NCBI GenBank assembly: GCA_964464735.1
Contig: CAYXKF010000003.1
Location: forward strand, 3,808 to 67,807
Length of the DNA: 64,000 bases
Direction of reading: 5' to 3'
Source of the DNA: an uncultured Candidatus Saccharibacteria bacterium
GTDB lineage: Bacteria > Patescibacteriota > Minisyncoccia > Phycocordibacterales > UBA1006
Shown here one piece after another: positions 1 to 64,000 of the stretch. A program made the position numbers and the translations under genes. A model generated the notes under the pieces. That model was not told the origin of the DNA. It made no database searches and was given only the letters and a program-made list of their open reading frames with translations. Every line of letters begins with the position of its first letter. Position 1 is the first letter of the stretch.

Positions 1-476
1 CCTGAACCTGGCGCTGGCGAAGTGACAGTGGTACCGGTTTGAATTCCCGAACCAGGATTAAACGATCCAATAGGCGTATTGGGCAATTGAGGAGTGCCTA
101 ATCCAGGATATGGTCCATTGGGGTCAAATTGAATCCAGCCAATATATTCGCTATACGCCCATCCATGCAGATATCCGTTTTGATCAATCCAAACTTCGTT
201 TGCTTGCTCGGCAGCAGTTGGGTTTTGTGACGCATAATCTTCGTAGTTAAATGCAATCCATCCGACACCAGCGCCTACATTTCCTTTATGGCTGGCATTT
301 TGCCACTGGGTATCATTTTGGTCGTTTTTGTCTGGCATGTATGCCCACCCCCAACCTTTTACCTCGCCTATTTTCTGGGCCGCTCCAACACTGGGCGCAA
401 ATGGGTAACCGACCAATGAAATAATTACCGCAGCTGCAGCAAGTGCTGATAACAAGGTTTTTTTGGTCGAGGTCAT
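1..476 (-). CDS. secreted hypothetical protein, N-terminal part (start codon at 476; 3' end outside window)
   Basis: Open minus-strand frame from ATG at 476 to the window edge. N-terminus MTSTKKTLLSALAAAAVIISL looks like a signal peptide or TM segment. The stop of the next gene lies 2 nt away (479), indicating coupling. Not in the ORF track because it is truncated. Confidence 0.5.
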   Translation of the reverse strand, partial: MTSTKKTLLSALAAAAVIISLVGYPFAPSVGAAQKIGEVKGWGWAYMPDKNDQNDTQWQNASHKGNVGAGVGWIAFNYEDYASQNPTAAEQANEVWIDQNGYLHGWAYSEYIGWIQFDPNGPYPGLGTPQLPNTPIGSFNPGSGIQTGTTVTSPAPGS

Positions 477-478
477 AA

Positions 479-811
479 TTATTGATTAGATACTGCTTGC
501 ATTTTTTGCGCAGCGTCAGACTCGCGCGCTTCTGATGTCATTTTGGCATCGGCCGCTTTAGCGGCGTTCATAGCTTTATACATATCAGCAATTTGCGCAT
601 TGGTCGCAGGGCTTGCTTCAGGAAGCGCCTGAAATGCTTGTTGGTATTGCATTGCTTCGGGTGACAACATGGCAGCACTTTGGTTATTGTTTTTTGGTAT
701 GCGCGAATACATCCACCACGCAGCGATGATGACCACAACGATTGCAAGAATGACAAACACAGTATTAAGCGGATGGCGCGAATGGGTACCAGTATTAGGA
801 TAAAATTCCAT
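479..811 (-). CDS. small single-pass membrane protein, hypothetical
   Basis: 110-aa ORF with one hydrophobic helix (VFVILAIVVVIIAAWWMY) and an Ala/Gln-rich tail. Tightly packed between neighbouring minus-strand genes. Confidence 0.45.
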   Translation of the reverse strand: MEFYPNTGTHSRHPLNTVFVILAIVVVIIAAWWMYSRIPKNNNQSAAMLSPEAMQYQQAFQALPEASPATNAQIADMYKAMNAAKAADAKMTSEARESDAAQKMQAVSNQ

Positions 812-863
812 ACGTACGGTTATTATACCGCATCAAATTGCACACGCAATGCCACCAGTGGAT

Positions 864-1301
864 TTATTTTGCGCGAAACGCGTTTTCCATTAGTATATTG
901 CGCGGCATGTCGGCAATAGTAATTGTATTAGCATGTATTTGAGTGAAAATGGAGACCGTACGCGTATCGAAAAGACGTTCGCGAAGTGTTGTTTGCGTAG
1001 TTTCGATTTTGATTATGTGGTCGCGCGCAATAATAATCGTATCAGCATTCCATAGTGATCGCTGATGGATCACTTTAATATAGCGTTCAGTAATTAATAT
1101 GCCTGAAAGTAAGTATTGCGCCACGCGATACCCCATGCTTATCCACGCCAATGTTGCGGCAGTTGCAAAAATAAGCCAAAACGCGCTTACCAAAAAATTA
1201 TTTTGAAAGAAAGCGGGTACAAGAAATACAACAAAAGGTAAACCAAGCACGGCGACTGCAATTGCAATCATACGAAGGAGTACCGACCAGTGCCGGCGCA
1301 T
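864..1301 (-). CDS. membrane protein with bacterial PH (bPH_2/YdbS-like) domain
   Basis: I trimmed the track ORF 864..1502 to the internal ATG at 1301 (MRRHWSVLL...). It has two N-terminal TM helices followed by a soluble domain (ITERYIKVIHQRSLWNADTIIIARDHIIKIETTQT) typical of DUF304/bPH_2. The upstream part of the long ORF is Cys-rich junk that overlaps another frame. Confidence 0.5.
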   Translation of the reverse strand: MRRHWSVLLRMIAIAVAVLGLPFVVFLVPAFFQNNFLVSAFWLIFATAATLAWISMGYRVAQYLLSGILITERYIKVIHQRSLWNADTIIIARDHIIKIETTQTTLRERLFDTRTVSIFTQIHANTITIADMPRNILMENAFRAK

Positions 1302-1348
1302 TATGATTCCATGATCAGAGATAGTTTTATGCATTGATGACTGCATAA

Positions 1349-1600
1349 TTACCACAGCGAACCTACCGCAACATATATTGCAATGATGCCTGTAATCGAC
1401 CCTAAAACATACAAAGAAAGAAATAGCGGAGAAATCAACCGCACTGCTTCGTATTTTCGCATCCGAACAACAAGCATAACAACCAAGGCTATGACAATAC
1501 ACGAAATACCAATGCTATAAGCAATTAACACATTGTGGTCGATCGCTTGTTTTATCGTTTGCAGCAAAACCGATGCGTACATTAACACAAAGTATAGCAT
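1349..1600 (-). CDS. small polytopic membrane protein, hypothetical
   Basis: I trimmed the track ORF 1349..1708 to the internal Met (MLYFVLMYAS...) to avoid a 57-nt overlap with the upstream gene. It has about three hydrophobic helices. It could be part of one frameshifted gene with 864..1301. Confidence 0.3.
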   Translation of the reverse strand: MLYFVLMYASVLLQTIKQAIDHNVLIAYSIGISCIVIALVVMLVVRMRKYEAVRLISPLFLSLYVLGSITGIIAIYVAVGSLW

Positions 1601-1650
1601 AAGCCCGTCGCACGATAGTGCGACGGGCTTATTTTCATACGACCAAATTT

Positions 1651-4506
1651 TTATCCGCTTAATCGTCCAACATAATCCTGAGGGGTCGCCCCATAAAAGT
1701 CGCGGCATTGAATATCTTCGCGGTTATCGCGATACAGTGTAAGGAAATACGGGTCGCTGTAATTCGGAAAGAATAAATCGGTATCAACGAATGGGTAAAT
1801 ACGCTCGTTCAACGCGGCACCATTATTGCCTCCGTTAGGGCTCATAAAGATACCGTTATTTATATTTTGAATATCCTGCGACGAAAGTCCCAATGCCTGC
1901 TGCGCGATTGAAGGTGCAAGTGCAACGGCGCTTGTTTGATCGCTCGTGACGTCGCGCAAATAACAGAAGTCTTGTTTAAGCACATATGCGACCGCAAACG
2001 GAAGGCGATATCCATCCCCCCATGCTGGGTCTCCTGGAGTCACCGGACTTGCTTTTGCTTTTACTTCGAGCTTACAAGTTTCGGTTAACGAATCAATATT
2101 CTCGATCTGCGCTTTTGCTTTTTCAAGGTCTTCAACGCGACGGTCAACGACTTGCTGTATCGGAAGATCAGCTCCGATCGCAAGATATTCGCGATAAAAC
2201 TTTGCTTTTTCGGCAGGCGTGGTTGCCGCATTCCATGAAAGGTATCGATTTGAAAGGTTATCAAGCCGTGCCATGACCTGACGGCGTTCGGCAAGAATAT
2301 TTTGAAGCTGGGCAAAGTCACTTTGCATACGCGGCGTCTGGTTTATCACATCAATGATACGCTGAGCACTTGGAATGCTCCAAAAAGTATTAAGCAAGTT
2401 TTCGCTGATCATTTGCTTAAGGACGCTGATCTGATACGGCGCATCTTCAATATGCTGACATGCCCAACCGTATAAGCTATTGTTTTTATCGCCCTCAGCC
2501 TTGCTTTCGCAAATAATGCGGGTGTTCTGGAATTTACGATCATATGCTTTATCAAGGCGATTTTGCCAACCGTAATCGGGTCCCGGCATGCATTGATCAA
2601 GCGTCTGCATTTTTTGAGGGAACAAGCGCAACGTGTCACGCTCTTCAGACAATATACCAACTTCGTCATGGATTAATTTGATGACGCCTGGTGAACCGCC
2701 AGCATCAGGATCAGTATTTCGCTTAAGCGAACCATCAGGATTTTTTTCGTATTGAATCTCACCATTGACCGTAATGATTACATTATTCGCATCACGCTGC
2801 GGGATGCGTGGTCCATAAAATGTTTCATCAATATCAAGTACGATGTCAGGCGTAACCGTAATATCGTTTGAACCTGTGTATTGCAATGACGATGGACCCG
2901 CTACACTTATGCCGTTTCCAAGATCATATGAAAACTCGTCGCTGTCGGTAAGCCCTTGGTGTATTGGATCATACCCTTCATTCGAGCTGTCGTTACCAAC
3001 TACCTGCCCAATTTTTGCTATACCTCCATTAGCCAAATCGGTAACGATTCGTGTTGCCCCGGCAACCAGCACTTCAGTATATTTGTCAGCCATATTAAGG
3101 CGTTCAGTTGGAGCCTTAATGGCATTTGAAAGCGTATCCTTAAGGATCTGCGCAGGAGTTTGAGTAATGCGCTGCTTGCACACCTGGGGCTTTTGTCCGC
3201 CTGATGGAATAATATCCGGCGCTGTTGGATTATTACCCCCGTCTATTGTAAATTGCTGGCCTGAATCAGGAGTTTGAGGAGCACCAGACCCACCGAAACT
3301 ACCACTATCCCAAAAGTTTCCTTGAGCACCTGAAGGGTTTAAGTTCAAACTGTTACCACTTCCTGATCCTCCACCACTCTGAGTGTTTGAAGTGTAGCAG
3401 ATACCCCCAAAGTAGCACCCATCATGACTATTGAGCCATGCCTGTGCCTGGTCTCGCACATACCGCGCATCCAAACATTGCTGATTTTCTTGCCCAACTA
3501 TAGCGCCCGCACAATGAATTCCGATCTGATTAAGCGCATCCTCAAGATCTTGGTTATGTGTCGCACAAGAAGAACAATAAGAAGGGAGCGGTGAACTTGA
3601 ACCACTTCCTGATCCCGAACCTCCTGAAAACGAGTCAGGTGTAAACTGTGACCCACCAGTATCCCAGTAATTACCTTGCGTGCCAGTTGGATTTGTTTCA
3701 ACCGTTTGATTATTTGCCGCGTTTTGGTAGTTTTGCACTTGTTGAATGTCTTGTTGGATTGCCTGCGCTTCATCTTCGGGGTCGCCCCACTCGATACATT
3801 TTTCTACGCCCAAAAATCCTTGCCCGACGTTAACCGCATACTGACGCTGCGATTGCACACTTGCAATATCTTTTGCAAGTTCTTCTTGCAAAAGCATTTG
3901 GCTTCCTAACAAGTTGTTTCCTGGATCTAAAAATGCGCGGTATCCTCCTTGCCCACCAACACTATAGTTACCCTCGGTAAAACTCTCCCATCCTGGGCCA
4001 AGCACCTTATCAAGTGTAAAAGGCGAGCCGGTCAGCGCGCCGCCGCGATTACGGAATGGAGACGCCAAGATAGCCATTTGCGCCATGCTGCGCGAATACG
4101 GACTGTTCATATATTCAAACTTTGAGACAACATAATCGTACCGTTGTAATGCGACATCGCGCAGGTCTTGACCAAGGTCTTGGATATAAAAAGGGTTTCC
4201 CTCGAAGCCGCTGTTTGCCCAACTACTGACGCTTTTTACAGCAAAGTTCATCAAAGTCGACGCAATTGCGTATCCAGCCGGATCAAGCACGTTATTGATG
4301 ATGTCATCTTTAATATCCTTTTGCGCCCCTGCTGTCGTAGCAACACCAGTAAGAATGTTTGGGACAAGATTTTGCGCGTCGATTGTCGGCGCGTCTGCAT
4401 GCACCTGATGCGCAAATACAAAAATACCCATAAGCACAACCACCATGGTTGCACCTGTAATTCTAGAAATGAGAGCGCGCTTCATACTGTGCCGATAGTG
4501 TACCAT
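1651..4506 (-). CDS. large secreted hypothetical protein (951 aa) with Gly/Ser-rich low-complexity segments
   Basis: N-terminal signal peptide (KRALISRITGATMVVVLMGIFVFAHQVHA). Internal GGSGSGSGSSSP and GGGSGSGN tracts and conserved Cys pairs. No recognisable catalytic motif. The alternative start MKRALIS is at 4485. Confidence 0.7.
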   Translation of the reverse strand: MVHYRHSMKRALISRITGATMVVVLMGIFVFAHQVHADAPTIDAQNLVPNILTGVATTAGAQKDIKDDIINNVLDPAGYAIASTLMNFAVKSVSSWANSGFEGNPFYIQDLGQDLRDVALQRYDYVVSKFEYMNSPYSRSMAQMAILASPFRNRGGALTGSPFTLDKVLGPGWESFTEGNYSVGGQGGYRAFLDPGNNLLGSQMLLQEELAKDIASVQSQRQYAVNVGQGFLGVEKCIEWGDPEDEAQAIQQDIQQVQNYQNAANNQTVETNPTGTQGNYWDTGGSQFTPDSFSGGSGSGSGSSSPLPSYCSSCATHNQDLEDALNQIGIHCAGAIVGQENQQCLDARYVRDQAQAWLNSHDGCYFGGICYTSNTQSGGGSGSGNSLNLNPSGAQGNFWDSGSFGGSGAPQTPDSGQQFTIDGGNNPTAPDIIPSGGQKPQVCKQRITQTPAQILKDTLSNAIKAPTERLNMADKYTEVLVAGATRIVTDLANGGIAKIGQVVGNDSSNEGYDPIHQGLTDSDEFSYDLGNGISVAGPSSLQYTGSNDITVTPDIVLDIDETFYGPRIPQRDANNVIITVNGEIQYEKNPDGSLKRNTDPDAGGSPGVIKLIHDEVGILSEERDTLRLFPQKMQTLDQCMPGPDYGWQNRLDKAYDRKFQNTRIICESKAEGDKNNSLYGWACQHIEDAPYQISVLKQMISENLLNTFWSIPSAQRIIDVINQTPRMQSDFAQLQNILAERRQVMARLDNLSNRYLSWNAATTPAEKAKFYREYLAIGADLPIQQVVDRRVEDLEKAKAQIENIDSLTETCKLEVKAKASPVTPGDPAWGDGYRLPFAVAYVLKQDFCYLRDVTSDQTSAVALAPSIAQQALGLSSQDIQNINNGIFMSPNGGNNGAALNERIYPFVDTDLFFPNYSDPYFLTLYRDNREDIQCRDFYGATPQDYVGRLSG

Positions 4507-4510
4507 ATTA

Positions 4511-5452
4511 TTATCGCAGTTTTAACAAAGCTCGTTTAAAGTCGTTAAGCGCTGTTTCAATCGCGTCGGCACGGTCTTCAAACTGGCTTACCGCCCTAAG
4601 CGCATACAGGGGTTGTTCCTCGACCTGTGCAAGACCATCAATAACCGTTACCTTAAATGCAATAAGCGTATTTACCAGCTGCAGATGCACCGCAATCATC
4701 GATTCGGGCACCGTGATATTGCGCAACTGATCAATCATGCGCCCGTATGGAATAGCGACTGAATCATGCAGCTCATCCGGCACATTACCCAATCGTGCAG
4801 CTTGAAACATTTCGGCGACTGCGGCAGGAATGATGTTATTTTTATGAATTTTAAAGAAATCATCGATCTGAAGCAGGTAGGTCTGGCGCACTGAAGCGTC
4901 GTCAGGCACCGTTTTAAGATCAGCCGCAGTGATGCCCGTATTTGGCACTTGGTTTACATATGCAATAAACACATCGGTAAGTTCGTCTTGGCGTGCAGGT
5001 GTAAGCTGGTCAGATTGTTCTAAATACGCAACTGCCGCATATAATTGGCGCTGAAAAAGTTCGCTTTCACTTTGCGGCGCAGTCATTTGCACCTCACCGC
5101 CAGATTGGTTTTTTAAAAACTGCTTGCGTTCCATGATAAATGCGCCATCAGAAATGCCGTCAGCGTCAGTATCCTTATTATTGGGATCAGTACCCCAAAG
5201 CGATTCCTCCCAATCAGCAATACCATCTTGATCGGCGTCGTTTCCAAATGCTTGTTCAAGCACAACGGCCGGCACAGCGGGAATATCTTTACCAAATTGT
5301 TTTGGCTGCTTTACATGCGTCTCTTTTCCAAAACGTTCAATAAGAAAAACTGCTAACAAAACAGCAATAACAATGCCAAGCGCGATGGCAACTTTTTTAC
5401 TCGGAAGCAGTGATCGTATGCGTTCACTAACCATGTTGCCCAAGTATAGCAC
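4511..5452 (-). CDS. membrane-anchored hypothetical protein with two Dx[DN]xDG calcium-binding-like motifs
   Basis: 313-aa ORF with an N-terminal TM helix (VAIALGIVIAVLLAVFLI). Contains DADQDGIADWEE and DKDTDADGISDG, which resemble thrombospondin-type-3 or EF-hand-like Ca-binding loops. Its stop is 5 nt from the next start. Confidence 0.6.
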   Translation of the reverse strand: MLYLGNMVSERIRSLLPSKKVAIALGIVIAVLLAVFLIERFGKETHVKQPKQFGKDIPAVPAVVLEQAFGNDADQDGIADWEESLWGTDPNNKDTDADGISDGAFIMERKQFLKNQSGGEVQMTAPQSESELFQRQLYAAVAYLEQSDQLTPARQDELTDVFIAYVNQVPNTGITAADLKTVPDDASVRQTYLLQIDDFFKIHKNNIIPAAVAEMFQAARLGNVPDELHDSVAIPYGRMIDQLRNITVPESMIAVHLQLVNTLIAFKVTVIDGLAQVEEQPLYALRAVSQFEDRADAIETALNDFKRALLKLR

Positions 5453-5473
5453 GAAGGATTTTTTGCTTCTAGG

Positions 5474-6280
5474 TTAGATGAGTTTTTTTACCAGCGCGAT
5501 CCATATACCCCATGGAATATCCTCGGCGCGCACATCAGGCGACAACTTAAGCGAGTCCAATGCATTGCGAAGTAGCGGTTCGGAAACGGTTTCTTTAAGA
5601 TTTTTAACCAATTGCTTACGTTTGTGAGCAAAAGCGCTTTTCGTTATAGCAAAAAACGCCTTTTCGGAAATGCCTTTTTGCCCATGGTTAATACCATTAA
5701 TAGTAATAACCGCCGAAGTTACCTTAGGTGGAGGCGAAAACGCCTGCTTTGATACCGTAAAGCCATGTTTTGGCGTACCAAAATAATGTACCGCCCATGC
5801 CAAAATGCTTCCCTTGCCATCACGCGCAACAATACGATCAGCGACCTCCTTTTGTATCAAAAGGGTCATGTCGGTTGGCTGGCTTGGTGTAGTTAGCAAT
5901 GCTTCGATCAGCGATCCAGTGATATTGTATGGAATATTGGCAACGACTTTGTACGAATGGTCCAACAGCATTTTTTGCGTAGCGACCCAATTCATAATAT
6001 CGTCGTTTACGATCGATAATTGTCTTGCGGCTATTTCAGCTGCAAATATTTCGTTAAGTAACGGAATTAAATCGCGATCTTTTTCGACCGCAACTACATG
6101 CGCGCCGGTTGCCAGCAACCGTTTAGTCAAAGCGCCTTTTCCTGGGCCGATTTCAAGGATCCTATCCTGTGGAGTGATATGTGATATTTCGACAATGCGT
6201 TTTAATACCCGCGCATCTTTTAAAAAATGCTGGCCGAAATTCTTTTTTGCAATATGACGTGATGGTTGCATACCTACCAA
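5474..6280 (-). CDS. rsmA: 16S rRNA (adenine1518/1519-N6)-dimethyltransferase RsmA/KsgA
   Basis: Motifs FGQHFL, EIGPGKGALT (SAM-binding) and NIPYNI are diagnostic of KsgA/Dim1. The likely true start is MQPSR (6271). Confidence 0.9.
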   Translation of the reverse strand: MVGMQPSRHIAKKNFGQHFLKDARVLKRIVEISHITPQDRILEIGPGKGALTKRLLATGAHVVAVEKDRDLIPLLNEIFAAEIAARQLSIVNDDIMNWVATQKMLLDHSYKVVANIPYNITGSLIEALLTTPSQPTDMTLLIQKEVADRIVARDGKGSILAWAVHYFGTPKHGFTVSKQAFSPPPKVTSAVITINGINHGQKGISEKAFFAITKSAFAHKRKQLVKNLKETVSEPLLRNALDSLKLSPDVRAEDIPWGIWIALVKKLI

Positions 6281-8220
6281 TCAAGATACACTGTTTTAAC
6301 GTGCGACGCATCCGACGGGTCACTGTTGCCGTCGTAACACACATATTCGGGCGGGATATCGGCCAAAAATTCCGACGGTGTCTGCCATCCTTGCTTGCCA
6401 TAAATCGTGCGCGTCGCGGCATAAGTCAAATACAACATTTCTTTTGCACGTGTCATCGCAACGTACATCAGTCGACGTTCCTCCTCGCGCTCTTCAACAT
6501 TTTTTGCCATGCGCTCGGCAGGAAATAGCCCTTGCTCTAGGCCCACTACGAACACGCGCTTAAATTCAAGCCCTTTGGCGGCATGGATCGTCATCATCGA
6601 GACCGCATCTTTTTTCTCATCGCGTTCATCGGCATCCGACATCAAGGCAATATCATCAAGCATTGCATCAAATTGGTTTTCAGGAAGATTATCATACCGC
6701 TTAGCAAACGACACCAATTCTTCAAGGTTCAGTAATCGTTCGGTCCCCTCTTCACCGCCCATGTCTTTATATAAATTAAGCAGTCCGCTTGCTTCCAGGG
6801 TTTTTCGCATGACCTCGCTTGGCGCATTTTTATTTGCATTACCAATACTAGCAAGCGCTTTTTGCACGGCGTCGTATCCGTTTTTTGCCGATGCTGCAAG
6901 GCTGCTAATTGACCCTGACAAAATATGAGCCAACGCCACTTTACCGATGCCGCGCTTAGGTGTTGTATAGATGCGTTTGTAGTCAGCAAAGCTTGCGCGG
7001 TTAAATGCAGCGCGCACATATGCCAGCGCTTCTTTGATTTCACGCCGTTCAAAGAACTTGGTTCCTACTACCGCGTACGGGATAGTTGACTCGATGCAGG
7101 CACCTTCAAGCACGCGCGACTGAAAGTGCTGCCGATATAAAATAGCCATTTCACTTAAGTGCACACCATCGCGCAGCGCTTGGCGGATTTTTTCAACAAC
7201 AAAACGTCCTTCGTCATATTCTGACATGGCACCATACATGCAAATGCGCTCACCTTCTGACTTAAATGCGCGGATATCTTTGGGTATACGAAGCGTGTTT
7301 TTTTCGATGACCGCATTTGATGCCGCAACAATCGTATCGGTAGAACGGTAATTGATGCCAAGCGTCACAATGCGCGTGCCCGGAAAGTCGCGTTCGAAAT
7401 TTAAAATATTGCGAATCTCGGCACCGCGCCAGCTGTAGATATTTTGATCACTATCGCCCACTACGCAAATGTTGTGCTTGTCGCCGACTAATAGTTTTAC
7501 CAGTTCGTATTGTAACTTGCTCGTATCCTGAAACTCATCAACGTGGATGTGCGACCACTGTTTATGGCACCATGCACGCACGTCGGCATTGTCGCGAATG
7601 ATCTCATATGGAAGCCGGATCAGGTCATCAAAATCGACCGATTGCGATTCTTTTTTTAAGGCTTCATAGCGCTCGCCAATACGTGCAATCAGTTCATCGC
7701 GATAATTTCCTTCGGCCATGTCGGCAAACGTCTGTCCATCACCGCGCACGCGCGAAATGCGGCTTTGAGTCGCCTTAGGATCAAGCTCTTTTGGGTTTAC
7801 GCCTTCTCTTTCGTACGCATCCTTAATCAAATCAAGCGCATCGTCGCGATCGAGTATCGAAAATTGTTTACCGTAACCAACATGATGCCCATGCTCGCGC
7901 AGTAACCGCACACCAAGACTGTGAAATGTGCATAACAGTGGCGTTGCAGCGTAATCAAATGGAGAAACGTTCAAAAGTAATTGCATGCGTTCGCGCATTT
8001 CGGCAGCAGCCTTATTGGTAAACGTGATTCCTAAAATGGTACGCGCAGGAATACCGTTTTGGATCATGTAAAGCATCCGATACGTCAACGTTTTTGTTTT
8101 TCCTGCCCCCGCCCCCGCAACAACCAACAATGGTCCATCAATTGCTGTTGTTGCAGCGCGTTGATCGTCGTTTAATTCGGCAAGATATTTTTCCATGCGA
8201 CCGAGTATACCCCCACACAA
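6274..8220 (-). CDS. pcrA: ATP-dependent DNA helicase, UvrD/PcrA family
   Basis: Walker A AGAGAGKTKTL, FTNKAAAEMRER (motif Ia), DEFQDTS (DEAD-like motif II) and C-terminal helicase motifs. Overlaps rsmA by 7 nt. The likely start is MEKYLAELNDDQ at 8196. Confidence 0.85.
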   Translation of the reverse strand: MCGGILGRMEKYLAELNDDQRAATTAIDGPLLVVAGAGAGKTKTLTYRMLYMIQNGIPARTILGITFTNKAAAEMRERMQLLLNVSPFDYAATPLLCTFHSLGVRLLREHGHHVGYGKQFSILDRDDALDLIKDAYEREGVNPKELDPKATQSRISRVRGDGQTFADMAEGNYRDELIARIGERYEALKKESQSVDFDDLIRLPYEIIRDNADVRAWCHKQWSHIHVDEFQDTSKLQYELVKLLVGDKHNICVVGDSDQNIYSWRGAEIRNILNFERDFPGTRIVTLGINYRSTDTIVAASNAVIEKNTLRIPKDIRAFKSEGERICMYGAMSEYDEGRFVVEKIRQALRDGVHLSEMAILYRQHFQSRVLEGACIESTIPYAVVGTKFFERREIKEALAYVRAAFNRASFADYKRIYTTPKRGIGKVALAHILSGSISSLAASAKNGYDAVQKALASIGNANKNAPSEVMRKTLEASGLLNLYKDMGGEEGTERLLNLEELVSFAKRYDNLPENQFDAMLDDIALMSDADERDEKKDAVSMMTIHAAKGLEFKRVFVVGLEQGLFPAERMAKNVEEREEERRLMYVAMTRAKEMLYLTYAATRTIYGKQGWQTPSEFLADIPPEYVCYDGNSDPSDASHVKTVYLDW

Positions 8221-8276
8221 ACTTTCTGTCCAAACTACTGGTGTGGCATATTAATTTCGTGCGGTATAATGCATGC

Positions 8277-8738
8277 ATGGATATTTGTTTTTACCCGGCC
8301 ACACTATTTATGTATGCACTGCGCCACTCTGGCGTGCAAACTTTGTGCACCGACATACTACAGCGTTTTGCATTCGCCGGGCACTATTCATTAGCCACTT
8401 ACCTTGTTTATTTTGCCGTAACGTATGCGCTTGAGCTTCCGGCGTATTGGTTTTTCTTGCGAAACGATTTTTCATTTTTAAAGATCGCGCGCCTAACACT
8501 AGTAGTAAATATCCTGACCCACCCTATTGTTTTTTGGATTTTCCCGCGCATTGCGCTGATGCAGCAATGGAACACCCTTACTTATTTACTTGCTGCCGAA
8601 TTTTTTGCCTTTGCGGTCGAAGCGGCCGCTTTAGTATGGCTGTATAACGTCAAAGCGCCCCAAGCAATTGCCGGAGCGCTTATCGCAAATATCGTTTCGT
8701 GGCAGTTAGGGCTGATGATTCTGCAAAAAATACTTTAG
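8277..8738 (+). CDS. small polytopic membrane protein, hypothetical
   Basis: I trimmed the track ORF 8094..8738 to the in-frame ATG at 8277 (MDICFYPATLF...), because the N-terminal extension is antisense to the helicase gene. About four hydrophobic helices. It is the only plus-strand gene in the first 22 kb. Confidence 0.45.
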   Translation: MDICFYPATLFMYALRHSGVQTLCTDILQRFAFAGHYSLATYLVYFAVTYALELPAYWFFLRNDFSFLKIARLTLVVNILTHPIVFWIFPRIALMQQWNTLTYLLAAEFFAFAVEAAALVWLYNVKAPQAIAGALIANIVSWQLGLMILQKIL

Positions 8739-9058
8739 CTCGTTTGGTTTGCTGTTTTTGCATCAATCAACAACGAATCAATTTCTTTTTTCAGCGTTTC
8801 AATTTCGCCGATAACCATATGTTCAAAATTTGTCAGCCGTGCTTTTAGGTACGCAACTACTTGTTCGGGTTCGGCATTTTGATCGAACATCGTTCCCAGT
8901 TCGGCTTGCGATTCTTCGGGAAGCGTTTCAAGTGCTTGTATCATCACACCCTTAAATACCACTTCACCTACATTTGCCAGCATCTCTTCTTTTTGCGCAT
9001 CAGGAAGATGGTCAAAGTAGAATGCCTGCGCGATTTGTTGATTGATGTCGTTGGTCAT
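8735..9058 (-). CDS. small acidic hypothetical protein (107 aa)
   Basis: Clean ORF lying 28 nt downstream of the 1449-aa gene. Probably the last gene of the giant-protein operon. Confidence 0.5.
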   Translation of the reverse strand: MTNDINQQIAQAFYFDHLPDAQKEEMLANVGEVVFKGVMIQALETLPEESQAELGTMFDQNAEPEQVVAYLKARLTNFEHMVIGEIETLKKEIDSLLIDAKTANQTS

Positions 9059-9086
9059 ACTAATTTATATTATACACGAATAATAA

Positions 9087-12000
9087 TTATTGTGAGCGCT
9101 TTTCAGCAATCTTATTGACCAAGCTCTCGACCCACTGGTGCACTGAAAAGTTTTCAGGATATGCCATAATGGATACTCCATATACTTCTTGTTCCATGAG
9201 GTGAATCTGCTGTTGCAACTTTTCCACCATTGGCATTTCACCCATAAAATCGTTTGTCATAAAATCACGAAGTGGCACATATGTCTGCTGGTCACCTGCG
9301 ACAACCTGATAAAAGTTCGCAACATTTTCAGCGCTGCGGCCTAGGGCCAAGACTGGCTCAAAGATTTTCTCGGCTAGAATGTCCCTGTGCTCAAGGGTCC
9401 TTTCACTAAAGACATCCGCAGCTGCTAGACGTTCGATCGCCTCTTGCGCACCACGGTGGAGATTTTCAGGCGTAACAAAGGCAGAAACAACTTCGTTAGG
9501 ATTGGTATTTGTCGCAGCATTTTCAACTGCTGCCGCTGTAAGATTTTGTGGCGCCTCTTGCTTAATAATGCCTTCAGTAGCATCAGTTTGAACTGTATCA
9601 GTTGCTGTATTTGCAACTCCTTCGGTTACATCTTGCGGCGCAGCTTCAATCGGTGTAGTTTGCGTAATCACTTCGGGTGTCGCGCTAACCGTCGACATGC
9701 CCGGCGGAATTTCTTGTTTGATGATGCCCTCGGTAGCATTTACCACATTTGATGCACCGACCGGCGCAACCTGGTCAATCAGCCTTCCGTCAGGCAACCG
9801 CTCGTCAACCGTACTGGTTCCCTGTGGTACCTCTTGCTTAATGAGCCCTTCGTTTACTGGAGGCACCGGCGTTTGCGGTAGCACGCCCATTTTCTGCAAG
9901 CGCGCATATTCTTCGGGTGAATAATTATCGCGTGATACGCTGTTAAAGTTACTGATCTGGTCTTTAGTCAAAGCGTCAGCATTTTGTGCCGAGCCACCTT
10001 TTGGATCCCAGTACAAGGTGTCTTCTGTGCCGCCAGTTCCATACGACGGTTCAATGCGAGGGGTCGATGCAGCTTGCGATACCCCTGCAGGACGAACTTG
10101 TTGGTTGCCTGTTTGCGAACCATTAGTATGAGTATGGGTTCCAGGATTTGCATGATTATGCGTTTGCGCCGCGCCTTGGCTCATCGAACCTTGTTGCAAA
10201 GGAGCCCCCGCAGCTGCAGCTGTCGCCCTTGCCTTTTCTTCGACAGCTTGTTGTGGAGCACTATAATGTTCAAAGGATTCAAGATCAGTGCGCAGCGGGA
10301 ACCCAAGCATGTTCGCAAGCATCGGCGCGCTGTAATTGTTCATTGTTGGCGGTTGGTAAAAACCAAACTTCGAATGAAATTCGTCCAAGAATTGCGGTGT
10401 CAATTTATTTTCGGCAGCGCGCGCCATCAATTCAAGCGTTACTGCTTTTTGCTCAAGCGACATCTTGCCTTCGGGATACTCCATGATTGTTTGAACAAAT
10501 GCTTTTACCGGGTCAATGGTTGCCTTATTTCCTCCTGCATACAAGTTTGCAAGGAATTTGTCCCCGAGGTCGCGGTCACCATGGAACCAATACGAAGCTA
10601 CAAAACCATGGTCGGTATTAATGCGATCGCGCAGCAATAGATTAAGCGCATTTAGTGCCGGCGAATTTGGACGCGACAAAAATCCAAGCATTTCGTTGTA
10701 ACGCGCATTGCCGGTAAAGTGCGGGAAGTCGACATTTTCAAGCGCTTTAGGATTTGGTGCAGTCGCTGCATTCGTATCAATATTCGTATTGCCACCATTT
10801 TGGCCGCCCGCAGCACCTGGCACTGTTTGTTCAATTAAACCACTGCCAACTTTTGATCCACCAACAGGAACTTGCTGATTACCACCAGTGTTTGTAGTTG
10901 GGTCACTAGGCGTCGTGGTACTGCTTCCTTGCGGAACTTCTTGTTTAATAATACCTTCGTTGTCATTTGGCCCTGCATCAGTATGCGTATCGCTTGGCGC
11001 GCCATCATAGCGATGGAAGTATTCGTGTTTTTCGATACCCGCGGCACCGCCTTCGGTATGCGAACCATCAAGCGTTTCGATGATGCCGCCCTTTGCGTCA
11101 TATTCGACCGAAGTCATGTCGCCGCTACCGTCAAGCTTAAGCACATAAGCGGCACCGACATTATAGGTGCGCACTTCGCCCTCGGGCGTAATGTATCCAA
11201 ATTTTTTCGCAAGCTCGACTGCTTCGTGTCGCGCAAAACTATGCAAGTCATCGCCCGGCTTGTAACCCAATGCAGCCTGTAGCTTAGGATCGTGTTCGAT
11301 CTGGCGCATAAAGGCATACGTAATACCGTCGTTCGGGCGGATTTTTGCCTCAATAGGGATGTCAGGATTAGCCGTTGTTTCAGGTGCTGCCGCTGGAGTT
11401 TTTGGTGCAGGTGATGTTTGGGTATCGTCTGCGCTTTCTTTTGCAGACGGTGCCGGTGTTTCTTGTTTGGCTTCATCAGCAGCCGGTGCTTGTTCGTCAT
11501 GCTTAGGCTGTGCATTTGCGTCACTTGGGTGTTCGGTTGCCGGCGCTTCGGTAGTTGCCGGGTGCGAGCCAAGGTCGACACCGGTTTTTACCTCATGTGC
11601 ACCATGTGATACAGTTGCAGTATCTTGATGACCAAAAAGCTTATCCAAAATTGCTTGCGAATTATTTGCTTGAGATGCAGGCGTACCAGTCGCAACGGTA
11701 TCGATATGTGGTTCTTGCATTGCAATCGTATCAACCGATGGGTTTTGACCCAAAGCAGCTGCAACAGTATCGCGCGACTGCTGTCCGGCTGCAGCCTTTA
11801 GACTATCTTGTGCAGATACACCCCCATTAGTTTGATTACCGTGTTGAGCAACCGTGTCAGTCGAAGGCACGTGCACTTCTTCTTCGACACCCGTGAACGG
11901 ATTTCGAAAATGAATAACGTCCGAGATACCCTTCATAAGAGGCTGCATGTTCTTTGCCTGCTCTTTAAGTATTTCTTGCCCAGTGTCGGTGTGTTCAAGA

Positions 12001-13436
12001 ACAGTACGCGCGATAGAGCCAGCACCAAAAGCACCCAAGCGTGTCGCAACATTAGTTAGGTTTTTATACCATTCTTCCTTAAACTTTAATTGCGCCGCTT
12101 CGCGTTGTACATCGGCAAACGTTTTAGTACCTGCTTCAAGTTCCTTCGAAAGCGCTTCTACTTTTTCTTGGTAAGTACCGCCAGCACCAAATTCGTCTCC
12201 CACTTTCCATTTGGCCTTGCTGATAGCCAACTTTATAGCTGCCGAACTTGCCATCCCCGCACCGGCACCGATCAAAAGCGCAGGAGTAAATACCGCAGCC
12301 GCAGTACCGGCACCTGCAAGTGCGGCAACAATAGCGGCTTTTTTTGTACGCGGATACTTGTCGATCGCCGCCATAATCTTTCCTTTAATAGTATCGTTTT
12401 TTGTTTCCGAAGCATGTGACGGGGTTCCTTCAAGCATCGCCTTAACATCAAACGTTGTCCTGCGATGAGCAAGCCCGCCAATGACAGACGTTACTGCGCC
12501 ACCCGTAGTACCCATGATGCCGCGAAGCCCAAACCCAAGCGTGCCCCAAATTGCGCCACTACGCACTGCCTTGCCAATACCCCCCGTTCCATTAAACCAC
12601 TTAGTAAAACCGCGCACCACATCGCGCGCACTGTTATCAAGTGTCTTATCCAATTGTTCGTGCATGAACTTGCTTTCGGTTTCAGTCAAAACCAGCGCAC
12701 GGTGGTCAGTATTTGCCAACAACGCAAGAGTTGCCAGTCTTTTCTCGGTAGTCAGGATTTCCTTTTGTAAACGATTGACCTCGTTTTGGTCAACACCCGC
12801 AGGATTGCTCATCGCATCACTTAAGGCTTTTTTTCGCTCAGCCAGAAATTGTGTATAAAAAAGGTTTTTTGAATCCAAGCCCTCGGCAAGGATACGTTCG
12901 ATCTGCCGGTTCTTTAATATTTGATAGTCATTAAGCTTCGCTTCGTAGGCCGCTTTCGCTGCAAGCGCCTCTTGTTCGGTCTTTGGCTGAAATCCAAGGC
13001 CCGACATGATGCTTTTCTTGACTTTGATCCATGTTCCTTTGTTTGCCTGGCGTTCAGCCGCAAGATACGCCATTTTCAGTTGGCGCAATTCAGCCATCTC
13101 GACCGAATCGCCTGGCCGGGGCCGGGCACCATCAAGGGGCTTTGCCAGTTGCTGCTTTATGCGATCACGTTTTTCTTCGTCAGTTTCTTCTTGTATTGGG
13201 TTTAAGAGAGCTTCCTGCTCTTCAGGCTCCTCTTCACCCGCGACAGGCTCGACAACCGGCGATTGTTCCACCTGGGTAGTCGTTTGCTGATTGGTGGTAT
13301 TTAAATTGTTTAACAATTGATCAATTGCACCGGCAGTATTTTGCTGTTGAACCTCAAGACCCGCCACGGTGTTATTCGCAGCCTCTATTTGCTGGTTAAG
13401 ATTATTAAGTGCGCTTAGATCAGGAATTCGGTTCAT
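9087..13436 (-). CDS. giant hypothetical protein (1449 aa) with N-terminal coiled coil, glycine-zipper hydrophobic segments and an internal EG(I/L)IKQE(V/I/A)PQG repeat
   Basis: Long uninterrupted ORF. The N-terminus is Gln/Asn-rich coiled coil. Gly-rich helices (GGIGKAVRSGAIWGTLGFGLRGIMGTTGGAVTSVIGGLA; AAIVAALAGAGTAAAVFTPALLIGAGAGMASSAAI). A Pro/Thr/Ala-rich linker. A 4-fold peptide repeat (GIIKQEVPQG-like). A His-rich patch (HNHANPGTHTHT). Confidence 0.8.
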   Translation of the reverse strand: MNRIPDLSALNNLNQQIEAANNTVAGLEVQQQNTAGAIDQLLNNLNTTNQQTTTQVEQSPVVEPVAGEEEPEEQEALLNPIQEETDEEKRDRIKQQLAKPLDGARPRPGDSVEMAELRQLKMAYLAAERQANKGTWIKVKKSIMSGLGFQPKTEQEALAAKAAYEAKLNDYQILKNRQIERILAEGLDSKNLFYTQFLAERKKALSDAMSNPAGVDQNEVNRLQKEILTTEKRLATLALLANTDHRALVLTETESKFMHEQLDKTLDNSARDVVRGFTKWFNGTGGIGKAVRSGAIWGTLGFGLRGIMGTTGGAVTSVIGGLAHRRTTFDVKAMLEGTPSHASETKNDTIKGKIMAAIDKYPRTKKAAIVAALAGAGTAAAVFTPALLIGAGAGMASSAAIKLAISKAKWKVGDEFGAGGTYQEKVEALSKELEAGTKTFADVQREAAQLKFKEEWYKNLTNVATRLGAFGAGSIARTVLEHTDTGQEILKEQAKNMQPLMKGISDVIHFRNPFTGVEEEVHVPSTDTVAQHGNQTNGGVSAQDSLKAAAGQQSRDTVAAALGQNPSVDTIAMQEPHIDTVATGTPASQANNSQAILDKLFGHQDTATVSHGAHEVKTGVDLGSHPATTEAPATEHPSDANAQPKHDEQAPAADEAKQETPAPSAKESADDTQTSPAPKTPAAAPETTANPDIPIEAKIRPNDGITYAFMRQIEHDPKLQAALGYKPGDDLHSFARHEAVELAKKFGYITPEGEVRTYNVGAAYVLKLDGSGDMTSVEYDAKGGIIETLDGSHTEGGAAGIEKHEYFHRYDGAPSDTHTDAGPNDNEGIIKQEVPQGSSTTTPSDPTTNTGGNQQVPVGGSKVGSGLIEQTVPGAAGGQNGGNTNIDTNAATAPNPKALENVDFPHFTGNARYNEMLGFLSRPNSPALNALNLLLRDRINTDHGFVASYWFHGDRDLGDKFLANLYAGGNKATIDPVKAFVQTIMEYPEGKMSLEQKAVTLELMARAAENKLTPQFLDEFHSKFGFYQPPTMNNYSAPMLANMLGFPLRTDLESFEHYSAPQQAVEEKARATAAAAGAPLQQGSMSQGAAQTHNHANPGTHTHTNGSQTGNQQVRPAGVSQAASTPRIEPSYGTGGTEDTLYWDPKGGSAQNADALTKDQISNFNSVSRDNYSPEEYARLQKMGVLPQTPVPPVNEGLIKQEVPQGTSTVDERLPDGRLIDQVAPVGASNVVNATEGIIKQEIPPGMSTVSATPEVITQTTPIEAAPQDVTEGVANTATDTVQTDATEGIIKQEAPQNLTAAAVENAATNTNPNEVVSAFVTPENLHRGAQEAIERLAAADVFSERTLEHRDILAEKIFEPVLALGRSAENVANFYQVVAGDQQTYVPLRDFMTNDFMGEMPMVEKLQQQIHLMEQEVYGVSIMAYPENFSVHQWVESLVNKIAEKRSQ

Positions 13437-13502
13437 ATAATTAGGCAGTTACATTGTAATACAAAGCGGTTAATAAGCAATTTTATGGGCTTATCTTGGC
13501 AC

Positions 13503-16500
13503 CTATTTTTCAATAAGCTTAGCACCAATACCCTTAAGGTAGGTGTTAATATTATCGGTATTTTTCGAATAATTTTTTGTAATCTTAAGCAAGTCGCCAA
13601 CTTCTTCGACAATACCCGCTTTTTCCAATTGGGTGACAATTGCATCACGACGAGGAATAGGAAGACCAAGTTCAATTCCTAATTTTGTAATATCGATTCC
13701 CTTACTATTAGCAGCAAGAATTTTTTTAACCACATCGGTAATTTTTTCATCAACAGCTTCTTTGTTTTCAAGAGGCAACCCAAGTGCCTTAAGTTCGTTA
13801 TCGAATAGTGCATTGATCGAAGCTTTGGCCAAATCCATTGATTTCGAAATAGTGGTATATTCTTTGCCCTTATTATCTTTTGTGATAGCAATATATTTTC
13901 CGTCTTTTAAATTAATACTATTTAAAGCATCGGCACGGCGCTTTTCAATATCAGCTTTTTTCGCTTCAAGGTCGTCAGCAGTTTCTTCTTTTTTTCCATC
14001 AACCAAAGCAAGTTCAGTATCGATAATTTGTTCGATTTTTTCCAATTTATCTTGATTACCCAAAAGCCAGTGAGAAATCATACTTTCGAGCCGAACCGTT
14101 ACTCCACGGTCAGCATAGGTATACTTGCTTGAAAGTAGTTCTTCCACCTTGCCTAGACCACCAACTTTTTCAGCAAGCAGCACGATCTTATCAACTAAAA
14201 CAGACGTAAGAATCTCAAGAGCTCTTTTATCTTTATTGTACAAAGCCTGAACTTTCGGCAATTCTTTTTTTGCATTCTCGACAGCCTGATCCCCTAGCGT
14301 GGCGTTACTAATCCACGGCCCGCCAAGATGCTGATAGGTTCCCGAATCAGCATATGATCCATCGGGATTTAGCCGGATAAAGATATTAGTATCAGGTACA
14401 AGATATTCTCTTTTCTCTAAAATCTTTTTGATCATTTCAATCGTCTTTACTACTGCCTCGGGCCTTGGTCGTTCTTTGATATCAGCATCTTGCGTCTCGA
14501 TATCGTCCACTGGATCATCCGCATCGATTCCCCGTCGTTCTTCTTTCGATTGTTTTGAACCAGCCCCATCTCCTAAAAACTTGACTGCAACCGGTTTTAT
14601 TACTTGCCATACACCATTTACTAGTTGTGCTTCGCCGTAAGCAACTAATTGAATCTTTTTCGTATCGCTTGTTGGTTTATTGAGAAGCATAACGCTTGGA
14701 TTATTAAGATAGTATTCCCAATTGCCGTCAGTAAAGACATATTTTTGAACGCTTGGATCTTTTGAGATTCCCAAAAACGCCTTATGATCCTCTTTTTGGA
14801 CTAACAATTCAAAAATCTGTTCGCCGTTTGAGGCTTTGCGTGCATCAATCGAATTAAATCCTCCATTGACCGGGATTTTACAATACAATTTATGAGTAAA
14901 TGGCGGCTCGACGGGTTCAATTGTTTCTTTTTTCTCATCAACTGTCGGCGCATCGCCCCAATACATCTCGCCGCCACTTTCAAGTACTAATTTTCCATTC
15001 TCAGTTTTATAAATAATCGGTTTTGTAACGGTAATTTTAGACGGGCACTCTTTTGGTTGTGCATTTAATATCTTAAAAACATTATACAAAATGAGTTCAG
15101 GTGAAGCATACGCGGCGGCAAGGGCACGCTTGGTATTTGCGAAGGTCATTTCCATTCGACCATTTGGCAACGCTTTTCCATGATAAAATATAGAGGATTC
15201 ATCTTCTGGAGACATTTGTGCTACAGAGATAGGAAAACTTCCATCGGCATTAGGAATTGGAAAATACCAGATTTTGCCTTTGGTTTCTTTTTGTTCGGGA
15301 CTATTGGCATTAAGACCCTGCAAAGCGTCGTCAAGGCGCTTATCATATGCAAGGTAATTATCAATCTTGATTTCAAAAGGCAAAGTTTGGGCTTCGGCAA
15401 CATATTGTTCCTTAATGCCCTTAAGTTTTACATCAAGATCATTATATTCAATACCTGACGACAAGTAGTCCTTAAATTCTTGACCATAGCGATGTCCTGA
15501 AATCCCTCGTTCGCGCACAGCTTCATTCAGTGAATCATAAAATCGTTTATTAAAATCTTGTTCAATGATTGTTTTCCCACGGTTCTTTAATTTATGCTCA
15601 AAAGACTGTGCTATCTCATGCATTTGCACAAATGCAACTTTATCCATATCAGGCAACTTTTGCCCTAATATATTTTTTACATTTTCAAATTTCCTCGCAA
15701 CATCATTATATGTCCCGGTTAATTCATTTTCAGCATATAATTTTGTCCATTGAGCAGCCACGTCCGACAACTGTGCGATTTGAGTTCCTTTATAAGTAAT
15801 TGCCGTAGGTGTTACCTCATAGTCACTTGTTCCAACCTTTCCTAACGGAAGGTCCAGTGCATATTCCAATGTTTCTGTTTTCGCCTTTTTCTCGAAACGA
15901 TAATCAATAACCCCGCCCATTCCTTTTTCGGCTTTTAGTTCGTAACCAGCAAGTTCGCTCCAGGTTGCTAAGTCGTCGGCAACTTGTTTGTCAGTGGTCG
16001 TAAACGAACCGTTTTTAATTTGCTGAATAAACGACTTACGCACTGCTTCGCTGTATTTAGGATGCGCCTGTTTTTCAACAAGCTGTAATTGGCCAAACGC
16101 GTAAGCCTTAAATAGTTCGTCTTTTGGATACGTCTTAATAACACCCGATGCATTTTTTAGTTCATAACCCCTAGCTCCCGACGAAGCTAACGCGTAAGTG
16201 TCGCCATCGACAACAAAATCGTGCGTAGAAATTGCGTTTAAAATATATGTCTTAATACTTGCAGCTACTTTTTTATACTCCTCTTCGCGCGCATCATTAA
16301 GATCCTTAAGTTGCTGTTTGGCGTTTTGCAATTTTTCGGCACCTTCTTGCTTAACACGCTGTAGCGTCGCAACAAGTTCGGCGTTTGTTTTTGGAAGACT
16401 GTCGGCAGCAAGTCCAAGCGCAGCAAGCTGCTCGTTTGTCATGCCCTTAAACATGTCGGCGATTTTTTGCGCTTCGGCATCAATGGTATTGGCATCAAGG

Positions 16501-16664
16501 GACGCGTCTAATTGCTGCATCGCAGCAAGTACCGTTTCGTCTTTTTCAAGTGCTTTCTTTTTGGCCTCGATATTCTTTGCATGCGTAATTGCCTGCTCGA
16601 GCATGTTGGGGGTTACCCCTTTTTCCTTAAGCATTTTTACCAAGTCGCGTGCTTCAAAACCCAT
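13503..16664 (-). CDS. giant hypothetical protein (1053 aa) with C-terminal winged-helix resembling the FtsK gamma domain
   Basis: Long ORF with no Walker motifs. The C-terminus (ITKLGIELGLPIPRRDAIVTQLEKAGIVEEV) resembles the FtsK-gamma / wHTH consensus (..LQR.L.IGY.RAAR.ID.LE..GIV). Confidence 0.75.
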   Translation of the reverse strand: MGFEARDLVKMLKEKGVTPNMLEQAITHAKNIEAKKKALEKDETVLAAMQQLDASLDANTIDAEAQKIADMFKGMTNEQLAALGLAADSLPKTNAELVATLQRVKQEGAEKLQNAKQQLKDLNDAREEEYKKVAASIKTYILNAISTHDFVVDGDTYALASSGARGYELKNASGVIKTYPKDELFKAYAFGQLQLVEKQAHPKYSEAVRKSFIQQIKNGSFTTTDKQVADDLATWSELAGYELKAEKGMGGVIDYRFEKKAKTETLEYALDLPLGKVGTSDYEVTPTAITYKGTQIAQLSDVAAQWTKLYAENELTGTYNDVARKFENVKNILGQKLPDMDKVAFVQMHEIAQSFEHKLKNRGKTIIEQDFNKRFYDSLNEAVRERGISGHRYGQEFKDYLSSGIEYNDLDVKLKGIKEQYVAEAQTLPFEIKIDNYLAYDKRLDDALQGLNANSPEQKETKGKIWYFPIPNADGSFPISVAQMSPEDESSIFYHGKALPNGRMEMTFANTKRALAAAYASPELILYNVFKILNAQPKECPSKITVTKPIIYKTENGKLVLESGGEMYWGDAPTVDEKKETIEPVEPPFTHKLYCKIPVNGGFNSIDARKASNGEQIFELLVQKEDHKAFLGISKDPSVQKYVFTDGNWEYYLNNPSVMLLNKPTSDTKKIQLVAYGEAQLVNGVWQVIKPVAVKFLGDGAGSKQSKEERRGIDADDPVDDIETQDADIKERPRPEAVVKTIEMIKKILEKREYLVPDTNIFIRLNPDGSYADSGTYQHLGGPWISNATLGDQAVENAKKELPKVQALYNKDKRALEILTSVLVDKIVLLAEKVGGLGKVEELLSSKYTYADRGVTVRLESMISHWLLGNQDKLEKIEQIIDTELALVDGKKEETADDLEAKKADIEKRRADALNSINLKDGKYIAITKDNKGKEYTTISKSMDLAKASINALFDNELKALGLPLENKEAVDEKITDVVKKILAANSKGIDITKLGIELGLPIPRRDAIVTQLEKAGIVEEVGDLLKITKNYSKNTDNINTYLKGIGAKLIEK

Positions 16665-16696
16665 AGCTGCAATTATACATGGTTTACTGTTTCATG

Positions 16697-17992
16697 CTAT
16701 CGCAAAATAGTGCGAAGCTGGTCGTCCGTCATCGACTTAACGGTTGCCGTGTCCGAACTGTAAGCGTTGATCTCGATATGCAAATGCTGACCGTGCCCCG
16801 GCTGGCTTGCATTGATGCCGGTATGACCAACGGTACCAATTGTAGCGCCTGCAGTGATCGCATCACCCGGCTTTACCTTTACCTGCTCAAGATGCGCATA
16901 GCGGTAAAAATAATTTTTATCTGGGTTATACATAATGACCGTATTTCCGCCCTTCATCGAGCTGGTCGAAAGCGAATCGTCCTTGGTCCACGAACTTTCC
17001 GCCAAGACTACAATGCCGCGTTCCATGGCGTTAACAGGATTTCCTTCGTGCGTAAACAAATCAAGCGCGTCGTGATGGTTTTCGCCCGCTCCAAAACTAA
17101 ATACCTTAAGTGGCTTAGTGCCCGCAATATCAGCTATTTGCGCATCATAAAAGCGTTTTCCCAGGTATTCGATATATTTTTTGCGCACATCTTTGGTAAC
17201 ATACGGCGATATTTCGCGCACAATAATTGATTGCGGAGTCAGCGAATCGTGTGCCTTATGATACACATATTCGTCCGAATAATATAACACTGATACCACG
17301 TACGGGTTTGCCAACGCGATTTCAGGGCTTTCGCCCGAAGCTATTTTAGAAAGCGTATCGCGGGCATTGGCAATGATGGTTTCCATACGCTGGCGCATTT
17401 CGATAGAAAACTGTTCCATCCCTTTTTGGTTTATCGGATGAATATCAGCTGACGTACTTTCTGACGGTTGGGTTTTTGCATCCTTTGTGTGGCCAGGATT
17501 ATTTTTGGATGTTTTTTTGTCACTAGAATCATCTAACAGTTCACTAATGCCATAGGCGCCCGCCGCAGCGGCGACGGCGCCTATGCCAAGGAACTTTAAA
17601 AACTTGCCGCGTGGCATAGTACTTGTTTCGTTTACCGGCGCTTGATGCGTATCGGTATCGACTAAAGCTGACTCGTCTACTGTATTAGTATTTTCTTGCA
17701 CCACAGCTTCTCCTGCAGTATCTTCAGCAATTGGATTATCAATCTTTGCATCTTGTTGATCTGTCGATGCTGGGTTTAAAAGAGCCTCAAGTTCTTTTCT
17801 TTGCTGCAAGACGCTGCGTTCAAGATCGGCAAGATATGCTTCAAGTTCGATTTTATTTTTTGGAGTGCGATCACCAAGATTAATACCTTTGTTTGCCAAA
17901 AACTCCCTGATCTTTTTTGCTTCAGCGGTTTCAACATTATTGTTTGGTATGACATTTTCCCGCACCATAATAAGCAAGGGTTGCTTACGCAA
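16697..17992 (-). CDS. membrane-anchored M23 family metallopeptidase (LytM-like)
   Basis: C-terminal M23 signature with the HxH motif (GATIGTVGHTGINASQPGHGQHLHIEI). A central TM helix (FLGIGAVAAAAGAYGI). The N-terminal region is coiled coil. Confidence 0.85.
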   Translation of the reverse strand: MRKQPLLIMVRENVIPNNNVETAEAKKIREFLANKGINLGDRTPKNKIELEAYLADLERSVLQQRKELEALLNPASTDQQDAKIDNPIAEDTAGEAVVQENTNTVDESALVDTDTHQAPVNETSTMPRGKFLKFLGIGAVAAAAGAYGISELLDDSSDKKTSKNNPGHTKDAKTQPSESTSADIHPINQKGMEQFSIEMRQRMETIIANARDTLSKIASGESPEIALANPYVVSVLYYSDEYVYHKAHDSLTPQSIIVREISPYVTKDVRKKYIEYLGKRFYDAQIADIAGTKPLKVFSFGAGENHHDALDLFTHEGNPVNAMERGIVVLAESSWTKDDSLSTSSMKGGNTVIMYNPDKNYFYRYAHLEQVKVKPGDAITAGATIGTVGHTGINASQPGHGQHLHIEINAYSSDTATVKSMTDDQLRTILR

Positions 17993-19580
17993 ACTTTACT
18001 GCCAACGTATCGCTTTTTAATTTAATGCGTGCAATCTTTTTGCCAAGCTTCCCTTCAAGATATTCTTTAAGCTTGTCACCCAAGCTGTTTAATTGATCAA
18101 GAGGGATTTTTGATTTCACTAAACTATTCGCATCGATCTTAAGACTTTTTGGATCAACGGCAATGGTATCATCTTGATTATCGATTATCGCAAAGATATG
18201 GGGGCTCCCAACAGCAAGACCTTTTAGCCCAACACCTTCGAACTGCGCATTAATGTGCCAATTTAATACTCCTGCGTCGATGTGCAAACTTGAAAGCTTT
18301 ATAGGCTGACCTTTTATGACATTAGCTAGAAGATTTTTTATTTCTGCTTCGATATCACGTACAGCATATTCGACATCAAACTTATTTCGCTCGATTTCTT
18401 CAGCAATGGCCTTATCACCGACTTCAGGCTGCTCAAGCATGTTGTTTTGCCTAAACCATTCAAGGGCGTCCTTGTCTGATGTGAAGGAAAAATGTTTAGG
18501 CTCTACACCAGACATAATAGCCAAGATTTCCTGAAAACCGGCACCGCCCCGGCGAAGCATGGTTTCAAGTGTTTGCCCATGATTACTCCACGCATAAATT
18601 TCGTACGGAAGTATCGTATCCCATTTTATAAAATATGCATTAGGATATTCACTGCTCATGATTGGATATCCTTTTGGATATTTTTTCTTCATGTATTCTA
18701 GTTTTTCCGCGTACGGCAATTTAAATGAATTAAAATCGATACCCGAAGAGTCTTTCATTTCCATATACGTAATACCTCCGCGGACTTTTGTATGTGGATA
18801 TTTTTCAAGATGAGCCCTAAGAAGCTTTTGTATTTCAGGATCAAGCGCTGCAACATCTTCTATGGTTACATTACTTTTTGATTTAAGTTTTTCACTGATT
18901 AAATTCAAAGATTCGATGCCCATGTCGCGCGCTAAATTATGAGGCACTCCAAATTGGTTAAGCTTGTTTGCAGTTTCTTGCTCGGCAGATTCACTAATAA
19001 CCTCAGGTTCTTCTTTTTTATCTTCAGACGTAGTTTCTTCGACAACAGGCGCAGCTTCTACTACTGGTTCAATCGGAGCAATTGGCTGTTCGTCTTTTAT
19101 TTCTTCTTTACTTGATTCCTCTTCTTTAGGAGTTTCTTCGACAACAGGTTCAACTGATTCAGCGACAGGAGCTACCTCATCCACAGCTGGCATTTCTTCA
19201 GCTGCTGGTTTTTCGGCTTCGTTAAATAACTGCATCATTTCATCGAGCTCGGCTTTTGTTTTTGGCCAAACCTCAGTAGGAATATCACTGATATCTATTT
19301 TAAGCGTGTTTACCAAATATGCTTTTAGATCTTCGATATTAAACTCAATCGGTTCAGATTCGACGACTGGCGTAGAAACTTCAATAACCGGAGTTTCACT
19401 AGCAGCTGCCACTTCGGCTTCCCTTGCCTTTTCTTCTGCCTCTTTTCTACGCCGTTCCATTTCGGCAGCTGCCCTTTGCTTTGCCACTGCTTCCGCTCGC
19501 TTAAACGCAGCTCGAAACTGTTCGGCCGTGATGCCTTTTTTATTGTTCTCGACTGCAAGTTTGTTTGGATTGAACATCAT
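17985..19580 (-). CDS. hypothetical protein (531 aa) with acidic Glu/Pro/Val-rich N-terminal low-complexity region
   Basis: Clean ORF overlapping the downstream gene by 8 nt and starting 5 nt after the upstream stop. The PVVE/EEPE repeat region is followed by a globular C-terminal domain. Confidence 0.7.
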   Translation of the reverse strand: MMFNPNKLAVENNKKGITAEQFRAAFKRAEAVAKQRAAAEMERRRKEAEEKAREAEVAAASETPVIEVSTPVVESEPIEFNIEDLKAYLVNTLKIDISDIPTEVWPKTKAELDEMMQLFNEAEKPAAEEMPAVDEVAPVAESVEPVVEETPKEEESSKEEIKDEQPIAPIEPVVEAAPVVEETTSEDKKEEPEVISESAEQETANKLNQFGVPHNLARDMGIESLNLISEKLKSKSNVTIEDVAALDPEIQKLLRAHLEKYPHTKVRGGITYMEMKDSSGIDFNSFKLPYAEKLEYMKKKYPKGYPIMSSEYPNAYFIKWDTILPYEIYAWSNHGQTLETMLRRGGAGFQEILAIMSGVEPKHFSFTSDKDALEWFRQNNMLEQPEVGDKAIAEEIERNKFDVEYAVRDIEAEIKNLLANVIKGQPIKLSSLHIDAGVLNWHINAQFEGVGLKGLAVGSPHIFAIIDNQDDTIAVDPKSLKIDANSLVKSKIPLDQLNSLGDKLKEYLEGKLGKKIARIKLKSDTLAVKFA

Positions 19581-19585
19581 ATATA

Positions 19586-22084
19586 TTATGCGTTTTTAGC
19601 CTCAACGCTGTAACGACCATCAGGATTTTTGATCTCTTTAAGAATGTCCTCGGCCGGTTCTTTTGAATACACTTGGTCTCCGTCGATTTTTCGCATGTGT
19701 ACCATTAATTTCCCGTCAACATTTTTTTTGATTTCATTTATTTTTAACAATGCCCCTGTCTTAGTCTTTAAAAGCACATTCGCAAATAGCTTTGCCGCTT
19801 GATCCGAAGAAATTTCGCTGTTGGTTTTTAAAATCTCGGCAACCCAGCGGGTATTAGTGTCAAGCGCTGACAAATCTTCTTTTGCCTCGATTGGCCGATC
19901 TTCGACTGCCGGGTTAACTTCTTCTTCGTTTTCTAAAGCTTCAGGTACACCTTCGACAATCTCGATATATGCAATTTGGTCACCAGTTTTTAGTGTCGAA
20001 CCTTCGGCAACGGTAAAGTGAATAATACCTTCTTCGGGCGCTTTCCATTTTATGGGACCGGCAAGAGTCATAAATTCGGCAATCTTATCCCCTTTCACGA
20101 CAGGTTTTCCATCAGCTATAAGATATTTAGTTAATGTAATTTGAGCTTCTTTTTCGTTTGCAAACGCCCGCACTTCTACCATTTTAGGAGCATCGTCACT
20201 GGTTTCTTCTTGCTCAGGGACTGGCGCATGTTCTTGCACCGATTCTTCTGGGTTAGTAACAGGCTCATCTTCTACTACTGGTTCTTGAACAGAATTTTCT
20301 ACTTTTGTTACTTTTGCCGCTTCTACTGCAGCATTTTCTTTTGCTTGCAGGTGCGCACCAAGCGAAGAAACAACCGAACCAAGCGTTTCGTGCGCTTTCA
20401 TTTTATGTTCTACCTGAAGCAATTCGGTAAAGTTTTTAGGAAGTTCGTCATCTGAAAACTGAGAAACATCAATGCCCAGGTTTTGGTATTCTGTGCAAAG
20501 CGCCTCAACCAAAAATTGCCGTTCAAGAATTTCTTGTTCAGAATATTTTTGCTCAAGCGGATTCACAACTTTTCTATCAGCCAAAGTTTTCTTCAAAAAT
20601 CCTACACGTGCTTCAAGAAGTTTGTTGCGAATTTCGTCACGAATTTTTATCAATTCGTTCACATGTTTGGCATTGGGCTTTTTATTTGCACTTTCAATTT
20701 CGGCATCAATCTTTTTCAGATCACGTTCAAGCTCTTGAATCGGCTGATCAGGATGCACAATGGTTTTTTCAGCAACGGTGTCGGCATAGTTTACATCAAA
20801 ATCCACATTCGGAGATTTGGCATATTCTTTAGCAAGGCGCTCCCTGATTGCGCCTAACTCATATTTCTCGGCCCGTGAGCGCTCTTCCTCTTCAGTTCTG
20901 CTTGTTACAGAAAGGTTATTCACTAATAAAAAGTTCTCAATGTCTTTATAGGCAATAATAAAATCTTTACCGTTAACATACTTCTTTTTCGAATCATCGT
21001 AATCGCGTTCAATAAACCGTACATACCATTTACCAAGGCCATCAATGAAAAACTTTTTCGTTTTTGAATCACCCCCTACCGGCGAAGACTCCGATAATTC
21101 CACACCAAGACGAAGCACGACATATTTTCGGGATTGTTCCAAAAATATTTTCTTGTCCGGAAACTTCCTCTCTTGAGCACGCAGTTCCTTAAACTCATTT
21201 TGGCGTTCTTTTAATCTTTCAGCATAACCATCAGCGGCATCCAGCTTTCCAGATTCTTTGGCCATTAACACTAGCATCTCAAGGTCCTGGATTTCTTCTG
21301 CTAAGCGATCAGGCGAATGGGCACGCTTAAATGCAGCATGCTGTGGTTCAGTAAATTCATGCCGAACTAGATAGTCATGTAAGTTTTTATCTCGACTATG
21401 ACGCTGGACCGTATCAATGTGTACCTGCTTCATACTATTAAGCGTGAAGTCAGGTCTTTGAATGTCTTTTTGACGAAGAAGTTCACGCATAACTTCTTTC
21501 AGCGCCAAACCATAGCGCTTTGAATTTGTCGAAGCAGGGAGTTCGCTAAACTCATCGACTAGCCGAAGCATATTATCAACCGACGAAAAATAATACTTTT
21601 TAAATTCATCGAAGCTTGAATAGGCTTTTTGCAATCTTTTGATGCGATACTCTTTGTCTTTTTTCTCATTATCAGTTTTTGCCGAACTTGCTTCGACTTG
21701 GATTTTTCTGATAAGACTATTAGCTATATCACCCTTGAATTTTTCATACAAAAACCTGAGTGTTCGCTTAAGAACCTCTCGGTCATTACCAATAACGTTT
21801 TCGATTGAAAAGGGTTGTTTTTGGTGCAATGCAGCGCTGGCAACTTTTTTATACTTCGTTTTATCAACAGGAGTACTCATTCGCTCCAAAGCACGTTTAG
21901 CCTCATTGTCCTGTTTGCTCTTTTCATCAGCGCTGAGCGCTTTAATAAACTCTATTTCTTCTCGTGTTTCTGGTTTAATGGGAAAGTTTTTTAAATCTAA
22001 GCCAGCCTTATACTTTAAACGTACATGCGAGTCGTTTTTATTAAGAGAGCGGGAGCCAGTTGAGATAATTTCTTCTCGAGGCAT
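19586..22084 (-). CDS. hypothetical protein (832 aa) with biotinyl/lipoyl-like hybrid-barrel segment near the C-terminus
   Basis: First gene of the minus-strand operon. Contains a segment (KGDKIAEFMTLAGPIKWKAPEEGIIHFTVAEGSTLKTGDQIAYIEIVEG) resembling a biotinyl/lipoyl-like barrel fold. The rest is charged coiled-coil-rich sequence. Confidence 0.7.
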   Translation of the reverse strand: MPREEIISTGSRSLNKNDSHVRLKYKAGLDLKNFPIKPETREEIEFIKALSADEKSKQDNEAKRALERMSTPVDKTKYKKVASAALHQKQPFSIENVIGNDREVLKRTLRFLYEKFKGDIANSLIRKIQVEASSAKTDNEKKDKEYRIKRLQKAYSSFDEFKKYYFSSVDNMLRLVDEFSELPASTNSKRYGLALKEVMRELLRQKDIQRPDFTLNSMKQVHIDTVQRHSRDKNLHDYLVRHEFTEPQHAAFKRAHSPDRLAEEIQDLEMLVLMAKESGKLDAADGYAERLKERQNEFKELRAQERKFPDKKIFLEQSRKYVVLRLGVELSESSPVGGDSKTKKFFIDGLGKWYVRFIERDYDDSKKKYVNGKDFIIAYKDIENFLLVNNLSVTSRTEEEERSRAEKYELGAIRERLAKEYAKSPNVDFDVNYADTVAEKTIVHPDQPIQELERDLKKIDAEIESANKKPNAKHVNELIKIRDEIRNKLLEARVGFLKKTLADRKVVNPLEQKYSEQEILERQFLVEALCTEYQNLGIDVSQFSDDELPKNFTELLQVEHKMKAHETLGSVVSSLGAHLQAKENAAVEAAKVTKVENSVQEPVVEDEPVTNPEESVQEHAPVPEQEETSDDAPKMVEVRAFANEKEAQITLTKYLIADGKPVVKGDKIAEFMTLAGPIKWKAPEEGIIHFTVAEGSTLKTGDQIAYIEIVEGVPEALENEEEVNPAVEDRPIEAKEDLSALDTNTRWVAEILKTNSEISSDQAAKLFANVLLKTKTGALLKINEIKKNVDGKLMVHMRKIDGDQVYSKEPAEDILKEIKNPDGRYSVEAKNA

Positions 22085-22091
22085 AGTTGGT

Positions 22092-22120
22092 ATTTTAATA
22101 TATTACTTGACCTAAGTCAA
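22092..22120 (-). promoter_or_regulatory. sigma70-like promoter (TTGACT-17-TAAAAT) for the giant-protein operon, predicted leaderless
   Basis: The -35 is at 22120-22115 and the -10 at 22097-22092 (minus strand). The ATG of the 832-aa gene at 22084 is 7 nt downstream of the -10. The -35 is embedded in the inverted repeat TTGAC-ctaa-GTCAA (22107-22120). Confidence 0.55.
22107..22120. promoter_or_regulatory. inverted repeat TTGAC-CTAA-GTCAA overlapping the -35 of the operon promoter (candidate operator)
   Basis: 5-bp perfect arms with a 4-nt spacer, seen directly in the sequence. Confidence 0.35.
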
Positions 22121-22309
22121 TAAAGTATGCTTAATAAGTCAGTCCCTTGCATTCAGTCGGCGGTCAGGCTACCGTGTACCTTAGTACGCACTCTATCGGA
22201 ATGTCAGATATGCTGTAACGATACCGCAACTTAAGCGGTTTGTCCATGTGCGGCTTGGCTTATCAAACAAAACACCACATCCCGGCAAGCACAACAATAC
22301 CCTAGTGCA

Positions 22310-23416
22310 ATGCTTCGCCGAACTATATCTAATGCCCTGCATTATGTTGCGACCGTTCCGGCCGCAGTTTTATTGTCAGCATTTCTAGTAGCCATCCCGG
22401 TTGGCGTTTTTGCGTTATCCGTTGTCGACGTTTTTGGCAGCAAGGCGCATGCTGATAGCCCAATTACCCGAAACGACGCAATGGCAACCATGGCGGTACT
22501 GTCGCCCGCGCAGACCTTTATTGCTAAACAAGTTGCCTTTGCCGATACCGAAGTCGAGACCTTGGACGAAACGGCATTGGTCCCAGTGATCGGACCTAAA
22601 GGTACATCGGCCGACGTAATCGAGGAAGATACCGCTGGCAGTATTTCGATCCACCACGTACAATCGGGCGAAACGATTGAGCAAATTGCAAAAATGTACG
22701 GCGTTAAGACCTCGACCATCCGCGTTGCAAACAGTATTGCCGCGAAGGCGGGCATCAAGCCGGGGCAAGACCTGCTTATTTTGCCGGTTGATGGAGCACA
22801 ATATAAAGTACAAAAGGGTGACACTGTACGTTCGATCGCTAAAAAGTTTGGCGGTAAAAACATGACCGAAGCCGACCTTGAAAGCGCTATGTCAGATATT
22901 GCCATCTATAACGATATCGAAACCGATTCAGTATTAAAGGCTGGAACCGAACTGGTTATTCCAGGTGCCGAATTGGCAACGGTTACCACAACCGCCAAAA
23001 CAACAACGAAAGGAAGCAGCAAAATGACAAGCTTGCCTGCGGCTAAGGGCGGCAAGTACCAAGGCGGCAAAGATTACTTTAAGCGCGCATGGGGAGGGGT
23101 TCAGACACAAGGCTTCCACGATAAATACCGCGCCAAAGATTACGGCATTCCAATTGGATCAAAAATTGGCGCAGCAGCTGCAGGAACCGTGATCGCAGCC
23201 TGCAAAGGCTGGTGTGGTGGATACGGTAATGTAATTACCCTTTCGCATGACAACGGCACTCAAACATTGTACGCGCACCTAAGCCAAATTAATGTCACGC
23301 AAGGTCAGCAAGTACAGCAGTTCGAGACCATTGGACTTTCGGGATCAACTGGACGCTCGACCGGCCCGCACTTGCACTTTGAAATTCGCGGTGGTTGGGG
23401 TGACATTCCATTCTAA
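22310..23416 (+). CDS. secreted peptidoglycan hydrolase with 2x LysM plus M23 peptidase domain
   Basis: Signal/TM N-terminus. Two LysM repeats (HHVQSGETIEQIAKMYGV...; YKVQKGDTVRSIAKKFG...). C-terminal M23 (YGNVITLSHDNGTQTLYAHLSQ...GSTGRSTGPHLHFEI). Followed by an intrinsic terminator. Confidence 0.9.
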   Translation: MLRRTISNALHYVATVPAAVLLSAFLVAIPVGVFALSVVDVFGSKAHADSPITRNDAMATMAVLSPAQTFIAKQVAFADTEVETLDETALVPVIGPKGTSADVIEEDTAGSISIHHVQSGETIEQIAKMYGVKTSTIRVANSIAAKAGIKPGQDLLILPVDGAQYKVQKGDTVRSIAKKFGGKNMTEADLESAMSDIAIYNDIETDSVLKAGTELVIPGAELATVTTTAKTTTKGSSKMTSLPAAKGGKYQGGKDYFKRAWGGVQTQGFHDKYRAKDYGIPIGSKIGAAAAGTVIAACKGWCGGYGNVITLSHDNGTQTLYAHLSQINVTQGQQVQQFETIGLSGSTGRSTGPHLHFEIRGGWGDIPF

Positions 23417-23433
23417 ATTTCATATATACAAAA

Positions 23434-23466
23434 ACGCCCGGCAATTTGCTTGGGCGTTTTTTGTTT
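23434..23466 (+). terminator. bidirectional intrinsic terminator after the LysM-M23 gene
   Basis: ACGCCC-ggcaatttgctt-GGGCGT followed by TTTTTTGTTTTG. The reverse complement gives a T-run for the convergent gene. Confidence 0.7.
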
Positions 23467-23486
23467 TGCATTTTGTGTTTACGTTC

Positions 23487-23882
23487 TTAGTCCTCGGCAG
23501 TAGTACTAAAAGCAGCATCCGATCTAAAAGTACTCACTCGTATCTTTTCGTACAGCGCTTCGGTGGTTAGGTGAAACCGACCATACTGCCGAGTACAGAT
23601 GATAAAAAGCGAGATATGATTAAAGGTTTCAAAATAAAGCACCTCGGCTTCATTGGCAACATCCCTACTGCCTTGAATAACCAAAATGAACTCTTGATCC
23701 TCTGTTACATATATCGATACATCGTTAATTGGTTCAAAAATTCTGACTGCCTTTATGCCTACCATTTCGGCATTTGGAAAAGCAGCCTTGCCTAAAAACC
23801 AATCATTCAGTGTTTGTATAATGACCTGATTGCTTGCAGCATAAGCTGCAAGACTTAGATAAAGTGTTTCATAACTTTTCAT
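23487..23882 (-). CDS. hypothetical protein (131 aa)
   Basis: Clean ORF between two terminators or promoters. No recognisable motif. Confidence 0.4.
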   Translation of the reverse strand: MKSYETLYLSLAAYAASNQVIIQTLNDWFLGKAAFPNAEMVGIKAVRIFEPINDVSIYVTEDQEFILVIQGSRDVANEAEVLYFETFNHISLFIICTRQYGRFHLTTEALYEKIRVSTFRSDAAFSTTAED

Positions 23883-23963
23883 TTTCCTTGTTTTTCGTTT
23901 TGCGCATCATACGGTTTTTTGGATGATATGCAAACCCATAGCTGATCGTGATATAATCGCCGT

Positions 23964-24383
23964 ATGAAATTTACATTTAACCCATTTAGCTCTGAAAATA
24001 AGGCATCTAAGAAAGATGACAAAGAGGATCCTATCGAGCTTCAGCTTGGTAAAGACAATCCAAAGATAAGTGAACTAAAAGATATTCAAGAAACCCACAA
24101 ATCACTTTTAAAGTTTGAAAAAATATCCGAAGAGGAAGTGCGCGACACCGTTCCCGAATTATTTGCCGAGACGCGCGACGAAAAATATAAAGACTGCCAA
24201 TTTTATAAATTTATTAAAGCACAGATCAGTAACGATATATTCGAATACCAAGCAATCGGCGATGTTCATACGACCGACGAACAATACGGCGTGGTATTAA
24301 GCATCCGCACTGCATTTGGAAAACCGATTGGCGAAGTAAAAGAAATGATCATCAAGGTCGATACTGCCCCCAATCAAAACTAA
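23964..24383 (+). CDS. hypothetical protein (139 aa), Lys/Glu-rich
   Basis: Clean ORF, convergent with comM and overlapping its stop by 4 nt. Confidence 0.45.
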   Translation: MKFTFNPFSSENKASKKDDKEDPIELQLGKDNPKISELKDIQETHKSLLKFEKISEEEVRDTVPELFAETRDEKYKDCQFYKFIKAQISNDIFEYQAIGDVHTTDEQYGVVLSIRTAFGKPIGEVKEMIIKVDTAPNQN

Positions 24384-25906
24384 ACGCGCGCTCGATACTG
24401 CAGCGCTTCTAAAATATGCGGTATCTCGATCGCGTCTTTGTTGTCCAAGTCGGCAATGGTGCGCGCAACCTTTAACACGCGATGGTACGAGCGCGGCGAA
24501 AGCGCCAACTTTTTTGCGCTACTATTTAACACCTCTTGCACATCGGGCGCGACAGCAAGTGATTCAATATCCTTGACGTTCATATGCGCATTGGTTTTTG
24601 TGGTAACACCAAAACGCTCAAACTGTCTTTTGCGCGCACCAATGACGTGGTCGCGAAGCGTTGCCGAGCTTTCGGTTACCGACGCAGTATTCAGCTTGTC
24701 ATAGTCAACATGTTCGACGGTAACCCATAAGTCGATGCGGTCGACGATGGGGCCGGAAACTTTTTTTGCATAGCGCTCGACATTGTGCGCACTGCAGGTA
24801 CACGAGCGATGGCGCGCACCACGAAATCCGCATGGGCACGGGTTCATTGCCGCAACTAACGTAAACGATGCCGGAAAAACGCTGGTCCCTTTTGCGCGGG
24901 CAATCGACACAATGCGGTCTTCAAGCGGTTGGCGAAGCGATTCAAGCACGTCGCGATGAAATTCGGGAAACTCATCTAAAAATAGTACGCCACGGTGCGC
25001 AAGCGTTACTTCGCCTGGGCGGATCGTTGCCCCGCCACCAATGACAGCAACATAACTTGCCGTGTGATGCGGACTTCGAAACGGCGCCTTGCTACATACA
25101 AAACCATCAAGTGTTCCGGCGACGCTATGGATGCCGGTAATTTCAAGCGCTTCGTCGCGTGACAGTGGCGGCAGTATTCCGGCAAACGCACGTGCAAGCA
25201 TGGTTTTTCCGGTTCCGGGCGGACCCGACATGGCAATATTATGTGCGCCAGCCGCGGCAATCAGCATCGCGCGCTTGGCTGACGCTTGTTCACGAATGTC
25301 GGCAAAATCAACGGTCGAAAAAAGCGCTTCGGATAAAATTTCTTGCACGGGGGTTGGTACAATTGCAAAAGGATTTTTTTGGTCAAAGTGGTCAATCAAT
25401 TCGCGAAGCGTCTTAACGCCGTAAATGGTCAGCCCATCAACGAGCGCCGCCTCAGTTGCGTTTTCAAACGGAACAAACAAATTTTTAAATCCGTCGGCTT
25501 TGGCTTTTTGTGCAATTGGCAAAATGCCGCGCACGGTTCGAACCTCGCCATTAAGCGCAAGTTCACCCACAAACACGCATGCATCCAAATCTTTTGGAGT
25601 TGAAACATCGCCGTGCGCAATTAAATAACACAGCGCAATGGCCAAATCAAAAAATGATCCTTCTTTTTTTAGTTCGGCAGGCGCAAGCGATACGGTAATT
25701 TTTTTATTGCACGATTTTGGAGATTCAAGGCCGGTATTTTTAATTGCGGCACTGACGCGGTCTTTTGCTTCTTCGACGGCCTTATCAGGAAGTCCGACGA
25801 TCGAATACGAATGCAGCCCGCGGGCAAGGTCAGTTTCAACAATGACCATGTGCCCCATCAATTGGTGCGGTTGCGCGCTCGTAAGTCTTGCAAAAGAATG
25901 TTCCAT
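24380..25906 (-). CDS. comM: Mg-chelatase-like AAA+ ATPase YifB/ComM
   Basis: N-terminal Lon-like domain (SYSIVGLPDKAVEEAKDRV). Walker A GPPGTGKTMLA. Zinc-finger region (CPCGF...CTCS) and C-terminal ChlI-type helices. A -10 TATACT lies 7 nt before the ATG. Confidence 0.9.
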   Translation of the reverse strand: MEHSFARLTSAQPHQLMGHMVIVETDLARGLHSYSIVGLPDKAVEEAKDRVSAAIKNTGLESPKSCNKKITVSLAPAELKKEGSFFDLAIALCYLIAHGDVSTPKDLDACVFVGELALNGEVRTVRGILPIAQKAKADGFKNLFVPFENATEAALVDGLTIYGVKTLRELIDHFDQKNPFAIVPTPVQEILSEALFSTVDFADIREQASAKRAMLIAAAGAHNIAMSGPPGTGKTMLARAFAGILPPLSRDEALEITGIHSVAGTLDGFVCSKAPFRSPHHTASYVAVIGGGATIRPGEVTLAHRGVLFLDEFPEFHRDVLESLRQPLEDRIVSIARAKGTSVFPASFTLVAAMNPCPCGFRGARHRSCTCSAHNVERYAKKVSGPIVDRIDLWVTVEHVDYDKLNTASVTESSATLRDHVIGARKRQFERFGVTTKTNAHMNVKDIESLAVAPDVQEVLNSSAKKLALSPRSYHRVLKVARTIADLDNKDAIEIPHILEALQYRARV

Positions 25907-25969
25907 TGCCGAAAGTATAGCGCATTTTTATAAAAACAAAAAGATATGGTGCGCGCGATGCAAGTATCG

Positions 25970-25975
25970 TATAAT
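25970..25975 (+). promoter_or_regulatory. -10 hexamer TATAAT 7 nt upstream of ATG 25983 (leaderless)
   Basis: Seen directly in the sequence. The divergent comM has TATACT (25919-25914) 7 nt before its ATG at 25906. Confidence 0.5.
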
Positions 25976-25982
25976 GTTGTGC

Positions 25983-26939
25983 ATGAGTGACGAACAAAAA
26001 CCAAAGACTGCGCGCACGATGCAAGATGATATTGCATCAGCCATGAAAACCGGCAGCATCGAGGAGTCACAGAAAATATTTCGCCTTGCCCGCGAAGAAG
26101 AAGTAGAAGAAGCACTGACGCAAGCCGACAAAAAAAATGATCGCTTGTATACAGTGTTAGGAATCATCGTGTTGTGCGTTGCCATACTTGCAGGCGGATA
26201 CGCACTGACGCACCGCAAAAAAAGCGCTACGCCGGCAACATCAACAGTAAATACATTGACCGAATCGTTTTCGTACGACACCAGTATTTCACTTTCACTT
26301 GCAAACTTGCGTACATTTGAAAAAAAAGATGCGTGGAATAAATCGCTTGCAACTGTTGGCACGCGGGGACTAACTAAAATCGTGATTACGCCGACGTCGG
26401 TCCTTCCTGATATTTTTGCCACCAGCGCAATTACTGTGGCACCATTTGCAGGTATTCAAAAAACTGACATCGGCGCACTTACCGACACACAGGACACCCA
26501 ATATCCATTTATCGTCGCGACCATAAGTAGCATCGATGCAGCAAGCGAAGCATTGCTTAACCGCACAAGCGATTTTTCAGAAGGCCTTGCGATCTTTTTT
26601 GGATACGACACTTTAAGCGATAACGACCGGTCAAACATTACCGTTACCCCAACCATATACCAAAATCAGCCGATGAACCGCGTGTCTGCGCGCGTGCGCA
26701 CCAGAGAAGTTGCCACCGAAGCTTCAAGCGGCAGCGCCGAAATGGTTTTGCAATCGTTGGTTGATTCGGTAAACCAAACACCGGATGATATCGACGGCAA
26801 CGGTTCAACCGCAAAAATACAAAACACCTATACCGACCAACTGTTATTCGTATACGCGATCGTACGCCAAAAATATCTTATTGTTGCATCAACTGAAGCT
26901 ACACTGGCAACCGTACTTGCACGCGTAAATCCAAATTAG
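25983..26939 (+). CDS. membrane-anchored hypothetical protein (318 aa)
   Basis: I trimmed the track ORF 25638..26939 to the in-frame ATG at 25983 (MSDEQKPKT...). That ATG lies 7 nt after a perfect TATAAT, and upstream of it the frame is antisense to comM. One TM helix (LYTVLGIIVLCVAILAGGYAL). Confidence 0.6.
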   Translation: MSDEQKPKTARTMQDDIASAMKTGSIEESQKIFRLAREEEVEEALTQADKKNDRLYTVLGIIVLCVAILAGGYALTHRKKSATPATSTVNTLTESFSYDTSISLSLANLRTFEKKDAWNKSLATVGTRGLTKIVITPTSVLPDIFATSAITVAPFAGIQKTDIGALTDTQDTQYPFIVATISSIDAASEALLNRTSDFSEGLAIFFGYDTLSDNDRSNITVTPTIYQNQPMNRVSARVRTREVATEASSGSAEMVLQSLVDSVNQTPDDIDGNGSTAKIQNTYTDQLLFVYAIVRQKYLIVASTEATLATVLARVNPN

Positions 26940-27027
26940 ATCCATTTGTGGCATAATAAAAAATTCATTGCACCTTAGAGTATCTATGGTATACTCGCAG
27001 TCCTTTTAGTAATAATCATTACTGCAT

Positions 27028-27375
27028 ATGAATAAAGCAAAACTTGCCCACTTTCAGCAGATGCTTGATGAAGAGAAAGCGACCTTAGAAATGGAGCTTG
27101 GACGATTAGGAAAAAAAATCGGCGCCGAGGGCGATTGGATCGCGACTCCGCCCGAGCAAGACGGAAACGAAGCCGAATACTTTGACCAGGCCGACCATGT
27201 CGAAGAATTTGAAAACCGCGTTGCGGCACTTAAAAATCTTGAGGCCCGCTACAGCGAAGTCGTTGCGGCCCTGAAGCGCATCGAAGACGGGACCTACGGA
27301 AAAGACGTAAACACCGGAAAAGCAGTCGACGAAAAGCGACTTGAAGCAAACCCGGCTGCGGCTACAAATATTTAA
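27028..27375 (+). CDS. DksA/TraR-family protein lacking the zinc-finger cysteines
   Basis: The C-terminus (ALKRIEDGTYGKDVNTGKAVDEKRLEANPAA) aligns to the DksA/TraR consensus (L.RIEDG.YG.CE.CGE.I...RLEA.P.A..C..C), but all four Cys are replaced. A promoter TTGCAC-16-TATACT lies upstream, and a terminator follows. Confidence 0.65.
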   Translation: MNKAKLAHFQQMLDEEKATLEMELGRLGKKIGAEGDWIATPPEQDGNEAEYFDQADHVEEFENRVAALKNLEARYSEVVAALKRIEDGTYGKDVNTGKAVDEKRLEANPAAATNI

Positions 27376-27384
27376 ATAGACGGA

Positions 27385-27413
27385 AACCTGATCTTGGGAT
27401 CGGGTTTTCTTTT
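27385..27413 (+). terminator. intrinsic terminator after the dksA-like gene
   Basis: CCTGATC-ttgg-GATCGGG followed by TTTTCTTTTG. Confidence 0.6.
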
Positions 27414-27458
27414 GTGTGATTTTTATTTTACGACATTAAACGCTATACTATGCGTATC

Positions 27459-28367
27459 ATGACTGCTGCAGAATTGAAAAACCGTTTTCTTGAATACATC
27501 GAAATCGAAAAAGGTCGAAGTCTAAAAACGGTCGAAAATTACGATCACTATCTTTCAAAATTCTTTAAAGCGGCAAACATCAAAAACCTCTCGGACATCA
27601 CCGAAGAAACGATTCGCAAATTTAGGCTTGAACTAAACCGCTCGCCGGGCGTCAAGGTTAAAGGCCAATCGCAAGCAACGATGAAAAAAAGCACGCAAAA
27701 TTATCATCTAATTGCGCTGCGTTCGTTTTTAAAATATGTCCGCCGGCACGGCCACGATGCCGTATCCCCCGATGTGATCGAACTGGCAAAAGTAGGAGCG
27801 CGCGAACTTGACTTGCTTTCAGTCGAAGAACTCTCGCGCCTGCTTGCCGCGCCAACGGGCGACTCGCTTAAGGCCCTGCGCGATCGCGCTATTATGGAAT
27901 TATTTTTCTCGACGGGGCTGCGCTTGGCAGAACTGTGTTCTTTAAATAGCGATTTAGATTTATCAAAAGAAGAATTTTCGATCCGCGGTAAGGGCGAAAA
28001 AGTGCGTGTAGTGTTTTTATCTGATGCCGCCAAGGATGCTATTAAAAAATATTTACACAAGCGGGGCGATATGGGCGAGGCAATGTTTATTCATATTTCA
28101 AACGTTGCCGAAAATGGTGCGCGCTTAACTCCCCGCTCGATCGAACGTATTATTAAACAGTACGCGATCAAGGCTGGCATTTCAAAAAAAGTGACACCTC
28201 ACGTGCTTCGTCACAGTTTTGCAACCGACCTGCTCAGCAACGGTGCCGACTTGCGTTCGGTACAAATGATGCTTGGGCACGCCAACATTGCAACGACGCA
28301 AATATATACCCATATTACAAACAAACAATTAAGGGATATTCATAAAAAGTTTCACTCAAAGCGATAA
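27459..28367 (+). CDS. site-specific tyrosine recombinase, XerC/XerD family
   Basis: N-terminal SAM-like core-binding domain. A catalytic C-terminus with the R..HxLRHSFAT..L..G.DLRSVQMMLGHANIATTQIYTH (R-H-R-Y) signature. The start was chosen at the second ATG (MTAAELK), 9 nt after a -10 TATACT. Confidence 0.88.
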   Translation: MTAAELKNRFLEYIEIEKGRSLKTVENYDHYLSKFFKAANIKNLSDITEETIRKFRLELNRSPGVKVKGQSQATMKKSTQNYHLIALRSFLKYVRRHGHDAVSPDVIELAKVGARELDLLSVEELSRLLAAPTGDSLKALRDRAIMELFFSTGLRLAELCSLNSDLDLSKEEFSIRGKGEKVRVVFLSDAAKDAIKKYLHKRGDMGEAMFIHISNVAENGARLTPRSIERIIKQYAIKAGISKKVTPHVLRHSFATDLLSNGADLRSVQMMLGHANIATTQIYTHITNKQLRDIHKKFHSKR

Positions 28368-28377
28368 TAAATGAAAA

Positions 28378-28406
28378 GGCCACCATTATGGTGACCCTTT
28401 ATTTTT
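28378..28406 (+). terminator. intrinsic terminator after the xer recombinase gene
   Basis: GGCCACCAT-ta-ATGGTGACC followed by CTTTATTTTTG. Confidence 0.6.
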
Positions 28407-28419
28407 GCAGCACTGAAGT

Positions 28420-28728
28420 TTAAGCTGCACGGGGAAACTTTTGCATGCCAATCCGCTCGGCTTGTGCCAGCAGTTTATGCTTGAGCTCTTTATCCCCATT
28501 TATACCCCGGGTTGTATTCCTTTCATACCTCGCCTCATCAAGTGGCCCAAGGTCAACCTCAAATATTGGCAGGTTAACTTTTACGTGCCTAAACATATTG
28601 ATGTAGAAATGCATAAAGTGCTCTTGCTGTTTTTCATTACCTGTATATTTGTAATCGTGATACGACAGCCAAATGATAATAAAAAACAAATAGCACACCC
28701 AAAATAAATTTAAAAATACGGAAGACAT
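28420..28728 (-). CDS. hypothetical small membrane protein
   Basis: 102-aa ORF with a hydrophobic N-terminus (VFLNLFWVCYLFFIIIWL). The opposite-strand ORF 28441..28707 is the alternative call. Weak. Confidence 0.3.
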   Translation of the reverse strand: MSSVFLNLFWVCYLFFIIIWLSYHDYKYTGNEKQQEHFMHFYINMFRHVKVNLPIFEVDLGPLDEARYERNTTRGINGDKELKHKLLAQAERIGMQKFPRAA

Positions 28729-28853
28729 ACGCTATAATTTTGATTAGAAAATTGGTTCCAGAATCTTGATTTTATATTACTCCCCGAACCTAATGGATGT
28801 CAAATGATAAAAGGGCCCCTTAACAAGTGGCCCTTTTTAATCCATATAAAAAG

Positions 28854-29186
28854 TCATGGAAAATGTATTACCGCTGCTTCTGCCCCTAATACGTCATCAT
28901 CTTTGGATAATTCTTTAAAATCAGTTGTTGCAAGAAATGTCGAGCGGAGGCTGATTCCCAACCCCATATGTGGCCGGTATTCTACTTCAAATGAATAGCT
29001 AAAACGGTAAATAAAATATCTTATCATTTTCACCATATCAGGATCAGACTTATGAAAATAAAGTAAGCCTGATAAAAAGAAAAAAATGATAACGGGGTCA
29101 AATACGTCAAGTAGCTTCATACAGTCTGTTTTAATGTTAATTAATGCAATGGTTAATTGATATGATACATCTGCGTATGCAACCAT
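28854..29186 (-). CDS. hypothetical small membrane protein
   Basis: 110-aa ORF with one hydrophobic helix (VIIFFFLSGLLYF). No homology recognised. Confidence 0.3.
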   Translation of the reverse strand: MVAYADVSYQLTIALINIKTDCMKLLDVFDPVIIFFFLSGLLYFHKSDPDMVKMIRYFIYRFSYSFEVEYRPHMGLGISLRSTFLATTDFKELSKDDDVLGAEAAVIHFP

Positions 29187-29238
29187 GCAACCTATCGTTA
29201 TTTTTTGTTCGAAAGTAAAAACATGCTACAGTTACCCT

Positions 29239-30045
29239 ATGAAAATTTTTTGCTGGAACGTGAATGGGGTCCGCGGCACACACAAGGCTGACAAACTGCT
29301 GTCGCATTTTGAATCGGGCGAATATGATTTTATTTGCCTACAAGAAACCAAGGCCGAGTTTGAACAACTGCCCGAAGAGCTAAAAAATATTTCGGGATAC
29401 TTTCCCGTTTTTTCACACTCGAAAAAGAAAAAAGGATACAGCGGGACCGCAATCTATTCGAAGCAAAAATTGTTATCAGTCATTTATGACTTTCCCCCCG
29501 CGATTGCAAAAAAGTTTCCGATGCACGAAGACCAGTATGGCGACCCCGATAACGAAGGGCGCTTGATTACTGCCGAGACCGAAAAATTTTTTTTAGTAAC
29601 AGTGTACACGCCAAATTCGAAGGGGGACCTTTCGCGATTAAAGCTAAGACACACGCTTTGGGATCCAGCATTTTTGGAATACATGAAGCTGCTTGAAAAA
29701 ACCAAGCCCGTTATTTTTTGCGGCGACCTAAATGTTGCGCATACCGAGGACGACCTAGCTAATCCAAAACAAAACGATGGCGAACATGGATTCACTAAAG
29801 AAGAGCGCGAAGGTATCGACAAGATAATTGCCGCCGGGTTCATCGACGCGTTTCGGTTGTTTAAAAAAGGAAAAGGATTTTATACCTGGTGGGCGCCGTA
29901 CGCCAAGGCGCGCGAGCGGAATGTTGGCTGGCGTATTGATTACTTTTTTGTATCCCAAGAATTAAAAAGCAAAGTAAAAGGCTGCGAAATTTTACCCCAT
30001 ATTATGGGTTCGGACCATTGTCCGGTTGTATTGGAGTTAAAATAA
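29239..30045 (+). CDS. xth: exodeoxyribonuclease III / AP endonuclease (Xth family)
   Basis: The N-terminus MKIFCWNVNGVRG...DFICLQETK and the C-terminus WRIDY...SDHCPV are the EEP-fold ExoIII signature. I trimmed the start to the ATG at 29239, which lies 6 nt after a -10-like TACAGT. Confidence 0.9.
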   Translation: MKIFCWNVNGVRGTHKADKLLSHFESGEYDFICLQETKAEFEQLPEELKNISGYFPVFSHSKKKKGYSGTAIYSKQKLLSVIYDFPPAIAKKFPMHEDQYGDPDNEGRLITAETEKFFLVTVYTPNSKGDLSRLKLRHTLWDPAFLEYMKLLEKTKPVIFCGDLNVAHTEDDLANPKQNDGEHGFTKEEREGIDKIIAAGFIDAFRLFKKGKGFYTWWAPYAKARERNVGWRIDYFFVSQELKSKVKGCEILPHIMGSDHCPVVLELK

Positions 30046-30058
30046 AATCAAAAGTATT

Positions 30059-30340
30059 AGTGCCAGTTTTTTATCAAACCTTTCCAAAAAACTCGAATAT
30101 TTGCCTGCTGGCAAATTTCGTCCACCTCGGCACCAAGCCCCTGCGATGAGCTTTTTGGAAAGGTCTGACGGGGTTCTTTTTAACGCAAATACATCACGCT
30201 CTCTAAAAATAAAAGTACCCGCTTACTTCAGAAAATCAACCGATCCAACCTTTTTTAAAAAGCTCGCCGGAGGCCAAGTGCCTGTTTGAGGGCTTTAGGA
30301 TCGGAGGAACCGCGCGAGCACGCGCGGATTCTGGTTTTTT
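30059..30340 (+). repeat. copy 1 of a ~290-nt structured repeat element (candidate ncRNA gene or MITE-like element)
   Basis: About 85% identical to 61664..61965 over the first 120 nt and the last 60 nt. Contains the hairpin ATTTGCC-tgct-GGCAAAT, the long-range pairing CTTTCCAAAAAACTC/GAGCTTTTTGGAAAG, and the 3' hairpin CCGCGCG-agca-CGCGCGG followed by a T-run. Lies between convergent xth and the aminopeptidase gene. Confidence 0.75.
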
Positions 30341-30443
30341 AAAAGGGTTGGATGAAAACTGGTACGATCTCTACATTATCTCAAGACCATCTCAAAAGTT
30401 GAGTACGACTCACACGCTCAAAAACTCCCTATGTTTCAATGTT

Positions 30444-31688
30444 TCACACCGTAAATCGCCCACGCTTGTACACAACCTTTTGCGTCCCGTCGTGCATGTG
30501 TGCAACCACGGTTCGATCAATAGTCGAGATAACATCGGTATGTACAACCGAGTCGTTATACCCCATCTTTTTCCATCCCGCCTTACTAACTTTACTTGGA
30601 TCGCCATCGTAACAATCGTGATAACTATTACCAACGGCGATATGTGTATTACCAAATGGCCCACCGACGTTTTCGTCGTATAGCGTATCTGCCATAAATT
30701 TAGTGATGCGCGACAAACGGTTATCGGTCAGCGACCACTCGCCCACTTTGTCAGCATTGCGCTGGGCAATCATCTCGCGAAGCACATGCTGGTTCTTTTT
30801 TGCGGTTGCATGGGCAACAACGCCATTTTTAAATTCCAGCTTAATTCCTTCGATGCGCGTACCGTGGTAATACAAGGGCTGGTTAAACGCGATCCATCCG
30901 TTGGTACCGCGCCAATCGGGTGACGTAAAAAGTTCAAAGCTTGGGATATTACGCCCCGAACCGCCAACCCACTTACGGTCTTTTCCAAGCTTAAACGTAA
31001 TGTCACAATCGGCGCCGTACATATGAAAGTAGTCTGCCCTTTTGGTAACCGCGTTCATAAACTGTTCAAACTTTTTAAGCTTTGCAAAAAGCGCTTGCCA
31101 CTTTTGTACCGGCTTTGGCGCGTCCAAGTAACACGCTTTGATGATTTGGTTCCAGTATTCAGTATGCGTAAGCTTTGCTTCACGCGCCATTTGCGGCGTA
31201 CCATACAGCGCCAACGTCCAGGTAAACTTTCCGGCATTTTCTTTTTTGATCAGCCAGTCGCGGTACGGTTTTGCGCTTTTGCCGCTTTCCATGATCTTTT
31301 TTGGATCTACCCCATCAAGCCCATGCGGATGCGTTTCGCTGATGATGTAAATTTGATGGTCGATCGTTTCGGCCATCGCCTTAAATATTTTTTTTGGAAA
31401 AAATGACAGCTGGTCGCTATCGGCAATTTCAAAGAACTCGCGGCTTAGGTTGCATTCTTCGGTATCGTCAGGAATGTAATGCCCAACAACATGGCCACCC
31501 GACTTTAATACTGCCTTGCGCAGTTCTTGGTACAGCGGCTTTGCGTATTCGTGGCAGGCAACGCGCACTACGTCACCTTTTTTAATTCCGTTGCCGTTAT
31601 TAAGCGCAAAGTTCACTAATATGTGCGCATAGCGTTCAAGCACTTTTTGGCTTGGGCGAAATTCGCCCGATTTCTTTTTGGTCGTCAT
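30444..31688 (-). CDS. aminopeptidase, M29 (AmpS/PepS-like) family
   Basis: The N-terminus (ERYAHILVNFALNNGNGIKKGDVVRV) and overall length match thermophilic-metalloprotease M29 aminopeptidases. The upstream stop is 6 nt away. Confidence 0.6.
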   Translation of the reverse strand: MTTKKKSGEFRPSQKVLERYAHILVNFALNNGNGIKKGDVVRVACHEYAKPLYQELRKAVLKSGGHVVGHYIPDDTEECNLSREFFEIADSDQLSFFPKKIFKAMAETIDHQIYIISETHPHGLDGVDPKKIMESGKSAKPYRDWLIKKENAGKFTWTLALYGTPQMAREAKLTHTEYWNQIIKACYLDAPKPVQKWQALFAKLKKFEQFMNAVTKRADYFHMYGADCDITFKLGKDRKWVGGSGRNIPSFELFTSPDWRGTNGWIAFNQPLYYHGTRIEGIKLEFKNGVVAHATAKKNQHVLREMIAQRNADKVGEWSLTDNRLSRITKFMADTLYDENVGGPFGNTHIAVGNSYHDCYDGDPSKVSKAGWKKMGYNDSVVHTDVISTIDRTVVAHMHDGTQKVVYKRGRFTV

Positions 31689-31694
31689 ATGGTT

Positions 31695-32723
31695 TTATTG
31701 TACGCGCATTACGATTTGTGGCAACAAAAAAAGCCTCGCTTGTAGCGAAGGCTTTGTACCGGGTTTTTCCGGCCTTAGTTTATCTTTCTTCTTTTTTTCT
31801 TTATTAGGTGGGCAGCACTTAAAGTATGTGGTTATTATGACCCCATCATCATAGTAATCAATACGTCGGCGCTCTTTGCCTTTTTCTTTTTTCAGGATTT
31901 CTATTATGACATCCCGGCCAGGCATTTTATCGGAACTAAGTCTGTATATGTGCGAGTTCGTATCAGATCTTTCAACCTTATACTTACTTAGGTTGCTCTC
32001 ACACAGCAAGGATTGGGCTAAATTATTTGTTTGTGCTGGGCCGTGGTAAAACGCCCAAGAAAGAGCAGTAAGAACTACCTTCCACTCTTTTTTTCTTTTC
32101 GCTTTGTGTTTTATATCTACATTCTTAAAAAACTTCATCTTCTGCTTTACGTCTAACGTGACTGGTGTACCAGACTTGGCAACAAGGGTCAGCAGGCAAG
32201 ATGAGCTTAAAGCATCACTCACCGTATCGGTTAAACTTATCAGCGTAGAAACTGTAGTAGAAGTAGTATCAGCAGCAACTGGCGCTGCAAAAGTATTCTT
32301 AGAAGGCGCAATATTTACGCTTTTTTCGTTACAGGCAGGGCAAGCAATATCAGAAGTTGCAGTTTTCAGGGTCGGACAGGCAGTTTTCAGGTCATGGGTC
32401 AGCACTTTCTGAGTGCAAGAATAAATCATTTGGTCACCAGATGAGGCAGTAAATACTATTTCCTTAGTTTCAGTATCATACGAAAGGATTTCGCCGGGTT
32501 TTACCAGCATTGCACTATCAGTAACATTGCGCTTGGCAAAGTGCATGCCAAACACAATTTGGTAGGTGCCAAACGGAGATCCATACCCCGCCTCGGCAAC
32601 CGTTTTTTGCAAGCAAGCTATTTTACAGCTTGCTGCGTCACCTCTTTCAAAGGTAACCGAAATTACCTCTGATTTTGCCGCCATCGTAATTACGATGAAC
32701 AACAATAAGAATAACTGTTTCAT
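31695..32723 (-). CDS. secreted hypothetical protein (342 aa) with Lys-rich C-terminus
   Basis: Signal peptide MKQLFLLLFIVITMAAKSEV. No catalytic motif. The C-terminus is a KKEKKKKDK tail. A promoter TTGTCT-16-TATAAT lies upstream. Confidence 0.6.
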   Translation of the reverse strand: MKQLFLLLFIVITMAAKSEVISVTFERGDAASCKIACLQKTVAEAGYGSPFGTYQIVFGMHFAKRNVTDSAMLVKPGEILSYDTETKEIVFTASSGDQMIYSCTQKVLTHDLKTACPTLKTATSDIACPACNEKSVNIAPSKNTFAAPVAADTTSTTVSTLISLTDTVSDALSSSCLLTLVAKSGTPVTLDVKQKMKFFKNVDIKHKAKRKKEWKVVLTALSWAFYHGPAQTNNLAQSLLCESNLSKYKVERSDTNSHIYRLSSDKMPGRDVIIEILKKEKGKERRRIDYYDDGVIITTYFKCCPPNKEKKKKDKLRPEKPGTKPSLQARLFLLPQIVMRVQ

Positions 32724-32891
32724 GAACTAAACAATTTAAAATTAACAATGAACGTGTTTTTAGGTTGCTGGTATTATACCATATCTATATAAAAAGACAA
32801 GTCCTTGCTGGTTTTTGCATTGCTCATGTGTTGCAGGGTATAATAACTACCTGAAAGCATCTTTTATTTTTTCTACCCAAAACTTAACGCA

Positions 32892-33359
32892 ATGCCAGTA
32901 ACAATAAAAACCGCGCCACTATGCGCTTGTACCGACTCCCAAAAACTATGGGATTTTTTTAAACAAAGCCCCATCCACAAAAGATTTTCTTACATCGACC
33001 GAGATGCACATTTGCTGCTCAAGGCCGAAAAACCACCATCGAAATACCTGCAACCTTATAGTTTCGAGCTTATGACCGATACCATACTTCCGCAACTCGC
33101 AGCCACATACACAGTTTTAGGAAACTCAGTTGCCGGCGTCTATGGACTGATATCATATGCGCTTTCGATTGACGTAAATACCTTCAATACCGAGCTTGAA
33201 GACGGATGGTACCTATCACCGCGACTTTTCGGAACGCGCATTCCGGCAATAAAAAAAGAAAAAAACAGTTTGTCGCTTATGATCGGCGGCAAAAAATCAC
33301 TTTACCAAAATTGGAGAGGCTCAAACCTTATCTTGTATCAAAACTTTACCACGACATGA
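32892..33359 (+). CDS. hypothetical protein (155 aa)
   Basis: Clean ORF downstream of a TTGCAT-18-TATAAT promoter. Followed by a bidirectional terminator. Confidence 0.45.
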   Translation: MPVTIKTAPLCACTDSQKLWDFFKQSPIHKRFSYIDRDAHLLLKAEKPPSKYLQPYSFELMTDTILPQLAATYTVLGNSVAGVYGLISYALSIDVNTFNTELEDGWYLSPRLFGTRIPAIKKEKNSLSLMIGGKKSLYQNWRGSNLILYQNFTTT

Positions 33360-33368
33360 CATACCACT

Positions 33369-33400
33369 GTAGCCGCTTTTTTAATGCGGCTACTTTTTTA
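33369..33400. terminator. bidirectional terminator between convergent genes
   Basis: GTAGCCGC-ttttttaat-GCGGCTAC with T-runs on both sides. Confidence 0.65.
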
Positions 33401-33444
33401 TTAACTTCAGCCTACTAGTACACTGATACTAAGAGCAAAAGAAC

Positions 33445-34260
33445 TTACGATCTTTTTTTGTTCATAAAATGCTGTTTCTTTTTTGCATTAAGCCGTTCGA
33501 TCGCATATCGAAGCGCGGTGCGAGGCATACTCGAGGCGTGCTGTTCAAGAAATTCACAAAGCATCTTTTCACCACAACGCTTCCCTACCTCGCGAAGCAT
33601 CCATCCGACGGCCTTGTGCATTAAGTCGTGCGTATCATGTAATAACTTTTCGGCAACCCATAGCGAAAGTCCGCTTTTGCCTTGCTTAATAAAGTGAAAC
33701 GTACTGATCATTGCAATACGCCTTTCCCAAATATTTTGTGACTTGATAAGCGGCAACAAGAATTTCTTTTGCTGGGATATTGTAAGATCGCCAAGATATA
33801 ACCCAACGCAATGTTCGGCCGAAACATCTACTAAATCCCAATTGTTTATTCCTTGTATATTAGCAAAATAAAAGCCACAGACGGCTTTTCTTTCGGATGG
33901 AGTTTTTGCTTTTCTTGTTTTACCCGAGAGTAAAATAGCGCCGGCCAATCGGTATTCGTGCCATTTACTTAGCAAAAGTTTTTTAATGTCTCGGAGTGGC
34001 AAATCAGAGTAAGATTTTAAAATTGCCCGAGTAGTCGCAACCGAAATGCCTAAAAACTTGTCGCCATATCCATACTGCCCTTTTGCAGTCTTAAAAAACA
34101 TCGCGATTGCACCAGCACGCTGGGTATTTGTGTGCTTCTGAAATTCTTTTAATAAATGCGTAATAGTATTTTTCACTAAATCTATTTTTATCACAAAGCA
34201 CGCAAAACAAAAAGCCGGGTAATGCCGGCTTTTAGTAATTTTAGTGAAATAATCCACCAT
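33445..34260 (-). CDS. DNA alkylation repair protein (AlkD/AlkC-like HEAT-repeat glycosylase family)
   Basis: The FFKTAKGQYGYGDKFLGISV...W..R.A motif pattern is typical of the DNA_alkylation family. The start was chosen at the internal Met MVDYF (34260), so the track ORF 33445..34281 is shortened. Confidence 0.65.
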   Translation of the reverse strand: MVDYFTKITKSRHYPAFCFACFVIKIDLVKNTITHLLKEFQKHTNTQRAGAIAMFFKTAKGQYGYGDKFLGISVATTRAILKSYSDLPLRDIKKLLLSKWHEYRLAGAILLSGKTRKAKTPSERKAVCGFYFANIQGINNWDLVDVSAEHCVGLYLGDLTISQQKKFLLPLIKSQNIWERRIAMISTFHFIKQGKSGLSLWVAEKLLHDTHDLMHKAVGWMLREVGKRCGEKMLCEFLEQHASSMPRTALRYAIERLNAKKKQHFMNKKRS

Positions 34261-34465
34261 AGTTTTGCAAAAACAATTCATAGTCTTTTACATAAACAAA
34301 TTTTCCTAAAGTAGTAAGAAACATAAATTGTTCTGCATCAATGCAGTTAAAGGTAATATACACTTGATATGCCCTTTCGGTGAAATAATGGGTCTTACCG
34401 CAGGTGCACTGTATTACCCCTTCGTCATCAACTGATGTGATAACATGCGTATCTTTTTGATTCAT
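34241..34465 (-). CDS. hypothetical small Cys-containing protein (74 aa)
   Basis: Short ORF with CxC...C residues. No support beyond the ORF itself. Confidence 0.25.
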   Translation of the reverse strand: MNQKDTHVITSVDDEGVIQCTCGKTHYFTERAYQVYITFNCIDAEQFMFLTTLGKFVYVKDYELFLQNYGGLFH

Positions 34466-34663
34466 AAATCATAATTAAATTGTAAAAGAAAACAGCCCTC
34501 GACCTAGAGAGCTGTTTTCTTATATTTGTAGATCTATACCAACACAATGAACAGCCCCCTATTTCGCAGGGCTGTAATAGTTAACGTTGTTGATATGCGT
34601 TTGCATAAAGTTAATAGTACTGAACTAAGACTAATTGTCAAACAAGGTTTGTTTCACGCGAAA

Positions 34664-36175
34664 CTATTTTTCTTTTCGTACTTTATGTTTCGCGTGTAGC
34701 GCAGCAACTTCAGCTTCTTCTAATTCTTTTTGTTTCTCCTTCCCTGCCTCACCTAGTTTCTTTAATTCTGCATCTGAAAGATCCAAAAGTTCTGTTGCAC
34801 GTTTCACAAGAAACTCATTTGTATTTTTTTGCGGATCTTCAAGTACTTCTTCCATTAATGCATTGAGTGTCCAACCTATGCGCGGCCCTGGTTTCACGTC
34901 AAACGTTTTCATAATTGTGTTTCCATCAATCTTTAACTGTGAAACAGAAATCGGATCACGCAGCGCTTCTTCGATCATTGCTTCGTATTTGCGTAAGCGG
35001 TATGGATCTTCTTTTGCACGGCCCATACCTATGCGATCACATCGTCGCACCTTCATAAGATCCCATATCAACTCTGGTGAAACATTACGGATAATTCGCC
35101 GAACAGCCGATAGAGTTATTTGATCAGTATCACTAAAGAACATATGGTAGCGAATAAGCTTCACTACTTTATTAATCATGTCGTTATCATACTTCATGTT
35201 TCGCATGAAACGCTCAGCAATTTTCGCTCCCACCACTTCATGGCCATAAAAAGTATGTTCATTTTGAGCCGCATCCCAGCGTTTGGTCGCCGGCTTTCCT
35301 ATATCATGAAAAAGAGCCGCAAGTCTCACGTGAAACTCCCATCCATTATCTGCCGCAAACTGGCATGCTCGAACTAAGTGTTCGTATACGTCATAAATAT
35401 GGCTTCGATTTTGTCCGATTCCGTAGGAATCAACCAAATCCTTAGAAATATATTGTAATAATTGAGTTTCACGTAAAACATTGATACCTTTCATTGGGCT
35501 AGGCGATAAGATGATCTTGTTAAATTCATCCCTGATTCTTTCACATGAAACCTTTGAAAGTAAAGAATAATTAGATTTTAAAGCTTCAAAGGTTTCACGT
35601 GACACATCAAAACCTAGTTGCACATGAAAACGCACACATCGCATAAGTCGAAGGGCGTCTTCCTGGAACCTGTCACTGGGATTTCCAACGGTTTTAATCG
35701 ACATGTCTTTTATGTCTTTTATACCCCCATATGGGTCAACAATGTCGTTTAAGATAGGATCAAAGGCTATGGCATTTATAGTAAAATCACGCCTTGATAG
35801 ATCATCTTCTAGACTTGCGTTAAACGACACTACGTCAGGATGCCGGGCATCAGAATACCCACCCTCAAGCCGATACGGCGTAATTTGGATCTCACGAAAG
35901 ATTGATTCGGTAGGCTCGTTCTCGTCAATAACAAATACCGTTCCAAAATCGTTCTCGTAGACTGTTTTTGGATATAATCCTTGAATTTGTTCGGGGTTAG
36001 CATTGGTTGTAATATCCCAATCTTTGGGTTCGCGATTCATTAGTACGTCGCGCACGCACCCGCCTACCAAATAGGCGCTATAGCCCGCCTTATGCAGTAC
36101 ATCCAAAGTATTAAGTACTTTTTTAGGAATATACTCACGCATGGGGTTTAACTGGCATGACAATCGCAGCCACAA
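34664..36175 (-). CDS. cca: CCA-adding tRNA nucleotidyltransferase / poly(A) polymerase family with HD domain
   Basis: LVGGCVRD...DWD nucleotidyltransferase motif. HD-domain His/Asp motifs (FHDIGK...). The likely start is MREYIP at 36142. Confidence 0.85.
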   Translation of the reverse strand: MWLRLSCQLNPMREYIPKKVLNTLDVLHKAGYSAYLVGGCVRDVLMNREPKDWDITTNANPEQIQGLYPKTVYENDFGTVFVIDENEPTESIFREIQITPYRLEGGYSDARHPDVVSFNASLEDDLSRRDFTINAIAFDPILNDIVDPYGGIKDIKDMSIKTVGNPSDRFQEDALRLMRCVRFHVQLGFDVSRETFEALKSNYSLLSKVSCERIRDEFNKIILSPSPMKGINVLRETQLLQYISKDLVDSYGIGQNRSHIYDVYEHLVRACQFAADNGWEFHVRLAALFHDIGKPATKRWDAAQNEHTFYGHEVVGAKIAERFMRNMKYDNDMINKVVKLIRYHMFFSDTDQITLSAVRRIIRNVSPELIWDLMKVRRCDRIGMGRAKEDPYRLRKYEAMIEEALRDPISVSQLKIDGNTIMKTFDVKPGPRIGWTLNALMEEVLEDPQKNTNEFLVKRATELLDLSDAELKKLGEAGKEKQKELEEAEVAALHAKHKVRKEK

Positions 36176-36335
36176 TGTACACTAAGATTCCCGGACCAAT
36201 ACCAGTAATAAGGGTTAAAAATAAGTATCCAAGGCGCACCAACACCGGATCGACATTAAAATATTCGCCAATCCCGGCACAGACGCCCGAAATTACATGA
36301 TGCGTTCGGCATCGGTAGATTTTTTTTATTTCCAT
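36135..36335 (-). CDS. PspC-domain small membrane protein
   Basis: RCRTHHVISGVCAGIGEYFNVDPVLVRLGYLFLTLI matches the PspC N-terminal domain consensus. One TM helix. Confidence 0.6.
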   Translation of the reverse strand: MEIKKIYRCRTHHVISGVCAGIGEYFNVDPVLVRLGYLFLTLITGIGPGILVYIVAAIVMPVKPHA

Positions 36336-36534
36336 AAACAGGATAATTATAACAAATTTAATAGAAGCAAGAGAACTAAAGGCTTTAAAACCTTATACGA
36401 ATATAGGATATATTCTATTTAGTTCTTTCGTTCCTGCGGATATGCAACATATTCCACCTGTGCGGATACGATGCGTATCCTGCACAACTCTCTCTGCAAA
36501 TCGCAAGCGTACTTGCGTTTGCGCTCGTTCGTTG

Positions 36535-36605
36535 TGCGGATAGGGAGAATCGAACTCCCGTCTCGTCCTTGGCAAGGACGCATTCTACCACTAAACCATA
36601 TCCGC
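36535..36605 (-). tRNA. tRNA-Gly (anticodon GCC)
   Basis: Manual cloverleaf fold gives acceptor GCGGATA/TATCCGC, anticodon stem CGTCC/GGACG with loop TTGCCAA, and T-arm GGGAG-TTCGATT-CTCCC. 71 nt, no encoded CCA. A divergent promoter TTGCAC-16-TATAAT lies just upstream. Confidence 0.85.
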
Positions 36606-36720
36606 GACGAAAGCGATTATAGCAAGAAACCGCAGTTGTGCAACTTTTTGCTTGAGTTGCACGGGTTTTATGCTATTATCAGCAGCGTAATGCATCGTTT
36701 GAGCAATCAAAAGATGTATA

Positions 36721-36792
36721 TGCCCTCGTGGTGAAATGGATATCACAGCGGTCTTCGGAACCGTTATTCTGGGTTCGAGTCCTGGCGAGGGC
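36721..36792 (+). tRNA. tRNA-Arg (anticodon TCG), probable
   Basis: Acceptor GCCCTCG/CGAGGGC, D-stem GTGA/TCAC, anticodon stem GCGGT/ACCGT with loop CTTCGGA, T-loop TTCGAGT. The T-stem has two G-U pairs, so the anticodon call is moderately confident. Confidence 0.7.
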
Positions 36793-37092
36793 ACAGACAA
36801 GAACAGAAGTAGCAATGTTTACACAGTAACGAAGTTCACTTTGTCAAATACGTCGTTTTTAAGTTTTAGGCCAAAGATTTGCAAAATCTTTATCACACAA
36901 AGGCTCTTAAACCACAGTTTTTGACCCTTGTGGATAATCCTGTTACTTTGGGGGAAAAGGACGTCCTTTTGACGGTTAGAATTTTTAAACGACAATACCA
37001 AAAAAGACGCATAAAAGTCATACACAATAAGGGTTTTCTAACACTTTTGCCATAAAAAACAGTCTTAAAATGTTTCACGTGAAACATGTTTC

Positions 37093-37461
37093 ATGATACG
37101 AATATTTACCTCAAAAACTCAAAAAATAGGCGAACGCGGCGAGAAAATCGCTATGCAATTTCTGCAAAAACATGGTTTCACAATTGTTGAACAAAACTAC
37201 AGTACGCGTTATGGCGAGATCGATATTGTTGCACAAAAAGGGGATACGCTGTACTTAGTCGAAGTAAAATCCCAAAACATCAATACGACAGTAAGCCCTT
37301 TTGAAAACTTAACGCCAAAAAAGATCCGGTCGCTTACCGTCATGACGCAAATCTACGTCGAGCATAAAAAATGGAAGGGTGATTACCGTTTAATAGGGTG
37401 CCTGGTGCGCCTAGACGACATAAACAGGCAAGCATTGGTCGAAACGATTGACCTGGCTTAA
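37093..37461 (+). CDS. YraN/UPF0102 family endonuclease-like protein
   Basis: GEKIAMQFLQKHGFTIVEQNYSTRYGEIDIVAQKGDTLYLVEVK matches the UPF0102 (YraN) core with the conserved E-D...E-V-K pattern. Confidence 0.7.
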   Translation: MIRIFTSKTQKIGERGEKIAMQFLQKHGFTIVEQNYSTRYGEIDIVAQKGDTLYLVEVKSQNINTTVSPFENLTPKKIRSLTVMTQIYVEHKKWKGDYRLIGCLVRLDDINRQALVETIDLA

Positions 37462-37514
37462 AAAGGGAAGTAAGGCTTTTATTTTATAAATAGTATGGTA
37501 TATTCCAAAAGCTT

Positions 37515-37590
37515 CGGGGCGTGGTGTAACGGCTAACATTCCTGTTTTGGGAACAGGCGACTCTGGGTTCGAATCCCAGCGCCCCGACCA
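37515..37590 (+). tRNA. tRNA-Pro (anticodon TGG)
   Basis: Acceptor CGGGGCG/CGCCCCG, anticodon stem CCTGT/ACAGG with loop TTTGGGA, T-arm CTGGG-TTCGAAT-CCCAG. The 3' CCA is encoded. Confidence 0.85.
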
Positions 37591-37599
37591 TTGGACAAC

Positions 37600-38442
37600 T
37601 TAATCGATTTTTAAATGCTTTGGAATATAAAAATCTTTAGCTAACTTTTTGCGAAGCAGTGCGGCTTTTTTCTTTTTGCGCGAAATTTTTATGCGCACAG
37701 GGTAGGGCCTGTCGAAGTACGATTCAAATTCGGTAGTATTTTTTTCGTCTAATTTTTGATATTTTTGAAAAAATTTATCAATAAGATTTGCCAAGCGTTG
37801 GTCAACATGCACTTCGATGACAAAATCTTGAAATACATTAAGGAAATAGTTGTTCGGAAAAGTGCTTTTAATGTCGTTATTAAGCGCAACACATTTATTG
37901 CCCCATGTTCTTTTCCACTGCTGGTCAAGTCTGGTATTGCCGCCACTAATAAAATAACAATACTTGTTTTCTCTCTCGAACTCGGCAAAAATAGATACTT
38001 CGATGTCACGGCGCCATATCGAGAAAATAGGGTGCGGATGCCATGCAAAAATAGGGTATTGGGCAGGAATCCAATCAGTCAGAAGTTTAAATAAATGCGC
38101 CCAGTATGTATCACATACCGCAAGGTTTGGATATTTATACGAAAATGATTTTCCCTCTTTAAGCGCAAACACTGACTCTCCTATAAGTTCGCGCTTTTTT
38201 TGGATATCAAAAAGTTCGTATACTCGCTGTATCCAAACGCGGCTTACATAGTACTTGCCGCCAGCTTTCGCAATTGCTTCGCTTTGAGCAAGCAATCGAA
38301 GTGCTGCATATACTGCCTGCTTGGTAGTATGCGATCGTTTTGACTGAACAAGGTCAACCAAATTGGGCCCTGTAATATAAGGATTTTTTGCCAAAAACTC
38401 AACTACTAAATCTTCGATACTTTTGTTTTTAGTTAGAATCAC
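37600..38442 (-). CDS. hypothetical protein (280 aa) with N-terminal winged-helix-like segment
   Basis: Clean ORF. The N-terminus VVEFLAKNPYITGPNLVDLV...TKQAVYAALRLL looks like a wHTH. The rest is unrecognised. Confidence 0.5.
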   Translation of the reverse strand: MILTKNKSIEDLVVEFLAKNPYITGPNLVDLVQSKRSHTTKQAVYAALRLLAQSEAIAKAGGKYYVSRVWIQRVYELFDIQKKRELIGESVFALKEGKSFSYKYPNLAVCDTYWAHLFKLLTDWIPAQYPIFAWHPHPIFSIWRRDIEVSIFAEFERENKYCYFISGGNTRLDQQWKRTWGNKCVALNNDIKSTFPNNYFLNVFQDFVIEVHVDQRLANLIDKFFQKYQKLDEKNTTEFESYFDRPYPVRIKISRKKKKAALLRKKLAKDFYIPKHLKID

Positions 38443-38460
38443 AATACTATATTAGTAAAA

Positions 38461-40239
38461 ATGGATTTTACTAGCAAGATGAAATACGCAGCAATAGTGG
38501 AATACCAAATTGCTACAACATATAATAAGTGGCATATGCAAAACATAATCTCCTCGTGCCAAAGTTGTAAAAAAGATTTTACCATTGATACTCGTGACCA
38601 AGCTTTTTACGAAAAAATACACGTGCCGCCCCCAACGTGGTGTCCGCCGTGCCGGTTTATTCGTCGAATGACTACTCACAACGTATGGACAGTGTATTTT
38701 CGTGAATGCGATAAATGCAAAAAGCGTATGCTTTCGATGTATCACAAAGACAAGCCTATTCAAGTATATTGCAACGAGTGCTGGTGGGCTGACGATTGGG
38801 ATGGAACCGAATACGCAATGGATTACGACCCAAGCCGAAACTTTTTTGAACAGCTGCATGAACTTTCACGAAAAACACCATGGGTTGCACAAGAAGTAAT
38901 TGCCCCAACCATGGTGAATTCTGAATACTGCAACGGGGCATCATACCTACGTAACTGCTACCTAACATTCTGGGCTGACTACTGCGAAAACATAAACAAT
39001 TCGTCAATTATCTTAGAGCTTAAAGACTCGTCTGACTGCGTACGTGCACGCGAAAGCCAGCTGTCATACCAATCAATTGGTATCACTAAATGCTATCGGA
39101 CATTTTTTTCAGAAGAATGCGAGGCATGCAGTGATGTGTGGTTTTCACGCAACTGCTATAACTGCACTGACTGCATTGGATGCGTAAATTTGCGCGGCCA
39201 ATCATATTGCATTTTTAATCAAAAATATTCAAAAGAGGAATACGCTAAAAAAGTTGCCGAACTAGGTCTGGATTCGCGCGATGCGCTTAAAGATATTCAA
39301 AAGCAGGCGCAGGCATTTTGGCTTACAAAACCGTACCGCGCTTATACCGGTAATTCACTGAACCTTAATGTTACCGGTGAATATGTTTTTGAATCAAAGA
39401 ATTCCGAAGACCTGTATCTATGCACCAGCACCGAAGAATCCCGTTACTGCCAATTTGTTACCGTTCCGTCTGCAAAAGAATGCTACGACTATTCGGGATG
39501 GGGAGCGAATGCACAATTAGTTTGCGATGCGCATTCAAGCGGTGAAAATGTAAGTAACATCAAATTTTCGTACTGTGCGTACACCGAAAGTTCCGATATC
39601 GAATATAGTATCTGGACCATTGCGGGTAAAAATAATTTTGGATGTGTGAACTTAAAACGCAAAAAATATTGTATTTTAAACAAAGAATACTCAAAAGAAG
39701 AATACGAACGATTGCGCACGCAAATTATCGAAGACATGAAGAAAAATCCATACGTGGATGCACTAGGTCGCGCGTATTTGTATGGCGAATTTTTACCGCC
39801 AATATTCAGCCTGTTTGGATACAACGAATGCAGCGCAATGAAGTTTATTCCTAAAACCAAAGACGAGGCCATTGCCGAAGGTTTTACGTGGTTTGATGTT
39901 GCAAAAAATGAACACGCATCAGATATAGACGGCGCTGACTTGCCGCAAAATATTAGCGGGGTGGATGACACTGTTTTGCAAAAAATCGTAAGCTGCAGCA
40001 CGTGCAAGCGAGGATATAAAGTAAGTGCAATTGAACTTACTTTGTTAAAAAAGATGGGTATTCCACTTTCTGACGATTGTCCGTCGTGTCGCATAACTGC
40101 GTTATTTAGACGATTGAATCCCATTGCTTTGTATAAACGTACCTGCGCCCAGTGCCAAGCAGCAATCACCACTGCATTTGCGCCTAACCGCCCCGAAACA
40201 GTATATTGCGCCGATTGCTACCAAAAAGAGATCTCATAG
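38461..40239 (+). CDS. Cys-rich repeat protein (592 aa) flanked by near-identical N- and C-terminal zinc-ribbon motifs
   Basis: N-terminus SSCQSCKKDFTIDTRDQAFYEKIHVPPPTWCPPCR and C-terminus SCSTCKRGYKVSAIELTLLKKMGIPLSDDCPSCR share the C..C-x(n)-CP.CR pattern. The middle holds about 25 Cys in N/S-rich repeats with an internal duplication (GCVNLRGQSYCIFNQKYSKEEYAKK / GCVNLKRKKYCILNKEYSKEEYERL). Confidence 0.7.
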   Translation: MDFTSKMKYAAIVEYQIATTYNKWHMQNIISSCQSCKKDFTIDTRDQAFYEKIHVPPPTWCPPCRFIRRMTTHNVWTVYFRECDKCKKRMLSMYHKDKPIQVYCNECWWADDWDGTEYAMDYDPSRNFFEQLHELSRKTPWVAQEVIAPTMVNSEYCNGASYLRNCYLTFWADYCENINNSSIILELKDSSDCVRARESQLSYQSIGITKCYRTFFSEECEACSDVWFSRNCYNCTDCIGCVNLRGQSYCIFNQKYSKEEYAKKVAELGLDSRDALKDIQKQAQAFWLTKPYRAYTGNSLNLNVTGEYVFESKNSEDLYLCTSTEESRYCQFVTVPSAKECYDYSGWGANAQLVCDAHSSGENVSNIKFSYCAYTESSDIEYSIWTIAGKNNFGCVNLKRKKYCILNKEYSKEEYERLRTQIIEDMKKNPYVDALGRAYLYGEFLPPIFSLFGYNECSAMKFIPKTKDEAIAEGFTWFDVAKNEHASDIDGADLPQNISGVDDTVLQKIVSCSTCKRGYKVSAIELTLLKKMGIPLSDDCPSCRITALFRRLNPIALYKRTCAQCQAAITTAFAPNRPETVYCADCYQKEIS

Positions 40240-40253
40240 TTTACAATACGACC

Positions 40254-40718
40254 ATGGCTCATATTAACGAACGCATCGACCATTGTGTTGAAGTATTCAT
40301 AGTCCATGATGAAAAAGTATTATTGCGCTGGCATGACAAATACAGCATCTGGCTTTCAATCGGCGGACATATCGACCCTGGGGAAGATCTTATTGAAGCA
40401 GCACACCGCGAAGTAAAAGAAGAAGTTGGGTTACCAATTGAAATTATCGAAGCTTCAGCGCAGCAATTTAGTGACGGAGGGGAACTTCTACCGCAACCAC
40501 GCTACGTATACTCACATATGGTAAACGAAACACACCGCCATGTGGCCTTTGTATATTTTGCACGTACCAACGACGCAACAATTAAAAGTGCGGAATTCGA
40601 ACACGAACAAAATACGGAATGCCGCTGGTGCTCGCGCGAAGACATCGAAGCAATGAAAGGGGAATTAAAAGAAAATGTCTATTACTTTGCAACAGAAGCT
40701 TTAAAAGCACTGGGTTAA
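40254..40718 (+). CDS. NUDIX hydrolase
   Basis: Nudix box GGHIDPGEDLIEAAHREVKEEVGL. The start was set to the ATG at 40254, 6 nt after a -10 TACAAT. The track ORF 40206 start would overlap the upstream stop. Confidence 0.85.
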   Translation: MAHINERIDHCVEVFIVHDEKVLLRWHDKYSIWLSIGGHIDPGEDLIEAAHREVKEEVGLPIEIIEASAQQFSDGGELLPQPRYVYSHMVNETHRHVAFVYFARTNDATIKSAEFEHEQNTECRWCSREDIEAMKGELKENVYYFATEALKALG

Positions 40719-40779
40719 TACACAATATATTTATGAGGTTGTGATATACTAGCCATATTATCGACTAATTGTTTTTTAT

Positions 40780-41610
40780 ATGTCTAAAGCCCTTACTGCC
40801 ATTAAAACTCTTTTTGTTATTGCACTGACTGTGTGCCTTATACTGCTTGCCATTTTAGTTATCCAACTGATTCCACAAACTCGTATTACATCGCTAGTAA
40901 AGATTCCACAAAAACAACAATCACAAAAACCTACCTACGAAATGCCAACGGTTACATACCAAACCGACGCAGCAAAAGATACAACTTATCAAATTAGCTT
41001 GGTACGTCCAAGTGGCTTTCCACCAGCAATCCAACAAAAAGTCGATGCTTTTTATAACACCGCAAAAACATCATTACTAACCGCAGCGGCAATTCCACAA
41101 GATCCAGCACTGCGCGAACCATTTGTGTATACGATGACCAGTGAAAAGCCGCTTGTTACCAATGCTGGGCCATACGTATTTATCATCGCACAAATTGCCG
41201 AATACACCGGCGGGGCACACGGCAACGTTGCGTATTTTCAAGTTGCATACGACGTACGTACACGGCAAGAAGTTACCTTGCCGCAATTTTTTAAAGACCC
41301 GACCACGGCATACCAGGTTATCGCAAACATCGTAGCGCCGGTTGCCGTCGACCAAGTGATTAAGAAAAGCACCGAAGGACAAAACCCTGCCGACATAACC
41401 GAGGAACAAAAGACATCAATCAGCGCAATGGCATATCAAGGCTTGGCGCCACTATCTGAAAATTTCCAATACTGGTATTTTACCAAAGACGGAAAATTAG
41501 TATTTGTCTTTCCGCCGTACCAAATTGGCCCATGGGCATTAGGCGTACAAACAGTCGCAGTACCGCTTGCAAGCATGCAAGAAAGTTTAAACTTGCAGAT
41601 GTTTAAGTAG
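40780..41610 (+). CDS. membrane-anchored DUF3298/DUF4163 (RsiV-like) domain protein
   Basis: N-terminal TM helix. A central EYTGGAHG motif characteristic of DUF3298. A terminator follows. Confidence 0.65.
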   Translation: MSKALTAIKTLFVIALTVCLILLAILVIQLIPQTRITSLVKIPQKQQSQKPTYEMPTVTYQTDAAKDTTYQISLVRPSGFPPAIQQKVDAFYNTAKTSLLTAAAIPQDPALREPFVYTMTSEKPLVTNAGPYVFIIAQIAEYTGGAHGNVAYFQVAYDVRTRQEVTLPQFFKDPTTAYQVIANIVAPVAVDQVIKKSTEGQNPADITEEQKTSISAMAYQGLAPLSENFQYWYFTKDGKLVFVFPPYQIGPWALGVQTVAVPLASMQESLNLQMFK

Positions 41611-41660
41611 TTTATAGAAATTTTATCTTAGTTTGATAAGGTAGCGTAAATGCACTTACG

Positions 41661-41693
41661 AAAAAGCCTCCGCTTTGCGGGGGCTTTTTTGTT
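41661..41693. terminator. bidirectional terminator between the DUF3298 gene and the HTH-like gene
   Basis: GCCTCCGC-tttg-CGGGGGC followed by TTTTTTG. The reverse strand also gives a T-run. Confidence 0.65.
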
Positions 41694-41710
41694 TACCGGG
41701 GTTTCAATAT

Positions 41711-42016
41711 TTACTTTACATGAACCCCTGTTGTTTGTGCCTGATATTCTTGCTGCAAGTCAGCGTAAGTTTTTTTAAGGAACTGAAGGACTTTTTGTAA
41801 AGCTAAATCAGTTTCAAATAATTCTTTAGCATTTTCAAGACGATACAATTCGTCATCGCTAATGCCGGCCATACGCGCAAACTGCTTGCTTTCTTTGTTA
41901 GCTGGATGTGTCTGCCTCCAGCAGGTAATCACATTCCCTAAGCGGATAAAATTCTCTTCCATAATGATAGATGGTTTGGTTTCATAAAACTTTACCCGAT
42001 ATACAGTATATGTCAA
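41711..42016 (-). CDS. small XRE-like HTH protein, hypothetical
   Basis: SKQFARMAGISDDELYRLENAKE resembles a helix-turn-helix. The likely start is the internal MEENF (41962). Confidence 0.4.
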   Translation of the reverse strand: MTYTVYRVKFYETKPSIIMEENFIRLGNVITCWRQTHPANKESKQFARMAGISDDELYRLENAKELFETDLALQKVLQFLKKTYADLQQEYQAQTTGVHVK

Positions 42017-42074
42017 CTTTGCCTTGGCAATACAAAATGCTTATAAAGCAATGCTTTTTTAAGAATAAGGTATA

Positions 42075-42103
42075 TTGACAAATGGTATATAAAATGCTAT
42101 AAT
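42075..42103 (+). promoter_or_regulatory. perfect consensus sigma70 promoter TTGACA-17-TATAAT
   Basis: TTGACAaatggtatataaaatgcTATAAT upstream of the lipoprotein gene. Followed by a 16-bp hairpin leader (42130-42178). Confidence 0.65.
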
Positions 42104-42247
42104 GTATGCAGAAATACGTTGACATAGCAGACTCCGGCAAAGAGGCTTTTACGCGCTAAAACCTTCTTTGCCGGAGTCAAAACATCGCCATATTGGCGAA
42201 ATCCGGCAATTTGTAAACCCTTTCATAACAAAAAAAACAGGAACAAA

Positions 42248-43027
42248 ATGAAAAAAGGAAACCTTTTCACTCTGATGCTGACCATATTGGTAGCCACATT
42301 TTTAACAACAAGCTGCGGCAACAACTGCGATGAGCTGAACAGCCAGATCGCTCAACTGCAACAAGACACAACGAATTTGCGTGCAGCACTTAACGAAGCT
42401 CCTACAAAGGCCATTGAGGCCTATAAAGAAGAGCAACAAAGGCTTGCCGACTCAGCCGCGGCATCAGCTGAAGCACTTGGATTAAATTTAATTAAGTTGG
42501 AAAGTATCACAAAAAAAATTGACCCCTACGCCATATCAGCATTACGCGCTGAGGATCAGTTTCAATACCTGGGAAGTAGCGTTGCAAATTTTTTAGGAAG
42601 CTCAGAAGCTGATCTGAAAGTGCTCCTAAGTAATCCGGCAATTATCAGCGCTGTATTTAATGCAAACAAGGATGTATTACCACAGGTGCTAGATAAAACG
42701 GGATTAAGACCCGCGGCCCAAAGATGGACGGCAATTTTGCTACCGTACCTTAACGGTACCAGCAAAAACATTCAAATATTCAACGCATTCTATGCGAAGT
42801 ATGGAAATTACAAGGAAGATTTAGGAGACTACTCTTACTCTACAATTCCGCGCAATACAGAAGAATGGGCCAAAATGGAAGCCTCTACAGGGCTGGATCG
42901 CGCCAGATTAAATAATGAATACTGGGCGTATCTATGCGCAAAAAGACTTACCGATCCAAAATGGGGTGGATCTGCTGCCCTAAACGCAGAAATAGTAAAA
43001 ATACTAACCGTTGTTAAGGCCTCCTAG
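42248..43027 (+). CDS. lipoprotein, hypothetical (259 aa)
   Basis: The signal peptide has a lipobox (LTTSC). Preceded by a perfect TTGACA-17-TATAAT promoter, a structured leader of about 140 nt, and an AGGA Shine-Dalgarno. Confidence 0.7.
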   Translation: MKKGNLFTLMLTILVATFLTTSCGNNCDELNSQIAQLQQDTTNLRAALNEAPTKAIEAYKEEQQRLADSAAASAEALGLNLIKLESITKKIDPYAISALRAEDQFQYLGSSVANFLGSSEADLKVLLSNPAIISAVFNANKDVLPQVLDKTGLRPAAQRWTAILLPYLNGTSKNIQIFNAFYAKYGNYKEDLGDYSYSTIPRNTEEWAKMEASTGLDRARLNNEYWAYLCAKRLTDPKWGGSAALNAEIVKILTVVKAS

Positions 43028-43185
43028 ATGAGGCAAAAGTTAATCAAAAAGGGCTCCTGTAAAAGGGGCCCTTTTAATTATAGAAAAGCTTTACATTTCA
43101 AGAATATCTGATACTATGCGTCCATTGCCTTTGGGCCTTTTTTTATGCCTAAAAGCCTTATTATTTAAGCCCGATTAATAAACTC

Positions 43186-44982
43186 ATGGAAATTCGAAAC
43201 ATCGCGATTATCGCCCACGTAGACCACGGAAAGACAACTTTGACAGACCAGATGATGAAACAAACTGGCGGCCTTGCCGATGGTGTTTCGATGGACAGCA
43301 ACCAAATCGAACGTGAACGCGGTATTACGATTTACGCAAAAAATACATCGGTTACCTATAAGGGAACCAAGATCAACATCGTCGACACGCCGGGCCACGC
43401 CGACTTTGGGTCAGAGGTAGAACGCGTACTACGATCGATTGACTGCGTACTTTTGATTGTCGACGCGCAAGAAGGCCCGATGCCTCAGACCCGATTCGTA
43501 CTTCGAAAATCTTTAGAGTTGGGACTTAAACCAATTGTAGTTTTAAACAAGATCGATAAGCCCGGAGCTGACTGCCAAAAAGCACACGACGCGGTATTTG
43601 AACTGTTTATGGAACTGGGCGCAACCGAAGAGCAGTTGGATTTTACGACCGTCTACGCAATCGGCCGCGATGGCGTTGCAATGCGAACCCTTGATGACGA
43701 ACGTAAAGATTTGCTTCCGCTATTTGAAACCATTTTGGAAAAAGTTCCCGTTGCAGCAAACGACACCACGAAGCCACTACGCATGCAGGCATTTAACTTA
43801 GCGTACGATAACTTTTTAGGACGCTTGGCCGTTGGTCGCGTGTACGAAGGTACTATTAAATTAGGCGATACTGTATATGTAAAAAAGCATGACGGCCCAA
43901 CGCGAACAGCAAAAATTACTAAACTGTTTACTTTTGAAGGCGTAAACCGCAAAGAAACCAACGAAGCAATCGCGGGCGATATTGCCATGGTTGCGGGTAT
44001 TGCCGATATTTACATTGGCGAAACTATCACCAAAGATGCCGAAGCAGAATTGCTGCCAGCCATTACCATTGATGAGCCAACAATTGTCTTGGACTTTTTA
44101 GTAAACAATAGCCCCTTTGCCGGACGCGAAGGAAAGTTTGTAACATCGCGCCAAATTCGCGAACGCCTTGAACGCGAACTTGAAGTTAACGTCGGCTTAA
44201 AAGTCGATTTTACCCCTGATCCAAACCGCACCATTGAAGGCTTTAAAGTATACGGCCGTGGCGAAATGCACATTGCCGTACTGCTTGAGACTATGCGCCG
44301 CGAAGGATTTGAAATCCAAGTTTCACAACCACAAGTAATCTTTAAAGAAATTGACGGCATCATGTGCGAACCGTTTGAAGAAGCGACCGTTGACGTACAT
44401 GTAGACATTCAGGGAACCGTCATCGAAAAACTGGGTATGCGTGGATTTATTATGAAAGTGCACGACAGCCCAGTGCGCATCATTTTTGAAGGTCCGACCC
44501 GGGGATTGTTTGGTTATCGTGGCGTCTTTACCATCGACACCAAGGGTGAGGGAATTTTGGCGTCACGCTTTGTCGGATTCAAGCCACATGCGGGCGAGAT
44601 CCAAAAGCGAAACGTCGGCTCGATGACCTCAATGGAAACTGGAAAAGCGCTTGCGTTTGCATTGGGCAACTTGCAAGACCGCGGCGTGCTATACATTACG
44701 CCGACAACCGAAGTCTACGAAGGCATGGTGGTTGGTAACACGTCAAAGGGCGACGAAATGCAGGTAAACCCAATTAAGGGCAAGCAGCTAACCAACATGC
44801 GCGCATCAGGAAGTGACGAAATGATCATGCTGGTACCGGCTTGGGAACTAACCATCGAACGCGGACTTGAGGTAATGACCGACGACGAATATCTTGAAGT
44901 AACGCCAAAATCTGTCCGACTTCGAAAGCAATTTTTGACCGAAAGCGAACGCGCGAAAGCGAAACGACAGAAAGTTGCGTAA
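43186..44982 (+). CDS. typA: ribosome-associated translational GTPase TypA/BipA
   Basis: G1 [11 protein letters not shown]3 DTPGHADF, G4 NKID, plus EF-G-like domains over 598 aa. Confidence 0.95.
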
Positions 44983-44996
44983 CGGTCTTTCAAAAA

Positions 44997-45061
44997 GCCA
45001 CCTAGGGGTGGTTTTTTGGTGCATAAAAAAGCCGCCCGAATTTTGGGCGGCTTTCTTTATT
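44997..45061. terminator. two tandem terminator hairpins after typA
   Basis: GCCACC-tagg-GGTGG followed by TTTTTT, and GCCGCCC-gaatttt-GGGCGGC followed by TTTCTTTATT. The second is bidirectional. Confidence 0.7.
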
Positions 45062-45077
45062 AAGTGGGGACTTAGTG

Positions 45078-45332
45078 TTATCGAGGGCTCAGCTCAAGCA
45101 TGGCACAAAGCCAATTGACCTTCTTTTCAAGCTGGTTCTGGTTCTTTTTAAGCATAGCGTTTTCTTTTTCAAGATCGCCTTGCTTTTTTTCAAGAGTCTG
45201 AATTGCTTTCGAACGGGCCGGTTGGTTGCCGCCTTTGCCTTTTCCGCGTATTACTTCTTTGTTTTGGTTCATCGCGGGAGAACTTTTTTCTTCCTTTCTC
45301 ATAATCACACATTTTTTAAAATTACATAACAA
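45078..45332 (-). CDS. small coiled-coil hypothetical protein
   Basis: Lys/Gln-rich ORF (LEKKQGDLEKENAMLKKNQNQLEKKVNWL). The opposite-strand ORF 45075..45329 is an equally long alternative. A terminator lies at its 3' side. Confidence 0.3.
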   Translation of the reverse strand: MLCNFKKCVIMRKEEKSSPAMNQNKEVIRGKGKGGNQPARSKAIQTLEKKQGDLEKENAMLKKNQNQLEKKVNWLCAMLELSPR

Positions 45333-45390
45333 ATGAGTCCTTACACAAAATCTACTGAATACACATGAAATGTCAATGAATTTTTATGTT

Positions 45391-45418
45391 TTGAAACCGG
45401 TTTTTAAAAGAGTACAAT
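45391..45418 (+). promoter_or_regulatory. promoter TTGAAA-16-TACAAT, leaderless for helicase-nuclease gene
   Basis: The -10 ends at 45418 and the ATG is at 45425. Confidence 0.55.
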
Positions 45419-45424
45419 AGCGCC

Positions 45425-48415
45425 ATGGCAACTTCGGCAAACTTTGAATCAGCATACAAGCAACTAAACGCTGCGCAAAAAAAGGTAGTCGACACGATCG
45501 ACGGTCCAGTTATGGTCATTGCGGGCCCTGGAACCGGTAAAACGCAAGTATTGGCAATTCGCATTGCAAACATTTTACAAAAAACCGACACTCCAGCCGG
45601 CGGTATTTTATGCCTTACGTTTACCAATTCGGGCGTTCGTGCAATGCAACAACGATTGCGTACTTACATTGGCAGCAGCGCGTCGCGCGTCGTCATAAAC
45701 ACATTTCATAGTTTTGGAATGAATCTGCTTGAGGAATTTTATACGTACTTGGATTTTGCAGCGCCACCGATTTTGATTGACGATATTCAGTCGGTCGCAT
45801 TGTGTGACGAAATTTTACACCAAGGCAACTGGAAACACATTCGCAGCCGCGCAAATCCAGCACTATACTTTAACGACATCAAATCGCTGGTGTCATTACT
45901 CAAGCGCGAACGTATAACACCCGACGCGTTTTTGATCGAAATTGTAAACGAGATACATCAAATCGAACAGAACCCAGACAATATTTCGAGCCGCGGCGCA
46001 ACCAAGGGGCAACTCAAACAAGATGCTCAAAAAAATATTGAATCGCTTGAGCGCACGAAGGAACTGGTAACATTTTACGAAACGTACGAAACACTAAAAA
46101 AGGAAAGGGGGTTGCTGGATTACGACGACGTGCTTGAAAGCATCGTGCGATTGGTCGAAACATCAGACGACGTGCGCGACACGATTCGCGAACGTTATTT
46201 ATACGTATTGGTCGACGAGCACCAAGATTCAAGCGGGGTGCAAAACGAATTTTTGGCGCGAGTATGGGGCGGCATCGAAAAGCCCAACGTTTTTGTGGTA
46301 GGGGACGACCGCCAGCTGATTTACGGATTCGGCGGTGCATCACTTTCGTACTTTGAAGGCTTTAAGACCATGTTTGGCGGCGTGCAATTATTTACACTGA
46401 CCGACAATTACCGATCGACCCAAAGCATTTTAGATTCGGCCGAAGAACTATTAAAAAGCTCGCTTGCCGACGCAAAACTTGCGGGAAAAAAGGGTGGCGA
46501 AAAAATTCAACTAGTCGAATGCGACTATCCTCGTGACGAAATTATTATGGCCGGTCTTGCGATTAAGCAAAAAATTGCCGCTGGCATCGATGCAAACGAC
46601 TGCGCAATACTGGTTCCCAAAAACGCGCAAGTAAAAAATGCCGTTCGCGTATTGCAAGACATGGGCCTTGAAGTTTCGGCAAACAACGGCACAAAATTAT
46701 TTGCACTTTCAGAAACGCAATCACTGTTGCAAGTGCTGCATGCAATAAACGACAGCGCAAACAGTACGTACTTGGTTGGAACGTTGCTTGACCCACTATC
46801 GGGCATCAATCCCATCGAAGCGCACGAATATCTTGCCGGCATACGGGCATCAACCATAACCCTTGCAAAACTAGGCGACGTAAAAGAAAAAAGTATTAGC
46901 GCGTGGGCCAAAAAGTTGCACACATGGGTAAGTTTGATGATGCAAACTGACGTATACGGGCTAATTCAGCGCATTGGTGACGAACTATTGCTGCAAACTG
47001 CTACTGATCATGAAGCATTAATCAAACGCGTCGAAATTGTGCGCACGATGCTGCATTTAGTACTTTCGAGCCAAGAGAAATCGGCCAGTAACCGCACATT
47101 AACGCTTAGTGAATTTTTAGCATTCATTGCACGGCTTGAATCGTATGCAAGCGACGTAAACTTGGCCGTATTTGCAGCCGACAAGGGCGTAAAAGTAATG
47201 ACCCTGCACGCATCAAAGGGCCTTGAATTTGATGTTGTATGGATCGCACACGCCGACGAACGCAGCCTTGCCGGCAAGCATGCATCCGCATTTACACTTC
47301 CACAATCGATCAAGACGCGCGTCGAGGAAAAAGACGAACTGACCACCAAGCGCCAATTGTATGTGGCCATTACGCGCGCAAAACGCTTTTGCAGTATTTC
47401 GTACGCACGCCACAACCATACCGGCGCCGACCAAACGCTTGCCTCGATAATTAGCGATTTGCCCACTGATACGTTTGAAACAAAAACCCTTTCGGATTCA
47501 GAAAGTATTATTAAAGAACACGACATTACCGCATACGTAACATCCAAACCAGCAGGCAAAAACGAAGACATGCTTGGCGAATTGGTTGAACTAGTAAAAG
47601 ACCAATACGTTAAGCGAAACGTATCGGTTTCGGCACTCAATAACTTTTTTGAATGCCCGTGGAAATGGTATTTTCGTAATATGCTGTGCCTGCCCGAGAT
47701 CGAAACACCAAGTTTGATATTTGGAAACATCGTCCATAGCGCAATCGAAGACATGCTAAAACACAACACTGTTCCTAGCATTGAAACATTGCGAAGCATC
47801 ATTAACGCACGCACAGAAAAAATTATTGGTATCAATGATGCCGCATTAGCCCAAATGGCAAACGAAGCATTAGATATTTTATCGCGCTGGAGCGAAACAC
47901 GTTTGGCTGACATTGCACCTGAACGTCAAAGCGAATTTCCGTTTTACAATTTTCACGACCCCGAATTTGAGCACCTAAAAATTACCGGCAAAATAGACTT
48001 GCTTGAAAAAATCGATGACGCAACCGCGCGCGTAACCGACTTTAAGACCGGAAAGGCGCGCACTAAAAATGAAATCGAGAAAATCGATGATGAAGGGCGC
48101 ATGTCGGATTACCTTCGCCAACTTGCGATGTATTCGTACCTGCTTTCGGGCAAAAGCAACGACACGATTTCGGTAAACGAATCACGCCTTGAATTTATCG
48201 AAGCAGAACCAGAAAGCAAAAATGCCTTATATGCGACGCACATCACCGACGAGCAAATTCAAATGCTTAAAGATGACATTCGCACGTTTGACCACATGCT
48301 TAAAGAGGGAACTTGGATTAACCGCCCATGCAACTTTAAACCGTACGGAAAGACGGATGCCGAATGTGACTATTGCCGGCTATCAAAAATATACACAAAA
48401 GAACACCGTAAATAG
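45425..48415 (+). CDS. UvrD-family helicase fused to C-terminal PD-(D/E)xK (RecB-like) nuclease domain (AddA-like)
   Basis: Walker A AGPGTGKTQVL and DEHQDSS motif II. The C-terminus has a nuclease motif (GKIDLLEKIDDATARVTDFKTGK ... QLAMYSYLL) and a Cys cluster (C..C.....C.YC). A TTGAAA-16-TACAAT promoter ends 6 nt before the ATG. Confidence 0.85.
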   Translation: MATSANFESAYKQLNAAQKKVVDTIDGPVMVIAGPGTGKTQVLAIRIANILQKTDTPAGGILCLTFTNSGVRAMQQRLRTYIGSSASRVVINTFHSFGMNLLEEFYTYLDFAAPPILIDDIQSVALCDEILHQGNWKHIRSRANPALYFNDIKSLVSLLKRERITPDAFLIEIVNEIHQIEQNPDNISSRGATKGQLKQDAQKNIESLERTKELVTFYETYETLKKERGLLDYDDVLESIVRLVETSDDVRDTIRERYLYVLVDEHQDSSGVQNEFLARVWGGIEKPNVFVVGDDRQLIYGFGGASLSYFEGFKTMFGGVQLFTLTDNYRSTQSILDSAEELLKSSLADAKLAGKKGGEKIQLVECDYPRDEIIMAGLAIKQKIAAGIDANDCAILVPKNAQVKNAVRVLQDMGLEVSANNGTKLFALSETQSLLQVLHAINDSANSTYLVGTLLDPLSGINPIEAHEYLAGIRASTITLAKLGDVKEKSISAWAKKLHTWVSLMMQTDVYGLIQRIGDELLLQTATDHEALIKRVEIVRTMLHLVLSSQEKSASNRTLTLSEFLAFIARLESYASDVNLAVFAADKGVKVMTLHASKGLEFDVVWIAHADERSLAGKHASAFTLPQSIKTRVEEKDELTTKRQLYVAITRAKRFCSISYARHNHTGADQTLASIISDLPTDTFETKTLSDSESIIKEHDITAYVTSKPAGKNEDMLGELVELVKDQYVKRNVSVSALNNFFECPWKWYFRNMLCLPEIETPSLIFGNIVHSAIEDMLKHNTVPSIETLRSIINARTEKIIGINDAALAQMANEALDILSRWSETRLADIAPERQSEFPFYNFHDPEFEHLKITGKIDLLEKIDDATARVTDFKTGKARTKNEIEKIDDEGRMSDYLRQLAMYSYLLSGKSNDTISVNESRLEFIEAEPESKNALYATHITDEQIQMLKDDIRTFDHMLKEGTWINRPCNFKPYGKTDAECDYCRLSKIYTKEHRK

Positions 48416-48453
48416 CCAAATCTCGCATACGTATTCATGGTATAGTACTAGTC

Positions 48454-50403
48454 ATGAAGCACGAACATGTGCACCAAAACCCTGATAAGGAATCTGCCGA
48501 TAATTATGCAAACGCACAGCATGCTCTTTTTACGAACATAAAAAACAAAATCGAGGGATACAAAGAGTCGAAGCCACTAAGCGGCACTGAACTGCAAATG
48601 TATATATTTGAACTTTGCAACGCAATCGGTAATAACGAACGTGAATGGACGATGCTATACAATACGATTATCACTATTGCTGACGAACATCCGGTCGAGG
48701 CTGGATACATGCTTGATGCAGTCGGACAAAACGGCCAGATGATTCCTAAAGGCGAGTATGCAAAAGGCATGGCGAAGCTTTTTGCTCGGCCCTGCTCACT
48801 AAACAGCAGCATATATACCCATGCAGTATCGGGCATGAATTACATCAATTCGTTCTACCCTGATTACGATAAAGCATGTGTTGAGCTTCTGGATTTTACC
48901 CATGAAGAGAAATTCGCTGAAACTGCAGGCATGCTGTTATTTTTAAATCGCCTTGCGTCATATTCAAAAGGGTGGAGTTTTTCAAAGCATACTACTAATC
49001 GCCTAGAAACAATGCTTGCCAACACTGTCGCTGACCAAAAAGAAAATTATCTGCTTGGATTATACGCAACGATGCTCCATGATCGCCTTGAGAGAAAAGA
49101 AAAAATACCGTTTAATGCTCCATTCATCCTATTACCAGACACGTACGCATATGTTTTTGACGATGGGCTTTATATCGCACGCCCCGAAGACAAAAAAGCA
49201 ATCGAGGAACTTGCGCAAAAAATAGCCACCCCACATAAAGATTTTGATGATATCCGTCAACAGCATTTTCAGGTGCGGCAAGATGCGCACCAGCTTGAGA
49301 AACTGCTTCACCACACAAAAGTCACACCCGAAGCATTTGGTCTAGGCAACAAGAAGGCTTTTGCAGACAGCACATACTTTAATTATCTAACAATTCTTCA
49401 GCAGCCAAAATTACGCGATGCACTTATGCATGATTTTCACGTCGAACTGCCCGACCTGACCCTTCCCGAACAACTGCAGTTGATAAACTATATTGCATCA
49501 GTTCCAAAATACGAAGTATCCTCGGTAGGTAAAAAACTTGATATTTATGGATTGCCGATGATGCGTTCGTTTTTATCGGTCATTCATGGCGGTAAGGCGG
49601 CTCGTAAATCAATTATGGCTATTACCGATAATTTTTCTGAACCTGATGCAAAAATTCTATTCGAAAAGTACTCTTCGCTTGTATCAATAGCACAAGACAT
49701 CGCAGTTGAGGTGCAAAAAATTATTCCCAATCACGCCAGTATAGATAGCGCAAAGGTGCAAGACGCATTACTGGTTCGCGGAAAAGATCTTATCTTAAAA
49801 GCAGTGGAAACTTTGGATAAGTCAGCGCTTGAGGCACGTCTTGATCGATTTAAAGAAGAATTGATCCTAGCAAGTGAGGTGTATAAAAACCTTGCAGCGG
49901 CTGGCACAAAAATACACCCCGAAGATATCAAAGGAATGACCATTAACATTCTCGGCAAGGACGAGCGCCTAAATGTATCAAGCACCTTGTGGGCAATCAA
50001 TAAGATGAACCGACCATTTATCGAAGAGAGGGACGAGATTGCTTTGCGCGAGATACGATTTGAAAAAACACTGAACGATGAAAACACCGTATGGTACGCC
50101 CTTAAACACAACAGCCAAATAACCGCATTTTGCAGTTTTGAGCCCCAAGCCGATGGCACCTTATTAGTTGAGTCATTAAATGTCGAAACCGAGATCAAGG
50201 GAAACAAACTGGGAGGAGATTTTTTCAAGACCATCATTGAAAAATTAGGACGGGAAAAGACGATTATCGGCTATGTTCATTTTAAAAACCGCACCACCAT
50301 TCCATTTTACGAATCCCTAGGCTTTATTTCAGAACCTATCACCAAAGACGGTAAGCCAGTATATAAAATCACACGGATTACTGATTCTCAGAAACATTCA
50401 TAG
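48454..50403 (+). CDS. hypothetical protein (649 aa) with C-terminal GNAT-like acetyltransferase fold
   Basis: The C-terminal 130 aa (ITAFCSFEPQADGTLLVESLNV...GNKLGGDFFKTIIEKL...FYESLGF) has the GNAT beta-strand and FYxxxGF pattern. The N-terminal 500 aa is unrecognised. Lies 38 nt downstream of the helicase-nuclease. Confidence 0.6.
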   Translation: MKHEHVHQNPDKESADNYANAQHALFTNIKNKIEGYKESKPLSGTELQMYIFELCNAIGNNEREWTMLYNTIITIADEHPVEAGYMLDAVGQNGQMIPKGEYAKGMAKLFARPCSLNSSIYTHAVSGMNYINSFYPDYDKACVELLDFTHEEKFAETAGMLLFLNRLASYSKGWSFSKHTTNRLETMLANTVADQKENYLLGLYATMLHDRLERKEKIPFNAPFILLPDTYAYVFDDGLYIARPEDKKAIEELAQKIATPHKDFDDIRQQHFQVRQDAHQLEKLLHHTKVTPEAFGLGNKKAFADSTYFNYLTILQQPKLRDALMHDFHVELPDLTLPEQLQLINYIASVPKYEVSSVGKKLDIYGLPMMRSFLSVIHGGKAARKSIMAITDNFSEPDAKILFEKYSSLVSIAQDIAVEVQKIIPNHASIDSAKVQDALLVRGKDLILKAVETLDKSALEARLDRFKEELILASEVYKNLAAAGTKIHPEDIKGMTINILGKDERLNVSSTLWAINKMNRPFIEERDEIALREIRFEKTLNDENTVWYALKHNSQITAFCSFEPQADGTLLVESLNVETEIKGNKLGGDFFKTIIEKLGREKTIIGYVHFKNRTTIPFYESLGFISEPITKDGKPVYKITRITDSQKHS

Positions 50404-51151
50404 CATTGCTCCACAGGGCTTCAAAAATTATGCGATGCGTTTCATAAAGCAATGCGTCTTCAACAATGAACGCAATCGAGCGATCATCAAGGGTAAAGTA
50501 GCTGATCTTGTTGTCATAGATCTGAATCACAGTACCGAAATCATTTTCCGCCTTAATGACACGTCGTACAGTAAAATCAGGGTCATCATGTTGGGCCAAA
50601 TTGCGAATATACGGCGTGTCGCGCGAAATGATACGCCGCTTGATACCTGACTTTTTTCGCTTAAGTACTTGCGTCTGATTAAGCTCGTGATACTTTGCAT
50701 TCATGCGTTCATTGTCGGCGATCGTAAGAATTTCAGTAGCCGACGTTAAGCAATCTTCCATTGCCTTTCTGACACCAGCCTCGCCTTCGTAAAATTGCAC
50801 GTTAGGCTTGCCGGCAATCAGATTGTATTTCGAAGCAAAACTTCCCAACGCAAAGGTAAGCGTTTCTTTTGCCAGCGCAACTTCTTTTTCTTTGCGTTCA
50901 ATCAAGTCAATAAGCGCATGAGGATGGGATGGAAAAAACGTTGCCACCGTACCCTTTGCGCCTTTTTTCTGCACCAGTCCCATCGCCTCAAGTTGTTCAA
51001 GTACTTTATAGGTCAACCCGCGCTTTATGCCAACCCATTGCGACAGGGCACTGGCCCGCTGAGGTCCCCTATCTAAAAGTGCTTGGTATATAAGGGCTTG
51101 TTCTTGTGACAACCCTGCTTGGATTAATAGGTTTTCATCGTTTTTCTGCAT
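50378..51151 (-). CDS. TrmB-family transcriptional regulator
   Basis: N-terminal HTH (GLSQEQALIYQALLDRGPQRASALSQWVGIKRGLTYKVLEQLEAMGLV) and a C-terminal TrmB-type effector domain. A TTGTAT-17-TATGAT promoter ends 6 nt before the ATG. Confidence 0.8.
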   Translation of the reverse strand: MQKNDENLLIQAGLSQEQALIYQALLDRGPQRASALSQWVGIKRGLTYKVLEQLEAMGLVQKKGAKGTVATFFPSHPHALIDLIERKEKEVALAKETLTFALGSFASKYNLIAGKPNVQFYEGEAGVRKAMEDCLTSATEILTIADNERMNAKYHELNQTQVLKRKKSGIKRRIISRDTPYIRNLAQHDDPDFTVRRVIKAENDFGTVIQIYDNKISYFTLDDRSIAFIVEDALLYETHRIIFEALWSNAMNVSENQ

Positions 51152-51157
51152 AAAATT

Positions 51158-51186
51158 ATCATAGCATTTTCTTCTTTGTTATACAA
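51158..51186 (-). promoter_or_regulatory. promoter TTGTAT-17-TATGAT of the trmB-like regulator, leaderless
   Basis: The -10 ends 6 nt before the ATG at 51151. Divergent from the 51264 promoter. Confidence 0.55.
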
Positions 51187-51263
51187 CTATGACAATATCT
51201 GTATATAAAAACACTTATACAATAATGTTTCTTGGTACTTATTAGATTTTTGGTCATAGGTTA

Positions 51264-51292
51264 TTGACAATCGGTAAAATAGATGCTATACT
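51264..51292 (+). promoter_or_regulatory. near-consensus sigma70 promoter TTGACA-17-TATACT
   Basis: TTGACAatcggtaaaatagatgcTATACT. The nearest downstream annotated start (51953) is 660 nt away, and a strong terminator hairpin sits at 51576-51616. Confidence 0.6.
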
Positions 51293-51575
51293 ACACTCAA
51301 GCTAAGATTTATAAAAATACTGCACGCGAAGGAACCGAAAGGAGATTGGCGGCAATCATGTGCGCCAGTGCATGCAGTTGGTCATTGAAAATCAATAGTC
51401 GCATAGATCAGAAAGTATTTGTGATCTCTGCAACCCCTATAAGCAAAGCTTGTAGGGAAAAATAAACCTATCGGTTGGTGTATGAGTTCCTTCAGGATGG
51501 CCTGAACCAAGGAGTAAGGACCATGCCAAGCCATAAACGGCTTTCAAGGGAATATGCCTCCGATAGGCCAAAATC

Positions 51576-51616
51576 GTGGCAACGCAAAAAATCGCGTTGC
51601 CACTCTTATTCGAATT
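51576..51616 (+). terminator. intrinsic terminator-like hairpin (10-bp perfect stem GTGGCAACGC/GCGTTGCCAC) followed by a U-rich tract
   Basis: Stem at 51576-51585 and 51594-51603 with loop aaaaaatc, followed by tcttattcgaatt. Lies about 310 nt downstream of the 51264 promoter. Confidence 0.6.
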
Positions 51617-51952
51617 ACAAACGAAAGTTTGCAGTTCGATAGGAGATTTCTATACCTAAAAAGAAATTAGAATAAACCCACGGGGATGGAGTCCGAGTGG
51701 AATTTGGCAGGGTTTTAAGAAACCCTTGCTATTGTGGTAGTGCGCAACCACACGATTGTCGGGGTCGTTAAACCGCTCTATGTTTGTAAACAGAAAAATT
51801 ACATGGTTTTGCCGAAAGCAAGCGGATGACGCAGCTTAAGGACGCTATACGTAGCGGAAATCACGAAATACCCGCTGGTGGGTAAAGTAGAGGCTATCCA
51901 ATTCAGACGGTTTGTTAGTTTTCCGTAAAAACTAATATTTTTTCTTTCACCA

Positions 51953-52945
51953 ATGCACGGTTTGCTTCCGTGGGTAAAGAAGAGCGAAAAAATGGAAGAA
52001 GTTAAAGAAGTTTACGAAGTACCCTACAAGTCTGAAGGATACTGCTCAAACAACGGCAACGTGAGCAACAGGAGCTCACGAAGTTACATTCCTATTGCCC
52101 GAATGGGTAATGGGGACAGGTGGTTCATGCCTCTAGAAGAGGCGTGTAGCTATTCAGGCGCAAACGGCTGGAACCGAAAAAACTTCGGTGAACCGGCAAA
52201 GTTTATTCCTCAAATAAAAGTTGTTGAGGAAAAAATATACGGCACGTGCGGTGCCGATTATAAAACTTCGGGAGTAAGAAAAGCGCAAGAACAAGCGCTT
52301 TTTACCCAATCTAACCAAGAGCAGTTTTGGGGGAGCACAAAAACTTGGCTCAGGTGGACAGGAGAGCCGTTGTCAAATGAAATTGCAGAAATGTTCGACG
52401 GGCTTTACACCCCCGCAACGGGTGGAAACCCCGTTCACGAAATACAATTAGGGTGTTCCGAATGGGACACCAATTCATGGTCTACAGGGTGGACGTGTTC
52501 TGCCCTTAAGTGTTTTTGCCAAGAGAAGAATTGGACCGAGTGGAGCATGTCCACATGGTTCAAGGTATTCGAATTGGCCCACAAAGCCAATTTCGGCGAG
52601 TTCCTAAAGACCAAAATTGTTGCAAGCGAAAGCTATCGCAACAGTTTGGGGCAAAATCGTCCGACCACGTACTGGTCACACGATGAAAAGTTTTGGGCAA
52701 TCTGGTCGCATTGCGACCACGATCCAGATACTTTTAAAAAGTTCTGGAAAAATAGGCCGACAAACTCGGCCTTGGCTCAAATCTACACTGCCGCCGTAGC
52801 CAAGCATGGCTATAAAGCGGTAAAAAATGCGCTACTGAAGCGCAAAAAATTGAAAGAAATACTGAACCTGCCATCTGCATGGATGGCAGTTATACACAAA
52901 CAAGCGGAATTTATTCCTCTTGAAATGATAGGCATTGCTGCCTAA
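51953..52945 (+). CDS. Trp-rich, Cys-containing hypothetical protein (330 aa)
   Basis: About 18 Trp and about 10 Cys with no signal peptide and no recognisable domain. Preceded by about 660 nt of structured non-coding sequence and followed by a strong hairpin terminator. Confidence 0.55.
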   Translation: MHGLLPWVKKSEKMEEVKEVYEVPYKSEGYCSNNGNVSNRSSRSYIPIARMGNGDRWFMPLEEACSYSGANGWNRKNFGEPAKFIPQIKVVEEKIYGTCGADYKTSGVRKAQEQALFTQSNQEQFWGSTKTWLRWTGEPLSNEIAEMFDGLYTPATGGNPVHEIQLGCSEWDTNSWSTGWTCSALKCFCQEKNWTEWSMSTWFKVFELAHKANFGEFLKTKIVASESYRNSLGQNRPTTYWSHDEKFWAIWSHCDHDPDTFKKFWKNRPTNSALAQIYTAAVAKHGYKAVKNALLKRKKLKEILNLPSAWMAVIHKQAEFIPLEMIGIAA

Positions 52946-53172
52946 TCATAAACCAGCCTTTTGATGGCAAGAGGGGACAACTGGTGATTGCCATTACTGC
53001 ATGAATTTTAGGCAGTAACTACAACCAAATAAAAAAACAACGGAGGAGCTCAAAGAGTTCCTCCACTTTATTCGGTTTATCATTGGCCTGCCATGAGCAA
53101 AGTCGAATGGTAAATCGATAGGGAACGCTGAAAACCTAGAAACGAGTAAGCAAAAAATTAAATAAAAAAAGG

Positions 53173-53655
53173 ATGGCTAAGAATTATCCTGTAAAAATTG
53201 CCCGCGTAGGCAATGAACTCTGGGTACAATACGAGGTACTTGGAGAAAATCTGCCCGGTAAGGCGGATTTTCATTATCTTTTTATCACAGAAGGAGGCAA
53301 CAATCCTTCGTGGAAAAAAGTCCGCGATGCCGACGCGGAAGATCGGAAAAGGATTAAAAACTTGCATTTCATCGAAGGTGAAATGCCCAGAGAGGCACTG
53401 GTGTCTTTTTGGAAGGAAGGAATGGACAGATTTGTCTCTCAAAGAGACGAGCATTGTCCAAAGACTCACCAGTTTTTGGGTGAGTTAAGTTACGACTCTC
53501 TTAAAGACAAATTCGTCGTAGAAGTCTACGGCGAAACATGGTTCGGCTACCCCGGAGCAACGGGCGCCGAATATTACGAAGATCACCAAACTCGTAAAGA
53601 AGAGTTTGATGATCTGCCAGACGTGCTGTTGCACGGTCGGTGGGACTGGCGATAA
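53173..53655 (+). CDS. hypothetical protein (160 aa)
   Basis: Clean ORF with an AAAGGA-like Shine-Dalgarno immediately upstream. No homology recognised. Followed by about 430 nt of non-coding sequence. Confidence 0.5.
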   Translation: MAKNYPVKIARVGNELWVQYEVLGENLPGKADFHYLFITEGGNNPSWKKVRDADAEDRKRIKNLHFIEGEMPREALVSFWKEGMDRFVSQRDEHCPKTHQFLGELSYDSLKDKFVVEVYGETWFGYPGATGAEYYEDHQTRKEEFDDLPDVLLHGRWDWR

Positions 53656-54091
53656 TAAATCCTATCCTTGGGATATCAAGGTTGCCAAAGTCGGTAATGG
53701 GACTGCGGCTTAAAAATACAAGGAAGTTCGCGTAGGCGAATGAGCTGTCATTACATGCAGAGAAGAAACTTCTCGGGTTATCTTCTGCATCAACAACGAA
53801 GGACTTGCTGTCCCGAGACACGTCATAATCCAGGCAAGCTGTTGTCTTATAGCTTCGACGACCTGGTACGTACTGCGGTTATATCGGCTTAGCATGAAAA
53901 TGCTAACAACCGGTACAGGCACAGAGAAAAGTGAAGAAAAAATTGAATATTGTGAGTAAATGACTTTGTGCCAAGGTAAAATAACCTTGGCCTCTGTTCT
54001 TTCAGTATCACGCTGTGATAAAGAAAGTGATCAGAGAATTACACAATACGGCACCTACAAAAAACAAAAGCGCACTGATATACTTATGTTT

Positions 54092-54481
54092 ATGGAACTA
54101 TCCGATAAGCAATGGAAAGAAAGACTGACCGATGAACAATATCGCGTGCTTCGCGAAAAGGGAACCGAAGCGCCTTTTAAGGGCGAATATGTCGATTTTA
54201 ACGAAAAGGGGGACTACGTATGTGCCGGCTGCGGTAACATATTATTTACATCCGACCATAAATTCGATTCACATTGCGGGTGGCCAAGTTTTGACGACAT
54301 TGCAAATAACGATGCGATCATGACCGCGCAAGACATGTCGCATAACATGAACCGCACCGAAGTTATTTGTAAGCAATGCGGCGGGCACTTGGGCCATGTT
54401 TTTCCGGACGGACCAAAAGAAACAACCGGCATAAGGTATTGCATCAATTCGGTCGCATTAAACTTTAAGAAAAAAGAATAA
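54092..54481 (+). CDS. msrB: peptide-methionine (R)-S-oxide reductase MsrB
   Basis: CxxC...CGWPSF...HLGHVF SelR signature. The start was set to MELSDKQW (54092), 7 nt after a -10 TATACT. The upstream part of track ORF 53960 is not MsrB-like. Confidence 0.9.
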   Translation: MELSDKQWKERLTDEQYRVLREKGTEAPFKGEYVDFNEKGDYVCAGCGNILFTSDHKFDSHCGWPSFDDIANNDAIMTAQDMSHNMNRTEVICKQCGGHLGHVFPDGPKETTGIRYCINSVALNFKKKE

Positions 54482-54482
54482 T

Positions 54483-54998
54483 ATGCAAAAGACGATCATA
54501 TTTGGTGGCGGATGTTTTTGGTGTACCGAAGCATTATTTCAGCGCGTAACAGGAGTAACAAAAGTTGTGTCAGGATATGCCGGAGGACATGACAATAACC
54601 CTAACTACCAATCAGTTTGTGGTGGAACAACCGGCCATGCCGAAGTGATCGAAGTAACGTATGATCCGGCAATTATTTCGCTAAGCGATTTATGTGCAAT
54701 CTTTTTTGCGACCCACAACCCAACCACTAAAGACCAACAAGGTGCCGACAAGGGTTCGCAGTACCGATCAATTATTTTGTATACCGACGACGCCGAAAAA
54801 CCGGTTATCGAAGAGGCGATTAACGGCGCGCAAAAAGATCAAAAGAATCCAATCTTAACCGAAGTAGCAAAACTAGAGAAATTTTATCCAGCCGAAGATT
54901 ATCATCAAAATTATTACAACAACAACCCCGACCAGCCGTATTGCGCTGTCCTTATTGCGCCAAAATTAGAGAAATTTCTTAAGTCTAAAAATATATAG
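54483..54998 (+). CDS. msrA: peptide-methionine (S)-S-oxide reductase MsrA
   Basis: The GGGCFWC active-site motif at the N-terminus is the PMSR family signature. The start is 1 nt after the msrB stop. Confidence 0.92.
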   Translation: MQKTIIFGGGCFWCTEALFQRVTGVTKVVSGYAGGHDNNPNYQSVCGGTTGHAEVIEVTYDPAIISLSDLCAIFFATHNPTTKDQQGADKGSQYRSIILYTDDAEKPVIEEAINGAQKDQKNPILTEVAKLEKFYPAEDYHQNYYNNNPDQPYCAVLIAPKLEKFLKSKNI

Positions 54999-55070
54999 TA
55001 CTATTTGACATTTCGACTAATTTTGGGATCATGCTTATAAGCACCTTTGCCCAAAACTTAAATCCAGCTT

Positions 55071-55376
55071 ATGGCAGCAAATCAAATAACTGGCGTTGTT
55101 CGAAATATAACCCTTAGAATATTAGAACAGGCACGCTTAGAAAAGAAACAGCTTTCGGTAGTACTTGTTGGCGAAGACAATACCATTTTCATGTCTCCCG
55201 AACTGACAGACATACAAAAATCGGATGGTACCACTTATATAGCAGATATAGAAGGAAAAGGAAGTGTTGCAATAGTGCAAAGAGACGAAAATATCCTAAA
55301 CTTTACCTTTTACGGCTATGACCGGCTTGAAGAAACACCTAAGGACGATTTAGAACATCAAGCAACAAGAGTTTAA
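55071..55376 (+). CDS. hypothetical protein (101 aa)
   Basis: Clean ORF followed by two tandem bidirectional terminators. Confidence 0.4.
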   Translation: MAANQITGVVRNITLRILEQARLEKKQLSVVLVGEDNTIFMSPELTDIQKSDGTTYIADIEGKGSVAIVQRDENILNFTFYGYDRLEETPKDDLEHQATRV

Positions 55377-55399
55377 ATTCTTATTGCAACTTTATAAAA

Positions 55400-55472
55400 A
55401 ACGCCCTTTATAGGGCGCTTTTTAGTACAAAGAAAAAACCCTCCGTACGCGTTCGGAAGGCTTTTTCTTTTT
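55400..55472. terminator. two tandem bidirectional terminators between the 101-aa gene and HU
   Basis: CGCCC-tttata-GGGCG followed by CTTTTT, and CCTCCG-tacgcgtt-CGGAAGG followed by CTTTTTCTTTTT. Both give T-runs on the reverse strand. Confidence 0.65.
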
Positions 55473-55482
55473 AGATAACTAA

Positions 55483-55764
55483 TTACTTAGTCTTAGCCAC
55501 AGCGTCTTTCAAAACTTTTGAAGGACGGAACTTAGGCTTTTTGCTGGCAGGAACCGCTACCGGTTCGCCAGTCTTAGGGTTTCGGGCAGTTCGCGCTGCG
55601 CGCTTTGCTACCAAAAACTTGCCGAATCCTGCAATGTCTACCGTGTCGCCTTTCAGCATAGCGGTAGTCATTGATTCGAAGATTTGTTCCACAAGAGTTT
55701 GTGATTGGATTTTAGTTCCTCCAATCGTCTCGTGAATCATTTTTGCAATGTCAGTTTTCTTCAT
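55483..55764 (-). CDS. hup: HU/IHF-family nucleoid-associated DNA-binding protein
   Basis: GFGKF...R.ARNP.TGE beta-arm motif (DIAGFGKFLVAKRAARTARNPKTGEPV). Confidence 0.9.
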   Translation of the reverse strand: MKKTDIAKMIHETIGGTKIQSQTLVEQIFESMTTAMLKGDTVDIAGFGKFLVAKRAARTARNPKTGEPVAVPASKKPKFRPSKVLKDAVAKTK

Positions 55765-55917
55765 ATGAAGTGTTTACTAATTGCTATCAACATTCGACCA
55801 CTTCGACAAAGGGTGGCGCAGATGTTCTAGGGCTATTATACGACAAGGGGTTTTTGTAATGCAAGTATAGACACACAACTGTAAGTGTAGTCAAATGTAT
55901 TGGAAAATAAGGAGTTT

Positions 55918-57438
55918 TTAACGAGCGTATTCAATGACGCGGCTTTCGCGAATAACCGTAACCTTGATTTCTCCTGGATATTTAAGGTCTTGTTCAATGC
56001 GGTCGGCAATATTGCGCGCCAAACTTTTTGACTCGGCGTCAGACATTTCGCCTGGGCGGACAAACACGCGAACCTCACGTCCGGCAGACAGGGCATAGGC
56101 TTTTTCAATACCATCAAAGCTTGTTGCAACTGTTTCAAGGTCTTGCAACCGCTTAATATAGTTTTCAACCGTATCCCGGCGCGCTCCCGGGCGGGCACCA
56201 GAAACATTGTCGGCAGCTTGGACAATGACAGCTTCGATTGATTCGTGGGGAACATCATCGTGGTGCGACTTCATTGCAGTCACAATGCGCGGATCGGCGC
56301 CAAACTTTTGCAAAATACGAATACCAATATCCACGTGCGTCCCCTGTACTTCGTGATCAAGCGCCTTGCCGATGTCGTGCACTAAGGCACCAGCCTTAGC
56401 AATCGCCACGTCCGCCTTTAATTCTTCGGCAAGCATGCCGGCAATATGTGCCATTTCGACACTGTGCTGCAATACGTTTTGCCCGTAACTGGTACGGAAA
56501 TACAAACGACCCAAAATCGCGACGATGCGCGGATCAAGGTTTAGTACGCCCACTTCCATTACAGCTTGTTCGCCTTTTTCCTTGATAATCTTATTAATTT
56601 CTTCTTTTGCCTTATCGACAAATTCCTCGATCTTTGCAGGCTGGATACGTCCGTCCAAAATTAAGTTCTCAAGCGCTAACCGTGCGATCTGTCGGCGAAT
56701 CGGGTCAAAGCTTGAAATAATAATTGCACCCGGAGTTTCATCAACAATTAATTCGACGCCCGCGGCGCGTTCAAACGACTTAATGTTGCGGCCTTCTTTA
56801 CCAATAATCTTACCCTTAAGATCCTCGTTAGGAATCGCAACGTTGGTCGTCGTTACATCGGCAGCAGTGCTGCTGGCCAAGCGCTGAATGGCAGTCACCA
56901 AAATTTCTTGCGCGCGCTTATCAAACTTTTCACGGTTTGATGTTTCAAGTTTTTGCATTTGCACCATCAAGTCTTGGCTATAGCGCTCTTCGGCTTCTTT
57001 GATAATTTGTTCTTTTGCTTCTTCGGCCGACAACGATGCGACTTTCTCTAGTTCAGCTTTTTTCGCGTCACGCACGCCTTCAATCTCGGTTTTAATAGCC
57101 GCAACTTCTTCGACTTTTGATTTTAATGATTCTGATTCCTTGTCGATATCAAGCTGGCGCTTGTCCAAAAATTCTTCTTTTTTAATCAGGCGCTCGTGCT
57201 CGCTTTTTAAGTCGTCGCGCTTTTGCTTTTCTTCGCTTTTCGCTTCGGCAATTATTTTTTCAGCCTTTGCTTCGGCTTCACGCACGACTTTTTGCGCTTC
57301 TTCTTTTGCAGCAATACCAATTTGCTTTACCTCGATCTCTAGCGTTTTCTTTTTTGCGAGCAAATAAATAGTGCGCCCAGCATAGCCTAAAACTGCTCCA
57401 AGAAGCAGGGCAATAAGTGCTATAAGAATTGTTCCCAT
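55918..57438 (-). CDS. rny: ribonuclease Y
   Basis: N-terminal TM helix plus coiled coil. KH domain (KGKIIGKEGRNIKSFERAAGVEL). HD domain (HSVEMAHIAGMLA...VHDIGK). Confidence 0.92.
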   Translation of the reverse strand: MGTILIALIALLLGAVLGYAGRTIYLLAKKKTLEIEVKQIGIAAKEEAQKVVREAEAKAEKIIAEAKSEEKQKRDDLKSEHERLIKKEEFLDKRQLDIDKESESLKSKVEEVAAIKTEIEGVRDAKKAELEKVASLSAEEAKEQIIKEAEERYSQDLMVQMQKLETSNREKFDKRAQEILVTAIQRLASSTAADVTTTNVAIPNEDLKGKIIGKEGRNIKSFERAAGVELIVDETPGAIIISSFDPIRRQIARLALENLILDGRIQPAKIEEFVDKAKEEINKIIKEKGEQAVMEVGVLNLDPRIVAILGRLYFRTSYGQNVLQHSVEMAHIAGMLAEELKADVAIAKAGALVHDIGKALDHEVQGTHVDIGIRILQKFGADPRIVTAMKSHHDDVPHESIEAVIVQAADNVSGARPGARRDTVENYIKRLQDLETVATSFDGIEKAYALSAGREVRVFVRPGEMSDAESKSLARNIADRIEQDLKYPGEIKVTVIRESRVIEYAR

Positions 57439-57610
57439 AATAGTGTGGGCGGGAGTTTTTAAAGCAACCCCCGCGGGGTGCCAAAAATGACACAGTTAAG
57501 TAAATAAAATGGTTGAGAATGCAGCCGCCCAGGCAAAAAAATAAGAGTGAGTAACAACCTATATGTATAGTACTTGCATTTTAGGTAAAAGCAAGGTTGT
57601 GCTTATTACA

Positions 57611-57632
57611 AAAAAACTCCCCCAAGGGGAGC
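57611..57632 (-). terminator. clpP intrinsic terminator
   Basis: On the minus strand, GGCTCCCC-ttg-GGGGAG followed by TTTTTTT, immediately after the clpP stop. Confidence 0.6.
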
Positions 57633-57639
57633 CTTTTGT

Positions 57640-58239
57640 TTATTTTCGCTTCTTGATGATCTCGTCGACAAGGCCGTATTTTTTCGCTTCATCGGCCGAC
57701 ATCCAGTAATCACGATCGGCATCCTGGGCGACTTTTTCAATTTTTTGTCCGCTTGCGTCGGCAAGCATTTTATTAAGGCGGTCGCGGGTTTTCAAAATTT
57801 GGCGCGCATTGATTTCAATATCCGATGCCTGTCCTTGTGCTCCACCCAACGGCTGATGGATCATGATTTCAGAATTGGGCAGGGCAAAGCGCTTACCCTT
57901 TGCGCCCTGCGACAAAATCATCGCACCCATCGATGCGGCCATACCGATACAAATTGTTTGCACATCGGGCTTGATAAAATGCATCGTATCAATAATCGCC
58001 AATCCGGCTGACACATGTCCGCCGGGCGAGTGGATATAAATTTGGATATCCTTTTTTGAGTCTTCTTGCTCAAGATGAAGCAACTGCGCAATAACTAAGT
58101 TCGCAACAGTATCATCGATTGGTCCGCCCAAAAAAATGATGCGCTCTTTCAATAGGCGAGAATAGATATCGTATGCGCGTTCGCCAAGATTTGTTTTTTC
58201 GATAACGGTTGGGACTAAATATGACATATATAAATTCAT
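57640..58239 (-). CDS. clpP: ATP-dependent Clp protease proteolytic subunit ClpP
   Basis: Catalytic Ser motif GMAASMGA. The N-terminus [30 protein letters not shown] matches ClpP. The likely start is MSYLVP (58227). Confidence 0.93.
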
Positions 58240-58343
58240 TTAAGCTTGTACTGGGCTAGTATATACCCATGTTTGCAATCTGTCCACTATCGCGAAAAGA
58301 TTGCAAATAACCAACAAACCGCCCTTTTGGGGCGGCTTTGGTA

Positions 58344-59390
58344 TTATTTTTGTGATTCAAGAAATTCGATAACCTTTTTGTTCGTTATTGATGACACCAC
58401 ATAAGCGCGAACATTCGCTTCATCTAATTGCTTGTCGCCATAATGCTCTTTAATATGAGCGACTTCGTGCGAAACTTCTTCGTCGGTCGGTGCAATTTTC
58501 TCGGCAGTTGCAATATGATTAAGTACCAGTTGCATCTTGGCGCGCTTTTCGGCCTCGGCATACCATTCGGTCTTAATGTCATTTCGCGTCTTGTTTGACT
58601 GCTTAAGATAGCCATCCAATGTTATACCGCCGCGGCTTAAGTCTTGTTCAAGCTGCGCCAGCATTTTTGACAGTTCGTAATCAACCAACATTTCAGGAAC
58701 CTCACCTTTGGTGTCGGCAACGATCGCTTCAAGCAAGTCTGCACGGCGCTTGTCGCGGGCACGATCAATTTTTTCGGCTGCCATGTTTTCGGTAAGCTTT
58801 TCAATAAACTGTGCCTTTGATTCAAAACCGCCAAATGATTTTACCATTTCGTCGGTTAATTCAGGAAGCTCGTCATCTTTAATATCAGCCATTTTTACTT
58901 CGGGATTGGTCGCAACTTTTTCGTGATGCGCACGAAAACGAAGCAGTTCTTTAAGGGCAGAATCAATTTCGCTTTGGGGAACTTCGGTGTCCATTTTTTC
59001 ACCCATTACTTTTTTTGCCGCTTTTTTATAATCACCCACATTAATGTCAGGGAGCACGGCAGTAACAATGGTGCATTCAAACGGATTTCCAAATGCCAAT
59101 TTTTTAATGACAATCGACGGACGACCAATGGCATCAATTTTTTCCTGTTCGATAATTTTTGGATACGAATCAATGACGGCCAAGTGCGCCATTTCATCAA
59201 GAAGCGCTGCACTGCCAACATGCTTTTTTACGGCATCAAGCGGAGCTTTTCCTTCACGAAAACCATCCATTTTTACATTGTCACGAAGTGATTCAAGCGC
59301 TTTTTGTTCGAAGCCGGCAAATACATCAGCAGGCAAGGTAAGGGCGATTTCTACGGTACTTTTTTCTTTTTTTGTGACTTGTACGTCCAT
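58344..59390 (-). CDS. tig: trigger factor (partial-length, 348 aa)
   Basis: The N-terminal ribosome-binding domain (MDVQVTKKEKSTVEIALTLPADVF...GFREGKAPL) and the C-terminal chaperone arms are recognisable. It is shorter than canonical (about 430 aa), and the PPIase region appears reduced. Confidence 0.8.
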   Translation of the reverse strand: MDVQVTKKEKSTVEIALTLPADVFAGFEQKALESLRDNVKMDGFREGKAPLDAVKKHVGSAALLDEMAHLAVIDSYPKIIEQEKIDAIGRPSIVIKKLAFGNPFECTIVTAVLPDINVGDYKKAAKKVMGEKMDTEVPQSEIDSALKELLRFRAHHEKVATNPEVKMADIKDDELPELTDEMVKSFGGFESKAQFIEKLTENMAAEKIDRARDKRRADLLEAIVADTKGEVPEMLVDYELSKMLAQLEQDLSRGGITLDGYLKQSNKTRNDIKTEWYAEAEKRAKMQLVLNHIATAEKIAPTDEEVSHEVAHIKEHYGDKQLDEANVRAYVVSSITNKKVIEFLESQK

Positions 59391-59715
59391 AAATATAGAG
59401 TGTTTACATCGGTTAACCCCGCCATACTAGCACCTTTTTAAATTTTTGCAAAAACAAAAGAATATGGTATGGTGATGGTAACCCAAAAGCACCTTTATTT
59501 TTTTATTTACCAAACACCCACTTAATTTATGGAGCGATGTCCTTGTACATGGCACATGGAAACCCCTGCATTTCCAATAAGCGTTCTAAATCCACCGGAA
59601 GAGGAACGCCAACATAAGATAAGAGTTATTGGTTTTTTTGGTTAGCAACAATGAAAGCGGTCAACCCTTAAAAGTTGGCCGTTTTTTTATTTGTATCAAA
59701 AAATGTGCGCGTAAA

Positions 59716-60720
59716 TTATTTACGCTTATGCTGCGCATACTCACGAAGATCAGTATACTCGTCGGTTTCGTCAACGATTTCTCCGACCAACTGTTCAATA
59801 ACATCTTCAAGGGTAACGACACCCGCAGTACCACCAAATGGGTCACGAACAACCGCCAAGTGGATACGAGTTTTCTGAAACAGGGTCAAAAGCGCATCAA
59901 GCTTGATGTCTTCTTTTACCATTAATGGCTTTGTCATCATGTCGCTAATTTTGGTGCCGCCTTGGGTATCAGCAATCGCGATTAACAAATCTTTTGTTTG
60001 GCAAAAACCAACAACATCGTCAATATCACGCCCAACAACCGGATAGCGCGAATACGGCGTATCACAAATGATCGCACGCTGTTCGTCAATCGTTTTGTCG
60101 GCATATAAAAATTCAATGACCGTTCGCGGGGTCATCACATCACGCGCCAAAAGGTCGTTCATGCGAAATGCGTTATGGATCAGTTCGTGCTCGTCGGTTT
60201 CAATCGAGCCTTGAGTGCTTCCTAGTTTGGTAAGTGCTTTTAATTCGTCTTCGGACACATGACGGTCATGGCGATGAAAAAATTTAGTCACATGGTGTAA
60301 CACCCATACCAAAGGATAGAGCGCAAGCATCACAATGTGCAGTGCGCGAGCACTGTAGCGCGCAATAACCGCAGCGTGCAATTGGCCAATGGTTTTAGGA
60401 ATGATCTCGCTTGCGATGATCATGGTAAGCGTTAATATGGCCGATACCAACCCAAGCCATGCTTCGCCCAATAAGCGAGTTGTTAAAAACGCGACGATCA
60501 TAGTACCCACGGTAACAATGGTGTTATTTAAAATAACAATTGTGACAATAGGTTCACCGGGCTGTGCCTTTAACTTTTTAAGTTCAGCAGACCCTACAAG
60601 GCCTTTTTGCACGGCAACCTCGATTTCGCCTTGGCTTACGGTAAAAAACGCCGTTTCAACAATAACAATAATGGCGGTTAAAAGGACAACAAAAAATGCT
60701 ACGAGAATGATTATTCCCAT
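59716..60720 (-). CDS. CNNM/DUF21-CBS-CorC_HlyC family membrane protein (putative divalent-cation transporter/hemolysin-like)
   Basis: N-terminal DUF21 TM region. A CBS pair. A C-terminal CorC/HlyC transporter-associated domain (GGTAGVVTLEDVIEQLVGEIVDE). Confidence 0.8.
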   Translation of the reverse strand: MGIIILVAFFVVLLTAIIVIVETAFFTVSQGEIEVAVQKGLVGSAELKKLKAQPGEPIVTIVILNNTIVTVGTMIVAFLTTRLLGEAWLGLVSAILTLTMIIASEIIPKTIGQLHAAVIARYSARALHIVMLALYPLVWVLHHVTKFFHRHDRHVSEDELKALTKLGSTQGSIETDEHELIHNAFRMNDLLARDVMTPRTVIEFLYADKTIDEQRAIICDTPYSRYPVVGRDIDDVVGFCQTKDLLIAIADTQGGTKISDMMTKPLMVKEDIKLDALLTLFQKTRIHLAVVRDPFGGTAGVVTLEDVIEQLVGEIVDETDEYTDLREYAQHKRK

Positions 60721-60729
60721 GAAGTGTAA

Positions 60730-61647
60730 TTATTTGTGAGTACGAAGTGGGATGATAAAAGTATTCGCAGATACGTTTGACACATCCGAAATAACGGCAA
60801 CCAAATCTTCTTTTGCATCATTCTTATCAAGCGTTGCTGACGCAGTGATACCAAAATCGTTCTGAGCAATTGCAGTCTTTGCAACTTCTTTTGCACCGTT
60901 AATTGTTTGGATGCTTACTGATCCAAAAGCGCTTCCATTAGTATTCCAGCCATGCTGGCAAAGCACAGTATCTTTTTGTGCGAATTTCAACGTAACAACA
61001 TTTGCATCATTTGATGCGACATACAACGTATCGCTGCTTGGGCCAAACGAACATGCACTAAATGACAACAGGTGCGCAGGAATATTTGCCGTCCGAAGCG
61101 CTTCGACGCGTTCAAGCGATGCGACGCCCATATCGGCGATAATCGATTTTGCAGCAGCCACTTGCGCTTCAAATTCGGCAATGGTTTCTTTTGCGGCATT
61201 TTTTCGGTACGCAACCATGGCGGCAATAGTTTGAGCCAATTGATCCTCATCGTCGGCAATTGTCACCTTTGCAGCAATGTTTGCATCGGGCGTATACGCA
61301 TCTTCAAGTGCCCCCATATACTGCGAAGTCTCGGCAAGATACACCGATGCGGTAGTGAATTTTTGGATCACCTGATCAATAATTGCAAGCGCATCCGCAG
61401 AAAGGGGAGTGCGCGCATCGACACCCAGGCGTTCGCGGATATTTTCGCGGCGTTCGGTCGAAGCGTTCAATTTGCTTTGAAAGAATGACGAAATGATGCC
61501 GTCGTCGGCAAATGCCGGACTGGCCAAAAGAAAAGAGCCCAAAAAGCCCACAGATAATATAGCTATATACTTTTTCATACTGCATGACACTTTAGCATAC
61601 CTGTGGTAAAAAATCAAGCTTTTGCATACAAATATTAGATTTGTCAA
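60730..61647 (-). CDS. secreted hypothetical protein (305 aa)
   Basis: Signal peptide MKKYIAILSVGFLGSFLLASPAFA. Ala-rich. No recognisable domain. Confidence 0.55.
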   Translation of the reverse strand: MTNLIFVCKSLIFYHRYAKVSCSMKKYIAILSVGFLGSFLLASPAFADDGIISSFFQSKLNASTERRENIRERLGVDARTPLSADALAIIDQVIQKFTTASVYLAETSQYMGALEDAYTPDANIAAKVTIADDEDQLAQTIAAMVAYRKNAAKETIAEFEAQVAAAKSIIADMGVASLERVEALRTANIPAHLLSFSACSFGPSSDTLYVASNDANVVTLKFAQKDTVLCQHGWNTNGSAFGSVSIQTINGAKEVAKTAIAQNDFGITASATLDKNDAKEDLVAVISDVSNVSANTFIIPLRTHK

Positions 61648-61663
61648 GTTTTAGAGTGATTGG

Positions 61664-61965
61664 GTGCCATTTTTTATCAGACCTTCCAAAAAACCCGAAT
61701 ATCCGCCTGCTGGCGGATTTCGTCCACCTCGGGGCCTAGCCCCTGCGGTGAGCTTTTTGGAAAGGCCTGATGGGGTTCTTTTTTCGGGAAATTCCCCGCC
61801 TTATCATTTTAAAAGGCTTGGCATACAAGCATTTAGATATGACGAAAGGGATTTTTTAGAAAAAGCCCCGGTTAGTCTTTTTCAAAGGCTTCGCGCAATC
61901 CCCGAGTGCCTGTTCGAGGGGTGAGCGAGAGGAACCGCGCGAGCACGCGCGGATTCTGGTCTTTG
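61664..61965 (+). repeat. copy 2 of the ~290-nt structured repeat element
   Basis: Homologous to 30059..30340 with compensatory changes (ATCCGCC-tgct-GGCGGAT versus ATTTGCC-tgct-GGCAAAT), an identical 29-nt 3' hairpin (GGAACCGCGCGAGCACGCGCGGATTCTGG), and a divergent central region. Lies in the divergent intergenic region upstream of the NUDIX gene at 62048. Confidence 0.75.
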
Positions 61966-62047
61966 AAAAAGATTAACCAAAAATTGGCACCTGTATTTAT
62001 GACTGACACTTAACTTCCTTGTCTTTTCTCTATGCTATAATCCCCGC

Positions 62048-62593
62048 ATGGAAAAGATCGTCTATCAAGGAAAAATCATCGAAGTCGTCGAAAAAACCCG
62101 CGAAGTTAAAGGAAAAGAAAAGTCATTCGAATTTGCCCGCCGATCACCAGGGGTGCGCCTAATTATCCCAACCGAAGGGGGAATTTTAATGACCAAAGAA
62201 TTTCGCTATGAACTAAGCGATTACGACTACCGCCTGCCGGGTGGCAAAGTATTTGATACACTGGCCGAATACAACGCATTTTTAGAAAAAGGTGACGACA
62301 TGGCCATTGCCGCGCAAAACGCCGCAATTAAGGAAGCAAAAGAAGAAGTCGGCATCGACGTAAAAGATATTTCGTACCTGCACACGTCAGTCTGTGGTGC
62401 GACGGTGGTATGGGACTTGTTTTATTTTGTCGTCAATCAGTTCGAAAAATCTACACAGGCGCTTGAGGAAGGTGAAGTGATCGAGGTCGAAACCATTTCG
62501 ACCGAAGAGGTACGCCGAATGTGCCTAAATGGAAAAATGAGCGAAGAACGAAGCGCGTTGGTACTGCTTCGATACCTTGAAAGCCAAAAATAA
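62048..62593 (+). CDS. NUDIX hydrolase
   Basis: Nudix box GGKVFDTLAEYNAFLEKGDDMAIAAQNAAIKEAKEEVGI. A perfect -10 TATAAT ends 6 nt before the ATG. Confidence 0.8.
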   Translation: MEKIVYQGKIIEVVEKTREVKGKEKSFEFARRSPGVRLIIPTEGGILMTKEFRYELSDYDYRLPGGKVFDTLAEYNAFLEKGDDMAIAAQNAAIKEAKEEVGIDVKDISYLHTSVCGATVVWDLFYFVVNQFEKSTQALEEGEVIEVETISTEEVRRMCLNGKMSEERSALVLLRYLESQK

Positions 62594-62630
62594 TCGTTAG
62601 GACAAATTAAAAAGTCGCTATGTGATTAAT

Positions 62631-62648
62631 ATCAGTGTACTAGTACAC
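62631..62648. repeat. 18-bp perfect palindrome CAGTGTACTAGTACACTG
   Basis: Self-complementary 18-mer between convergent NUDIX and ppa genes. An imperfect copy CAGCCTACTAGTACACTG lies at 33405-33422 next to another bidirectional terminator. Confidence 0.5.
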
Positions 62649-62755
62649 TGAAACAAATATTTTTGAGTTTGTAAACGAACGTTTTGAAAACTGCAAAACA
62701 AAATCCCGCTCTATTTTATCAAAGGACGGGATTTTGTTTTTAGAGTAGAAGAATA

Positions 62756-63352
62756 TTAGTCGTTGAACTTTGGAAGATACTCTTTTACATAACGCTCTTG
62801 GCATTCGGCAATAGTCTTTTTTGCCTCATCGGTTCCAAAAAATCCAAGCGGCTTGCATGTCCCGACTTTTTTCAAGTGCTTATAGTACTCAAAATAGTGA
62901 GCGGTTTCTTTTTGCCAATGTTCGCCAAGCTGTTCATACGAAGTGATGTGATCCATTCGTTTGTCGTCGGCAAGAACGGTAATAATTTTATCATCACGCT
63001 CTCCACCATCTTCAAACTTCATAACTCCAATCACGCGAGCTTCAACCAGTGAACCCGGAACAAGGGGCTCAGTAACGTTTGCAATAATAAAATCCAACAT
63101 GTCGCCGTCTTGATCCCACGTTTGAGGAATAAGTCCATATGCAACCGGATAGGCAAGTGATGAATATCCAACACGATCAAGTTTTAACTGACCGGTTTCT
63201 GTAATGAATTCATACTTATTGATTGAGTTTGCATTAATCTCAACAAGTCCGTTTACAACAGTCGCATCTTCGTTGGCATACGCTGGCAATACATGCTGCA
63301 AATTAAGCATATATTTTGAAGGTTTGTGATCAATATTTGCCATATATTTCAA
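62756..63352 (-). CDS. ppa: inorganic pyrophosphatase (family I)
   Basis: Conserved DGDPLD-like and DxDxD Mg-binding motifs (DQDGDMLDFII...KIITVLADDKRMDH). Confidence 0.88.
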   Translation of the reverse strand: MKYMANIDHKPSKYMLNLQHVLPAYANEDATVVNGLVEINANSINKYEFITETGQLKLDRVGYSSLAYPVAYGLIPQTWDQDGDMLDFIIANVTEPLVPGSLVEARVIGVMKFEDGGERDDKIITVLADDKRMDHITSYEQLGEHWQKETAHYFEYYKHLKKVGTCKPLGFFGTDEAKKTIAECQERYVKEYLPKFND

Positions 63353-63367
63353 TAGTTATTTGCTAAA

Positions 63368-64000
63368 TTACGCAGTTGCTTCTTGAGCTGATTCTTCAGC
63401 AGGGGCTTGTGCAATTTCTGCAGCTACTGGCGCTTCGGCTTCAATGGCACCAGCTTCGTCACCACTGATATCAGCACCGATCATGCCATCAACGTCAACA
63501 CCTTTGATATCAATTTTCCAACCAGTTAATTTTGCCGCCAAACGAACATTTTGTCCGCCCTTACCGATCGCCAATGACAATTTATCGTTAGGCACTTCGA
63601 CGTACGCAACATGGTTTTCGACATCAAGCGAAACGTCAAACACTTCGGCAGGCGATAATGCCTTTGCAATAAATGTCGAAGGATCTTCGCTCCACGGAAT
63701 GATATCGATTTTTTCATTATTGATTTCGGCAGACACCGTTGTTACGCGGATACCTTTTTGTCCGATGCACGCTCCTTGCGGATCGATGTTCGGATCAGCA
63801 GATGCAACCGCGATTTTTGTGCGTGATCCCGGTTCGCGGGCGATCGACTTAATTTCGACAGTGCCGGTCGCGACTTCAGGTGATTCTTGCGCAAACAATG
63901 CTTCGACAAAGCGCGGATGGCTTCGTGACAAACGCAGCGAAAGGCCGCGTGGTCCGTCATCAACTTTGTACAAGAAACATTTAATGCGTCGGCCGGTTCG
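63368..64000 (-). CDS. nusA: transcription termination/antitermination factor NusA, C-terminal part (5' end outside window)
   Basis: The frame stays open to the window edge. S1-like and tandem KH motifs (ACIGQKGIRVTTVSAEI...; LAIGKGGQNVRLAAKLTGWKIDI). The Met at 63973 is internal. Confidence 0.8.
   Translation of the reverse strand, partial: RTGRRIKCFLYKVDDGPRGLSLRLSRSHPRFVEALFAQESPEVATGTVEIKSIAREPGSRTKIAVASADPNIDPQGACIGQKGIRVTTVSAEINNEKIDIIPWSEDPSTFIAKALSPAEVFDVSLDVENHVAYVEVPNDKLSLAIGKGGQNVRLAAKLTGWKIDIKGVDVDGMIGADISGDEAGAIEAEAPVAAEIAQAPAEESAQEATA

Follow-up and report, generated by a model that had tools for sequence, protein, structure and literature searches.

Organization of the Locus

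The locus lies on a Patescibacteria, Paceibacteria-like host chromosome, within a window of 64,000 nt (the whole stretch of DNA that was analyzed). It contains a convergent pair of genes for a GNAT-fusion protein and a TrmB-family regulator, a folded non-coding segment (RNA1), and two + strand ORFs confirmed at 51953-52945 (330 aa, W330) and 53173-53655 (160 aa, O160), followed by msrB as the right border. From the trmB start (51151) to the msrB start (54086 or 54092), 1,476 of ~2,935 nt (50%) are coding, in agreement with a first-pass annotation that had put the coding share at about 1.5 of 2.9 kb. The whole window is ~85% coding with a median gap of 88 nt by a crude gene call, and the 801-nt gap ahead of W330 ranks 4th largest of its 50 gaps.

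Coding scores are +0.105 bits per codon for W330 and +0.168 for O160, each positive in its own frame only. Both exceed all but one of 140 off-frame values from 28 training genes (maximum -0.062), the sole off-frame value above -0.062 (-0.035) coming from frame -3 of ORF 51475-51642, a short ORF outside the training set. The W330 score falls at the bottom of the range of genuine genes.

Terminator-like sites are enriched in 50300-55500 (19 vs 6.2 +/- 3.0 in shuffles). The earlier description of the flanking spacers as structured applies strongly to 51296-51615 (MFE -112.1 vs -79.1 +/- 5.5 in shuffles, z = -6.0) and moderately to 53656-54085 (z = -3.4), while folding of 51616-51955, which holds the W330 leader, is marginal (z = -2.0). 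No Pfam remnants of hidden genes were found in the spacers, nor any repeat families, arrays, or CRISPR in the three of them, and the island carries no integrase or flanking repeats and shows no shift in base composition. In a search of 51152-51952, 52946-53172, and 53656-54085 against Rfam 15, nothing reached the gathering score, and matches at E <= 10 were noise besides one sub-threshold match, described below.

The TrmB Regulator and Its Divergent Promoter

The GNAT-fusion protein (48454-50403, + strand, 649 aa) has a C-terminal Acetyltransf_1 domain (Pfam, 24.6 bits) and is convergent with trmB (50378-51151, - strand); this pair recurs at 9 related loci. The TrmB protein is a winged-helix regulator of 257 aa whose residues 12-66 match PF01978 (42.5 bits vs a cut-off of 25.6). 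For residues 70-257, searches of Pfam, NCBIfam, and PDB gave no match and no effector (sugar)-binding domain, the TrmBL1 model scoring 17.5 bits vs a cut-off of 650. Its winged helix also resembles the HTH of CasR/Csa3, the sole PADLOC resemblance recorded. Orthologues were found on 20 Patescibacteria contigs, with 32-60% identity.

A palindrome, TTGTTATACAACTATGACAA, is located at 51176-51195 and is unique in the window, with a half-repeat at 51215-51227 (repeat D1). Palindromes of the form TTGTCA-N8-TGACAA are similarly placed upstream of trmB at L002, L003, L004, L005, L007, L010, and other loci, and TTGTTATACAACTATGACAA is the probable TrmB operator on grounds of this conserved placement. 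The best promoter match in 5.2 kb, TTGACA-17-TGCTATACT (51264-51292, + strand), agrees with the consensus at 11/12 positions and has the additional TG. Near-identical promoters occur at the matching position in L002, L003, L005, L006, L007, and L010, and variants in L004, L008, L012, L013, and L014; the TrmB-divergent promoter is kept in sequence and place in ten relatives. A distance of 69 nt separates the palindrome from the -35 element downstream of it, so that TrmB control of the divergent promoter is not obvious.

The slot downstream of this promoter is filled by differing genes in the relatives, including GIY-YIG and DnaQ-like genes, and the orphan ORFs present there in other genomes are unrelated to W330 or O160. 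Absence from, or scatter among, related genomes had been named in advance as evidence against a novel system, and it is half borne out: W330 and O160 are missing at 20/20 related TrmB loci, and therefore TrmB does not need them.

RNA1 and the RNA of Related Genomes

RNA1 (51296-51610, + strand) is a folded non-coding segment of ~315 nt, whose transcription start side corresponds to the conserved TrmB-divergent promoter, aligned with the relatives in both sequence and position. It ends in a terminator hairpin at 51576-51603 (-19.4 kcal/mol, z = -6.2) with a poor U-tract (UCUUAUU). RNA1 has no Rfam match, none of the ORFs that it contains looks coding or matches Pfam, and no homologue was found anywhere. 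Its ANGGA motifs are mildly enriched (6 vs 1.9 expected, p = 0.012); a CsrA-sponge-like role was considered and dropped, with nothing behind it beyond this excess.

In 11 relatives, the equivalent promoter drives a different RNA of ~330-450 nt, in which 19/41 predicted pairs show compensatory changes. This RNA has no Rfam match, and the genes after it differ from genome to genome. The possibility that RNA1 is a diverged member of it was ruled out by nhmmer (no match at E <= 10) and by two covariance models, R1 for the 3' hairpin domain and R2 for the 5' domain. With filters off, the best match in the window scores 12.4 bits for R1 and 13.8 bits for R2, and both matches fall outside 51296-51615; members of the relatives' RNA score 58-88 bits with R1, R2 having been run on the window only.

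The W330 Family

W330 is a soluble, aromatic-rich protein containing 17 Trp (5.2%, vs 0.8% in the long ORFs of the window) and 8 Cys (2.4% vs 0.9%). Its description as Trp- and Cys-rich thus stands, with counts somewhat below the ~18 and ~10 given earlier, and the motifs TWLRW, NWTEW, and KFWAIW are all present. The reported lack of a signal peptide is likewise upheld, as W330 lacks any hydrophobic segment (the Kyte-Doolittle score over 19-residue windows peaks at 0.97). An alternative start, ATG 51992 (Met14), agrees with the N-termini of the homologues and may be the true one.

An exhaustive HMMER search of 1.84 billion representatives returned two homologues as the sole matches: P0003 (E = 4e-40, 34% identity over residues 22-313) and P0004 (E = 2e-10, the proteins being 30% identical). 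A word-indexed search gave the self match only, a profile search added nothing beyond P0004, the family profile had no match in the metagenome collection, and no relatives were present in the phage collections and IMG/VR. The family is therefore extremely rare, with three members among ~15 billion proteins. Its alignment (A2) has 38 invariant columns and the invariant motifs GY..NG.V, SYSG.NG, Q.WG, WDTN, and L..RK.L, the last of which belongs to a basic and conserved C-terminal segment; D172 is the sole invariant acidic residue. Because two homologues share invariant motifs with it and its coding score is positive in frame only, W330 is, by this comparative evidence, a real gene.

In line with the statement that neither ORF product has a recognizable family or fold, Pfam, NCBIfam, PHROGs, PADLOC, and PDB sequence searches were empty for both W330 and O160, and the W330-family profile and sequences also gave no match against PDB sequences. 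Single-sequence AlphaFold2 models have a pLDDT of 35.4 (W330) and 44.7 (O160), and Foldseek searches of PDB with these poor models gave nothing but noise, at E values of at least 0.18. At the sequence level, the function of W330 is unlinked to any known family.

In L023 and L024, the P0004 gene is divergent from a TrmB gene, 715 nt apart, and is followed by a 598-aa protein similar to the 649-aa GNAT-fusion protein (E = 2e-11 for the L023 protein) and by a second TrmB sharing 34% identity with that of the window. On the P0003 contig, a gene-free gap of 410 nt precedes the gene, or 733 nt if a called 51-aa ORF is spurious. The P0004 gene has its own strong terminator 80 nt past the stop codon, as W330 has its own terminator, GGAGGAGCTC-AAA-GAGTTCCTCC (53042-53064, + strand; -17.2 kcal/mol, z = -5.4), which falls where the first-pass annotation had put it (about 53040-53075). 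Each W330-family gene read is monocistronic.

The proposed co-occurrence of the two ORFs with TrmB-like regulators holds for W330, a homologue of which is divergent from TrmB behind a folded leader of ~715 nt in the one other genome whose DNA was read, and fails for O160. No O160 counterpart lies beside either W330 homologue, which does not fit the idea that the two ORFs form one system; going by gene neighborhoods, O160 is not a conserved partner of W330.

The Leader of W330

The W330 leader (51616-51952, + strand) contains conserved blocks at 51683-51776, namely GGGATGGAGTC, a UAAG-loop hairpin (51705-51731), and TTAAACCGC. These are collinear with the P0004 leader in L023, where the exact 14-mer GGTTTTAAGAAACC, GGGATG.AGTC, and TTAAACCGC follow one another in unchanged order and at similar distances. 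The similarity of the two leaders (Smith-Waterman 30 vs 20.0 +/- 2.3) was reached by 1/300 shuffles, in a comparison of two sequences and short blocks for which covariation statistics are impossible. One stem pair of the UAAG hairpin reads C-G in one leader and U-A in the other, and the L023 hairpin is unstable by energy. A conserved small ORF over the shared block was rejected, as the reading frames differ between the two sequences, so that the conservation is at the nucleotide and not the peptide level.

The L023 leader has no Rfam match. When the metagenome collection was scanned for a DNA pattern of the leader, only two chance matches came up (one in a coding region and one on a high-GC alphaproteobacterial contig), and no members were found in IMG/VR and the phage collections. 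The two TrmB-divergent leaders of L023 fold at z = -5.3 and -6.0, and a 14-mer of the W330 start region, TTTTCTTTCACCAA, recurs unchanged just before an ORF in the second of them.

Two other elements can be read in the W330 leader. A weak candidate second promoter, TTTGCA-17-TATACC (51628-51656, + strand), lacks the final T of the -10 element. At the 3' end, a predicted start-region structure (51913-51984, + strand; -15.7 kcal/mol, z = -1.9) comprises a hairpin (51913-51938), a pyrimidine tract TATTTTTTCTTTCACC (51936-51951), and its partner GTGGGTAAAGAAGAG (51970-51984), which is also present at 51878-51892 (direct repeat D14). Both ATG 51953 and the purine tract ahead of ATG 51992 fall within this structure. 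The hairpin before W330 is weak (-6.9 kcal/mol, z = -1.5) and is followed by UAUUUUUUCUUUC; its L023 counterpart reaches -22 kcal/mol (z = -5.9) and is followed by UUAUUUUUCUCUU.

O160 and the msrB Border

O160 is an acidic ORF with gene-like composition (GC1/2/3 0.58/0.34/0.47) and is probably a gene, judging from its in-frame score. Among 5.8 billion clusters only the self match was recovered, and there was no family, PDB, phage, or IMG/VR match and no Pfam match at E <= 0.1. The Shine-Dalgarno sequence credited to O160 is doubtful because AAAGG directly abuts the ATG. With regard to its upstream region, a sub-threshold match to the DUF805b RNA motif (RF02914) occupies 35 nt at 53118-53152 (+ strand), 21 nt upstream of O160; at 30.9 bits it stays below the gathering score (35.6), with a whole-window E value of 8.8e-5, and it is the sole such match. 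None was found in L002, L010, and L023.

Downstream of O160, the folded 3' region (53656-54075, + strand) has no coding-like ORF, Pfam remnant, or repeat. Both hairpins previously reported here are present: TTAGCAT-GAAA-ATGCTAA at 53889-53906, and the terminator-like GCCAAGG-TAAAATAA-CCTTGGC with the tail CTCTGTTCTTTC at 53970-53991 (-13.2 kcal/mol, z = -4.3). The border itself (54076-54481, + strand) consists of an extended -10 element, TGATATACT (54076-54084), and msrB, whose SelR domain scores 177.8 bits. The element lies 7 nt before ATG 54092 and the start is 54086 or 54092; the suggested leaderless promoter is plausible and the msrB start would then be leaderless.

Interpretation and Alternatives

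The reading we favor, with a probability of roughly 45%, is that the island is a lineage-specific accessory segment occupying a variable slot beside the conserved GNAT-fusion/TrmB pair, with three units on the + strand and W330 gated by both TrmB and the leader. Briefly, TrmB bound at the palindrome 51176-51195 would set transcription of trmB and of the divergent RNA. In the first unit, the strong promoter at 51264-51292 would start the ~315-nt folded RNA, which would be stopped at the terminator 51576-51603. In the second, read-through or the weak second promoter would yield a leader of ~340 nt and then W330, the last part of the leader (the weak hairpin, the pyrimidine tract, and the complementary purine repeat) covering the W330 start region. 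The leader might thus serve as a second checkpoint, by termination at the first terminator and by occlusion of the start codon, and W330 would be made only under a particular signal. O160, a genome-specific orphan, would make up the third unit together with its long folded 3' region, beyond which the leaderless msrB promoter would lie. As to any biochemical role, W330 probably acts together with the neighboring GNAT-fusion protein, because the two genes travel together in two distant genomes.

Alternatively, RNA1 could be a stand-alone trans-acting RNA in place of the relatives' RNA, with W330 uncoupled and expressed from its own weak promoter. We consider this unlikely, if the most credible of the competing readings: RNA1 is a discrete unit by its consensus promoter, strong terminator, and z-score, the equivalent promoter in the 11 relatives drives a covariation-supported RNA with differing genes after it, a candidate second promoter precedes W330, and ANGGA motifs are in excess. 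However, RNA1 has no homologues and is not matched by the relatives' covariance models, the second promoter is weak in its -10 element, and in L023 nothing interrupts the P0004 leader between the TrmB-side promoter and the gene. Another reading is a partnership of W330 with its leader, in autoregulation or with the RNA as a cofactor or guide, in a layout analogous to HEARO/omega-RNA-IsrB or retron-reverse transcriptase pairs. A long folded RNA lies immediately upstream of an ORF of ~320-330 aa at both loci with DNA, leader blocks are conserved despite a protein identity of only 30%, and the C-terminal segment of W330 is basic and conserved. Such a partnership is nevertheless quite improbable, given that no nuclease, reverse-transcriptase, or Nop domain was detected in W330 by Pfam, that the family has a single invariant acidic residue, that the leader matches no HEARO or retron family in Rfam, and that repeats and arrays are lacking.

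There are two further explanations. The island may be recently acquired or decaying foreign DNA of no organized function, its spacers being gene debris, O160 a chance or dying ORF, and the hairpins incidental. None of the related loci has W330 or O160, coding scores are low, half of the island is non-coding, and an ORF of >= 160 codons is estimated to arise by chance in 2.9 kb at the base composition of the window with a probability of roughly 3%. We regard this as improbable, since W330 keeps its invariant motifs and context across distant genomes, no Pfam remnants turn up in the spacers, the folding of RNA1 is far stronger than that of shuffled sequences, the promoter is conserved, and integrase, flanking repeats, and a compositional shift are all missing. 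A toxin, bacteriocin, or anti-phage defence module, as the first-pass annotation had suggested, is unsupported and appears highly improbable. Orphan genes in a variable slot beside a regulator, and the GIY-YIG and DnaQ-like genes in the slot of relatives, would be in keeping with it, as would a weak match of W330 residues 280-311 to aureocin-like bacteriocins (PF11758; 16.9 bits vs a cut-off of 25, E = 0.0056). However, this match is sub-threshold and missing from both homologues, W330, at 330 aa, has neither a signal peptide nor a membrane segment, PADLOC-DB 2.0 gave no family at E <= 1 for W330, O160, or the GNAT protein, PHROGs was likewise empty, and there are neither phage relatives nor a conserved partner gene.

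Patescibacteria genomes are small and densely packed, and to our knowledge there is almost no experimental genetics in this group. Since such genomes keep 0.6-0.8 kb of folded RNA before a single gene in two distant genomes, it is suggested that the RNA does something. If the favored reading is true, the locus would offer a handle on regulation in Patescibacteria, a new tiny protein family with tightly gated expression, and a lead to a conserved promoter from which, in many Paceibacteria, large structured RNAs absent from Rfam 15 are transcribed, one of them covariation-supported. If it is wrong, the island is just another group of lineage-specific hypothetical genes of the sort common in these genomes. 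A bolder and rather doubtful proposal is that the W330 family, along with its leader, forms the cargo of a new Patescibacteria module, in which a GNAT-fusion protein and TrmB sit beside a promoter that always drives a large structured RNA. That RNA would represent a new class, either a sensor or riboswitch-like leader or an RNA partner of the protein, and RNA1 would be a second, unrelated RNA replacing the conserved Paceibacteria RNA.

Comparison with Known Systems

The C-terminal segment of W330 (AKHGYKAV...KRKKLKEIL) resembles aureocin A53/lacticin Q (PF11758) in being a basic, amphipathic, Trp-containing helix segment. However, those bacteriocins are peptides of ~50 aa, whereas the segment sits in a 330-aa cytoplasmic protein and is matched in one of three family members, P0003 and P0004 having no match. 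TIGR-Tas systems are RNA-guided systems of phages and CPR bacteria (PMC12045711). The locus shares with them the host group, Patescibacteria, and non-coding DNA beside a compact protein of no known family, but the three spacers contain no alternating 8-12-nt repeat array (with ~9-nt spacers) and no tandem stem-loop units, and a Pfam search for the Nop domain gave no match in W330, P0003, P0004, and O160. From HEARO/omega-RNA with IsrB and from retrons, the locus differs in having no Rfam match, no RuvC or reverse-transcriptase domain in W330, and D172 as its one invariant acidic residue.

The DUF805b RNA is expected upstream of a DUF805-domain gene, as its name implies. The 35-nt match in the window spans the full model and lies directly upstream of an ORF; it differs in being sub-threshold, in having a 4-bp stem only, and in preceding O160, which has no DUF805 domain. 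In comparison with attenuator leaders and riboswitches, the long W330-family leaders are likewise folded, with a predicted hairpin and a U-rich tract before the ORF (strong in L023 and weak in the window) and with blocks conserved between distant loci. On the other hand, they match no Rfam class and, at 560-650 nt, are several times the typical length of a riboswitch.

TrmB-family regulators with a divergent target include TrmB/TrmBL1 of Thermococcales and OxsR of Haloferax (PMC9426492). The protein of the window has the N-terminal winged helix, and the palindrome shares its intergenic region with a divergent promoter across the orthologues; in contrast, its C-terminal 190 residues match no sensor domain, and its putative target, in place of a sugar transporter or metabolic operon, consists of a long non-coding RNA with lineage-specific genes after it. 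A further parallel is the TrmB-associated RNA of Paceibacteria (alignments A3-A6). RNA1 matches neither R1 nor R2 and is devoid of the GAGAG motifs, but it has the same promoter, the same position relative to trmB, a similar length, and variable genes downstream.

Organization of the trmB–msrB Interval

The source of the window is a Patescibacteria genome with a TrmB-like regulator at 50378–51151 on the minus strand, whose closest relatives (32–60% identity) lie on contigs labelled Paceibacteria, Taylorbacteria, Nomurabacteria, Magasanikbacteria, and Saccharibacteria. The contig also turns up in sequencing run SRR11567520. Two plus-strand open reading frames (ORFs), W330 (51953–52945, 330 aa) and O160 (53173–53655, 160 aa), occupy the interval from the trmB start (51151) to the msrB start (54086 or 54092) and are surrounded by spacers of 801, 227, and ~430 nt. 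By a crude gene call, coding density is 50% in this interval versus ~85% in the window, in agreement with the low-density island described in the first-pass annotation, and the 801-nt spacer is the fourth largest of 50 gaps. The hairpins and terminators listed in that annotation were all found in place, and the three tested ones are far more stable than shuffled sequences. The same gene call leaves other long stretches without a confidently coding ORF at 25907–27027 (1121 nt), 812–1650 (839 nt), and 28368–28853 (486 nt).

W330 and Its Family

The Trp content of W330, which had been called strikingly Trp-rich, is 5.2%, compared with 0.8% in the long ORFs of the window, and its Cys content is 2.4%. 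Coding scores were positive in the own frame only (+0.105 bits per codon for W330 and +0.168 for O160) and none of the training genes came as high in any off-frame (maximum −0.062); a short non-training ORF (51475–51642) reached −0.035 in one off-frame, and the W330 score lies at the low end of the genuine-gene range. In a word-indexed search of 5.8 billion clusters, W330 and O160 matched only themselves, while an exhaustive HMMER scan of 1.84 billion representatives yielded two relatives of W330, namely P0003 (325 aa, 34% identity, E = 4e-40) and P0004 (316 aa, E = 2e-10). The three-sequence alignment contains 38 invariant columns, including GY..NG.V, SYSG.NG, Q.WG, WDTN, and L..RK.L; aromatic residues make up 12–13% of each protein, and no membrane segment was found in any of them. 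Since W330 is coding in its frame only and has two homologues sharing these columns, it is a real gene, and its family is very small and fast-evolving. From the family alignment, its true start may be Met14 (ATG 51992). AlphaFold2 models of W330 and O160 were too poor (pLDDT 35 and 45, respectively), and Foldseek searches with them gave noise.

Genomic Context of the Homologues

P0004 is encoded on a 423-kb metagenomic contig (L023; a second locus, L024, is from the same organism), divergently from a TrmB gene 715 nt away, and has its own strong terminator, as W330 does. Next come an unrelated 324-aa ORF, a 598-aa relative (E = 2e-11) of the window's 649-aa GNAT-fusion protein, and a second TrmB (34% identical to that of the window). 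On the 3.2-kb P0003 contig (JGI 3300075153), the gap before the gene is 410 nt and would grow to 733 nt should a 51-aa ORF called there be spurious. The proposed co-occurrence of both ORFs with TrmB-like regulators was borne out for W330 in the one other genome whose DNA was read, where its homologue P0004 lies divergent from TrmB, and failed for O160, which has no counterpart at the P0003 or P0004 locus; the W330–O160 pair is therefore not a conserved unit. The unit that is conserved is a gene of the W330 family with a long leader in front and a terminator behind, located beside TrmB and the GNAT-fusion protein.

The second TrmB gene of L023 faces an apparently non-coding folded region of ~900 nt (15100–15998, plus strand, z = −6.0). 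At the end of this region is a hairpin of −27 kcal/mol, with the 14-mer TTTTCTTTCACCAA forming the 3′ strand. The exact 14-mer also occurs in the window at 51939–51952, in both cases just 5′ of an ORF.

In many genomes, a GNAT-fusion protein of about 600–650 aa with a C-terminal GNAT domain is encoded convergently with the TrmB gene, with slight overlap. Such pairs are present in the window (48454–51151), in L002, L004, L006, L007, and L009–L013, and twice in tandem in L023 (12477–14997 and 7356–9285). The N-terminal 500 residues of the GNAT-fusion protein matched no family.

A Conserved Promoter Followed by a Folded RNA

The 801-nt spacer opens with the best promoter match of the region, TTGACA-17-TGCTATACT (51264–51292). 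A palindrome that is unique in the window, TTGTTATACAACTATGACAA (51176–51195), lies between this promoter and trmB, and at least 10 genomes have both elements, alike in sequence and placement, upstream of their trmB orthologues. The first 315 nt past the promoter (RNA1, 51296–51610) fold at −112 kcal/mol compared with −79 ± 5.5 for shuffled sequences (z = −6.0). At their 3′ end is a 10-bp hairpin (−19.4 kcal/mol), after which comes UCUUAUU. RNA1 has no Rfam match, and the small ORFs within it do not look coding and have no match in Pfam.

In 11 Paceibacteria-type genomes, a sequence of ~330–450 nt directly follows the same promoter, on the minus strand of each locus (L002:9283–9782, L003:9503–9757, L004:9454–9870, L005:9393–9828, L006:1–338, L007:9137–9790, L008:1738–2149, L010:7870–8318, L012:9433–9838, L013:9061–9428, and L014:9377–9828). 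It retains 71–84% nucleotide identity between genomes whose TrmB proteins are only 38–60% identical to that of the window. RNAalifold predicted 41 pairs, 19 of which show compensatory changes, including those of a long-range helix; GAGAGAG motifs also recur in it, one hairpin has an invariant CUAACCC loop, and no Rfam family was matched. This RNA is absent from the window: nhmmer gave no match at E ≤ 10, and covariance models of its 3′ and 5′ domains (R1 and R2) reached at most 12–14 bits in the window, outside 51296–51615; R1 scores 58–88 bits on true members. Membership of RNA1 in this family was thereby ruled out, so that a different folded RNA stands at the conserved promoter, with a variable slot behind it. 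The downstream genes differ in every relative and are unrelated to W330 or O160.

Several further features were observed in these loci. In L013, one hairpin of the RNA is interrupted by a ~290-nt insertion, ~110–400 nt past the promoter (about 9440–9730, minus strand), whose opposite strand carries a GIY-YIG nuclease-like ORF (MCVRYNCNMYYVYFLQSGVGKTYIGYTNDLKRRLAQHN...); a mobile element seems to have inserted into a structured RNA gene here. In L008, L012, L013, and L014, the RNA is followed, about 390–580 nt past the promoter, by a further conserved non-coding module (…AACCGCAATGTTATTCCTCTTC…GTAAGAGGGAT…) with 82–93% identity. A DnaQ-like 3′-5′ exonuclease ORF (FDAETNGLWG motif) occupies the slot in L004 (2503–3039 of the reversed upstream segment) and L008 (1625–2158), with 63% identity, and L012 and L013 share another slot ORF of ~320 aa; the slot thus exchanges cargo between genomes.

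The W330 Leader

The last 340 nt before W330 fold barely above chance (z = −2.0). Comparison with the P0004 leader, the two sequences on which the leader evidence is based, revealed three common blocks in the same order and with similar spacing: GGGATGGAGTC, a UAAG-loop hairpin centred on the exact 14-mer GGTTTTAAGAAACC, and TTAAACCGC. The local alignment score is 30, compared with 20.0 ± 2.3 for shuffled sequences, and was reached in 1 of 300 shuffles. One stem pair changes from C-G to U-A. Overlapping small ORFs lie in different frames in the two leaders, which means that the blocks are not conserved as peptides.

The two leaders have a hairpin, a U-rich tract, and CTTCAC in common directly 5′ of the ORF; the hairpin is strong in L023 (−22 kcal/mol, z = −5.9) and weak in the window (−6.9 kcal/mol, z = −1.5). 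In the window, the pyrimidine tract is predicted to pair with GTGGGTAAAGAAGAG within the 5′ end of the W330 ORF (−15.7 kcal/mol), enclosing ATG 51953 as well as the purine tract that precedes ATG 51992; GTGGGTAAAGAAGAG also has a copy 92 nt upstream. A direct repeat, GTGGGTAAAG(T/A)AGAG, flanks the tract at 51878–51892 in the leader and at 51970–51984 within the 5′ end of the ORF (14/15 identical). The tract is complementary to either copy of the repeat, so that it could pair in alternative ways.

O160 and the Downstream Spacer

O160, for which the word-indexed search detected no relative, is probably a gene because its GC pattern is gene-like (GC1 > GC3 > GC2) and its coding score is positive; it would be separate from W330 and genome-specific. 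The only match to the DUF805b motif in the window covers 35 nt and lies 21 nt before O160; it scores 30.9 bits, below the gathering score of 35.6 (E = 8.8e-5). Its stem has 4 bp, and the DUF805 domain is absent from O160, the gene 3′ of it; the match is treated as an unconfirmed, sub-threshold candidate. The 430 nt 3′ of O160 fold moderately (z = −3.4), with a terminator-like hairpin at the end, and contain no coding-like ORF, domain remnant, or repeat.

An extended −10 element, TGATATACT, ends 7 nt before ATG 54092, consistent with the earlier reading of msrB as leaderless. The form TG.TATACT occurs at 54076–54084 (msrB), at 40742–40750 (before an ORF at 40780), and at 51284–51292 (the TrmB-divergent promoter), and seems to be the −10 that this organism prefers; at msrB it would imply a leaderless or near-leaderless mRNA. 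Elsewhere, a gapless inverted repeat with 24-nt arms (TACAAAGAAAAAACCCTCCGTACG / CGTTCGGAAGGCTTTTTCTTTTTA) at 55426–55473 separates a 101-aa ORF from the HU gene and probably terminates transcription in both directions. Two sub-threshold Rfam matches are probably noise: Thr/Phe-leader-like at 41614–41693 (plus strand, 26–30 bits, E about 0.6–0.9), in the gap after an ORF ending at 41610, and C. difficile sRNA n00280 at 6413–6510 (minus strand, 38.5 bits, E = 0.011), inside a helicase-like ORF.

Interpretation

The best-supported reading, held tentatively with a probability of roughly 0.45, takes the island for a lineage-specific accessory unit occupying a variable slot, in which a promoter paired with TrmB would start a long folded RNA that gates W330, with O160 separate. 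TrmB would presumably bind at the palindrome, and production of W330 would require the folded RNA to be read through or unfolded first; control by the leader and any function of the proteins are likewise inferred. The main rival, in which RNA1 is a stand-alone RNA unrelated to W330, could accommodate the terminal hairpin of RNA1 and the different genes downstream in the relatives; we regard this rival as unlikely.

Functionless acquired DNA is more doubtful still. A partnership between the RNA and a protein is slightly less credible again. Their adjacency is compatible with it; searches for RNA-guided nuclease or retron layouts found no matching RNA or protein domain, no repeats indicative of CRISPR or TIGR arrays were found, and Pfam detected no Nop domain. 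Least probable is a toxin or defence role, as had been suggested for this island. One bacteriocin match in Pfam concerns W330 only, is sub-threshold (16.9 versus 25 bits), and is absent from P0003 and P0004; PADLOC detected no defence system, and searches of PHROGs, phage records, and IMG/VR for a phage origin were all empty. The island is thus a genuine feature made of unclassified components; the case for the leader is built on two sequences, and the regulatory logic is of a familiar kind.
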